Assembly (NCBI RefSeq): GCF_016433145.1
Contig: NC_058132.1
Location: 87,133,860 to 87,197,859, forward strand
DNA length: 64,000 nucleotides
Direction of reading: 5' to 3'
Origin: Gracilinanus agilis
Lineage: Eukaryota
In this document: piece after piece, positions 1-64,000 of the stretch
Layout of the letters: every line of letters begins with the position of its first letter
Position numbering within the stretch: position 1 is the first letter of the stretch
Notes under the pieces: generated by a model
The model's database searches: none
The model's input: the letters and a program-made list of their open reading frames with translations, nothing else
Told to the model about the DNA's origin: nothing
Position numbers and translations under genes: made by a program

Positions 1-442
1 GCCCAGCCTTGGCGATGATGGGGTTGGTGAGGATAGTGGCATAGCGCAGGGGGTAGCAGATAGCCACGTAGCGGTCCAGCGCCATGAGCATGAGTACCCC
101 AGACTCCACCCCTGTGAACCCATGAACAAAGAACATTTGGGCTAGGCAGGCATCAAACTTGATCTCCTTTAAATTAAACCAGAAGATACTCAGGGCGTTG
201 GGGAGGGTAGTGGTACAGGTGAGGAGGTCGGTGAGGGAGAGCATTGCCAGGAAGAAGTACATCGGCTTGTGAAGGGACTCTTCATACTGGATGAGATACA
301 CAAGACCGAGGTTACCCACCAGAGATATGGCATACATAGCACAGAGAGGGAGAGAGATCCATAGATGGGCAGCTTCCAGGCCAGGAATGCCATTCAGGAT
401 GAAAGAGTCTGGGGCCACATAGGAACTGTTGAAAACTAGCAT
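1..442 (-). CDS. OR52N5: Class I olfactory receptor, OR52N family (OR52N5-like); first 147 codons, runs off the left edge
   Basis: Manual minus-strand translation from ATG at 442 has no stop: MLVFNSSYVAPDSFILNGIPGLEAAHLWISLPLC...LHKPMYFFLAMLS...FTGVESGVLMLMALDRYVAICYPLRY. It shows the N-terminal NxS sequon and the LHxPMY and MALDRYVAIC motifs. DLLTCTTTLPNAL matches human OR52N5 as I recall it; orthology is not tested. A pyrimidine-rich acceptor (minus-strand AG at 492-493) lies just upstream. Confidence 0.9.
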   Translation of the reverse strand, partial: MLVFNSSYVAPDSFILNGIPGLEAAHLWISLPLCAMYAISLVGNLGLVYLIQYEESLHKPMYFFLAMLSLTDLLTCTTTLPNALSIFWFNLKEIKFDACLAQMFFVHGFTGVESGVLMLMALDRYVAICYPLRYATILTNPIIAKAG

Positions 443-3400
443 GCTTGTCTTTAAGAAGAAGACTCTGTGGCTTCACGACAGATTCATTTTCCTTTAGGGT
501 AGAGAGGAAAGGAAATTGGGAAAATTAACATGGAATTTAAAACTTCCTAAAGAATCCAGACATGTTCTTTCCAACTTTAATATATGTGATATATTAAATG
601 ATAATATAAAAAAGATAGGAAAGAAACATCCTCAAGCATATTCTCAAGCAACCTGTGGGAAGGTGAATTCTACCAGATAAAAGTTCTGTTCTTTGACCAG
701 AAAGATAGAAATGAAATTCAAGGTTTTCATACCTTAACAGTAATGTTAACTATACTTACAAATGGATGTCCAGAGAACCAGTATCTTGTGCTCGTGGGAG
801 CAGGTCCCTTGAGGAGTCAGGAGGACGGACATATTGAAGACAGGAGCCCAAGGGTTGACTTGGCAAAACATCCTCATGTGAGGCCTTTGGACAGGTTTAA
901 AGAAAAAGCAACCTGTGCAATAGAAGTGGGGCATGCTATTAGGTTGGGAGATATGAGATATAAAGGTGAAAGAAAGTGATCCGGGCAGTCACCTGAGATC
1001 ATGATCCAAAAAGACATTGAAATGAAAAAAAAAATCACATCTTTTTTGGGGAAAAAATGGCCTATTCTCCATAATAGGCCAGTAACTTTTTTTGTTTTCT
1101 TTTGTTTTCTTTTTTCAATCAACAAATCTTTATCACCAACTTGGACTTCTTCACTATGTTCCAGGCCCACATTGTCTAAATGCTTACTGGACATCCAAAT
1201 CTACTGTCAGTGTCCCATTAGCTCCTCAAATTCAAAGGGGCCCCAAGTGAACTAACTTTCCCCAAAACTATGCTCCTATTTCTAATTTTATCCATTACAG
1301 TCTACCTATTGTATCTCATTGTGGAGAACATTGTAAAGATCAGACTTGAACAGTTGAGGAAGTAATAAAAGGGATTTTATCACTGGAGGGTAATAAATCT
1401 CATCTGGACACAAAGCATAAATATGAAAGAAAAACTTTGGGAAACAGATCAAGTCTTTCATGGAGGCATGACGGGAGAACTTTAAATATCTGTATAACCA
1501 CAGAAGCTCTCTCTGACCAAATCGGAGCAGGTGATACTTTCTTGACTTGAATTAGCAGAGGATGACTACAAAAATCTTGACATGACACTATTAGAATGTC
1601 ATCAGGAAGGCTAAAATGAAGAATGCATGAAATTTAAGGAGAAATTAATTCTAAGAGTAAGAAATATGGGTTTTTCTTAAGCCTTATTATGGGAAAGAAG
1701 AGAGTCAAAGACTGATAGTGTAGCTGAGTCAGGGTGAATTAATGATGGAGAAAAGGCTCTTTTAATTGTGAGGCTCTTATTTTTATAATCCTTGATTTCT
1801 CTGACCTCAATTTCAGGGTACAGCATGGGGAGACTTTAGGACTAGTACAGACTCTTGATTTTTGTTATCAATGAATTAATGAGTATAATAAGCTGGAAAA
1901 GATAGCATGGCATAGGACATAGTAGATTGGCCCTTCAATTATGAAGACCTGGATTTAGCTTCTGTTTATATAACCATAGATTACTTAATCTCTCTGGGCT
2001 TCCAGAAATTTTCTGAGGCAATAGATTATAGACAAATTTGCCTACCTATTGAGAATATGGTTCATTTTTTTACCTTGGACAAATGAAATCACAAATCTCA
2101 TTTTATTTTATTAGTCTTTTCAAAAAATGAATTAAGAATATTTTTCTGTGGTTACATGATTTATGTTCTTTCCTCTCCTCCCATTCCCCTCCTGTAGCTA
2201 TTCTACTGGGTTTTACATGTGTCACTGATCAAGACCTATTTCCATATTATTGATATTTGCATTAGGGCCACAAATCTGATTTTAATCTGATTTCAAAAGA
2301 ACAGTACAAGCTAAAGATTTTTCTTTAATAATAAACTAATGAAGAAATGAGAAAATAAAGTTCCTGGATAGAAAGGTATTTAGGCCTCAGAACACAGAGC
2401 AAAGAACTGATATTAAGGCAAAAGAATAGTAAGGACTAGACAATTGGAGTTAAGAGATTTGACCAGGGTCACACAGCTAGGAAGTGTCTAAGGTCAGATT
2501 TGAACCCAGGTTCTCCTGACTCCTGCTTTGGTGCTCTATCCACACTGAGCCACCTAGCTGCCTCTCTACTGACTTCCAGTCTCAAGTAGTTTGCCCAATT
2601 GCTTTCCTCATACACCAAAGCTAAAAGAAAATCATATATTTTATCTAGCCCCTGCCCCTAGAGAGAACTGTACCTAATTTCATTTAGGGAGAGGAAAAGA
2701 GAAATATTTCAGTCTTCCAATGCATCTGTAATCCCATCCATATAGACCTTCCCTCTATTGATATGGACCAAAAACTCATGTTATAAGGAAGAGAACTTTT
2801 ATGTCCTTTCCTGGATAGTCCCAAATCTGCCTCAGTTAAGATTACCTATTCTTCTCTGAATCCTGAATCACTGCAAATCTTGTTATCTTCTTTTTGTTTC
2901 ACCTTCTTCATTCAGAAATCAAGACAAATCTCTCCTTCTGTTCAGGTATGATAATGTATTTAAAACACTATGGGAACTCTAAAGCCCATAGAAATGTCAT
3001 TTCTCTGATTCTCATTCACCTCTGTGAGGCATTGTGAGATTACTTGGGTCCTTTATTCTGGGCTCCTTAGGAAGGATTTAGGAGTTATCTACATTCATGA
3101 TAAGATGGGATGAAACATTTTAAACAAAACTGATCATCTCATTTCCAAACACCTCCAAACAAAAATCTCTTACCCTTGTGAAGAAAAAAGGTGATGTGAG
3201 CACTGTCCATGCCAGGGAAAAAAACCAGCTTGGTCTGAAGTGGCATTGCCCGTCCTTATAGGACCTGGTCTGGAGTCTCCAGCCAATCTGTTTCTTTTTC
3301 ATCCCAAGAAAGAGATACTCCCTCATGTATTCCTTAAGACTAATGGAGCCTCCAGTGGGTGGGAAGATATGACACAGCATGGCATCCTGAAGGCTTTGAA

Positions 3401-3480
3401 AGGACTGATGAGGATGATGATGACTGATATTTATATTTTTAAATTTTCAGGCATATAAAGGCATATATGTGACTGTTTAT

Positions 3481-3637
3481 CAATAAAAAAAATACCCTTC
3501 TGTGATGAATGAGATCAGCAGTATCATACACAATTATTGTAATAGCAGTATCACACAGAATTATTGTAAGGATGGCTTACAATAATTCTGTATGATGCTG
3601 CTGATCTCATTCATCACAGAAGGGTATTTTTTTATTG
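3481..3637. mobile_element. Near-perfect palindrome with ~60 bp arms, MITE-like
   Basis: Left arm 3481-3542 is the reverse complement of right arm 3577-3637, with two substitutions and one A-run length difference. The core CCCTTC...GAAGGG is flanked by TA on both sides. Confidence 0.6.
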
Positions 3638-4849
3638 GGAAACTTTCCTATCTCTTTTGCTCCAGGCTCTTCCCACCTACTACTCATCAGGTTTACTTAA
3701 AACACCTTATGAAGACTGAGGGAAATCTCAGAAAATTAGGGATTTCCCTTACCCAAATATCCAAATATCATATCCAAAGATATGACTCAGAGTCTTTGAC
3801 GTCCTAATCAGGAAAGCCATAAAGTCCCAAAATTATAAATTTAATCAATTTCCAGTGGACTATCTGTGGAGTCAGCTATTCTATTTAATAAGTCTACTGG
3901 AAGAATATAGGAGTCAATTCAATTTAATTCAAAAGTTCTTATTAGGCCTTAGAGGTTATAAACATAATAGACCCTGCCATCAAGGATTTCACATTTTATT
4001 AGAGGGAAACAACATTTACCCATTTAAGAAAATACAAAATTCATATAATTTCTAGGAGGATGACATATCTAATGTGAAGGGTAGTTTGTTGATGATTGAA
4101 TAGAGATTCCAGAAGACACGTTGGAAGAATGGCCTTCCAAGGAACATCCTTGACAAGGATAGGGAACATGGGAGGGATAGGGCTACTATGGATGGGTGTG
4201 AGGGAACAAGGACAGGTGGGTCAGGGAAGGAAGCTTAGATCTAAACAGACTTCAACTTAGATTCATGGAGATTCTGAGTTCATTATAAGAAAGCAGATTG
4301 GTGGTAGTTTACATAGAAGAAAATGGTGATGTTAATTTGATTATCAATCTTTGAGTAAGAGGTGGAAGACTGAGGATGAAGGGATATGGAGGCCTGTCTA
4401 GTGGTCAAGATAATGGTTAATAGAGTCTTGGGGCCATGCTGGCTATAGAGGGGAGAGATATATTTGAGGTTCTCACTCTCCAATTTCTATTCCAAGTATC
4501 CCTTCAATTTTGAAATAGATTAAATATCTCAAATATCTTAAATACCTTTTCTTCTTTTTTATTCCTTACCTTCTGCCTTAGAATTCATACTATGGATCAG
4601 TTCTAAGACAGAAACGTGGTAAGAGTTAGGGAATTTGAATTAAGTGACTTCCCCCAAGGTCCCACAGCTAGGAAGTATCTGAGGACAGATTTGAACTCAG
4701 GATATCTCTGTCTCTAGGCCTGGCTCTCTTAGATCCACTGAGCCACCTAGCTGCCCCTAGGCATATATTTCTGACTTTGCTCCAAAGAACCATGACCAAT
4801 GAAGACACAGAGGAGATTCCACCTGCCTAGTTCCTGAGCTCCAAAGCAA

Positions 4850-6470
4850 TGTTTTTATTTTTAAAAATATTTTTCCATGTTTACATATTTTATTTTCTTT
4901 CCCTCTCTATCCTCCCCCCTCCTCAACCCAATAAGTACTTTCACTGGGTTATACAAATGTTATCACTTATGCCTATTTCCATATTATTCATTTTTGCAAT
5001 AGAGCAATCTTTAAAAACCAAACTCCCAAATCATATATCCATATAAACAAATGATAAGTCATTTATTTTTCTTCTGTGTTTCTACTCCACAGTTCTTTCT
5101 CTTGAAGTGGATAGCATTCTTTCTCATAGGTCCCTTGGGATTGTCTTGTATTAGCAAAGTCGATTACATTGTATTGTTCCACAATGTTTCACTTTCTGTG
5201 TATAATGTTCTCTTGATTCTGCTCATTTCACTCTGCATCAGTTCCTGGAGGTTCATCCAGTTCATATAGAAATCCTCCAATTCAGCATTCCTTATAGCAC
5301 AATTGTATTCCATCACCATCAGATACCACAATTTGTTCAGCCTTTTCTCAATCAAGTGACACCCCCTTATTTTCCAATTTTTTGCCACCACAAAAAACGC
5401 AGTTATGAATATTTTTGTACAAACATTTTTCATTATTATCTCTTTAGGGTACAAACCTAGCAGTGGTATGGCTAGATCAAAGATCAAGCCATATATAAAT
5501 AAAAGATTCTTTTAAAGCCCTTTGGACATAGTTCCAAACTATCTTCCAGAATGGTTGGAACAGTTCAAACTTACCAGCAATGCATTAGTGTCCCGATTTT
5601 GCCACAACCCTTCCAACTTTTATTATTTTCCTTTACTGTCAGATTGGCCAATCTGCTAGGTGTGAGATAGTACCTCAGAGTTGTTTTGATTTGCATTTCT
5701 CTAATTATGAAAGATTTAAAACAGTTTTTCATGTGCTTATTGATAGTTTTGATTTCTTCATGTGAAAACTGCTTCTTCATGTTCCTTGACCATTTGTCCA
5801 TTGGGGAATGGCTTGATTTTTTTTTTTTTTGTACAATTGACTTAGCTCTTTATAAATTGGAGGAATTAGACCTTTTTCAGAGGGTTTTGTTATAAATTTT
5901 TTCCCCCAATTTGTTGCTTCCATTCTAATTTTGGTTGCATTGATTTTATTTGTATGGAAATTTTTAATTTAGTGTAATCAAAATTATTCATTTTATATTT
6001 TGTAATGTTCTTTATCTCTTGCTTGGCCTTAAATTCTTTCTTTTCCCATAGATCTGATAGGTATATTATTCTATGTTCACCTAGTTTACTTATAATTTCC
6101 CTCTTTATATTTAAGTCATTTACCCATTATTATTTTATCTTGGTATAGGGTGTGAGATGTTGATCTAAACCTAATTTCTCCCATACTGTTTTCCAATTCT
6201 TCCAGCAGTTTTTGTCAAATTGTGGATTCTTGTCCCAAAAGCTGGGATTTAGGGTTTTATCGAACACTATCTTGCTGAGGGCATTTACCCCAAATCTATT
6301 GCATTGATCCACCCTTCTCTCTCTTAGCCAATACCATGTTATTTTGATGATCACTGCTTTATAGTACAGTTTAAGATCTGGTACTGCTAGGCCTCCATCC
6401 TTTACATTTTTTTTATTAGTTCACTTGACATTCTTGATATTTTGTTCTTCCAAATGAACTTTGCTCCAAA
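4850..6470 (-). mobile_element. 5'-truncated LINE-1 (ORF2 C-terminus plus 3' UTR), marsupial L1
   Basis: ORF-track peptides 6130-6354 (WYW...FDKNCWKNWKTVW...LTPYTKI), 5571-5801 (IREMQIKTTLRYYLTP) and 5164-5487 (AIPLLGLYPKEI...WYLMVMEY) are L1 ORF2 C-terminal motifs broken by stops and frameshifts. Confidence 0.9.
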
Positions 6471-7709
6471 GTAATTTGGGTGTCATTAAATTTAGAATTC
6501 TAAGACGAAATGATCATCTTATTAATTTGCTTATCAATTATGGGTAAAATGGGCAACTAAGTGGTAGAGTGGATAGAATACCAGGCCTGGAATCAAGAAG
6601 ATTCATCTTCTTGGGTTCAACCCTGGCCTCAGTCACTTACTATCTGTTTGAACTTGGGCAAGTCACTTAATCCTGTTTACCACTGTTTCCTCATCTGTAA
6701 AAAGTGCTAGAGAAAGAAAATGCAAACCACTCCAGTATCTTCGCCAAGAAAACCCTAGATAGGGTCATGAAGAGTTGATCAAACAACAAAAAGTATGGGT
6801 AAAATAAAAGAGTCAATAAAGATCGAAACTTTTCGTTTGTTTTTAAATTCAATTTTCTTTTTTTTTCAACTATACATAGAAATAATTTTTGACAATTGTT
6901 TTCTAACATTTTGCGATTCCGATTCTCTCCTTCCCTCCCTATCCCTCCTCCATGAGGTGGTAAATAATCTAATATAGGTTATACCAGTGTTTTCATGCAA
7001 TATATATTTTAATAGTCTCCATGTTATGGCTAAAGACATACATCACATGTACAACAAAAAACTCATGAAGTAAATAAAGTGAAAGATGATTTGCTTTGAT
7101 CTGTGATCAGATTCCAACAGTTTCTTCTTTAGCTGTGGATAGCATTTTTTATTATGAGTCCTTTGGGGTTATCTTGGACCCTTGTTTTGCTAATAATAGT
7201 TTAGTTCTGAGACTGAAGCTTTTCTAGGCAAAGAACCTCTACAAGAAAGAAGCCGAGCCAAGGGTGAACCTTTTCCATGTAGAAAAAGGCATGTTCCCAT
7301 TGGGAGAATCAGTATGTTCTGTGCTCCCTGTTGTTTTTTTTTTTGTTGTCGTTGTTATTGTTGTTTTTCTAAAAGGAACAGAAGTCTGTATCCTAACATA
7401 AATCTCCTTTTGGACTCACATCACAGGAAGGATCTTGTCAGACTTGGGACAACTCAGGTGATAGCCTCAATCTGTCTGAAAGAAAGTTTGTGATAGTGAA
7501 AAGGACCCTGGAGTTACAAACAGAATATATGGGTTCTAGTTTCAGTTGTACCATTAATTAGAAGATACCCTTGGGCACACCATCAAAGTTCTCAAGCATT
7601 TTGATGCTTATCTGTAAAATAGGTATGATCATCCTTGTTCTGATTTCCTTACAGGATTATTGTGAAAGATCATATGACATGACAGAATTGTTTGTTTTTT
7701 CCTCTAAAG

Positions 7710-7903
7710 CAGTGGTTCCCAAACTTTTTTGGCCTACTGCCCCCTTTCCAGAAAAAATATTACTTAGCCCCCTGGAAATTAATTTTTTTTTAAATTTTAA
7801 TAGCAATTAATAGGAAAGATAAATGCACCTGTGGCCATCACTGCTTTCCTAGATCATTGCAGCACCCACCAGGGGGCAGTGGCGTCCACTTTGGGAATCA
7901 CTG
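7710..7903 (+). mobile_element. Non-autonomous hAT (Charlie-type) MITE, copy A, carrying a CTCF core motif
   Basis: TIRs CAGTGGTTCCCAAA...TTTGGGAATCACTG; perfect 8-bp TSD CTCTAAAG (7702-7709 and 7904-7911); CCACCAGGGGGCAG at 7866-7879. Confidence 0.9.
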
Positions 7904-8203
7904 CTCTAAAGTATAATTTATATGTATATAATGGATTATTTTCCCTTTGGTTGGCATTTTTTTATTCAAGGATATTTCATTTTCCCAATTACATGTAATA
8001 ACAACTTTCAACAGTTGATTGGCATTTTATTTTTTTTTTAATTTCAATTAATTTCATATTTTAAAAAATTATTCATTTTTTAATAACACATTTCCACATT
8101 AGTTTTCCAAAATGATATGATCCATTTTGCCTCCCTCTCTTCTTCCCTCCCCACTTGTGGAGCTGACAAAGCAGTTCTTTGATTGTCATTTTAAAGGAGC
8201 TCC

Positions 8204-9169
8204 TCAGATGCTTTGAGAGGAAGCATCTTTTTTCTGAAAGAAGAATCTAATGACACAATTCCGAATCTGCTTGGTCTTTACCCCGTAGACGATGGGGTTC
8301 ATAGTGGGGGGCAGGAGCAAATAGAGATTGGCCATAATGATATGGATGTGTGGTGGTATGGTGTGGCCTCCAAAGCGGTGGGTGAAGAAGGTAAAGAAAG
8401 CTGGAACATAAGTGATGACGATGGCACAGAGGTGCGCCGTGCAGGTGCCAAAGGCCTTCTGCCGGGCGTCTGCGGATTTCAGGCTGACCACTGCTTTGAG
8501 GATCATGGTGTAGGAGACGGTGATACAGAGGATGTCAAAGCCCCCGATGAGAAGGGCAACCATCAGACCATACACGGCATTGACCTTTACGTTGCCGCAG
8601 GACACTTTGGCCACAGACATGTGGTCGCAGTAGGTGTGGGGGATGAGATTCCCCCGGCAGTAGGGCAGCCTCTTGGTGAGGAAAGCGAAGGGAATGACCA
8701 GCATGACGCCTCTCAGGAAGGTAAGGAGCCCAGCCTTGGCGATGACGGGCCTGGTGAGGATGGCACCATAGCGCAGTGGGAAGCAGATGGCCACGTAGCG
8801 GTCAAGGGCCATGAGCATGAGCATCCCGGACTCCATCCCCGTGAAAGTGTGGACAAAGAACATCTGAACCAAGCAGGCATTGAAGTCGATCTCCTTGAGG
8901 TTGAACCAAAAGATGAAGAGCGTGTTGGGCAGGGTGCTGGTGCACATCAGCACGTCTGTGAAGGACAGCATGGCCAGGAAGATGTACATGGGCCGATGCA
9001 GGGCTTCCTCCCCGTAGATGAGATACATGAGGCCAAAGTTCCCTGTGATGGCGATGACGTACATGGTGCAGAATGGGAGGGAGATCCATCCGTGCGCTGC
9101 TTCCAGCCCTGGAATGCCATTGAGGATGAACGAGCTTGGGGTCAAGCTGCTGGTATTTGGAACTGACAT
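8204..9169 (-). CDS. OR52N2: Intact class I olfactory receptor, OR52N2-like, 321 aa
   Basis: Single-exon ORF with the full OR motif set: NTS sequon, LHRPMY, MALDRYVAIC, HTYCDHMSVAKVSC, KAFGTC, PPTMNPIVYGVKTKQIR. It closely resembles human OR52N2 as I recall it; 1:1 orthology is not tested. Confidence 0.95.
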   Translation of the reverse strand: MSVPNTSSLTPSSFILNGIPGLEAAHGWISLPFCTMYVIAITGNFGLMYLIYGEEALHRPMYIFLAMLSFTDVLMCTSTLPNTLFIFWFNLKEIDFNACLVQMFFVHTFTGMESGMLMLMALDRYVAICFPLRYGAILTRPVIAKAGLLTFLRGVMLVIPFAFLTKRLPYCRGNLIPHTYCDHMSVAKVSCGNVKVNAVYGLMVALLIGGFDILCITVSYTMILKAVVSLKSADARQKAFGTCTAHLCAIVITYVPAFFTFFTHRFGGHTIPPHIHIIMANLYLLLPPTMNPIVYGVKTKQIRNCVIRFFFQKKDASSQSI

Positions 9170-9309
9170 GCTTGAACCCAGAACGTCATGATATATGACC
9201 CAAAATAGAACAACCTCTACAAATGGAAAGAAAAGAGGAAGCTAAAGATTTCCTGTAAAACTGCATGGAACACATGAAAAAATAGCTATAATACAGCATA
9301 CTCCATGAA

Positions 9310-12300
9310 TCAGTCAATAAACATTTATTAAGAATCTACTATGTGGCAGGCAATGTAATAAGATCTGAGGATACAGAAACAGGCAAAAGACTGTCTCTGT
9401 TCTCAAATAGCTCTCAGTCTAGTGAATGAGACAACATGCAAAGAAATATGCACAAACAAGTTATATGCAGGCTATATTGAATGAATGTATATTTTAAATA
9501 TAGCCTGCACATATCTTTATATTTTAATTCTAGTCCTTTCCTTCTATTGACTGTTTTTGAAAGTGAAGATAATACATAGAAGGAAAGCACTAAAATTAAG
9601 ATATATAGGATATATATGTATACATACATACATATATATAATATCTGATAAATTGAAGATAATCAATACAAGGAAAATATTGGAATTAAGAGGGGTAGGG
9701 ACAGGCTTCCTCTAGACCAGTGGTTCCCAAACTTTTTTGGCCTACCGCCCCCTTTCCTGAAAAAATATTACTTAGTGCCCTGGAAATTATGAAACTATTT
9801 ATTGAACTCAGAAGAGAATGTAATACAAAAAAAAGTGTGGCCATCACTGCCTCCCTAGATTGCTGCAGCACCCACCAGGGGGCGGTAGCACCCACTTTGG
9901 GAATCTGCTCTCTATGGTAGGATTTTGGCTGGGACTTGAAGGAAGCCAAAGAAGCCAGGAGATAACAGGAGAGAGAATCCCAGGCCTTTGGGACAGTCAG
10001 TTAAAATGCCCAGGGTAAGAGAATGAAGTGTTTTGTTTGAGGAACAGCAAGAAGGCCAGGTATAAGAACTTAAGAAGACAGGAAAGGCAGAGGGAAGACA
10101 AATTCTAAAATTTGAACTCCCAAGAGAAGATTTTATATTTGATCTTGGAGTTGATAGGGAGCCAGTGAAGTTTATTGAGAAGGGAATTGGCAGGGTTGAC
10201 CTGAGCTTTAGGAAAGTAATTTTTGGCAGCTGAATGGATGAGGAACTGGAGTGGGGAGAGACTTGGCAGAATCAATCAATAGGGCTGGTTATGTCAGAAG
10301 AGAGAAGAGTGTATAGAGAGAGATGTTACAAAAGGAAAATTGTCAGTCATTGGCAATAGGTTAGATGTGGCTAATGGGAAGGAGTGAGGAACAGAGGTAT
10401 GGAGGATGATACCTAGACTGAGATCCTTGGTGGCTAGTGAGTGATACACACATGCTGAAAATAGACATATGGGAGAATGGTAGAGCCTTTAACATTAATA
10501 GGGAAGTTAGGAAGAAGAGGGGGTTTGTTGGGAGAGAAATGAGTTCAGATTTGGACGTTTTGAGTTCAAGATGTCTAAGGGACACCCATTTTGAGATGAA
10601 AGGCAGTTGGAGAAAGAAAGAGGTCAGCAGAGAGATGATTACTAGAATCTACAATTGCCAATCATTAGCTTGGAGGTAATAGATAAATCTGTGGGAGTCA
10701 GTGAAATCATCAAGTGAAATAATGTGAAGAGGGGAAGCAAATAGATCCCAGAACAAAGTCCTGTGTGGAAACCAAAGGTTGGTAGGTATGGCCTGGATGA
10801 AGATTCAGCAAAGGACATTAAAAGGGGGTTAGTCAGAAAAAAAGAAAACGACAAAAAACCACCCCAATTGTTGAGTATGTTGGCTTTGTTGCTCACTCTT
10901 CTTTTCTCTTTTTGAAATATATGAAGTTATTCTTTTTTCTGTCTTTTTTCTTTTGTAAACTTTTTGTTTTGTTTAAAATGGCTTTATAAAAGGGTTTACC
11001 TTCTTTCTTGGAATGGATACTAAGAATTGGTTTCAAGATGGAAGAGAAGTAAGGGCTAGGCAATGGAGATGAGTGACTTGCCTCCCCCCCCCCAAAAAAA
11101 AAGGATTCGTTAGAAGTAGGAGGAGAATGAAGAGACAGTAATGTCATGAGAACTTAGAGAGAAGATGGTTTCAAGGAGAAGAAGAAGCTTTCAGCAAATG
11201 GTCTCTTTTTTTCCCAGTAAAATTTGAAAAATTGAAAAATAATTCCTCAGGTTTGGAGGAAGGATGAAAAGATTTGGAATTGCTGCTGTGGTGGTGGGTT
11301 AGTGAGTTAATTAGGGAAGGGTAAAATAATTACTTTGCAGCAATGAGGGCCCAGATGAAATTATAAAACATAAATTTATTATGACCCTGTTTGTTTTGAC
11401 TCAAATTTGTTATAACCCAATCAGCAGTTTCTTGATTTTTCTCCAGCTTTGTTGTTCAGTCATTTCAGTCCAGTTTGACTCTTTCTGACCACATCTGAAA
11501 TTTTCTTAGCAAAAATATTGGAGTGGTTTGCCATTTCCTTCTCCTACTCATTTTACAGATTAGGAAACTGAGGCAAACAGTGACTTTCTTAGGGTCACAC
11601 AGCTAATTTCTCCATGTATAATAGAGATGACTGCTGATGGAGGAAGGGATCCAAGGCTGAGACTTTGAAGAAAATCAGCAATAAAATAAGAGGTCAAGGG
11701 TCTCAAGAGAGAAGAAGAAAGTGTAAAGTTGAACTGGTTCATCAAAGGGGCAAGATGAGAAAGGGAGAAAAAATGTAGCCAGTGGACTGTGGCCTGAGAA
11801 AGAACTGAGGAGTGGAGGGATTCAAGTCCAAAGCATGGAGGAAGAGTGTTTGGATTTGCAACTTAGAGGGATAGATGGAATGGCAATGCATTATAATTGG
11901 ATAAGGGGATTTTCTGAGTTCTTAAACATTTGTAGGAGATGGTAAGATCCCTCTCAGTCATCTCTGTAACAGAGATAGAGTGGAGGCTTAGGTCCTGTAA
12001 AATGAGAAATGATTTATGAGATTGGGATGTTGAAGGAGTATCAGTATGAAAGTTGAAGCCAATCCCTAGTGTTGGGTCAAGAGTGGAGAAGGAAAAAAAT
12101 ACTGTGAGCAAGGAATCAAAGACATTGAAGAAAGGGGGGTGTAGTTAGGGGTCATGAGGTATCAGAATTTTGATTGGGTGGTAGATAAGGATTAAGTGAA
12201 CCTCAGAGGAGAAGTTAGAATAAGGGTAGTAGAGAGAGAATCAGGAATTCTCAGGAAGGAGCAAGGAATATTTCAATTCATCTCCCTTGACCAGGAGAAT

Positions 12301-12850
12301 GAGGAGAAGACTGGCCAATTCTGGAAAGAGAGACCAGGGAGGCTGTGTTATTCGGAAAGAGTCAGTTCTTGGTGATAGCCTGAAGATGGAAGGAAAAGGA
12401 AAAGAAAAATATTAAGATGAAAGCAAGTTCATTGCCTATGGAACAGGAATTCCAGCGAATACAGTAGAACAGGTGGGTAACTTTAGAGTGGGATATTGGG
12501 GGTGGGTGGGAGTGGGAATAAGGAAAGGGCTGGAAAGGGATAGGTTTGAATGATTAACTCCAGGAGTTCAGAATCGTTGGGAGGGATGGGTATGAATAAG
12601 GGGAAAGTGCAGATGAGAATCATGAACAAAGTACTATGAGAGGTCAAGGGAAGTCTGATAATTTTTGTTGGTTTGTTTGGTTTTTGACTGTGAGGGTCAG
12701 CAAAGACTTTGAAGGAAAGACAATATTTGGTGAATGTCCAAAAGAATGGGTAGATTGCCAACAGGTAGAAATGACCTAGAAGAAGGAAATTCTAGACCCA
12801 GAGCACAGAATGAGCAAAGTTAGAAAAGTCAGGAATATGGGAAATCAAGG
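9310..12850 (-). mobile_element. Long decayed LINE-2 remnant, interrupted by MITE copy B and several SINEs
   Basis: Reverse-complement L2 3' end (tcaataaacatttattaag...ctactatgtggcaggc) at about 9315, followed by purine-rich L2 ORF2-like sequence. Boundaries are approximate. Confidence 0.65.
9718..9907 (+). mobile_element. hAT MITE copy B (same family and orientation as copy A), carrying a CTCF core motif
   Basis: Starts CAGTGGTTCCCAAACTTTTTTGGCCTAC; the right TIR TTTGGGAATC-TG lacks 2 nt; the TSD is imperfect (CTCTAGAC versus CTCTCTAT); CCACCAGGGGGCGG at 9872-9885. Confidence 0.85.
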
Positions 12851-13353
12851 GATGTTTGTTTTGGGAAGTATAAGAGATGAGATGAAAAATTATTATACGA
12901 TGGGTATGTGATTTGGGATTTAGGCTTTAAAAAATCGCTCTCTAGCAAAAATGAATAATATGGAAATAGGTATCAAGTGATAACATCTGTACAACCCCGT
13001 AGAATTGCTTGTCCCCTCTGGGAGGGAGGAAGAAAGGAGGGAAAGAATGAATCATACAAACTTGGAAAAATATTTAAAAATAAAAATTTTTTTAATTATA
13101 AAATAAGATTGGAAATTAAAGTTGTGCTCATATTATGAAGGGCCCTGAATGCCAAGCCAAGACATTTGTATTATTGTTATTGTTGGGTTTTTGTTTTTTT
13201 TTTTAAGGAGGGTGGTTAGGCAGTTGTGAGCCATTGAATTTTTTGAGCAGAGGACTGATATGAGCAGAACTCTGCCTAAGAAGTATTCATCTGGCCACAA
13301 TTTTGATGGTGGAATAAAACTGGAAAAATACAGATACAAAAAATCCAGAGGCT

Positions 13354-13545
13354 GGGCAGCTGGGTAGCTCAGTGGATTGAGAGCCAGGCCTAGAGACAGG
13401 AGGTCCTAGGTTCAAACCCGGCCTCAGACACTTCCCAGCTGTGTGACCCTGGGCAAGTCACTTGACCCCCATTGCCTACCCTTACCAATCTTCCACCTAT
13501 AAGTCAATACACAGAAGTTAAGGGTTTAAAATTTAAAAAAAAAAA
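13354..13545 (+). mobile_element. Young SINE1_Mdo-type CORE-SINE with TSD
   Basis: Head GGGCAGCTGGGTAGCTCAGTGG, CORE block GTGTGACCCTGGGCAAGTCACTT, A-tail; direct repeat AAATCCAGAGGCT on both sides. Confidence 0.9.
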
Positions 13546-14460
13546 AAATCCAGAGGCTCTTATAACAGTATAAGGCAAATGGTATTGAAAATCTGAATTT
13601 TCCAAATTTCCCAGAAAAATCTGGGAGTCTCAATGAAAGGATAGAATATATGCCTAAGAGACCTGAGTTCCACAAAGAAACTCCATGCCTTACAATAGTC
13701 TTGCATTCTTAAAATCTATTCCTGCAGAACAAAATTTACATATGTCCTCCTAAGTGAGGAGAGATTCCAAAACCACTCCAGTGATGGTCTGTGAGCTTTT
13801 TCCAGAATCAGTCTAGTTCACTATTTGAGAAGCTTAGCACAAGGCACTGGGCTATCAGGTGATGAGGAGAAGGAAAAATAATTCTTCTTAGCATTCTTCT
13901 CAGATTCTAGGCTGTGGCATAAAAGAGCCACCATCTACTCTAGTGCTTAGTCATTTTAATGAATTTGCAAATCCTTGACCTAGTGCAGAATTGAGAAGAC
14001 TGGAAGTAGAAGGTGAAAAAGAAACAAGAGTCAGAAATACTTTTTTTCCAAATGACTAGGCTTCAGGAATAATAAAAATAAGCTCTTTAATTGTCCAAGA
14101 TAAACTCCCTAAAGTTGGAGTAGACAAAGGCCAGAGGAACCTTCCTCTCCTGTTATTCTCTGGCAGGATTGGCTCACCTGTGCTGGGGGCAATAGAGAGG
14201 GAAGATAACTTTGTAATGTTCTGTTCTCCTAAATCTTCCTCATTCTTGTTTGTTCTGTTCTAGCCAAAATCACAGCAAAATTTTCTACTAACCTGTGATA
14301 GCCTTCACATGACAGGGTTGATTGTGCCTTTTATGATGGCAGAGGAAGATGCAACAGAATCAACACTTTTCCCAACCCCATCATGTAATGACTTCAACAA
14401 ACCTATATAAACAGACCATAATCGAATGAGATAGAAACTCAAGCTCAGAAATCAACTCAC

Positions 14461-14800
14461 CCTGAAAGTATCAGGATAAAATCGAAGTCGCTGGCACATG
14501 CCCAGGGCATAGACTTGAGTCAGGGCTATGAGATGCTCCAAGACTAAAGAAGGGGAAAAAAAAAATCCCTTACCTAGAGGTGTCCCCAGCCTGTGGGGAC
14601 ACCAATTCTCAGGGGAAACAAATCGTTTATTCCAGGTTTCCTCACTACCCCAAAGGAAAGCAATGTCCCAACTGCTATTTTTTTTCCTAAAGGGAGGGGG
14701 AAAAAAGGCAGCATTGATATGGCCAATCTCTATGGGCTCACCTAGGGTCAAATGTGTTTTTCCCAGGGTATCTCCATGACTCAGTTGTTCCTTGGTATTC
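14461..14800 (-). promoter_or_regulatory. Putative promoter and 5' non-coding exons of the OR52N2-like gene
   Basis: Minus-strand donors AG|GTGAGC (intron starts 14741) and G|GTGAGT (14460); pyrimidine-rich acceptor at 14544-14545; O/E(EBF)-like TCTCAGGGGA at 14607-14616 plus related CCCAGGG sites. A matching acceptor (tttccatttgtag) lies at 9217-9218, just upstream of the CDS. Inferred from motifs only. Confidence 0.4.
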
Positions 14801-17800
14801 CTATTGGGTCAAGAACCAAGAGGGATTTGGGGTCAGAATCTATTTCAAAATCTAAGAAAAAAAATTTTTCATAAGCAATGATTAGGATTGTGGTTTCTCT
14901 TCTGTCTTCCCATAGCAGCAATAATGATCATAGTGGGTATATGGATAGAAAAAAGGAGTACTCTGATACCTCACATTATATTATTGAGTCCTCACACCAA
15001 AGTTGTCAGATAGAGGAGATGAATCATACAATTTATTCGATAAATGAGGAAAGTGATGATGAGAAAAATAAGACAGAATATAAGGGTTTAAAAGAAAAAG
15101 AAAAGTTTAGTGAATTGCTTGATAGGTATAAATGGGAGCTGAGATGGAACCCATTTCATTCTTTAAAAGATGGAAGAAATAGCAGAGAAAATTGTTATTT
15201 TGATAATGATTTTGACCTTAAAGGAGGATCATATAATCCATGCTCTAGATATGGAAGAACCATCACCTTACCCAATACTCTGGGTTATAAAGAAGATATA
15301 TATAAAAATATACATATATAAGATATATATTTTTTAATACTATGAACTTCTGGTGTATATGTTTTTTTTAAAGTATGTGTGTCTACTTATATGTGTATGA
15401 CATACATATATGCATATTTCTTAATCCTAGCTTTAATTATCTTCATATATAGAATATATTTATATATAGTACATGTATGTGCATTTCTATGTCTGTTTAT
15501 ACACATACCTATGTATCATGTATGTACAATGTTCTCCTGGTTCTGCTCACTTCACTTTGCATCAGTTTATAATAGGTCTTTCTATTGAGCTGAACATATA
15601 TGTGTCTGCATGTATTTGTATACAATATAAAATTTGTGTGTGATATTATTATATATTTATGTATGTGTATCTATATATCTTAACCTCATAGTAAAAAAAA
15701 AAAGACTTTCCTTTACTTTTTTTTCTTCCATGGCTTTTTAAAATGTTTTACTGATGCTCTTTTTAAATGTCTTTTGTATTTCACGGAACTCAAGTCCTTT
15801 AGAGGTAATCCTATAAGTCAGCAATCCTGGTACTATAGTGCAGAATCTTCCTTTTGTAAATGCTTCTCAATAGCAATCAAATGGGGTGTACAGCTAGCTA
15901 TCAGGAAGGTATTTACCCAAGACTGCATGATAAGAACATTAGCCAAAATATATCTTCCATAAGCTTGGAATTCATTGTTCCAGAATTGTACACAGTACCT
16001 ATGGGAAAGGTGAGCAAAAACAATATATAGTCACTGAGTGAGATAGTCTTTCCTTATTTGAGCTGAGATTTTTATTTTGTTTTTTAATATTTTATTTTTC
16101 AATTACATGAAAAAAAAACATTTTAACCTTTTTTTTTTAAGTTTAAGCCAAATTCTCCCCCTTCCTCCCTCCCCTCCCATCTCCCTGAGATAGCAAGCAA
16201 GCTGATATAGATTTTGAATGTATAATAGCATAAAATATCTTTCCATATAAGTCATTTTCTGAAAGGGAATTCAAGCAAACAAAAGAAAATTGAAGAAATA
16301 AAGTGAAATAGAGTATGTTTGGATTTGCATTCAGACTCTATCACTTCTTTCTCTGGAAGCAAATAGTATTTTCATCATGAGACCTCGATGATTTTCTTGG
16401 ATCGTTGTATTGCTAAGAATAGTTGTCCTTCATAAATGTTCACCATAAAATCCTGCCATTTCTTCGTACAATGTTCTCCTGGTTCTGCTCACTTCACTTT
16501 GCATCAATTCATATAGTCTTTCCATTGAGCTGAGATTTAATTGCATTACCCCAGATCCTTCTGTATTTTTTCACTTAAACAAAATTTGAACCACTTCTTC
16601 AATTACTATTTTTGCTCTTTGATTTCTTTGTTTTTTAAACCCTCACCTTCCATCTTGGAGTCAATACTATATGTTGGCTCTAAGGCAGAAGAGTGGTAAG
16701 GGTAGGCATTGGGGGTCAAGTGACTTGCCCAGGGTCACACAGCTGGGAAGTGTCTGAGGCCAGATTTGAACCCAGGACCTCCCGTCTCTAGGCCTGGCTC
16801 TCAATCCACTGAGCCACCCAGCTTCCCCCCTACCTGTTCCTTGATTTCTTGCTATTGATGAATATATTTTGCTTACTAAACATATGGAGAAACAGGAGCT
16901 AAACATACTCAGATTAAGCTAATGCAATCCTCCTGATCATGATTAGGACTATTATGTCACAGAGAAACCAGAAAAAGTATTTTGAATTCTTTTGTTTTTA
17001 ATTTAATCCACAAAAGGGAATTGTAATCCTAGTCTGCAAATATCTTTATGTATAATAAAGTGTTGTAACTCTAAACCAAAACACCTCTCTTTAAGGGAGG
17101 AGGAAAAAGTGCTTTCTCAAAAAAAGTAAATAAATAAAAGGGGGAGGCAGGGTGTGGCACAGCTAGGTGGCTCAGTAGACAGAGCCCAGGGGCCCAGAGT
17201 TGTGAGGTTCTGGATTCAAATCTAGTCTCAGATACTTTCTCCTTTTGTGTCCCTGAACAATTTCACTTAACCTCATTTGCTGAATCCTTGCTCTTCTGCC
17301 TTAGAGTTGTCACTAAGGCAAAGTAAGGATTAAAAAAAGAAAAGTGTTTTCTCAGTCACAATCATCCTATTCCCTTCAAACGCAGAAACTGCAGTCTCCT
17401 TTGCAGATGTGGAACAAGACATTCTAGATCCCAGATCTATCCATAATCTGTGCTAAGGTCACACCAGATCCTTGTGAACTAGTTCACACTTATGGACTCT
17501 GAAAAGGAGCTGTTGAAAACGTTTTCTCATATCCCTTCTTTGGGGTCAAGGTTGTTCTTTGTAATGTCACAATATTCCATTTCCATTGTCTATGGTTTTT
17601 TCTTTTGTTTGTTTGTTTGTTTTTTTACCCTTGTACTTCGGTGTATTGTCTCATAGGTGGAAGATTGGTAAGGGTGGGCAATGGGGGTCAAGTGACTTGC
17701 CCAGGGTCACACAGCTGGGAAGTTGCTGAGGCCGGGTTTGAACCTAGGACCTCCTGTCTCTAGGCCTGACTCTCACTCCACTGAGCTACCCAGCTGCCCT

Positions 17801-19338
17801 ATTGTCTATGTTTTAATATTTGTGTGTTGTATTTATTGTAAATATACTGTTTTCCAGGCTTTGCATATTTCATTTTGCAGGAGTTCATGAAAATCTTTTT
17901 ACACTTCTTTATTGCTTCTCAGTTCTTACAACATTGCATTCATATTCCATAATTTGTTTGGCCAGTAAAAGTCAAATTAATCAGGGCAGTTAGGTGGTTC
18001 AGTGGATACAGAGCCAGGTCTGGAGATGGCAGGCCTTGGGTTCAAATGTGACCTCAGACATTTTCTAGCTATGTGACCCTGGGCAAGTCAGTTGAGTTTA
18101 ATTGCCCATCCCTTAGCCTCCTTCTGTCTTGGAACCAATACTTAGCACCTATTTTAAGATAGAAGGCAAAGGGTTTAAAGAAAAATGAAACCAATTACTC
18201 AATGGGCATATACTTTATTTCCAGGTCTTTCCTACCACACCAAAAAAAAAAAAAAAGTATTACAAACATTTTTGGTTTTTATGTAGTCTTTCTTTTTTTG
18301 ACAAAATCATTGGGATATATCTTATCAACAGCAGAATCTCTTATTCAAAGGAAAAGGACATTTTGGTCTCTGCAAAATTACCCATTGCTTTACAAAATAT
18401 TTCACTAATTAACAAAACAACTCTCTACTAATGAATCAGAGAGTCTATCTTCCTACAACATCCCAATATTGATCAATGATATCTTTTGACATCTGGCAAA
18501 TTTGAAAGGTGTGAGGTAAAACCTAAGGATTTTTCTGATGTACATTTATTAGTGATTGTCAGAATTCTTTCATGGAGTTGAAACATTTTGCATCTTTTCT
18601 TTTCTTTTTAAAAAAAAAAACAATTTCCTTCTATTTTAGAATCAATACTGTGTATTTATTCCAAGGCAAAAGAGTAGTAAGGGCTAGGCAATGAAGGTTA
18701 AATGTCACACAGGAAATATCTGAGGTCAGATTTAAACCCAGGACTTCTTGTGTCTAGGTCTTGCTTTCAGTCTATTAAGCCACAGAGTATGTTCCCATAT
18801 ATTTCTTTTAAGAACTGTGTGTTCATGTCTCTTGACCATCTATCTATCTGGAAGTAATCTGTTAATTATTTACATATATCAGATACCAAAATCTTATCAG
18901 AGAAATATGAGACTTAGATTTTTTTTTCCCCATTTGATCAGATTCCCTTTTTATCCTAGATACATTAATTTTATTTGTGTAGTTCTAAGATTTCCTCTCC
19001 TGAAAGTGGATGATACTTTGTGGTCCAGATCTAGGATGCTGCTTGGATTATAATCTTTTTTTTCTTCTCCAACTTCTGTCTTTATCCTGGGGACTTTTAA
19101 CTTCATATTGATACTCCCTTTAACACCCAATTTCATAGTTCTTCACCTTACTTATTTCACATGACTCCCTCTTCCACTTCACCTCAACCACACACAAAGA
19201 TACCTTACCATTAATCTTACCACTAATCACTTCTCTTACTAATCACAGTCTATTAGCATTCCACTCTTCCCTTCTCCTTAAAAACTTTGTGTTATTCTTA
19301 CCTTGGTCTCCAATCCTTTAAACTCTCAGTTCTAAAAG

Positions 19339-20030
19339 TGTTAAAATTAATGGTTTGGCTAAATATATGAAAATTATAAATCTTTTATTTATAAAAGAGG
19401 TAGAAAGAGTGAAAGTACAAAAGGGTAGGAAAGACATTAACCTATCTAACTAAATATTGTTCCAGTGCTTGGCTCAGCCAGGACTTGTTAACCTTCAGTC
19501 AGAATTAAACTCTCTCCAGAAGACAGGAAGGGAAAACCAACTATCCATTCACTCAAGGCAATGACAGGAGCTGAAGGTGACTCCTGATGCCTACTTCCTT
19601 CTTTGAGGCAACCTTCTTCTTGAAGCCAATTTCCTTTTTGGAGGGACTCTCTTCTTGGAGTTCTCTCTCTCCTCCTTGGAGTGACTCTTCTTGGAGTTTG
19701 CTCTCTCCAAGCCTCCTTCACCAGACTCCCTGCTTTTATGGTGGTTTCCTGTCTCTGCCCCTTTTCATGGGTGCCAATCACAGTTTCCAAATTGTCTGAG
19801 TTGGCACCTTTGGATTCACACCTTTCTGAGTGTGTGAACTCTTCTTCTCATCTAGCATCAAGTAAGGTGTGAACTCATTAAGTGGTTTTCAAGTTCTCCC
19901 ATCTAGTTCAAGCTTGTGTTTATTTAAAGTTATTACCAACCAAAGTGTTAACTCCAACTAGGCAAAGAGAACAAAAGATTCCCTTTTCACCAGTGTGAAC
20001 TCAAAAAAGAGCCAAGAATTCCCTTTTACA
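19339..20030 (-). mobile_element. Probable solo LTR
   Basis: Bounded by TG...CA; internal short direct repeats (cttcttggag, gtgtgaactc); minus-strand TATA-like CATAAAAG at about 19735 and AATAAA at about 19385. No clean TSD found. Confidence 0.5.
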
Positions 20031-20535
20031 GTTCTTTCCTAAGTCATTATCCCTAAACTAACTACATTCTCTTCCCTTCCCCATCTTGACCTGCTTGGTC
20101 AAGTTCAACCACATGCTTTCTGCTAATCCTTTGTTCCCTTGTCATTTTGCCAGTCTTGGACTCTCGTTCTCAGTTTTGGGTCACTCCAACCTTAACGGAC
20201 AAAAGCACTAAATCATTCTGATAAATTCCCCTTCCAACTTGTTATTTGTGTTAAAAATTATATAAAAATTAGGAGACAAAATAAATATTTAAAAATGCAA
20301 TCGATATTTGGATGTCAATATAGTGATTATGACCATTTCCCACATCTTTATGCCTTTTCACTGGTCATCCCATCATCCCTGGAATGAGTTCCCCCTTCAA
20401 CTCTTTTTTACAGAATCTCTCTCTTCCAGCTCAAAAACCACCTTCTACATAACATCTTTTCTCATCCTCTCATTACTAGTATGTTCCCTCTCAAATTAGC
20501 TTGTATTTAATATTGTTCCATCCATTTAATTTGTA

Positions 20536-21035
20536 GGGGGTATTCAGGAAAGACTAGAACCTTTAGTGTGAGGGCTTGCTGGACCCTTTTCAGGGCTGCT
20601 TTTCCTTCTCTGGTGTCCACCTGCCACCCAGCTCTTCCCTATGGCTCCAAGAAGCTATAGCATGCACAGTGGCTACATCCAGGGTGTAGCCATCTCAGCA
20701 GATGGGCTAACCCAGATTGAGGGTAGTCTACAGTCCTCCAACCCGATGGTGACTCAGAGGGAAGTCTCCCCCAAAAATGTGAAAACTTCTCCTGGTTGGA
20801 ACAATTTGTTCCAATAGACTTGGAGGCAGCTTCTGGCAAGCACTTGACATCACCAAGATGTCAAGGTCATCCATTGCATCCCCACTATCAGCAGTCACAT
20901 TGACTTTGGTCTTGCCTCTAGATTTTGATGACTGGAAGAAAAAGTTAAGACTGATGACTTTGTACAACTCTGCTTCCCTTAAATTCAATTCAGTGTAAGT
21001 CAAGACATCATTGGTCCTCTTTGAAAACTAAGGAT
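20536..21035 (+). mobile_element. RTE-related marsupial SINE/LINE fragment
   Basis: 3' end ...caagacatcattggtcctctttgaaaactaaggatgaataaca is shared with 63860-63985; the 5' part is present inverted at about 41035-41320. Confidence 0.55.
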
Positions 21036-21039
21036 GAAT

Positions 21040-21700
21040 AACATTTCATTTCCAGTAGAAAAAGCCATTCACTTTTCTAAAAAAGGGGGATGGAAAGGAT
21101 GAAAATTGATCAATTCTTCCTTCTCTCTATCATCAGTAGATTCATTGATCCATTTGCCCCAGGTGAAGTTTCTATCCATCTTTTGATCCCCATTTCTCCT
21201 GATGTATCTTAAAAAAGGGGGGGAGGGTGGCATTTTGTTGTCCTTAGCTTCCCTTGATAATTCAAGTGATTCTGAGTTTTAGCATTTTTAACACTAATTC
21301 TTATAGGACTATATCATGTTGTTATATTCATCTTCTATTTTGGGGCTGCTTCCATTTTCTATCCATAAAATAAAATTAATGTTGAGTGAGTTTCCTATGC
21401 ATCCATATTCATTTCTTTGGAGGATTCCCCATTTTTGTCCTTATCAGAATTGTTTCTCTGGATTTCGTCACCCATCTCTTCTAGAATGACATCCCCTGAA
21501 GCATCTATTCCAAGGAATATTATGTTTCTTTCCTCTGAAGCAATGGAAATCTATTTTTATGATATTCTTTTTATTTCTCCTGGATAGGATATGAATGAAG
21601 TAGTGACACTAGAATGAAGTAGTGACATTCCTCCAAAAGTTCTATCATTCTGATCCAGTAACAAGTTACTTTTTCTTAGTGATAAACCCTTGCCTTCTGT
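21040..21700 (-). mobile_element. Ancient CR1/L3-like fragment, paralogous to 45560-46520
   Basis: agtagaaaaagccattcacttttctaaaaaaggggg (21054) aligns with agtggaaaaacctttcaactttccaaaaagggg (46329), offset 25275. Confidence 0.5.
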
Positions 21701-22767
21701 CTTAGAATCAATGCTGTGTATTGGTTCCAAGGGAGAGGAACATTAAGGTCTAGACAAATGGGGTTAAGTGACTTGCCCAGGGTTGCACAGCTAAGAAATA
21801 TCAGAGTACAGATTTGAACCCAGGACCTCTAGGTCTTTAGCGCTATCTCCCAATCCACCGAGCTCCCTAGCTGTCCCTCAAAGACATTATTTTTGGTATT
21901 TGTTAGGTCTAGTCTAAGTCTGGTCAGAAATCTGATATCTATATTATAAGATGTGATCTAGAAATCCAAATTTCGTTCAGAGACAAAACCTTCTCAGCCA
22001 ACCATTCACTTCTTAGATAATAAATCAGATCAATAAAAATTCATTAAGAGCCAGCAGGGCTATTCTAAGCTTTCTTGCTGTTGCCTTTTTAGTATTGTAT
22101 CATCTCCCTGTGAGTCACTTTTGTGCTGGAGAACTTCATTTTGGGTTATAATGGTTCCTCTACAAAGATCTTCAGGTTTTTATAGGAGCTTAAACTCAAA
22201 GGGAGGGTACAGTTTTTGTTTTTGTTTTTCTTTAGCAAGCTATTCATTTAATGTTCCTATACTGTGAAGAGGCTCAGACTTAGCATCAGAGTGTTAATGA
22301 GTCAATGGATTTACTAAATATTTAATACTCAAGTAATCTGTTTTGAAAGACTATAGAACTCTGATAAAGGAATGATAAATTCTAAAAAAAGAAAGAAGAA
22401 ATTGATCCAAAATTCCATGTTTCTTTCAATGTCATAAAAGTTGAACCAAAAAATTTTAAAAAGTTATACTCTCATAAACCCCCCCAGGAAATGAATCTCT
22501 TCAAATAAACTCAGAATCAGGTCAGAGATTAAACTACATGTAGAGGATTCACAAGTTAATAAGGAGGAGGATTTCCAAGTCATCCAAGAGTCAAGGACTG
22601 GAGATTCTTCTTATCTCAGGAAAGTTTAAGGCCCAAAGTAAATTTTCACTTCTCACAGGGGTTATCCTAAAGGAAACCAGACTTTTAGATAAGCAAAATT
22701 TGCCTGAGGAGTGACTGAGTTCTAAGTAAGGAAAGAAAATGTGAAATTTCCTTCACACAGGACACCT

Positions 22768-22807
22768 TTTACCAAGAGTGTTTCCTTTGCTCCTCACAGC
22801 ACCCCCA

Positions 22808-22838
<31 letters not shown>

Positions 22839-23753
22839 ATAGGAGTTTGGGGCTCCCCCAGCTGCTCTGAGAGGGTGAGGCCCGCCCCCTCACTGGAACC
22901 TTCCCTGCCTCCCTAGTACTGTCAGGCCCCAAGAAGAAGCCCTCCCCTCCGGCTCCCACCCGCCTCTGCAATCTCCTCTGCAGGCTCTTCCAAGGTCAGA
23001 AGCCAGTCCCAGGAGGGCAGAAAGTTCCCTGGGCTGCCCTGGCTGGGGCTCGGGCCTAGGTGGAGACGCTTGCTTTGATTGTATCAAACAATCAGGAGTG
23101 ATTGTGAACCAGGCTGGCCCTCCCCCTCGCCCCCCCCCCCCATCAATCAGAGCCCTGGGCTGGAGCCTGGGTCCCGCCCTCTGCACTTGCTATAAAAGGG
23201 AGAAGCTGCCTCAGTTCAGTTGCATGAAGCCCTGGTGAGGAGTCCCAGAGGCTGCTGAGGCCTCCAGAGGAAGGAGCCCGAGTCCCAGGAAGAGGAGGAG
23301 GGCCCAGGCGGGGATCCAGGCGGCCACAGAGCCTCCAGGAAAGGTCAGCCCCTCCCCCTCCCTCTCCCCTCCTTTTCCCTGCCGCCCCTCCCCCACCCCC
23401 AGAGGCCTGTCTGTCAGCAGAGCTTGGATGGAATCTGCTGGAGTGACTCCAGTCCAGTGAGAGTGAGGGGCTGGCGGGGGTTCGAGGAGGAGGGGAGCCC
23501 CAGAGCCCCTGCTGGGGCCTCGGGACTTTCCCTGAGGCCCCTGTGGGAGGCCACTTGGAGCTTTTCCCCGAAGCCCAGGCCCTGCAGGCCCCGCAGGGAG
23601 CTCTCCCCTCCCCCTCTGGGGTTTGTCTCTCAGCATTTCAGCTCCCTGAGGGCAGGGAGGGTCCGGCCTGCTGTGGCTCTGAGGAGCTGCGTGCGGGGGC
23701 CGGCCTGGAGCTGGCCTGGGGGACGCCCCACCCGGGACCTTCCACACTGGCCC
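22768..23753 (+). promoter_or_regulatory. GC-rich promoter, exon 1 and start of intron 1 of TRIM gene A; near-identical to 48050-49040
   Basis: (GCAG)7 repeat, TGATTGTATCAAACAATCA at 23076-23094, GC box CCCGCCC at 23173-23179, TATAAAA at 23191-23197, Inr-like TCAGTT at 23211 and 23216, donor AAG|GTCAGC at 23343/23344. Confidence 0.8.
23218..23343 (+). other. Inferred non-coding exon 1 of TRIM gene A, containing a uORF (MKPW*, 23224-23238)
   Basis: Starts about 27 nt after the TATA box and ends at a GT donor; the next exon opens with GAAC then the RING start ATG. The TSS is approximate. Confidence 0.6.
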
Positions 23754-26700
23754 TAAAAACCAGACCATTCACCGGTGTAGGCCAAAGTAGAATGTCTACA
23801 CCTGAACTCTGCAGGGCCCGGAAGTAGGTCCCAGCCCTTAGGAAGGTCTTCCTCCCGGGTGAAACATGGGAATGGAATAGGCCTGGGAGAAAAAGATCAG
23901 AATAAATTAGAGCAGAAGTTTGCTGAGGAACCAACCCGTAGTATTGATTCTAAGAGTTGTTTAGAAAATGAAAAAAAAAAGTTTAAATGAAATTTATTTT
24001 ATATAAAATTTAAATTAGAAAACGTTTTCTATCTTTTTTTCTTCTATTTACTTAGAATGGATACTCCATATTGGTTCCAAGGCAAAAGAGAAGTAAGGGC
24101 TAGACAACTGGGGTTGAGTGACTTGCCCAGGGTCACTCTGCCTCTAGATCTGGCGCTCTACCCAGGTCTGTGCCTAAAATGTCTTTTGTGTGTTGTCTTC
24201 CTCAAATCACAGGTTTCTGACTATTGGCTTTCCTGTTTGTATCCCAGTACTTGGACGAAGGCTAGTTAGTACTTTGAAAGTACTGTACTTAGGAACACTT
24301 TTTCATTCATTCCTACAAGTGAACTGATTAGTAGAGACAGAAAAGACTAGAATCAAGGCTTTCTCAAGGATTTTCACTGAGAAAAATGAATAGGATGACC
24401 TTCCAGCAGAGTTGGTAAAAGCCGAGGAGTTTTTTTTTTGTTTTTGTTATTAAATAAGGAAATTATGTTGTATTGTTAAGCTCCAGGGAAGGAGCTGGTG
24501 GCAGATGTTGAAGATAGGGACAATGTTGGAAGCAATCAGCCTGTAAAGGCCGGAGAGGAGGGAGTGGAGGATGTCTAAAGGTGGCCCCCAGGATGAGCCC
24601 CCGACCGGGTCCTGACTTCTGATACCACTTTAGGACTGGAAACTCCTCCAGGCCAGGCACAGACCCAGGCCAGAGATAAGAGACTGAAGAGGAGACAAAT
24701 TCACACCTTGATAAGAAAAAAGCTTGGACTTGGCTACTCTTAAAAAGGGGAAGATTCATACTTTGGGGAGGAGGGAAGTGAAACAGCTACAGAGGAAGAA
24801 ACGAGAGGAAGGAAGGTAGAAGTCACAAATTTGTCTATTTTTGAATGGGTCCCCCATTAGCGTGGGAGGGGCCCCCAACCAGCCTCTGTGGAAGGTAAAA
24901 GACTTTAGGGAAGTCTGAGCATATCTTCCCTGAGGATGTGGATTTGGGAATCCCTGACTCCTGAAAACTAGAGTGGGCCTTAGAGAAAGAAATGAGAAAA
25001 ATTAGAAAAGTGGAAGCAGAGAAGGTGGGGTCAGAGCTAATCCCAGAAGACTTTGAGGCCCAGGAAGGCCACCCAGCATCTGGAGGGGGTGTGGAGGAAC
25101 CGACAAGGTTGGCATAGAGTGGCTACTCCAGGCCCCAGCCCTTGGCCACACCAGGTAGTGGTGTGGACTGGTCCTTCTAGGCCATCTGCATCCCCCATCT
25201 GAGAACATCTTAGAGCCCATTTTAGAGTATGACTTGGGAACTTGTCTGGTCGATGATGACCACATTCTAAAAAAAAAAAAAAAAAGCTGTAAATACATAA
25301 ATGTGAGCTTCTGCTATCATCATGTTAACATATTTCAAATACTAATTTTTTTTTTAATTTTCATAGCTCTTTTGTCTTGTAGCAGGGCTAGGCTGGTGGG
25401 GTTAAGTGACCTGTGATTTAGCACAGAGTCACACAGGAAATATTCTGAGATATCTACTGAGCTGACAGCATTCCTGATAACTTTTGTGGCAGCAACAAGC
25501 TTCTGTGATAAAATATTGACCAAGCTGATCAAATAAAATGACTGGCCAGTTGGCAAAATGTGATTCTGTGGTGCATGTTTATATATTTTGGACTTTTTTT
25601 CCTACTTTAGAACTACAGATGTTTGTGTGTGTCTTTTTTGTTTTGTTGGTTTTGGGGGGGAAGAGATTGCTGTTGCAGGGTGGGAAGTCTTGTCAAAAAA
25701 TTTCCTAGCATATAAGGCACTATACTGATAAGGAACCCTTTTTAAAAAAATATTTACCCTCTCTCTTAGAATTAATACTGTGTATTGATTCAAGGCAGGG
25801 ATAGGTAATGAGGGTTGTTAAGTGACTTGCCCTGGGTTGCTCAGGCAGGGAGTCCATATTTGAACCTAAGACCTCCTGTCTTTGGGCCTACCCCCCTATC
25901 CATTCATTGATCCACTTAGCTATCCCCAGGAACCCTCTTGATTATTATTAAATAAAAGACTATCTTTTACTACCTCCCTTCCTACAATCACTTTAAAGTT
26001 ACAAAAGAAAAAACTCAAAGAGCTTTGAATGGTTCCCAGGAAGTTTCTTTATTTGATATAATAAGACAAGTAGTAGTAGTAGTAAGAACTTAAATACTAA
26101 TTACCAAACTGAATAAGAAGATTGGTTCTCTGTAAATGGCTTATGCCAAAGACTTTAACAGTTTTAAGCACCCTTTTTCTTTTGCTAAAAAAATACATCT
26201 TTTCTTAATTAACTAAAATTTCTCTATAAACTTGCCTTAATAATCTTACCCAAATTCTGGGATAGGTGGTACTAGAGGAGAGACTGTATATAGACAATTG
26301 TGGAACTGTGAGACATTCATATCCATTAATCTTTTTTTTTTTTTTTAAACCCATACCTTCAGTCTTGGAGTCAATACTTCCGTGTTGCCTCCGAGGCAGA
26401 AGAGTGGTAAGGGTAAGCAATGGGGGTCAAGTGACTTGCCCAGGGTCACACAGCTGGGAAGTGTCTGAGGCCAAATTTGAATCTAGGACCTCAGGTCTCT
26501 AGGCCTGACTCTCAATCCACTGAGCTACTCAGCTGCCCCCTATATCCATTATTCTTGAGCAGATGAATAAATTACAATTTACTTGTCTGCTTGTATTCTG
26601 TACTGGCTTTTTCTTTTTTTAACCCTTTTCATCTTAGAATCAATACTATGTTGGTTCTAAAGCAGAAGAGCAGTAAGGGCTAGGCAAAGGGGTTTAAGTG

Positions 26701-26899
26701 ACTTGCCCAGGGTCACACAGCTAGGAAATATCTGAGGCCAAATTTGAACCGAGGACCTGGCTTTCAATCCACTTCGCCATCCCTTCCTGCTGTCTTAATC
26801 TTGCAATGGCTAACAAAGACCCTGAAAATCCTTGCAACAACACATCTTCCTCCTACCTTTCAGGCCTCATAAGAACATTCTGTGTTGTTAGCATGCCTA

Positions 26900-27090
26900 G
26901 GGCCAGAGCTTATAATTAAGTAAAGGAGAACAGGGGCTCCTGTCTGTATGGACCAGGGCTCATAATTAAGGAGTAAAAAGGTTCCTATCCGTGTGGACCA
27001 GGGCTCATAATTAAGGAGAAAAAGGGGTCCTATCTGTGTGGACCAGGGCTCATACTTAAGGAGAAAAAGGGGTCGTATCCTTATGGATCC
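26900..27090 (+). repeat. 45-bp minisatellite, about 4 copies, three with TAATTA
   Basis: Units start at 26900 (50 nt, diverged), 26950, 26995 and 27040; consensus GGACCAGGGCTCATAATTAAGGAGAAAAAGGGGTCCTATCYGTGT. Confidence 0.9.
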
Positions 27091-27442
27091 TGAGTTAATG
27101 GTAGAAAGGAAATGTGGTGGTGGATGGAGACAGGAGATTGCACCTTCCTCTTCCCAGGCATGCCATGACAAAAGACCCTTGGCTAGAAGTAAGGAGGTGG
27201 AGTCCTCAGGGCTCTGCACTCTTTTTGTGAATCCATCACCTTTGATCTCTAAATAGATAGCAAGTTTGTGGTCTACATTTTCTGACCTACCTAGCAAATA
27301 CTTTGGAACAGCTGTTCAGACAGGGAGAGATGTGCCCAGGCCTTCTGGAGAGGGAAAGATGCGGATGACTCTCCTCCCAAGTGGGATACAGCAATGACTC
27401 ATTCTCGGGATGTTTCTCTCCTGGCTTCTCTTTTCCAGGAAC

Positions 27443-27856
27443 ATGGATGCTGTCACCCTGGTCCGGAGTCTCCAGCAGGAGACCACCTGCAGCATCTGTC
27501 TGACGTTCTTCACGAAGCCCGTCACCCTCAACTGTGGCCACAGCTTTTGCCAGTTTTGTCTGACCAAGGACAGGGACGCGGAGGCCAAGCAAGTGTCTTG
27601 CCCCGAATGCAGGGAAGTGTCCCAGAACTTCCCCGGCCTCAATGTGCCCCTGTCAAAGCTGGCTGCTGTCTGCAAGAGCCTCAACTCGGAGAACCTGGAG
27701 AACCCCGTGGGACAAGCCCGCTGTCAAAAGCACCAGCAGGTCCCCAAGCTCTTCTGTGAGGAGGACCAGACCTCCATCTGCGTGGCTTGTACCGAAGCTC
27801 AGGAGCACGGCACTCACACCCTTTCCCCCATCGAGGAGGCGGCTCAGAACTGCAGG
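27443..27856 (+). CDS. TRIM gene A coding exon 1: RING (C3HC4) and B-box 2
   Basis: Acceptor ctcttttccag|GAACATG, donor AGG|GTGAGT; 414 nt. RING ligands C16/C19/C31/H33/C36/C39/C53/C56; B-box ligands C94/H97/C105/D108/C113/C116/H122/H125. Confidence 0.95.
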
Positions 27857-28471
27857 GTGAGTAACGGGGGCAGCCTGGATGCCTTCCAACTCCTGGAAAG
27901 GAGCTCAAGGCCTCTCGGCCAGGGTCACACAGCTATGAAGTGAGCCCTTTGCCTCCTTCTTCAAAGGGATATTGAATGAGATTTACCCAAATGTCGTGAA
28001 GAGAAGGTAGTGGCTAAAAATCTTAAAAAGAGACTAGGCTCACATTTAAAGGAAACCGAGGATTCTATTTGGGGGAGCAAGTAGCCCCCTTCTATTTCTC
28101 TCCTTTGGTGTTAAACTTGTGAACTTCACAATTGAATCTGTGTCTTCCAAAATACTGGAAATGCCCCTTTAATAATAACCCCACACCAAATAATTATAGA
28201 CCCACAGGCCATTTTCTTTTGTGAATCTCATGCGATCTAAGATATCCCTTAATATCTCTCACTCCTTGGGGGTAGCTCAGTGGATTGAGAGCCAGGCCTA
28301 GAGACGGGAGGTCCTAGGTTCAAATCCGGCCTCAGACACTTCCCAGCTGTGTGACCCTGGGCAAGTCACTTGACCCCCATTGCCCACCCTTACCACTCTT
28401 CCACAGAGCTAATACACAGATGTTAAGGTTTAAAGAAAAAAAATATATCTCTCACCCCTTTTCCCTTGCAG

Positions 28472-28549
28472 GAGAAACTCCAGGACTCTGTTCCTCATTT
28501 GAGAAAGAAGATGAAGGAATTGAAGGAGCTTACTGCTTCAAAGAAAAAT
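28472..28549 (+). CDS. TRIM gene A coding exon 2: coiled-coil start (EKLQDSVPHLRKKMKELKELTASKKN)
   Basis: cccttgcag| acceptor, AAT|GTAAGT donor; 78 nt, phase 0-0; homologous exon at 55762-55839. Confidence 0.85.
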
Positions 28550-29126
28550 GTAAGTATCTGACTCTTTTTTCCCTCTAGTTGTTAGTCTGCCAAGAACCCA
28601 CAATTGGTCAAGTCAAACATGGAGGGTGCCTGTTTCCAGAAGAAATCACCAGGCTCTATAGATTATATATATATATTTGTTTCTTTCTGCATAGACTACA
28701 TAAGCAAAATAAAATTTTAAAGTAATTCAAAATTAAATGAAAATTTAAATATTTCTGTGTATGTTATATAAATACACACATACATATCTGAAGGAAGAGG
28801 GAGAAAATTACTACCTTGGAAGAATAGGTTCATTGGGGCTAATTTACTAAGAAAATGGGGGAGGTAGGAGGGAAATTGAAAAGCGTATGAGTGAGCATAG
28901 TGCTGTGGCACAGAGAAAGCCACAGGCCTTTAATTTAGATATGGAGGTTAAAAGAAATGCCCAAAGTCTTGGATTCTGTAAAAATGGTTGTTTATATGTG
29001 TGAGCCATACTGAGAAGGCACCGAGGGCAGTCAGTCACCTGTTGGTGGCAGTAAAGAAAATTAAACAGAAATTTGATCAGGATAACAACTTCTGAATGTC
29101 ATTGAATAAGTCCCCTTTCCCTACAG

Positions 29127-29354
29127 AGAATAATTCAGTGGAGAAAGTTGGTTAGAGGAGAATATTCAAGAATGCACCTGTACCTGTATGAGGAGGAGAG
29201 AAGATGCTTGGACAGAGTAAAACATGATGAATGGAGGTCTTTCCAGCTAAAGGAAAAGTACTATAATGTAATAAATCAACATGTAAAAAACCTAGAAGAT
29301 ACTCTCCGAGAGATAGACGAAACAAGGCACAGACCTGATTTAGACCTGCTGGAG
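29127..29354 (+). CDS. TRIM gene A coding exon 3: coiled coil (RIIQWRKLVRGEYSRMHLYLYEEE...RHRPDLDLLE)
   Basis: ccctacag| acceptor, GAG|GTGAGA donor; 228 nt, open frame. Confidence 0.9.
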
Positions 29355-30464
29355 GTGAGAATTCTGTTTAAAGCTCTCCAGATGGATACAATGAGCAGGT
29401 GTTGGGGTCATTTCCATTTGGACCGTTAGACCTTGGAGGCTTCCAGTCTCATGTCTCAAGGAGGGTTACATGCTGCTTTTTCTACTAGAGAGGTCCTTTC
29501 ATGTGAAGATGTTGTTCTAACCAAAGTCCAAATTTATTTCAAGTCTATTTATTTGTTTATTTTATTTGACCCAAATATGCCAGGATTCACTGGTGTCTGA
29601 GCAATTGAAAAGTGGCAGAACAGCCTCTGGGGTAGCTAGATGGTGTTGTAGGTAAAATGCTGGACTTGGGATCAGGATTGAGTAAAAATTTCACCTCAGA
29701 TTTTTTTTTTTTAATGTTAAAATACTCACCTTCTGCCTTAGAACCAGTATTGTATACAAGGCCTAGAAGAGTGATAATGAGGGCTAAGTGACTTGCTCCC
29801 AGGATCACACAACTAGGAAGTGTGTCTGAGGCTAGATTTTTTTTTTTATACCCTTACCTTCTGGGGTCAGCTGGATAGCTCAGTGGATTGAGAGTCAGGC
29901 CTAGAGATGGGAGGACCTGGGTCCAAATCTGCCCTCAGACACTTCCTTGCTGTGTGACCCTGGGCAAGTCACTTGACCCCCATTGCCTACCCTTACCACT
30001 CTTCTGCCTTGGAGCCAATACATAGTATTAACTCCGAGACAGAAGGTAAGGGTTTTATTTATTTGTTTGTTTGTTTTTTTGAGGCCTTAACTTCTGTGTA
30101 TTGGCTCCTAGGTGGAAGAGTGGTAAGGGTGGGCAGTGAGGGTCAAGTGACTTGCCCAGGGTCACACAGCTGGGAAGTGTCTGAGGCCAGATTTGAACCC
30201 AGGACCTTCCATCTCAGGAGCCCCTAGCTGCCCTTGGGCCTCAGATTCTTACTATCTGTGTGATCTTAGACCTTGTCTCAGTTTCCTCAACTGTAAAATA
30301 GGGATAACATGAGCACCTCTCCAGGGTTGTTGTATCAAATGTAAGAATAATTGTAAACACTTAGTAAAGTGTCTACATATAGCATAAAAGTGTTAGATAT
30401 CATCGTTGTTTTTGTGGTTGATATTATTTCTTGATGAACTAACCCAAACTTGTTTTCCCCACAG

Positions 30465-30487
30465 GAAGGCAAAGAGCTTTTGCAAAC
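30465..30487 (+). CDS. TRIM gene A coding exon 4: canonical 23-nt micro-exon (EGKELLQT)
   Basis: ttttccccacag|GAAGGCAAAGAGCTTTTGCAAAC|gtaagt; same size and phase as the 23-nt exon of C-IV TRIM genes; paralog at 57143-57165. Confidence 0.85.
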
Positions 30488-30612
30488 GTAAGTTTCCAGT
30501 TGCAGTCTAGCCGCTTGTCTAGTTGGGGAACCGTCTCGGGGTCTGGTGTCTCGGCGGTGGGGCCAGGCTTGTCCAGAGCAGGGGGGTGTAACCAGGCCTT
30601 TCTTCCGTGCAG

Positions 30613-30710
30613 GAGTGAGTTGCAGCTTTCCGAAAGGCCCAAGTCTTTCACTCCAGAGTTAAGAGACTATCCTATCACTGGGGTGAAGGCCATGTTACAG
30701 AAATTAAAAG
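30613..30710 (+). CDS. TRIM gene A coding exon 5: linker 2 (SELQLSERPKSFTPELRDYPITGVKAMLQKLK)
   Basis: cttccgtgcag| acceptor, AAAG|GTAAGA donor; 98 nt, phase 2 to 1. Confidence 0.9.
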
Positions 30711-31341
30711 GTAAGACCCTGCCCTTTCCCAGCGACTCCATGCGTGGGATTTTCCACGTGGCCACATGCACAGAAGTCTCCCCCTCAGCCTCCTTCCCAG
30801 GAGTTTTAACTAGTTCCTAGCGATTGGTTTGTAGTCAAAGGCCATCAGCATTGTGGGTTGGGCATCTCCTCTTCCCCTAGTTGGTGGGGTGAGGCGAGGT
30901 GAGAGGGAACACTTTGGGCCACCCACTAATCCAAACAACCACACTGTCCCAGAGTCCCAAGTCATACATATTCCAGGGCCAACAATTCCTAGGAATGGAT
31001 CTGTGTTCCACCCTGGACTTCATTCTTTTTTTCTTAAACCTTACTTTGTCTCTCCTTCTCTCAGGTTTTTTTTAAAAATTGTAATAAATTTTTATTTTTC
31101 CAGATCACGTCAATACAATTTTTCAATATTTGTTTTCTGATATTTTGTAAGCCCGTGTTCTTTCTCGCCCTTCTACCCCTCCCCAAAAAGGCAGGTAATA
31201 TGATATAGGTAGTATATGTGTTATTAACTAATACACATTTTCATATTCTTCATGTTGTGAAAGACATTGCTTTCACAAGAGAAAAATTCATGAAGGAAAT
31301 AAAGTAAAGAATAGCATATTTCAATTTGCATTCAGACTCCA

Positions 31342-31383
<42 letters not shown>

Positions 31384-33010
31384 AAAAACAAGAATTGTAT
31401 TTCAGTCGATATGAATTTTTTATACTCTTACATCTGTTGAAGTCTGTACAAAGCAAAGCATTCCTGCTTTTTAAAATTTCCAAGGGGGCAGCTGGGTAGC
31501 TCAGTGGATTGAGAGCCAGGCCTAGAGTTCAAATCTGGCCTCAGACACTTCCCAGCTGTGTGACCCTGGGCAAGTCACTTGACCCCCATTGCCTAGCCCT
31601 TGTCACTCTTCTGTGGTATTGACTCCAAGACAGAAGGTTAAAAAAAAATTGCATTATGACAAACATAAAAAGAAACAACATTGTTACTAAAAGTCACCAA
31701 TTTACTTTCATGATAAAACAGTGTCATGATTTTAAAAACCAAAATTTCAAATCCAGGAGACCCCTCCCTCCCTTTGGAAATATAAGGAAAGTTAGAAAAT
31801 GTGTGAATTTGTTCCTTCTGTGGCAGTGGGTATGTCTCCTGGAGTTGGACCTTCTTTCTTAATAACAACTCTAAGGGCAAGGGCTAGGCAAATGGGATTA
31901 AGTGACTTTCCCAGGGTCACACAGCTTGGAAATGTTTGGGGCAAATTTGAACCCAGGTGTTCCTGACTGCAGCCTCTATATATTGAGCTACCTAGCTGCC
32001 CTCTTTTTTTTTTTTTTTTTAAACCTTTACTTTCCATCTTAGAATTGATACTGAGTATTGGTTTCAAGGCAAGAAGAATGGTAAGGGATAGGCAATTAAG
32101 GTTAAGTAACTTGCCCAGCAAGGTCACACAGTTAGGAAGTGTCTGGGATCAAATTTGAACCCAGGATCTCCCATCTCTAGGCTTTGCTCTCTATCCACTG
32201 AACCAACTAGCTGTTTCTCTACATTCATTCTTGATTTTCTGTTGCTAATTATAGGTTGTTGCCCCACTCTTAGGGATAATGCAGTTCTTTATCCACATTT
32301 TAATGGCTATCCTAGTTAGCCTGACCAGTGGAGTCTGGAATTCTATGAGAATCATCATGATTCTGACATTTTAAAAAACTGACTTGCCTAGATGAACCCA
32401 GAAACTAGTGACTGTCAGGCTACCTTAAAAGTGGAAAGAAGAGTACTAGAAGAATAAACTGAGAAAGTTACCTCTAGAAAATGAATAGAAAGATAAAACA
32501 TGAAGCATGTTGGCCTCCAGGATGATATCCTATGTGATGTGGGAAGAGGTTGGGACACTCACTAGTGGACAGGATTTATTCATTAGATATGAAGAAAAGT
32601 AAGTTAAATATGTAGGAGATCTGTGATTTCATATTTAGAATTTTTCTTTTATATATTGACATTCTTGTTTTTGTTTGGATTTATAAACATTTGAAATAAT
32701 TTTAAAAATTTAAATAGAAAAAAAGGTAGAAAATGGAAAAATCAAGAAATGTTCATTCAATTAACCTGCTCCAGAATCGGTTTCTACACCAGACCACTAG
32801 TGATTATATCAGTGCTTGGTGGAAGGGAATTTTTGTTTCGAAAAAGACTTAGAGATGATAGACATCCCTTTGGGAAAGGGATTACTCAATCCTCTAAGGA
32901 GCCAAGGATTTGGTGCAGACTGGGCTGTGCTCTTGCCAAGTCCTAGCAACCGAAGAAAGGCTTGCACGCCTCTCAGGACAATTAACTTTTCCCCTCTCTC
33001 GTCTCTGCAG

Positions 33011-33558
33011 TGAATGTCACGATCGATCCCACAACAGCCAGTCCCAATTTCGTCGTTTCTGATGATTTGAAGAGTGTGAGATACGGAGACGACCCTCCAG
33101 ATCAGTCCAAAAGTGCTGAAAAGGCTCCTTATAATTTTGTCCTTGGCCAGCAGGGGTTCAGCACCGGCATACACTACTGGGAGGTGGATGTGAGTGAGCA
33201 ACCTCAGTGGGCGCTGGGGATCTCGGTCAAGTGTTTCAGGAAGAGGAAGTCGATCCAGTACACGGTTGGGTATCTGTACATGCTTCGCTGTGAGAAGAGG
33301 GGAAATGAGTTCTACCTGGTCGCCCGACCAGGGTTAGTTTGCCAGAAAATGAAAGGCCCTGTGCCTGTCATTGGTGTGTATCTGAATTGTAACGACAGAA
33401 TTCTCCTGTTCTATAATGCTTTCAAAGCCTGCCTCATCTATGGAATGCACACGGTGCCATTCAAAGAGCCCGTCAGGCCTCTCTTCTCCCCTTGTCCCCC
33501 GATGCCAGCTACAAAAGTTGGTTCCATGACCATCTGTCCAATGGAAAATAGTATTTGA
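33011..33558 (+). CDS. TRIM gene A last coding exon: PRY-SPRY (B30.2); assembled CDS 1389 nt, 462 aa
   Basis: tctctgcag|TG AAT GTC; motifs xDPxTA, VLGxQxFSTGxHYWEVDV, IGVYLNC, PVRPLF; TGA at 33556-33558. All six exons join in frame. Confidence 0.95.
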
Positions 33559-33832
33559 GACCGGCTGTCTGACTTGGGGAGTATTCTTTTGTGAAGGAAC
33601 TCCAGGCAAATCCATGCTCGCTATTTATGGTCACTGTTAACTATTGAAAAAAGAAAAATTGTGTCACTGGTAGAGACACAGACATAACAGTTCAGCCTCT
33701 GCCAAAAATCAACTCCTAAGGAGAAGCCAAGGAGTGAATTTGCTGACAAGTTTGACTGCTTGCAGCAATGCCAGTTTAAAGGGATCATTCCCAAGTGCCT
33801 TATTTTTCCATCACTCCCAAAGTATAGTGTGC

Positions 33833-33855
33833 TGATTTATTGTCACAATAAATCA
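33833..33855. terminator. Poly(A) signal of TRIM gene A inside a palindrome
   Basis: TGATTTATTG-TCA-CAATAAATCA; AATAAA at 33847-33852, about 290 nt after the stop. Confidence 0.7.
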
Positions 33856-36744
33856 AACTTGACTGAGTTCATGTCATTCAATTCGCTCTCCTGGATTATG
33901 TACTTTCTATAAGGGACTGATTACTGAAGTTTAAACATGGAACTCTTAGTCTATTGGGAGAGCCCTGTCATTCCAATCCCACCCCCCCAAAAAAACAAAA
34001 CAAAAACCCCACAAAGAATAAGGTAGAATCTGATAATGATGCAAAGGAGTTACAAAGTTTTGTATGTTTGTATGTGCTGGTGCTGGTGTTTTGGGGAGTT
34101 GATTTCTGGGAAGCAGTTCAAAAGAGCCTACATGAAGGGTCATTATTTGGAATGGTTATGATCAACTACCATTTAAACATAGATTTGAATGAATATCTCA
34201 AGTTCTTTTTGGCATATGTTCTTCAAATATCAACCTTCTAAAGGCATCCATTTAATTCATTCGATTAACTCCAATTGTTTAGTGATTTCTTCTTTCACAA
34301 CACAAATCACAATATCTCAGAATCATCAAGTTACTAGAATTAGAAGAGATTTTTAGAATCTCTTAATTCAATTCAAAAGGAAAAGAATCCTTTCAGGAAT
34401 ACCTGGACCAAAGGTGGTCATCAAGCCTCATTTTGAAGTCCTGTCCTCCCCCTCCACACACACACACAATGGGAACAATTCACCACTTCTCATGACTAAC
34501 CAATTTTTCCTCTTTGTTAAGTTTCAATTTGACACTTCTTGCTGCTTTTTAAACATGCCTATAATTCTACTTGAGTCAGACATGCTTCTCAGATATTGTA
34601 CCATTAACAATGAATAGAGAGCTTTCCAAATAACAATCAATTTTCCACAATGTTTATGAGTAGTGGCTTATTTTTTAAAGGAAGTTAACATGCAATTTGG
34701 GGTGGTAATTTATTCAATCTCATCAGTTATAAGCCCCTATGAGATTAAAAGAACAACAAAACTACCACTGGTTCTATAAAGAAAACAGAATAAAAAATAT
34801 TTGATTTAAAATGACTTAACAAGTTTGTGCACTCATTTTCATTTGTGTTTGACTCTTCATGACCCTGTTTAAGTAAGATTTTCTTGGCAAAGATCCTGGA
34901 ATGATTTGCCATTTTCTTCTCCAGTTCCTTCTACAGATGAGGAAACTGAGATATAGTTAAGTGACTTGCACAGGGTTGCATCCCTTTTAAGGGCAGACAC
35001 GTTAGGCCAGATTTGAACTCATGAAAATGAGGCTTCCCTTACTTCAGGTCCAGTACTCTATCCACTGTACTACATGGCTGCCCAACAAGTTTAGCAAGAT
35101 ATTCAACAAGAAAGTAGCAAAACATTCCTAGTAGCCCCACAGAAGCATGAGTCTCCCTCTCCCATGGAAGAGGATGATTTGAATTCCATTCAGACTCCTT
35201 AACTCTTCAGCATAGAGTAGGTTTATTGTGTATTCACCCGGGAGGCAGAGAAACCAAGTGTAAGCTGAAGCTTAATAAAGCTAGTAAGTATCTGAATTCA
35301 TTTGAACCTAGGACTTCCCATCTCAACCCACTGAGCCACCTAACTGCCCCTGAAAGCTTTGATTTTTTTAAATTGAGCAAAGTACCTGAAAGTGGTCCTA
35401 CTAGATTCATTAGTTATAAATTTCTATTTCTACTATTGAAAAATCTGACTGTCACAAATATGTATTTTTGGGATTACTTTTTTTCCCTCATCTTGTTTTA
35501 TTGTCCCACACCCCTCAAAAATGATACATTAACACTGGACTTGAAGTCAGGAAAACCTAGGAGAAATTCCTTCTCGGGCCATAATTAAAATCTATCTTAT
35601 TATTTATCCTGAGGGCCATGAATAATAAAATCTAGGTACAGGAGAAAACTTGTTGTCCCCAGTAGGAGTTGAAATAGGAGAGCCTTTGGAGTTCTAACAA
35701 TTTTTCAGCAAAGGTCAGTGGTCAAAATGTTCAAATAAGACAAGGATCCAGGACAGCTTCAAAGAAATTCATGACGAAAAAGGCTATGCACACAGAAGAA
35801 ACTGATGGAGTTGGAATGCAGTTTGAAGCATACCGTTCTTCAGGTTATTTTTTCCATGAATTCTTTACCGTAAGCAATATGTCTTATTTTAAAACATAAT
35901 AAACATAGAAATATGTATTATACGATAGCATATGTGCATCCTATATTGATACCTGTTGGGGATATGAGAGGGAGAGAACATGGATTACAAAATATCAGAA
36001 ATGATGATTTAAAAAAAATAAAAAGATTATATGTATTTGTCAGCTGAATGTGGCGCTTTTTATAAAAATTGACTTTGTCATGTGTTAAGGTATACCTCAC
36101 AACTGTAGAAAACACATCTTACCCTCTCTGTTATCTCTGCTTGTTCAGCAACTTCAACCTTGAAGATGTACCAGTAGGCCAATCACCCCCTTTTATGAGG
36201 AGCTGTAGAGTCAGCTATTAATCTTCAGTGGAGCTAAAAACACTAGTTCCCCACAAAAAAAAAAAAAAAAAGCATATCATCCAACATGTTGGCAGCATCT
36301 GGTCCCTTGACCTTACTTGTCCCAAGATATAGCTTCCCAAATTTGACAGAGAAGCCAAGATCATCAGAGTGAGCACCACTAGGGGAATAGCTGGCTCCAG
36401 AACCAAAATCAGAATTGGAAGTCACATTAATTATGCCAAAAACCCTCCATGCCATCATGAGCTTTATCCTGTCTTGGACATGATGGAGTCTTCTACCAGC
36501 TAACATATCTCATCCAACCTATGGGTACCTTCCCCTCCAACTCCCCAGGTAGTCCAAGGAAAAAGCCCTTGGCATATAGTGTTTTTTCTGGTTCACCTGA
36601 CCCCTTCCCACAAGCCTAGTTAGTATTATAATAAGAAAGTTTATGAGGAGCCAGTAGTTTGGCAGTAGCAGGAAGTAAGATTTCAAAGAAGAACCTAGAA
36701 GTCATATGCAAACAGTCCCAAAGATAGATCAAAGAAGCATAGTT

Positions 36745-37510
36745 TAGAAATTGTATCATATTGACAATAAAGAAAAATAATAAATGTTGGAGAGGATGTG
36801 GCAAAATTGGGACACTAATGCATTGCTGGTGGAGTTGCCAAAGGGCTATGAAGTGGTACATACCCTTTGACCCATTACTAGGTTTGCATTCCAGAGAGAT
36901 TTAAAAAAAAATAGAGGAAGGACCTATATATACAAAAATATTTAAAGCAACTCTTTTTAGGAGGGCAAAGATTCAGAAAATGAAAGGGATAGCCATCAAT
37001 TAAGGAATGTCTAAGTTAAACAATTATGAAGGAATGCTATATTGTACTATAAGAATTGACAAGGAGGAGTTTGGAAAAACCTGGAAAGACTTACATGAAT
37101 GGAAGCAAAGTGAAATAAACAGAACCAGGAGTACACTGAACAGTGACAGGAATACTGTACAATGAACAGCTGTGAATATTAGCTATTCTCAGCAACATAA
37201 TGATCCAAAACTATCCCAAAGGAGTCATGATAAAAATGTTATCTACTTTCAGAGAAAAGGAACTGAGTTTGAATCCAGACCAAAGCAAATTTTTATCACT
37301 TTCTTAATTTTTTTCTATTCGAATTTCTTTCCACAAAAGAATTAATATGGAAAAATGTTTTAGAAGATTGCACATGTAAAATCTGTATAAGATTTCTTAT
37401 CATCTCAAGATGGTGGGAGGAGGGAAGAGGGAGAGAATTCAAGATTCATTATTCTTTGGAAAATGTTAGATACTTTTTACATGTGATTGGGAAAATAAAA
37501 TTAATATAAA
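36745..37510 (+). mobile_element. LINE-1 3' fragment
   Basis: tgttggagaggatgtggcaaaattgggacactaatgcattgctggtgg... is the L1 ORF2 C-terminal region, followed by 3' UTR and an A-rich end. Confidence 0.8.
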
Positions 37511-38124
37511 ATATTTTAAATGATTCAGGAATCATCAAATAAATAGATTTGACAAAATTTCAGACATAAGAGACATAAGATTTTATCAAGTGCTAATTTT
37601 AAAATACATTATTATTTATATATTCTAAATTTCATTTTTCAAAGTTTATCTCCTGAGAAGAACATTTCAAGGAAGATTTGATCCATTTCAGGGCAATATC
37701 TTCTCTCTTTCTCTGCTAAGACATTAGACAGATTCTGTCTTGTCAAAAATAGTCTCTTCTATTTAAAGAGAAGTCACCATGTGATAGGTAACTCCTGGCC
37801 TCCTCTTTTCTCCCTGTTTTTTTGCTTGGTGATCTCTCAGTTCTTAGGGATTTAATTATCATCTGCTGAGCTAAGCTCTCTCCTGACATCATCTCACATA
37901 GTCAACCATCCAATTGCTATTGAGTCATTTCAGTTGGGGCTTAACCCTTCATGACCTCATTTTGGTGTTCTTATTTCCTTCTCCAGTATATTTTTCAGAT
38001 GAGAAACTGAGGCAAATAGTGTCAAGTGACTTGACCAGGGTCACACAGCTAGTAAGTGTCTGAGGCTGGATTTGAATTCTAGATGAGTCTTCCTGCTTCT
38101 AAGCCCAGTGTTTAGACTTCTTAA

Positions 38125-38130
<6 letters not shown>

Positions 38131-38188
<58 letters not shown>
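38131..38188. repeat. (CT)29 microsatellite
   Basis: Read directly from the sequence. Confidence 0.95.
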
Positions 38189-38191
<3 letters not shown>

Positions 38192-38625
38192 CTCTAGTCT
38201 TATCCTTCTCTTGAATATCAAAATGATCTTAAAACACACTCCCCTATTCAATATAGTCCAATGGATCTTTATTATCTTTGTTTTCCAGCCATTTTAGTCA
38301 TGCCCCATTCTTTGTGGTCCAATTTGGTATGTTCTTGGCAAAGTTAAGTGGTTTGCCATTTCTAACTCCAGTTCATTTTTACAGATAAAGAAACTGAGGC
38401 AACCAGGATTAAATGACTTGCCCAGGATCACACAACTAATACATGTCTGAGGCCAGATTTGAATTTGAGTCTTCCTGACTCCAGGACCAGCAATCTGTCT
38501 ACTCTGTCACTCAACTGCCCATATTATCTCTAGAATCACATATAAAATTCTGTTTGTCTTTTAATGTTATTCATATTACTGCCCCTTTCCTATCTTTTTA
38601 TGCTTTGTGTAACATAATTCAATGN

Positions 38626-38718
38626 TCCTTCCTTCCTTCCTTCCTTTCTTCCCTCTTTCCTTCCTTCCTTCCTTCCTTCCTTCCTTCCTTCCTTCCTTCC
38701 TTCCTTCCTTCCTTCCCT
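38626..38718. repeat. (TTCC)n microsatellite, preceded by a single N at 38625
   Basis: Read directly; it explains the GRKE-repeat ORFs at 38576-38830. Confidence 0.95.
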
Positions 38719-40876
38719 CCCGGTCGGTCTTAGAATTGCTACTAAATATTGGTTCCAAGACAGAAGAGCAGTAGAGGTTGGGCAATTGGGGATTAAGTGA
38801 CTTGCCCTGGGCAATGCAGCTAGGAAGCATCTGAGGTCAGATTTGTTGTTGACATTTTCTATACCTCTTTCTTAAATCTAGTCCAGACGTGTCAGACACA
38901 TTGCTCATTTGGCCTGCAATATTCCCAACCACAATCTGAAGTAATACCTGACACAAGCTTACAACGAAGTGTACCCCAACACCCATTTCCCTTTCTTGTT
39001 CGAGGAATACCCTGGCTCCAGGCTGTGGAGTTTTTCCTGGCACAGCTGCAGCAGGAGCCCCAAGCCCATCACACTAGCACTGCAAAGCCTTGAACTTCCT
39101 GTGCCAGGATGGGCAACCTTGTAGCACTTGCAGAGTCAGTGTTAGGGCAGCCAACCGGGTGGCATTAGCAATAGCACCAATGCTGAAAAGCACTGAACTA
39201 TAACTGCCGGCCAAAGGACCAAGGAATACAGGAAGCAAGGTAGGACACAAGGACAGACCTCCTTGTATGTGGGGTCTGTGAAACACTCCACTAAGCCTGG
39301 GGTCAAGAGCGTGGTGGGGGGAAATTTTATTGCATTGTTGGAAACTAACCCTGTATGTAGAGAAACTAGACCTGTTGTTGCTTAAAGACCAAATTTGTGT
39401 AGTGCTTAGCTCACAACTCCCGATTATCCTGACCCCAAAAAGAACCTTCCAGGGGACCCCAAGACCAAGAATGTGTCTTAAATGGAAAAGGCCATTGTAC
39501 TACAATCTTCTTGTTCCTTTGTTTGAATCCTTTATAATATGCAATCTGCAGAACTCTGGGGGAGCAGGGCACTCTTTTTCTTTTTTAAAATTTTCCTTCA
39601 CCAAATAAATGGCTTAATAAATTTTATTTCTAAATTATTTCATTTCTGGACTTTATTCTTGGTTGTGATAAATACATGAGGAGAAATATCTATAGACTAC
39701 TAAAGGAAGCCCATTCAGAAAAGGATTTAAAATATAAAATGCAACTGATTATTCTGATACTACCTACTTCAGGATTTCAGTGAGAGAAGTGTTTTGCAGA
39801 CCTGAAATTTCACAAGAGTGGGAGCTATTATTTCTTCCTTTGGGAACCCTGGCCAGGCAGTTATCCAATCTGTATCTCAGTTTTCTGTTCTTTAAATGGT
39901 GGATAATAACTAAAACCGTTAGTGCCTTCATCATAGGCTCAAATGTGATAGGACAGAAGTAACACCCTTACCAAAACATAGAACCTCATTTTATATCAGA
40001 TAATTTTGTTATTGTTCACTGGGATTAATGGACATATGATCCAGAAAGGCATATTACACAATAGTCTTGTATTATCCTCTCATTTTGCAAATGAAGGAGT
40101 TTAAGAGAAGAAAGTTTATCCATTTTGCAAAGGCAGGAATTTATAGAGCTAGATAATAACTCTGATCTGATTTCAAAGCCCAGACAATTTCTGTGACACT
40201 GTGGTGCCATCCTTTAGTGATAAAATTATGAAAAATTAAATGATCTCCTTGTATCATACTCTCATTTTGCAAATAGAGGAATTTAAGAGAAGAAAGTAAA
40301 TTTGTTACAAGTCACAAAGATAAGAATTTACAGAGCTAGACAGGAACTCTGATCTGATTCCAAAGCCCAGGCAATTTTTGACACTGTGGTGCCTTTCCTT
40401 AGTGATAAAGTTATGAAAACCTGGGTTTTGATTCCTAGTAATTTTTCCTTAATACCTGCTCTCCTGTTGAAATTGTCTTCTGATTCTTTCACTTTAAGTT
40501 AGTCCAGGATAGTCATTTTTTGTTAACATTTTGTTCCTGTCCTCAGATTCCAATCCTTTTGTAAGTGCTGCCCTTTCCCCCGTTCTCACCTAGAACATAT
40601 ATGGGGTCAAGAAGACCCAGAGATTGATTGAAACAACTGAATAACAAGAGAACACAGATATCAGTCTTTTTCTCATCTCTTTAGAGGTATCTTTCTGTCT
40701 CCTTCTTTGTCCTGGCTCGTTTTCTACCCAGAGAAAAGGGCCATATGTGAGATTTCTCCCAAATATGTTTTTCTTTTATGTAGGAACCACTTTCATTTTT
40801 TTCATCTCATTTTCAGATTCCTTAGTCTTATTTCAGAGAAATGGCAATATTTATATTTTGTCTTCACCTCTTTTAG

Positions 40877-41655
40877 ACCTAGAGTCCAGGACAGAGAACA
40901 CAGGGGTGACTCCAAAAGACAACATTCCAGAAGAATCTTCCAGGGGGTGAAATTAGAAAGACTAAGAAAGGGTGGTTTTAGTTACCCTATTTTTGAGCAA
41001 TCAGAAGGACAACAGAAGCTTCCCCTGTCTTCATGGCAGTTGGAACAAATTGTTCTCATCCTCCCCCTTCACATGTCTAAGGTAGATACCCTCCTAATTC
41101 ACCCCAAGGTTTGAGGACTTATAGGTTGTCCTCAAACTGGTTTAGCTCACCTGCCCAGATGGTTTACCTGGATGTAGCCTCTGTGCTTGCTACAGTTTCT
41201 TGGAGCCACAGGTGAGAGCAGAGTGACAGGTAGACACTGGAGGAGGAAGGCAGCTCTAGAAAGGGTCCAGCAAGCCCTCACTCCAGAGATTCTAGTCTTC
41301 CCTAAAAGTCCTATAACACCCCCTCATAAATGTGACGAATGGGGAGAGCTTTCATTTGTCAAGACTTGTTCAGTGTCAAAGAAGTCACACTGGAGAGAAG
41401 CCTTATGAATCTAACAAATGTGGGGAAAGTCTTCTCTGATAGGTCAAACTCCATGAAATAGCATAAGACTCATGTTAAAGAAAAACCTTTTAAATGTAAC
41501 AGATGTGAAATTATTCAGTGGAATTTCATGTTTTATTCAACATCATTTAGTTCATATGGAAGAAAAGCCTTAAAAATATAAAGAATGTGAGAAAGTCTTT
41601 ACTTTAGTCGAACTTCATATGACCTCAAGGGATTCATACTGGAAAGAAGTCTTGT
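40877..41655 (+). pseudogene. Decayed final exon of a C2H2 (probably KRAB) zinc-finger gene, split by an RTE-type insertion (about 41035-41320)
   Basis: Acceptor cacctcttttag| then DLESRTENTGVTPKDNIPEESS, resembling a marsupial KZFP spacer start. Linkers HTGEKPY (41386-41406), HVKEKPFKC (41471), HMEEKP* (41553) and HTGKK (about 41635), with stops, frameshifts and lost Cys/His. Confidence 0.8.
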
Positions 41656-41891
41656 GATTATTGTGTATACTGATCTTGTTTTTATTTTTTATTTTTTGCT
41701 CTTCTTTTGTCATTTTGCATCAGTTTATATAGAATTTTCCAGGTTTATTGGTATTCATCATACTAATAATTTTTTAGAGTACAGTAGTACTCCATTACAT
41801 TCATGTGTTGCAATGTATTTATCTATTTCTTAATCAATGGACATCTATTTGTTTCCAATTATCTGTGATTATAAAAAGTGTTGTTATAGAT

Positions 41892-42177
41892 CCCTGATGG
41901 CAAGCTCATGGCACACGTGCCAAAAATGGCATGCAGAGCCCTCTCTATGGGTGTGCCTGCAGTCTCTCACCACAGTTTGTTACTAGAAAGCCAAAGAGGT
42001 GGAGCTGTTTCTCTCCTCTTCCCCCGCCTCTCTATCCAGCAGCCAATGGGAGTGCTTCCTCCCTCCCCTATCTAGGGGAAAGTGGGGGTGGGGGTGGGGC
42101 ATGGCATGACATTTGTTTTGGGGGGTGGGGTGGGGGCAGGGTCCAACACTCAATCTCTTAAAGGTTTGTCATCACTG
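41892..42177 (+). mobile_element. 286-bp hAT MITE inserted into an old L1 fragment
   Basis: Perfect 8-bp TSD TTATAGAT (41884-41891 and 42178-42185); ends CCCTGATGGCAAGCT...AGGTTTGTCATCACTG, a degenerate CAGTGATGGCRAACCT-type TIR. Confidence 0.85.
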
Positions 42178-45100
42178 TTATAGATATTTTGGTGTCTGTG
42201 TGGACTTTTTTCTTATCAATGGCCCATTGGTGATTACCAAAACCAAATTGCTTTTCAAAATAATTTGTATTAACTATCAGCAATATCTAAGTATGCCTAA
42301 TCTTGCCAGATTCCCTCAATATTGACTATTGCCATGTTTTGAACTCTTTGCAAATTTTCTTGATTTGAGGAAAAAAAATCTCAGGACTATTTTGATTTGC
42401 ATTTCTCTTATTAATGATTTGGAACATCCTTTCAGGTGGTTGTTAATACTCTATAACTTTTCTTTGGCAAGCTGTTCCTAACTTTTGACCACTTAACTAT
42501 TAGGAAATTGGTATTATATATGTTAATTGTTTTTATAAATTGGCTATCATATTACATTATGTTACATTAGATCATATATATCATATCATATCATGTCTCC
42601 CATACCCAATGAATGTAGTAGTGCCTGGCTCACAATCTCTCCCCTAACTCTTGCCCTCATACTAGGTGATTTCAACATACATCTTAGTGCTTTGTCTTAC
42701 ACCTAATTCCATAGTCCTCAGCTTATTATTTTCCCATGACCTACTCCACCTTACTTCAGCCAACACAAAGATGCCATTAATCTTTTTAAAAAACAAATGC
42801 AAAACCTACTTTTAAAGAAAAAAAAAAAACAACTCTTACCTTTTGTCTTGGAGTCAAGGCAGAAGAGTGGTAAGGGTAGGCAATGGGGGTCAAGTGACTT
42901 GCCCAGGGTCACATAGCTGGGAAGTGCCTGAGGCCAGATTTGAACCCAGGACCTCCCATCCCTAGGCCTGGCTCTCAATCCACTGAGCTACCCAGCTGCC
43001 CCCAAAACCTTCTTTTATAAAACAGAAGGCCTAGTGCTTGGCAAATGGGATTAAATGACTTGCCCTGTGTTCACAGAGCTAGGAATTGTCTGCTAATCCC
43101 TCAATTCTTTCCTACACCATCATTTCTACATTAACTCTACTTACCTCCTTTCTCCCATCTTGACCACTTGGTGAATCAGTTAAATAATCCGATTTCCTTT
43201 TCTCTTGAGTCCCCTGCCCCTTTATCATATTGCAAATCCTGCTCTGTTCTACCAGCCTGGGATTTCCCCCATGATATTCTGCCTTAGATAGGGGTGCTGC
43301 TGAATGAAGGAAGAGAAAATCAATCACCAAACCATTGTGACAAAGTCTACTCTAAATTTGTTCTGCAACCTCAAATGGATCCTCCCTGCTTCAAGGCAAG
43401 CTTTTTATATCTCCCTAATTAATTCCCTATCCCATCCATCACAGGCTCTTCCAAACCTTGGCTTTTCTCTAATCTTTCATGGCTTTCCTGCTGAAAAGTC
43501 TTTCAAATGAGAATCTTGCTTTATATTTTACTGAAAACATTTTCTTCTCTCTTCATCTGCTACCCTATATATGCCTTCTGCAACTATGTTCTCCTTCACT
43601 CCTGAATCCAGCTAAGAGGTGACCCTTCTTGAGATGGCAAATTGCTCTAATTCTGTTTCATTTCATAGATTTCTTCCAAATTTCCTTTGAAGCCTTTGTG
43701 GGGGAAGAGGATAAACATAATTTCTGTGTGTTTAGACAAAAGATCTCCCCAGGAGGGTAAAACAAAAGCAAAAAAACTTAGAGGCCACAAAAACAGAGAT
43801 TTAGAGTTTGTTCTTAGATTCCCTCATTGATAACAAAAATGATTCTATATTAAAAGAATCCTCTGCCATCTTATGGATTTCCTGCAGACATTGAGAATTC
43901 CAATAATACTAAGCACAGGAGGCAACTAGGTAGCTCAGTGGATTGAAAGCCAGGCATAGAGATGGGAGGTCTTGGGTTCAAATTTGACCTCAGACACTTC
44001 CTAGCTGTGTGACCCTGGGCAAGTCATTTAACCCCCATTGCCTAGCCCTTACAGTTGATTTTAAGATGAAAGGTAAGGGTTTAAAAAAAAAAAAAAGACT
44101 AAGCACAGACAAAAATGTTTACCAAAGAAACAAATCTGAACTTTTGTGACTGCTTCAGCTCTAAGGCTTTCAGATTTTTCTCCCAATTCCTTTCTTCCAG
44201 GAAATGCAACTAATTGGATTTGACTGAGTGAATAAAAAAATCTTCCTGTGTACATTAATAAGTTGTTTTTTTTTCCCTTTCAATTGGACTACTCACTTTA
44301 TTTGATCTTCTGAAGGGTGGGAAATTCTTCCCAGGCTCCCAAGAAACTCATGTTGAAAAACTCCTATAACACTATTCATTTTTTTTTCTCATGGCACAAT
44401 GATCTTTTATTACATTTGTAAAATCTAATTTATTTAGTTTTAATCCAATAGGTGGGTACCCCCTTAATTTTCAGTTTGGGTTACTATATACTAAAAAAAA
44501 AAAGCTATTGTAAATATTTTGGGCCACAGGTCCTTTTCCTTTTTCATTGATACTTTTCTGACATAGGCTTAGTAATGGAATATCTGGGTCAAAGGACATC
44601 CAGTTTAATAACTTAGGGGACATAATTCCAAGGAGCTTTTCAGAAAGGCAAGACTAACCATAAGTCTTGGCTCCTCCTCCAAGTATATATATGTGCATAT
44701 ATATTTAGTGTCAAGTGTTTTCCCATAGCTCCTCCAATATTTCTCATTTTTCTCCTTTGTCATATAATACTTTGATGGATATGAGGTGGACCTTCACAGT
44801 TATTCTAATCTGCATTTTTCTAATTTCTGGTGGTTTGGAGCACTTTTTTATATGGTTCTTGATAGCTTGGATTTCTTCCTTCGAAAATGCCCTTTGACCT
44901 TTTGTTTACTGGGGAATGACTCTTATTTGTGTACATTTGGATCAGTTCCTTATATGTTCTGGATGTGAAACATTTATGATAGATTCTTGCTGCAAGGATA
45001 TCCCCCCCCACTTATTTGATTCATTGGGGTGACAGTTTTAAAAGAAAGATCAATTTAGGGGATCTCCCACTCTGTGATTTCCTACTCCTTATGGCCAGCC

Positions 45101-45559
45101 CACTTTTGGGGCACAAATAAGAATCTGCTTTTGGATAGAAGCATTGATGAAGGGTATCAGCTTTTGTCTACTGGACTTTCCTTTTAGAGAAACACTCAGC
45201 ATCCTGGCCTTGAAGGCTGGAGTTTACACCTGAGATCAAGCCTCAGACACTCACTAGTTATGATGTTTTCCAGCCTTAGTTTGGGAAATAATTACACCTG
45301 CCTTCCAGGACTGCTGTGAGGATCAAATTAAATAATTAATGTAAAGGATTTTAGATGTGGGGATAGAATGTAGTAGGTACTTAAATGCTTATTTCCTTTT
45401 TTTTTCTTCTGTTCTCACTATTGATTCATACTGACCTTGAGTTCCATTAAAAACTGATATCTAGCCTATCATGCACCCCCCCCCCTTTTTATATTTCTGG
45501 AAGTGGTTTATTTATTCAAATCCCTATCTATTGAATTTCATTTTTAGATTCATCTGAAA

Positions 45560-46520
45560 GGTCCAGGTTGTAAAAATCCTCTTAGATTCCCCCTCTTTCA
45601 TCTACTTTCTTAGTGATCCTTCCCGGCTTAGTATCTTCTGAAAAATTTTATGAACATTAACATTTATGAAATTTTCAGAGTTATTGATAAATTTACAACA
45701 GAACCTATTATTGATCAAGGAGAACTCTTGACACAATGACACGGAAAAATTTCTAAATAATGGCCATCTAACCAGACTCTGAATCAATCTGCTATTATCA
45801 GCTAATTCATATCTCCCCATTTTCTCCCTAAGAATAGTATGAAAATTTTTATTAAACACAGATCTAAAATATAAATAAATTATCCACTGTATTCTTCTCA
45901 TCTACTACTTGAATAAAACCATTTATGAAAAGAAATGAGGTTAGTCTTCACTAAATAATAACTTGTTCTTAATAAAACTGGGGTGTTTATTTGAAATTGC
46001 CAACCAATTAACCAATAAAGAACTCTTTCAAAAATTTTCCCCAGGAATTGAAGTCAAGCTTACTTGGACATTTCTTTGCATACCTGTTCTCTTCCCTTTT
46101 TGAGAATCTGGACATTTGCCCTTCTGTAATCTTGTGGCACCCTTCCAGTTTTTCATGAGTTTTCAAATATCATTGACTATGATTTTACAATCACAATTTT
46201 AGGGAGAAAACACACAGTTCATTCAGGTCAAGTAACTTGATTTTACCTAGAGCATCTAAATGTTCTCTATAATTGAATTACTTTCTCTTGTTCTAAATTC
46301 CATTAGTCATTTTTGTTATTTCATTTTTAGTGGAAAAACCTTTCAACTTTCCAAAAAGGGGTGGGGCAGGGCAAAATAAGAATTGAGCAGCTCTGCCATT
46401 TCTATTACCAGTTATTAGTCTTAGCTTATTCTGTTAGGGAAACTATCCCTTTTTGATCCTCCCCTTTCTCTAAATAGAGCTTAAAAATCCCTTTTTTGTT
46501 GCTGCAGTTTCCCCTCATGA
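45560..46520 (-). mobile_element. CR1/L3 LINE reverse-transcriptase remnant
   Basis: ORF 45602-45901 (IIYLYFRSVFNKNFHTILREKMGRY...SVSLCQEFSL...FINNSE...) resembles the CR1 RT motif series (IYLDFSKAFD...SGVPQGS...FINDL...KFADD). Confidence 0.65.
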
Positions 46521-47399
46521 TAGTTAGTTTTTATGTAGACTATAAGGTTTGCAAACATCATCTCATTTCTTCCTTCCAACAACCTCGGAGGTGGGTGTGA
46601 TTATTTTCCTTATTTTACAAGTCAGAAAATGAGGCTGAAAAAAGTAAGGTTACTTGCAAAGGACATATGAAAGAAGAATATGACAGGATTTGAATCCAAA
46701 TACCCTTAACTCCATAATCAGCTTCCCATCCACTGTCCCCATCTAGCTGTTCTTAGTAGCTTTAACTCCTTTGTAATTTTAGCATTTTTGACATAATTTG
46801 ATGAGCATATGTTAAGTGCTGGTTAACAATAAAATGTCTAAGTACACTTAAAAAGTCGTATTTCTGTTTTAAAAAAAGAACTTCAGTAGTAGTGAACCTT
46901 AAACTTGGAATAATAGTTTCTCTACAAAGAATTTTTGTGTTTTATTGAAGTGTTTTGGTTCTAAGGCAAAAGAGGCAGGAAGGGTTAGGCAATGGGAGTT
47001 AAGTGACTTTCCCAGGGTCATATAGTATCTGAGGTCAGATTTGGACTCAGGATCTCCACATTTTAGGATTGGCTCATCATCCACTGAGCCAACCCCACGA
47101 TTATTTATTTCTTGTATTATTGAGAGTTTCAGGGCTCATCACTAAAAAGGTGTTAACTAGCCAATCAATGAATACATTTTTAAAAGCACTTGAATCATCA
47201 TCACTTTGAAAGACTTCAGAACTAATCAAAAATTACTACCAGGATAAACAAAGAGTCCAAAAGAATGAAGAAACATTCTACTCACCTCCTAGAACTAAGA
47301 GATGGTGAAAACTCATAGATAGAAAGATAGCTAATGTGGGAATTTGTTTTTTAGGATTATGTATTCATACATCTACCTCCATACAGAGAAAGGTAAAGA

Positions 47400-47752
47400 T
47401 ATCTGTCTATCCATCTGTCTGTTTCTCTCTCTCTCTATACATATATCTATCTATCTATCCATCTGAGAAAGAGATAGAAACAGAAAGACAGATGGATAGA
47501 TAGATGATAGATAGATAGAAAGACAGATGATGGACAGATAGAAATATAGATTGATAGTAGAAAGATAGACANNNNNNNNNNNNNNNNNNNNNNNNNNNNN
47601 NNNNNNNNNNNNNNNNNNNNNNNNNNNNNNNNNNNNNNNNNNNNNNNNNNNNNNNNNNNNNNNNNNNNNNNNNNNNNNNNNNNNNNNNNNNNNNNNNNNN
47701 NNNNNNNNNNNNNNNNNNNNNNNNNNNNNNNNNNNNNNNNNNNNNNNNNNNN
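47400..47752. repeat. GATA/GACA-type tetranucleotide repeat running into a 181-nt assembly gap (N 47572-47752)
   Basis: Read directly from the sequence. Confidence 0.9.
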
Positions 47753-48049
47753 AGTAGGAAAATAGATAGATTTCTTTGGGTTTTCACATAGTGAGTTTAA
47801 AGGAAGGACAGCTTAATTTTTTAAAACTTGTTACTTAATTTTTTATCTTAATTAAAAATCAGTTATTTGGCTTTCAGGATTGAGAAGCTGATAATAGTAT
47901 ATCCAACAGCTCTCAATGATATGAAATGTTGGGACCCAGATACTGAATTAACAAACAGGTTTCTCCCCGCCCCCCCTTCGGCAAGGGAAGTTGGGGAGGG
48001 AACAGAGAATTTATTAAGCATTTATTAGTTGCCAGGTATTGTGCTAAAC

Positions 48050-48089
48050 TTTACCAAGAGTGTTTCCTTTGCTCCTCACAGCACCCCCA

Positions 48090-48124
<35 letters not shown>

Positions 48125-49040
48125 ATAGGAGTTTGGGGCTCCCCCAGCTGCTCTGAGAGGGTGAGGCCCGCCCCCTCACTGGAACCTTCCCTGCCTCCCT
48201 AGTACTGTCAGGCCCCAAGAAGAAGCCCTCCCCTCCGGCTCCCACCCGCCTCTGCAATCTCCTCTGCAGGCTCTTCCAAGGTCAGAAGCCAGTCCCAGGA
48301 GGGCAGAAAGTTCCCTGGGCTGCCCTGGCTGGGGCTCGGGCCTAGGTGGAGACGCTTGCTTTGATTGTATCAAACAATCAGGAGTGATTGTGAACCAGGC
48401 TGGCCCTCCCCCTCGCCCCCCCCCCCCATCAATCAGAGCCCTGGGCTGGAGCCTGGGTCCCGCCCTCTGCACTTGCTATAAAAGGGAGAAGCTGCCTCAG
48501 TTCAGTTGCATGAAGCCCTGGTGAGGAGTCCCAGAGGCTGCTGAGGCCTCCAGAGGAAGGAGCCCGAGTCCCAGGAAGAGGAGGAGGGCCCAGGCGGGGA
48601 TCCAGGCGGCCACAGAGCCTCCAGGAAAGGTCAGCCCCTCCCCCTCCCTCTCCCCTCCTTTTCCCTGCCGCCCCTCCCCCACCCCCAGAGGCCTGTCTGT
48701 CAGCAGAGCTTGGATGGAATCTGCTGGAGTGACTCCAGTCCAGTGAGAGTGAGGGGCTGGCGGGGGTTCGAGGAGGAGGGGAGCCCCAGAGCCCCTGCTG
48801 GGGCCTCGGGACTTTCCCTGAGGCCCCTGTGGGAGGCCACTTGGAGCTTTTCCCCGAAGCCCAGGCCCTGCAGGCCCCGCAGGGAGCTCTCCCCTCCCCC
48901 TCTGGGGTTTGTCTCTCAGCATTTCAGCTCCCTGAGGGCAGGGAGGGTCCGGCCTGCTGTGGCTCTGAGGAGCTGCGTGCGGGGGGCCGGCCTGGAGCTG
49001 GCCAGGGGGACGCCCCACCCGGGACCATCCACACTGGCCC
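48050..49040 (+). promoter_or_regulatory. Promoter, exon 1 and start of intron 1 of TRIM gene B; near-identical to 22768-23753
   Basis: (GCAG)8, TGATTGTATCAAACAATCA at 48362-48380, TATAAAA at 48477-48483, donor at 48629/48630. Confidence 0.8.
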
Positions 49041-49571
49041 CTCTGAGCAGGGTTTTTCTTAACCTTGGCCTTCCGTTTTGGAATCAATTTTGTGTATTGG
49101 GCCTAGGCAGAAAGCGCTAAGGGCTGGGCAATGGGGGTTAAGTGACTCGCCCAGGGTCACACAGCTAGAAGGTATCTCAGGCCAGATTTGAACCTGGGAC
49201 TTCTTGTCTCTTACTCTCAATCCACTGAACCCTCCTTTTCCCCCCAATGGAGTCGTTTTAAACTGCGGACCATTCTTGAGGTAGTCTACACCTGAGCCAG
49301 CCCTTTGAGAGCCCAAAGCAGTTTCCTGGTATTTATTCCATTTTGATCTGTGCCTCTGTGAAACCTCTTAAAATAACATAAAGAAGGTAATTCAGTTCCT
49401 AGACTTGCATGGAGGGTCCTGGGGAAAGGCTTCCTGTAGTGCCCGCTGGGTGTGTCGGGTGTGAGGGCTCCCCCATCCCGAGACACACCCCGGAGAGGAT
49501 CCCCTGGGGGTCCCCGATGCCTTTGGAAATCAAATTGATCCTTTGTGGCTATTCTTGGGAGTTTGTTGAAT

Positions 49572-49627
49572 GGTGGTGAAGTAGGTGGTGAAGTAGGTGG
49601 TGAAGTAGGTGGTGAAGTAGGTGGTGA
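49572..49627 (+). repeat. 12-bp tandem repeat (GGTGGTGAAGTA) x about 4.7
   Basis: Read directly; no counterpart seen in intron 1 of gene A. Confidence 0.9.
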
Positions 49628-50724
49628 TGGCGTCCCACCTGGGCGGCCGAGTCACTCAGCCTTTATTTAGACCTCCTGGGCTCTGGGCTTTGTTCTAGGC
49701 GAGATAAAAGCGATTAAAGAAAGGGGAAATCCTGGCCCTGACCTCAACTGAGCTTCCAGTTTAATGGGGGAAAACTCCAGGCAAAGGGCCTCCAGCCTAG
49801 AGAAATGGGGGGAGGGAGAGAACTCCAGGCCTGGGGACTGGCTTTGTAAATGGGGGTGGCCTGTCTCTCCTGGAGACCCCCCCTGAGGTGGGAACAGCCT
49901 TGTAAGGGCTTGGGGAAGTCTAGGCTGGCAGAGCTCACACTTGGATTCTAAAGCTGGTTTCCTTTGCCAGAATTCACTCTCTGCTCCTTTCTTCTCTGCC
50001 TTTCACTTTTCTAGGCCCAACCTTATCCCAGGCCTCCAGTTCAAATCTCCGCTTCTTTCTCTTCCCTCTCCCTTTGCCCCCCTCCCCATCCCCCTCCTCC
50101 CTCTTTCCTCTTTTCCCCTCCTTCTCCCTCTCCTCTCCCCACCTTCACCCTCTCTTCTCTCCCTTCCTCTTCCCCTCTTCTATCCATTTTCTCCTCAAAT
50201 ATTAGATATTTGTTTGCTTATTGATTGCTTTGTGCATATGCTATTTATTTATTTATTTGTTTGTTTATTTATTTATTCTGTGTAGAATTCAGTTCTTCAA
50301 AGGCATAAGAGTTAAAAAAAAATTTATTTTAAAGAATCCTTACCCCGTCCTAGAGTCAATATTGTGTATTTCTTGGTTCCAAGGTAGAAGAGCAGTCAGG
50401 GCTAGGCGGTGGGGGCTCCGTGCCTTGCCCAGGGTCCTATCACACAACTGGAAAGGATCTGAGGCCAGATTGGAAGGCAGGACCTCTTGTCTCCGCCTCT
50501 GGCTCTCTCTGTTCCGCTGAGCCACCCAGCTGTCCCTAGAGTTTCGTTTTTTATCTTTTTATGCTGTGATACTGCCAGAAGAGTTGGCATCCCTTGGTAA
50601 GGTCCAGAGGTAGGATTCTCAAATCAAATAGGATGGCTGAGCCTCTGCTGGCCTTTGTAATATCATGGCAAATGAAAGAAATGCTGAAAACCAGCAGGAT
50701 GCAAATATTTTTATTTAAAAAAAA

Positions 50725-51310
50725 TTTTTTTTTTTTAGAAAAAATTTTTTTCCATGATTCATATTCTTACTCCCCCCTCCCCACCACCGCATAGCTAATG
50801 CACATTTCTACTGGTTTCTTCATATGTCATAGATCAAGACCTATTTCCATATTATTGATAATTGCACTAGGGTGATCTTTTAGAATTTACTTCCCAAATC
50901 ATGTCTCCATCAACCCATGTATTTAAGCAGTTGTTTTTCTTTGTTTCCTCTCCTGCAGTCCTTCCTCTGAATGTGGGTAGCATCTTTACCATAAATCCCT
51001 CAGAATTGTCCTGGGTCATTGCATTGCTGCTGGTACAGAGGTCCATTACATTCGATTTTACCACAGTATATCAGTCTCTGTGTACAATGTTCTTCTGGTT
51101 CTGCTCCTTTTGCTCTGCATCAGTTCCTGGAGGTCTTTCCAGTTCACATGGAATTCCTCCAGTTTATTATTCCTTTGAGCACAATAATATTCCATCACCA
51201 GCATATACCACATTTTGTTCAGCCATTCCCCAATTGAAAGGGATCCCCTCATTTTCCAGTTTTTTGCTACCACAAAGAGCGCAGCTATACATATTTTTGT
51301 ACAAGTCTTT
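50725..51310 (-). mobile_element. LINE-1 3' fragment (a related fragment lies at about 52465-52885)
   Basis: ORF 51058-51273 (VAKNWKMRG...WLNKMWYMLVMEYY) is an L1 ORF2 C-terminal motif. Confidence 0.85.
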
Positions 51311-53867
51311 TTCAGCAGGATGCAAATATTATCTTAACTGGGGGGGGGGGGAATTCCTTCCCCCAAATCTTAAATTGCCAACTTTTAAAGCTGTGCCAAC
51401 CTGGTATGTGTTATGTATGATAGGTCCTGAAAGGCTTCAAATCTGTCCCTGGCTGTTGATTTAATGCTTGACACCAGAGGACCCCTCATTGTAGACCTCC
51501 CACATCCATTTGTGGAAATTTAATAATGTTTTGGTGAACAGAGAAACTGGCAATCAGTATATCAAATCTGGAGGTGTTCATGCTTACCTTTCTGGAAAGA
51601 GGATCTGGATATAAGCAGGTGACACAGGCTGGAGTCAGGAAGGCCTGGCCTTAGGACTCTTCCTAGCTGTGTGACTCTGGGCAAGTCACTTCTCCCTATT
51701 TGCCTCAGTTTTCTCATCTGTAAAATGAACTGGTGAAGCAAATGGCAAACTACTCCTGGATTTTTGCCAAGAAAACCCCAGATGGATTCACTAAGAGTCA
51801 ATACATTAATTAAACAACTATACTAATAATGGCATAATAATATTGACAACTTAATAATGACATAATAAGTAATAGAAATTATAGAACTTCTGGATAATTT
51901 TTTATGTAATTAGGAATAGATTTGAAGGGAGGTTGCTTAACAAGTAAGTTAGTAAATTAGGTACTTGTGGGACTTCTGGTGGTGGAAGGCAGGATGCAAG
52001 GATCCCACTGTTCTATTGGGGCACCTATAACTAGAATAGTAGGCCAAAAGGGAGCTATTCTGAGTTTTTCACTCCCCAACATACCTGACCCATGTTCCCT
52101 ACATGCTTTTTTGATTAAATTGAACAATCAATATGCATTTATTTTTTTAAACTTAAGGGCCAGGCCTTATTTTGAACTGTTTATGGGGAAAATTACAAAG
52201 CTCAAGAATATTTGGAAGAATCTCTGTGGGATATTATTTGAAGGAACTGGGCAAAAATCTAGATGGGAAAATAAAACAAGTGAGAGTTCAATTTCCTCTG
52301 ATAACAGGGATTATGGAAAAATTCTCTGTAAAGATTACAAAGCATTTTATGTACATTTTTTCATATCAGACATATAAGGTAATATTTTTGTTACATTTTT
52401 TATTTGAAGTAACAGGTTCAGAAAGTTATTGAAAAGTCTGCCATCAAATAGTTATATATTTTTTATTTTAATTTAGAATAGTTTCCCACGGTTACATGAT
52501 TCATGTTCTTTCCCTCCCCTCCCCCTTGCCGACAAGCAATTCCACTGGTTTTTACATGTATCATTGATCAAGACCTATTTCCATATTATTGATAGTTGCA
52601 CTAAGGTGTTCCATTTAGAGTCTACATCCCCAATCATGTCTGCATCAACCCATGTATTCAAGCAGTTGTTTTTCTTCTTTGTTTCTACTCCTGTAGTTCT
52701 TCCTCTGAATGTGGGTAGCGTTCTTTTTCATAAGTTCCTGTCCTGGGTCACTGCATTGCTGCCAGTACAGAAGTCCATTAAATTCTATTTTACCACAGTG
52801 TATCAGTCTCTGTGTGCAATGTTCTCCTGGTTCTGCTCCTTTTACTCTGCATCAGTTCCTGGAGGTCTTTCTAGTTCACATGGAATTTCTCCAAGTCTGC
52901 CATCAAATAGCTGTAAAATTTGAACCCAAGTTTTCCTGATACCATGTCAGTATCACTATGTTTATATGGATGGGAATTCTGTGTTAAGTTGGTGGGGAAC
53001 TCCAGTTCACAAAGAGGAAAACTAGTCAAGGGAGTCATTAATGCATTGATTGCCATTTATCTCACCCCTCCTTTAAAAAAGAAGATCCTTGTCTTCTATC
53101 TTAGAATTAATACTGTGCCTTGGTTTCAAGGCAGAAGATAAGGAAGGTCTTAGCAATGGGGGTCAAGTGACTTGCCCAGGATCACACAGCTAGGATGTGT
53201 TTGAACACTGGCCCTTCTGTCTCTAGGCCTGGTTCTCAATCTACTGAACTACTTAGCTATGTGAATGTGCTTGGTCCTTCGATGCCAAGCATTAAATCAG
53301 TTGCTGGGGTCAGAGTTGAAGCTTTTTAGGATTTTGTCAGGATCCTTTTTTTTTTAATTAAAATTTTATTTTAAATTTTGGACAAAAGTTATTTATTCTC
53401 CCTCTCCTATTAGGAAAAAAGAAAAGAAATACTTGTAACAGATATGCAAAGTCAGACAAAACAAACTCCCTCATTGCTATCAATGAAGGAATTAGGGGCA
53501 GCTATGTTTAAAAAAAAATTGAGTCAAATTATCATTCTTTTGATAACCTGACTCATGCCAACTTTAGTCTAGGAGTCAATAAAGACTGAAAGGGGGGAGG
53601 TAGTCGGTGGGGATGGGGGTAGCTCAGTGGAATGAAAGCCAGGCCTAGAGATTGGAGGTCCTGGGTTCAAATCTGGCCTCAGACACTTCCCAGCTGTGTG
53701 ACCCTGGGCAAGTCACTTGGACCCCCATTGCCTACCCTTACCATTCTATTGGCTCCAAGACAGAAGGTAAGGGTTTGAAAAAAAAAAAAAGACTGAAAGG
53801 TGAATTCACACCTTATTTAAAAAAAAAAAAAGATTAGGAAAGGGCTATTCTCTTTAAAAAGCCACAA

Positions 53868-54056
53868 GGGGGCAGCTGGGTAGCTCAGTGGATTGAGAGC
53901 CAGGCCTAGAGACAGGAGGTCCTGGGTTCAAATCTGGCCTCAGACACTTCCCAGCTGTGTGACCCTGGGCAAGTCACTTAACCCCCATTGCCTACCCTTA
54001 CCAATCTTCCACCTATAAGTCAATACACAGAAGTTAAGGGTTTAAAATTAAAAAAA
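53868..54056 (+). mobile_element. Young SINE1_Mdo-type SINE with TSD; another copy lies just upstream at about 53610-53790
   Basis: TSD AAAAAGCCACAA on both sides; the body is nearly identical to 13354-13545. Confidence 0.9.
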
Positions 54057-54654
54057 AAAAAGCCACAAATTTGACTTTTTGAATAGGTTCCACAGCAGAG
54101 TGGGAAGGGATAGGCCAAAGATAGGGACTGAAGGAGCCTTAGAAGGACAATACAAATGGCAAGAGTCTATTTGAAAGAGGGTAAAATTGCTTTTCCTGCA
54201 GTGGGAGATTTACCCAAGTGTACCTGGCCTCTACCAACATCTCTGGAAGCTGTAGAGAAGCATGTCCTCTCCAGCCCCGCTTACCATTATGGCTCCCAAT
54301 CCCTAGGACTAGTCTGACCAAGACCTGGGGGGGGTGGGAGGGGGGATTAGTGGCCTCAAATCTGTAAGTTTCTATAGGGAAGAAGTTTTCTACTTGTGCA
54401 AGGGATGAGAAGGGAGGTAGAATTATATGGTCGTTGCTGAATCAGTCCCCTTTGATATCTAAATAGCTAGTTATATACATTTTATGATCTACCTAGCAAA
54501 TACTTTGGAACAGCGATTCAAATAGTGAAAGATGTAGCCCTCTGGCATATGTATGTCTTCTGAAGAGGGAAAGAACGTGGATGACTCCACTGCAAGCAGG
54601 ATAAATTAATTAATTCTCAGGATGTTTCTCTAACTGCCTCTCTTTTCCAGGAAC

Positions 54655-55068
54655 ATGGATCCTGTCACCTTGGTCCAGAGTCTCCAGCAGGAGACCACTT
54701 GTGGCATCTGTCTGACATTCTTCACAAAGCCCGTCACCCTCAACTGTGGCCACAATTTTTGCCAGTTTTGTCTGAGCAGAAGCAAGGAAGCTGGGGTCAC
54801 ACATTTCTCTTGTCCTGAATGCAGGGAAGTCTGCCAGAACTTCCCTGGCCTCAATGTGCGCCTATCAAAACTGGCTGCCATCTGCAAGAAGCTCAGTGCT
54901 CAGAACCTACAGAATCCTGTGGGACAACGCTGCTGCCAGGAGCACCAGCAGGTCCCTAAGGTCTTCTGTAAGGAGGACCAGACCTCCCTCTGTATAACCT
55001 GTACCGAAACTCAGGAGCATGAGACCCACACTCTTTCCCCCATTGATGAGGCTGCTCAGAACTGCAGG
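54655..55068 (+). CDS. TRIM gene B coding exon 1: RING and B-box 2
   Basis: tcttttccag|GAACATG, AGG|GTGAGT; 414 nt; all zinc ligands retained; 105 of 138 aa identical to gene A by manual count. Confidence 0.95.
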
Positions 55069-55761
55069 GTGAGTAAGATGGGCAGAGGAAGGTTTTAAGA
55101 CTTTGATCCCTCCTTGAGACTTCAAAGGCTATCCAACCTCACCATGGAAGGCAGCAGCAGTGAACAAGAGTAAAAGGTCCTTGGACTGGAAATCAGGAGA
55201 TCAGAGTCCTCAGGGGCATAGCTATGTGCTTTACGGATAATGAGCCTAATGATGATCTAAATAGATCTAAAGAGATATTAAGCTTCTTGTATACAAAATA
55301 AAAGGCCTGAAATGAAATAAAATTCATATCTTTCTTGTTCCTGGTTGGGGTTTCCCTGGGCCACCTTTCTTTTCTATTCCTCCAAATATATGTATCTCTT
55401 TACCCCCTTCTTCTAAGGAATATTGGATAAGACTCTCAAAGTTTTATAAAGAGAAAGTTGTAGCTAAAAATCTTGTAAAGAGACTAGATTCACATTTAAA
55501 GGAAACCCAAGATTGTCACCACAACTTAATACCTAGTGTCAATTTTATTTCTTTCACTTCTTTTTTCCCTTTGGTACTAAACAATTTGAATTCTAATCTG
55601 TTTTCCAACTCATTGGAAATGTCCCTTTAATAATAACGCCACCCCAAATAATTATAGACCCACAGGCCATTTTCTTTTTTGAATTTCATTCAAGCTGCCC
55701 ATCTAAGACCAAATGTTAAGCTATCCTTTAGTATCTCTCTCATTCATTTGTCCCATTGCAG

Positions 55762-55839
55762 GAGAAACTCCTGGACACTATGCCCAGTTTGAGAAAGAAG
55801 ATCAAGGAACTGAAGGAACTTAACGTTTCAAAGAAGGAT
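55762..55839 (+). CDS. TRIM gene B coding exon 2 (EKLLDTMPSLRKKIKELKELNVSKKD)
   Basis: cccattgcag| ... GAT|GTAAGT; 78 nt. Confidence 0.85.
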
Positions 55840-56451
55840 GTAAGTGTCTAGCCCTGTCTTCTAATTGCCAACCTGCCTTAGGAATCTATGAAGATGGAAT
55901 CATCCCTAAATCAATCAGTCAAATGTCATTCATTATATCTTATTTATTTGAGACATCCAATTCCAGAGCAAATCACAAGACTTTATAGGGATAGGAAAAA
56001 GCATATGTGCAAAACAAATTATAATAAGTCAATTTAAAATGAATGCAAATTTAAATAGTTTGTGTGTTATATATGTACATATAAACACACAAGTGTATGA
56101 ATATATTTTTACACATATCCATATGCCTGAGGGAATGAGAAAAAAATAAGATGAGCTCAATGAGGTTAGTTTCCTGAGCATTTTAGGGGAGAAAGCATGG
56201 TGATATGGCAGAGAGAAGGCAATAATAACCATTCGGGTGACAGTGACATCAGCCGAGCCCTTTAGAGAAGGAAATTAGAAGATGTGCTAGAAGTGTGTTT
56301 CTGCAAAGGTGTTTGCTTGCTTGAGGAAGACACTAGGCAGCCATCTATTGGTAGCAGCAAAGAAAATTAAGACTTTGAGACCTGGAAATTTGGTGGGGAC
56401 AGAGAATATACCAACTTTTGGATGTCACTTAATAAGGCTCTTTCCCTACAG

Positions 56452-56679
56452 AGAGAAGTGAAGTGGAGAAAGCTGATTAGAGGAGAATATGCAAGAATGC
56501 ACCAGTTTCTGAAAGAGGAAGAACACAGATGCCTCGATGTGGTGACGAATGATGAAGTCATGACTAACCAGTTAATGGATAGCTACTACAATGAAATGCA
56601 CCAGCATTTTAAAAACATGGAAGATACTGTCCGAGAGATGGAGGAGACAAGGAGCAGACCTGATTTGGAGCTCCTTCAG
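56452..56679 (+). CDS. TRIM gene B coding exon 3: coiled coil (REVKWRKLIRGEYARMHQFLKEEE...RSRPDLELLQ)
   Basis: ttccctacag| ... CAG|GTGAGG; 228 nt. Confidence 0.9.
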
Positions 56680-57142
56680 GTGAGGATTAGGGAAAAGTGC
56701 AGAGCCCCAGATGGAGGAGGATATACTGAGGGCAGAAATCCATCTTCCTTTGGGACCTTTAATCTCTGAGGCTTCTGTCCTGTTGCCTCAAGACAGTGGA
56801 TTAAAGCCCAATTTGGGCTTTTTTTTAGGGAGATTCATTCACTCTCAAGATTTCTTTTAATTTAGGTCCAGGTATTCAATACCTTTGTTTCAAATTTAAC
56901 AAAATATATCAGAATGTACCCTTAAATTGGTAATTAATGGTGTCCAAAGGGTCAAAAGTGGCAATTCTGAAACTGAAAGATGAGAATAGAATTTCTAGGG
57001 CAGCTAGGTGGCACAGTGGATAGAGAGCTGGACTTAAAGTGCCTGGCACATAGTAGTGCTATATGAATGTTAGATATCATTATCATCATTGTTTTTGTTA
57101 TTTCTTGATGAACTAAACTAATCCTTCTTTGTTTCCCCACAG

Positions 57143-57165
57143 GAAGGGAAAGAGCTATTACAAAC
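57143..57165 (+). CDS. TRIM gene B coding exon 4: 23-nt micro-exon
   Basis: ttccccacag|GAAGGGAAAGAGCTATTACAAAC|gtaaga. Confidence 0.85.
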
Positions 57166-57269
57166 GTAAGATTCCATTTGTGGTCCATTTGGGATCTGGT
57201 GTGTCATGGTTGGTGGGTATGGGGCTTATATAGAGCAGGAAGAATAACTGGAACTTTTATTTGGTGTAG

Positions 57270-57367
57270 ATGTGAATCAATGCTTTCTGAAAGGCCGAAG
57301 TCTTTTATCCCAGAGCTAAGAGAATATCCTGTTGTTGGGATGAAGGACATGTTAAAGAAATTCAGAG
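57270..57367 (+). CDS. TRIM gene B coding exon 5 (CESMLSERPKSFIPELREYPVVGMKDMLKKFR)
   Basis: ttttatttggtgtag| ... AGAG|GTAAGA; 98 nt. Confidence 0.9.
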
Positions 57368-58421
57368 GTAAGAAACTATCCTTTGTCATTGAGTCTGCCT
57401 ATGGGATTTTCCATGGCTAAATGTGTAGAAGCCTCATGCTAAATTCCAACCTCCTTCACAGGAATAAAAGTTAGTTCTGGGCAACTGGTCTCTGGAAAAG
57501 GAAAAATAGTATAGTGGGTTGGGGGAGTCTACTTTTCCCTGGTTGGTGGGGAGAGGTGCAAGGGAATCAACTCTTTACCCTTCATCCGCACTTTGGGTCA
57601 TCCACTAAATCTAGACAATCACGTGGCCACCCACCATTCCTAAGGACCCATTTCCCAGGGCACTTATTACAATCTGGAAGAAACTGTATTATGAGTGGTT
57701 GGACTGCCTTCTAGGCTATCTCTGAACCTTTTCTCTCTTCCAGACCCCCAAATTGTACACATTCCAGGACTAGGTATTCCTCTGTATTTTACATTATATG
57801 AACTTGATTATCCATGCTGATTATAGATCACTGCCTGTGTTCTTGGACTCTAAAAGATCATGACATTTGCTTATGAACATTTTAGACCAGCAGACTACTA
57901 GAATTCTATGAGAACCTATTTTTCTGTTTTAAAAAAATGAGTTGCCCAGATGAACCCCAAAACTGGTGACTGTCCAGACCACATGAAGAGTGGAAGGAAA
58001 GAGGGGAACAGCTAGGTGGGGGCATTAGGTCTGGCATCTATAGAGGATGTGGGTTCAAACCTGTGACCTTGGGCAGGTTACTTAACCCCATTTTGCCCTT
58101 CTGTCTTGTTTCTAAGACAGAAAGGAAGGTTTTTTGTTTTTGTTTTTAAAAGAAAGTAGAAAGAAGAAAATGGAAGAGCCAAGAAATGGCCATTCTGTTA
58201 GGCTGCTCCAGAGTAGATTTCTACACCAAGCTACCAGCAATTGCCTCAGTGCTAGCCCTGGCAGAGGGGAGGCTAATTTAGATTTGGAAATGTTAGACAT
58301 TCCTCTGGGAAAGGGGATGCTTAAGCCTATGAGGAGTAAGGACGAGGTGCATTCTGGGCTGTGCTCTTGCACTTTGCATCCTGCCTCTGAGGTCATTTAA
58401 CTTTTCCCCTTCTCTCTGCAG

Positions 58422-58984
58422 TGAATGTCACTATGGATCCTACAGCAACCAATTCCTGTTTTGTTGTATCTGAAAATATGAAGAGTGTAAGACTTAGAAA
58501 CAACTATCTGGATCAGCCAGACTGTGTGGATAAAGCTCATCATTTTATCCTTGGTCAGCCAGCATTCAGCTCTGGTGCATACTACTGGGAGGTAGATGTG
58601 AGTGAGCAACCTCAGTGGGCACTGGGGATCTCTGTCAAGTGTCTCAAAAAGAGAAAGACGATCCAGTACACAGCTGGTTATCTGTACATGCTTCGCTGTG
58701 AGAAGAGGGGAAATGAGTTCTACTTGGTCACCCGACCAGGGTTAGTTTGCCAGCTAATGAAAGTTCCTGTGCCCGTAGTTGGCATCTATCTAGATTGTAA
58801 TGAACGAACTCTCCTGTTCTATAATGCTGCCAAAGCGTCTCTGATCTACGAAATGCACATTATGCCATTCAAAGAGCCTGTCAGGCCTCTCTTCTGTCCT
58901 TGTCCCCCAATGTCAGGAACAAAGATAGGTGCAATGACCATCTGTCCAGTGAAATGTAATATTTGTGGCAATGCCTGTCTGTGA
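58422..58984 (+). CDS. TRIM gene B last coding exon: PRY-SPRY; assembled CDS 1404 nt, 467 aa
   Basis: tctctgcag|TG AAT GTC; ILGQPAFSSGAYYWEVDV, VGIYLDC, PVRPLF; stop at 58982-58984; all exons in frame. Confidence 0.95.
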
Positions 58985-59201
58985 CCATGAGCATCTTTGT
59001 GCTAGGAAAAGCCAAGCTTCTCACTGTTTTAAGAATAAAAATAAGGTCACTTGGCAGAGATGTGTTTCACCTTTTGCTGAAGATTAGCCCTTAGAAGGGG
59101 CCAGTTTGCTCATGTTTAAGACTGCCTGTAGCAATGCCGGTTTAACGGTGTTGAAATATTCCCAACTGGTTTGTTTTCCACCTTTATCAATGTATAGTAT
59201 G

Positions 59202-59226
59202 TTGATTTATTGCCACAATAAATCAA
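59202..59226. terminator. Palindromic poly(A) signal of TRIM gene B; an extra proximal AATAAA lies at 59034-59039
   Basis: TTGATTTATTG-CCA-CAATAAATCAA; AATAAA at 59217-59222. Confidence 0.7.
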
Positions 59227-61546
59227 ATTTGTTTGAACAGTTTCAATTAAATCATTCCTGGATTATGCACTTTCTGTGATGCCTATTGTTACTGAAGTTT
59301 AATCATGGAACTCTGATCTTTTAGAGGAATCCGTCTTCCCTAAAAAAAACCAAACCCCAGAACAGAAGTATATGATAATGTTGAAAACGAAGTGAAAATA
59401 TCTGTGTTTGCTTTTTGCAAGTATTTAGGTTGGTGGGCATTGTTTTCTGGGAAGCAGTCAGAAATGCTTGAATGAAAGATCATCATTTGAGATGTTATGA
59501 ATGAATTGCTAGTGTTTAAACTCTTAGCACTTTGGGTTGATAACCTTTAGAATTCACTTGTAGATATGCTTTTTAAATATCAGCCTGCCTAGATGCATCC
59601 ATTCTGCTCCTTTCATTAACTCAAGATGCTTTGTGGTCCCTTTGCAAAAGAAAGTCACAGTATCTTGGGAATCACAGACTCAAAGTTAGGTCTCAATTGC
59701 CTCCTAGATCCAATTAAAAAAAATAAGGGAATCATTTCAGGAATACCTGAAAAGTGGTCATCTGAAATCCCTCTCATAATGTGGGCAATTCTCCACTACC
59801 CAAGACTCATCTTTCTGCTTGTATATATCTAAAATTTTAGAAGGTGTTTCCTGATGCTAAACTTCAAAATGTCAGTATAAGACCTCTAGCCATATTGTAT
59901 GTGCCACTTAGACCAGTTGAGGTCAGGTTTCTCAGATATTGAACTATTAACAATGGATAGAAGGGTAGCTAAGTAGCACAGTAGATAAAGACAGCCAGAC
60001 CTGGAGATGGTGGGAGGACCTTGGTTCAAATGTGGTCTCATTTCTTAGCTTTGTGGTCCTAGACAAATCACTTAACCTAGCCCTTGCTGCTCTTCTGTCA
60101 GAATTGACAGGTTTTTAAAAATTTATATATCCATCTAAAATAACATACACATAATTTTTTTAGTCTAAGAATGAAAACAAAAAAAAATCCCAATGGATTG
60201 AGAATTTCCAAATAACAATCAACTTAATATTTATGAGTAGAGGCTTAGTTTAAAAGGTCAGCATATAATTTGGGGTAATGATTATATAATCTCATCAATT
60301 TCTGTCAGATAAACAACTACCATCAGTTTTACCAAGGACCTAAAAATATTAGAATACAATGGAATTAAAATATGTCCCAACACATTTAGCAAGATGTTAA
60401 TCAAGAAGGTAGCAAAACATTCCTAGTAGAGCTCTTCAGAGAGGCACAAATCTCCCATTGCAAGAGTAAGGAGGGCTTAAATTCCATTCAGACTTCTTAA
60501 CTCCAGCACAGAGAAAGCACACTTATTTTGCCTTCCTCAGAGTGGGATAGAAATGAATGGACATTGAAATCCTCAAGTCTTTGTCAGTCTAAAAATTGTT
60601 GACAGCTCCTATCCCTGTTGTGCTGAGATCATCATTGGTGCCTCAAGAGAACGATAGGATTCAATTCTTGACCATGACCGTGGGGTCATCTTCCCCCTCT
60701 ATCACTTCTGCATCACATTCTTTTAATATTCTGGGGCTGAAGAGGCAGATTTTTCACATAAAGTCTTCATTGAGTTGCAGGTTTGAGTATAGGCCTCTGA
60801 AAAAGAGCATCCAAAAATATTCCTCAAATGAACCAGTGTATAAGCTTTTTTTGAAATGGAATCCACCTAAGTTCTATCTTATGTGGAAGTTGTTCCCCAG
60901 TACCAAATCCTTTTGATTCTTCCAACTAGAATCATTATAAAATGATAATTTCCACTTTCATCTCAATTTTACTATCCCACACACCACAAACTAGCCTTTC
61001 TGGACCAGAAGTCAGCAGAACCTAGAGAAAAACCTCTCCTTGGGTCATTAATTATGTTGCTGTGGGGAAATAAAATAATCTTATTGGAACCCAGTTTCCT
61101 CATCTTTTAAATGGAAACAATATGATCTTTCTTCTTCTTCTTACATCTCTGAGATACAAAGAGGCCTTTGTTATTCCAGAAAAAACCAAAGCCTGAAATA
61201 GTTTTAGACAATTTTATTAGGTCATTTGGCAAAAGAGTGAGCTGGAAAAAGATGTCTTCCCTCCCAGAGGCTGATGTTACATTACATAGAGATCAGAGAA
61301 GAATATAATAACTGACCTGCAATTTCCAGAGGAGGGTGGTTTAAGATGTATATTAGGAAGTTAATACAAACATTTAATCTAATTTGGGGAACCCCAAACA
61401 ACCTTTGGGTGGACTCAAAACAAGACCTGAATGGCCTCCAAACAAGCACTGGGTGGCATCTCAACATAGCCATCCTGCTCCCCTCAGAGCATCTCTGAGG
61501 TTGATTGGTCTGACTTCTAATATACAGTTTTTTGCCACATCATTTT

Positions 61547-61735
61547 TTTTTAATTTTTTTAAACCCTTTACTTCTGTGTATTGACTTATAGGTGGAAGAT
61601 TGGTAAGGGTAGGCAATGGGGGTCAAGTGACTTGCCCAGGGTCACACAGCTGGGAAGTGTCTGAGGCCGGATTTGAACCCAGGACCTCCTGTTCTAGGCC
61701 TGGCTCTCAATCCACTGAGCCACCCAGCTGCCCCC
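61547..61735 (-). mobile_element. Young SINE1_Mdo-type SINE with TSD
   Basis: TSD TTGCCACATCATTTT (61532-61546 and 61736-61750). Many further copies occur, for example at about 16645-16830, 17620-17800, 26340-26540, 28268-28440, 29863-30058, 30076-30233, 31485-31650, 42830-43003 and 43918-44095. Confidence 0.9.
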
Positions 61736-64000
61736 TTGCCACATCATTTTAATCTACGTTCAAACAAATGAGAAACAATCTCCTCCTCCCCCCAAGCCCC
61801 ACTCCCAGAATAATTTCTGTCTTTTGAAAGATTTTTTAAAAGCCTAATAAGAGATCTGGGTTAAGGCCTCCAAGGAAGTTCAAATCTAACTCTGGAGACA
61901 TCCTTGTTACCTATTTTGATTTTTAAATAAAATTCCTTTAAGGGGTAGAGGCCAGATCGATGACAAACTTCCCAAGGTTTCATAGTCAGAGGGATCAATT
62001 TGTATAAGTCTCAGTGGCTCTAAGATAGGCACACTAGAAAACAAGTGTACTATGACAATGAGTATCACACACAAGAAAATCATAAATCCCATACTTCTTA
62101 AAATGTTTTAAAAGTTGAATAAACTTGGTTAAGCAATCATAATCTCATATATCCCTTGAGGGAAACTTTTGTTCAAAGACTAGATACTTAATTTAGATTA
62201 AGTTACATATAGAAGGTTCACAATAGATTGGAAGGAGAGATTTATATACTACCAAGCTAACTAAGAAAACTGTCTCAGGGAAATCCTCCTTTACATAGTT
62301 AGCTAGGGGAAAAGCTAAATCACTTTGGGAATCTTAAACTTGACTTTTACCTAAGAAATGTCAGATAGTTAACATTTTGTAAGTATAATTTTGGTCAGAT
62401 GAGATTAATAGAAACTGAAGAAGGGATTTCAGTTAACCAAAAGTTACCTTTTTTTTTTGGAGGAATCCAAACAAAAAGAATTTGAAGGTATCCCTCACAT
62501 CAAAGCTGAAATAATGTAATGATTATTAATATTGCATAATATCAAATCTCCCCTTTCCTGGTAACCCACTCCTAATACCAAAGTAATAGTACATTTGGTG
62601 TGGGGTTTTTAATTGTCTCAAGTCTGATTTGATCCTTTGGAAATTCTGGAATAGGCTTGTTTTCAGGGCAGCTCTGGAGGAGGCTCTTCCTATTAAAATT
62701 GCCCTTTTTTGAGAAGAGGGCATGAGAAAAGACTTCCTTCTAGTAAAAGGAAATATTTTTTGGAGGGGTTCTTGAAGGAAGCCGGGGAAGCCCAGAGGTG
62801 GAGATAAGGAAGGAGAGAAAGCATTCCAGGTGTGAGGGACAAGTAAAAATTCCTGGAGGAAGGAAATAGAATGTCTTGTTCAAGGAACCAGCATCAGTGG
62901 ACAGGCTGCAGTGTAATGTGTAGTGGGAAGGGATGGAGAATGGAGCATAGGAATAAGAAGGTTAGAAGGAAGTGTGAAGAGTTCAGCTTATGAAGGTCTT
63001 CAAAAGCCAAATGATTTTATATTGATCCTGGAGGCAATAGAGGGCCACAAGAAGAGTGTTGAGGGAGAAGGGGAGTTATATGGTAAGACCTTCAGTTTAG
63101 GAAAAATCTTAAAGAGAAACTGTCACTGTTTCTAGAAGTTCTCATGAAATTTTGAACCTTTAGAAGTGAAATCTGTCATTTCTCTAACAAGAATCTTTCC
63201 TTATAAATCATTAGTGTCAAATTCAACAGAAAGGAATCCCTCTGGGCCACAGACTGACTTAGAAAACCACAAATTAACATCTATGTTGTATATTTTCCAA
63301 CTACATTTTAATCTGGTTCTGGCCACATTTGGGAGTTTTGTAAGAAGCAGGTTTGACACCCAAATAAATAAATAATAAAGAGATTTGAGAGTAGGGGGAA
63401 GGAGTGCCTATAGGCATTAAAAATAAAAATCCACAGCCTATCCTAGAATTATTAAAAGAAACTACCCCAGACTTCTGAAAGTCTGTACCTTCTCTCTGCA
63501 GCATCATTTTTTGAGTAGCTGGGAGCCAAAATGCTTATAGAACTGGGGAGTGGGGAGTTCATACCTCCTGGAGGTAAGACCCTGCACCGTCTGAGATATG
63601 ATTTTGTCTTTCTATCCATGACACTTGACTTAGGCCCTCATGAAAGTTAGAGATTCTGAGAGGCAGACAAGAGGAGGAAGGACATTTTAAGCCACTGTCA
63701 ACTTGTACTAAAGCAAAGAAGATGGAGAAAGGATGCCTGAAAAGTCAAGTTTAACTAGACTGTAGGGTGGGTGATAGTTCTAGGAAATAAGCCTGGAAAG
63801 TTAGGCTTGAGCTATATGGCAGAGAGCCTCTGACTCGAGGCTTAATATTCTCTCAAAGTCCAGTGACAAGACTCTGGAAGAGAGAGCGAGCAATTCTTCC
63901 CTGAAATCCAGTTCGCAGGCAAGTCAAGATATCACCCTGTCATGTCATTGGTCCTCTTCAAAAACAAAGGTTTAACAACGACAATCTTCTCTCATTCCAT

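Follow-up and report, generated by a model that had tools for sequence, protein, structure and literature searches.

A near-identical ~1-kb segment 5' of two diverged tandem TRIM genes in the opossum Gracilinanus agilis, probably homogenised by ectopic gene conversion

Tandem paralogs commonly undergo gene conversion, and the human fetal globin genes HBG1 and HBG2 provide the classic ectopic case, in which the tract is bounded by simple sequence. A block of ~1 kb that lies 5' of two tandem TRIM genes, here called A and B, in a 64,000-nucleotide stretch of the genome of the opossum Gracilinanus agilis (hereafter the window, to which all coordinates refer) resembles such tracts in several respects. 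It is near-identical and sharp-edged within an older and diverged duplication, its two copies share a chromosome and are separated by tens of kb, and simple-sequence runs lie at or near its edges. However, unlike the known ectopic conversion tracts, the opossum block apparently contains no coding sequence, its immediate flanks are without detectable homology and its identity has not been independently assembled.

A second comparison is offered by the mouse V1R paralogs, where stretches exceeding 500 bp that surround the transcription starts resemble each other more than expected, and for which gene conversion was proposed as the cause and equal access to transcription factors as a possible benefit (PMC1955453). 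The V1R genes form a large family from which each neuron chooses a single receptor, and they were analysed with mapped transcription starts and ortholog comparisons, whereas the opossum pair comprises two genes that are described here from sequence alone.

Genes A and B are tandem TRIM ubiquitin-ligase genes (RING, B-box, coiled coil and PRY/SPRY), and both look intact. Pfam models place a RING and B-box in 27443-27943 and 54655-55098, a PRY/SPRY in 33010-33558 and a SPRY in 58421-58984. The TRIM order of RING, B-box and PRY/SPRY is thereby found in both genes above the curated cut-offs, with SPRY exceeding its cut-off in A and B and PRY in gene A only. Exons were located by comparing a bilby protein (P0019) with the window using tblastn, each exon being handled singly rather than within a joined spliced model. 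This gave five collinear coding pieces per gene, all on the + strand, with canonical splice signals visible at most ends and only an approximate start for the fourth piece. Exon 2 of gene A (27438-27856) begins at the acceptor CTCTTTTCCAG|GAAC, has its ATG at 27443, encodes the RING and B-box and ends at the donor AGG|gtgagt; exon 2 of gene B (54650-55068) has the same acceptor, with its ATG at 54655, and likewise encodes the RING and B-box. The other coding exons, whose ends are approximate since they are taken from tblastn, lie at 28466-28549, 29127-29354, 30614-30709 and 33010-33558 in gene A and at 55756-55848, 56452-56679, 57250-57366 and 58421-58984 in gene B, the last of each set carrying the PRY/SPRY and the stop codon.

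Apart from the block, the two genes are clearly diverged where they align. Exon 2 is 83% identical between A and B at the DNA level and 76% at the protein level (105 of 138 residues), in agreement with the RING/B-box identity of 76% given by the initial annotation of this DNA. Identity is 73-83% for the remaining exons, 78-82% for the alignable pieces of intron and 75% for the 3' region.

The best full-length relatives of these genes are marsupial proteins named TRIML1, which are 65-76% identical to P0019, and other matches to P0019 include human TRIM64 (33%) and TRIM21 (31%). The closest solved structures are those of TRIM72 and TRIM21, and a word search with the SPRY exon returned one distant match. 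RING, B-box and PRY/SPRY are common to genes A and B, the marsupial 'TRIML1-like' proteins, the eutherian TRIM64/TRIM43 type and TRIM39/TRIM21. The 'TRIML1-like' label is an automatic annotation and does not imply orthology of A or B to any named eutherian gene.

The block itself is present as copy A, 5' of gene A (22768-23753, + strand, 986 bp, GC 66%, CpG observed/expected 0.21), and copy B, 5' of gene B (48050-49040, + strand, 991 bp). The initial annotation had reported these as nearly identical stretches of 986 and 991 bp, and a fresh pairwise alignment over 991 columns recovered the same four differences, with 984 of 986 aligned bases identical. The complete set of differences is one 4-bp unit of an AGGC/GCAG repeat (7.5 copies in A and 8.5 in B as counted by TRF), a G5 versus a G6 run and two T/A substitutions. 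The (AGGC)n repeat lies 42 bp from the 5' edge of the block and the substitutions are 36 and 13 bp from its 3' end. It can be seen that all four differences fall no more than 75 bp from an edge, leaving an inner 856 bp that are identical, and clustering of this kind has a probability of ~5e-4 if differences are spread evenly. Since 984 of 986 bases agree across the block, the interior of which may be a collapsed consensus, against 73-83% in the rest of the genes, the block is ~100 times less diverged than its surroundings.

The copies are 25 kb apart (offset from A to B, 25282) and they occupy a collinear position in the two genes, ~3.5 kb 5' of the ATG exon in gene A and ~5.4 kb 5' of it in gene B. 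The GC content of the block stands at 66% against 40% for the window; it is not a CpG island since its CpG observed/expected ratio is only 0.21. No relatives of a 185-aa antisense open reading frame in the block were found, an exact look-up of nine open reading frames from the exons and the block matched no entry of the protein collection (0/9), and Rfam families gave no match anywhere in the window.

We considered whether the block could be a solo LTR or other young transposable element that inserted 5' of both genes, or a segment kept identical by purifying selection alone, as its sharp edges and the TATA box within it might suggest. It is very unlikely, however, that two insertions occurred independently at equivalent places. 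The block begins TTTACC and ends TGGCCC, so that the TG...CA termini of an LTR are lacking, there is no target-site duplication, and no third copy turned up when the 64-kb window was compared with itself by BLAST, whereas SINEs are abundant there; a solo LTR or other transposable element was rejected on these grounds. Purifying selection alone was also rejected, since it cannot preserve 986 consecutive bases, with a microsatellite and a C12 run among them, while the coding exons are at ~80%. Taken as a pair, these explanations are very improbable.

The age of the duplication was assessed from the coding part, which groups by paralog. The Monodelphis protein P0169 is 81-95% identical to gene B per exon (SPRY 91%, coiled coil 95%) and only 59-75% identical to gene A, and on sequence grounds its orthology to gene B is clear. 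Australian marsupial relatives are about equally distant from A and B. Since P0169 is far closer to B than to A, the A/B duplication predates the split of the two opossum lineages, and it follows from this age that the block was homogenised much later, in the Gracilinanus lineage.

We therefore favour a non-reciprocal homogenisation of ~1 kb, that is ectopic gene conversion, within an old TRIM duplication, and judging from the sequence we would give this reading a probability of roughly 0.68. An old duplication produced the two tandem TRIM genes, TRIML1-like by marsupial naming, and a collinear segment of ~1 kb would subsequently have been homogenised by homology-guided, non-reciprocal repair across 25 kb. 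The collinearity of the tract is seen in three offsets, 25282 for the block, 25275 for a unique match upstream of it and 25234 for an old SINE, as well as in the collinear downstream exons.

The degree of identity has to be read in the light of how the genome was assembled. The G. agilis assembly was produced from 2x100-bp stLFR linked reads using Supernova 2.1.1 and GapCloser; its contig N50 is 57 kb, its scaffold N50 683.52 Mb and its longest scaffold 801.37 Mb (PMC8390783). Barcodes cannot separate the block copies, which at a distance of 25 kb fall on the same long fragments, and read pairs are too short for ~1 kb, so only the outer ~100 bp of each copy can be assembled copy by copy. The inner 856 bp may represent a single consensus placed at each of the two sites. 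This would modify the conversion reading rather than replace it: the tract would be real, with two copies alike enough to be merged in a de Bruijn graph, and its identity overstated, the real divergence might approach the 1-3% found across the outer 75-100 bp (an identity of 97-99%), and the homogenisation could be older than it appears. We regard this as a serious possibility, at somewhat less than even odds. It is what linked 2x100-bp reads assembled with Supernova and GapCloser to a contig N50 of 57 kb could produce, and all four differences lie within a read length of unique flanks. However, the window carries no direct sign of collapse, and the same edge clustering would equally be left by repeated conversions with variable end points, in which case the differences may reflect edges that are eroding. 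The initial annotation had proposed a 'very recent' gene conversion; conversion stands as the best reading, given a collinear block between genes that are 73-83% identical elsewhere, whereas its recency depends on an interior that an assembly of 2x100-bp linked reads cannot resolve.

A more radical form of assembly error would be that the block truly exists at one site and was miswritten into the other. Copy B does begin 298 bp past a run of 181 N (47572-47752), as had been pointed out together with the worry that this gap might signal an error, and the assembly is a short-read one. That run, however, has a degenerate (AGAT)n microsatellite on both sides (47482-47571 on the 5' side) and lies off the edge of the block, and the only other N in the window, a single base at 38625, adjoins a (TCCT)n with (CT)n microsatellite (38625-38720). 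Since both N runs abut microsatellites, they fit gaps of short-read assembly rather than mis-joins, and with neither of them at a block edge the worry carries little weight. Sequence runs without a break across both junctions of either copy, each copy has its variants beside its own flank, and the copies are collinear in two independently intact genes. With four continuous junctions, copy-specific variants next to their own flanks and N runs away from the block edges, the two copies are taken to be real; an artefact of this kind is improbable, and we do not think that the block is absent from either of the two sites.

For ectopic gene conversion, homologous sequence would be expected directly at both ends of the tract, and the initial annotation had described both flanks as homologous if diverged. 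This description did not survive closer comparison. On the 5' side, 193-372 bp of the A flank scored no better than shuffled sequence against either the 297 bp of B after the gap or the 472 bp before it, and on the 3' side the immediate flanks of the two copies gave no direct alignment. At the 3' edge of copy B an old SINE (49053-49245, - strand) starts 13 bp past the block and has no counterpart at the equivalent site in A; its identity to the remaining copies of the window is 76-83%, compared with 95-96% among young copies. Just beyond this SINE the 3' flank of A aligns with B at a marginal score of 13 (shuffle mean 8.3, reached by 30 of 2000 shuffles, p ~0.02). The tract has sharp edges because homology ends there, with the SINE of B 13 bp past the block on the 3' side and unrelated sequence on the 5' side, and the SINE is the likely heterology that fixed the 3' edge.

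Collinear homology between the two genes is found farther out. Upstream it was detected only at least 0.9 kb beyond the block, as a unique, reciprocal match of 66% on the + strand between 21043-21215 (A) and 46318-46487 (B) and as the old SINE at matching places in both genes (21716 and 46950). The block offset is within 7 bp of that of the unique upstream match, and this match at almost the block offset shows that the sequence 5' of the block belongs to the old duplication unit. Downstream, A and B are homologous again from the intron that precedes exon 2 and in everything 3' of it. A further unique match of 66% (E ~5e-13) links the immediate 5' flank of A (22396-22574) with 62073-62243, 3' of gene B, and may be what is left of a third duplication unit; between 62073-62243 and the end of the window nothing block-like is present.

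Flanks that lack immediate homology are awkward for a purely homology-driven exchange, and gene conversion is inefficient between sequences that are only ~78% identical. From this inefficiency it follows either that the block was always similar, through recurrent conversion since the duplication, or that one junction formed without homology or the event was non-classical. In the latter vein, a break 5' of A could have been repaired once from the promoter region of B, with at least one non-homologous junction, so that A captured the promoter of B. The unalignable immediate flanks would be accounted for by such a templated copy. Judged against the MIR consensus, the 5' flank of B and the first ~40 bp of the block resemble what may be one MIR-type element, the left part of which is missing from A, and weak copies of it occur at 9323-9361 and 45312-45346 of the window. 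GC-rich sequence also runs on past the block in B (0.47-0.57), whereas in A it falls to 0.34-0.41 within ~200 bp. The continuity of the MIR-type element across the 5' junction of B is, however, weakly supported by the window copies, and a collinear landing with an offset within 7 bp of that of unique upstream homology would be hard to achieve without homology guidance. A one-off templated copy is accordingly held to be unlikely. Under the favoured gene conversion, the MIR-type lead and the GC continuation are hints in the sequence that B may have been the donor (B to A).

We next turn to what the homogenised segment may do. A conserved polypyrimidine tract followed by CAG|G, 5 nt 5' of the ATG, marks the start of the ATG exon in gene A as in gene B, and since this acceptor is conserved so close to the ATG, at least one non-coding exon must lie upstream. 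Motif matching within the block found a TATA box, CTATAAAAGGG, at 23190-23200 in copy A (+ strand) and the same sequence at 48476-48486 in copy B (+ strand), followed by a tandem initiator-like element, TCAGTTCAGTTGC, at 23211-23223 (+ strand) in copy A and 48497-48509 (+ strand) in copy B. The latter comprises two overlapping TCAGTT motifs on the gene strand whose A residues are 22 and 28 bp past the TATA box; in copy A the TATA is matched at 23191 and the initiator-like A at 23213 and 23219, a spacing read off the sequence. Transcription of gene A is predicted from these motifs to start near 23213-23219. A putative non-coding exon 1 of ~125 nt would occupy 23219-23343 (+ strand) and end at the candidate donor GAAAG|GTCAGC (23343|23344), with an upstream open reading frame of four codons at 23224-23238 (+ strand), and its counterpart in gene B would be 48505-48629 (+ strand). 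Relative to the predicted start, the block would then extend from about -450 to +535, taking in a TATA-driven RNA polymerase II promoter, the ~125-nt exon 1 and the beginning of intron 1. Given the conserved acceptor 5 nt before the ATG, and the TATA box, initiator-like motifs and donor within the block, the promoter and exon-1 identity that had been assigned to it is plausible.

Two further groups of motifs flank the predicted start. A cluster of four TGATTG/CAATCA motifs with the C12 run lies 45-115 bp 5' of the TATA box (23076-23149 and 48362-48435), and an NF-kB-type motif, GGGACTTTCC, occurs on the gene strand ~330 bp 3' of it (23522 and 48808). One could imagine, in line with the co-regulation proposed in the initial annotation, that the block is a cis-regulatory module held identical over long times by recurrent conversion under selection, with the two TRIML1/TRIM43/64-like genes firing together while their target-binding SPRY domains diverge, and the paired-homeodomain-like character of the CAATCA/TGATTG cluster would perhaps place this co-firing in the germ line or early embryo. 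We consider this selected form of the conversion reading rather unlikely.

If real, the homogenisation is a clear case of a change restricted to the presumed promoter and exon 1 in otherwise long-diverged TRIM genes of an immune or embryo type, and such cases bear on whether paralogs may retain common regulation as their proteins diversify. Were the module to be selected in addition, it would represent concerted evolution of regulation that is uncoupled from the coding sequence. One short-read assembly can neither date the homogenisation of the opossum block nor show selection, and the present value of the case is mainly that of a flagged locus. Overall, the block appears to be the product of an ordinary kind of event whose degree of identity the assembly measures poorly.

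The surroundings of the pair include an intact olfactory receptor gene resembling OR52N2 (8204-9169, - strand), which adjoins the TRIM genes, and a second receptor fragment at the start of the window (1-417). In eutherians, this neighbourhood carries TRIM6, TRIM34, TRIM5 and TRIM22. By sequence, genes A and B are TRIML1/TRIM64/TRIM39-like and not TRIM5-like: TRIM5, 6, 22 and 34 were all absent among the 79 matches at E<=1e-60, where the best eutherian names were TRIM64 and TRIM21, so that by sequence similarity the pair does not group with the eutherian TRIM6/34/5/22 cluster. Two papers report no marsupial orthologs of that cluster (PMC2151084, PMC10709114).

Within the genes, the 210 bp of intron directly 5' of exon 2 (27228-27437 in A and 54438-54649 in B) are 82% identical between the paralogs, so that this piece is conserved like a coding exon and above most other alignable non-coding pieces. 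Directly 5' of this conserved region, within what is presumably intron 1 of gene A, lies a tandem repeat at 26923-27087 made up of ~3.5 copies of a 45-bp unit with 84-87% matches.
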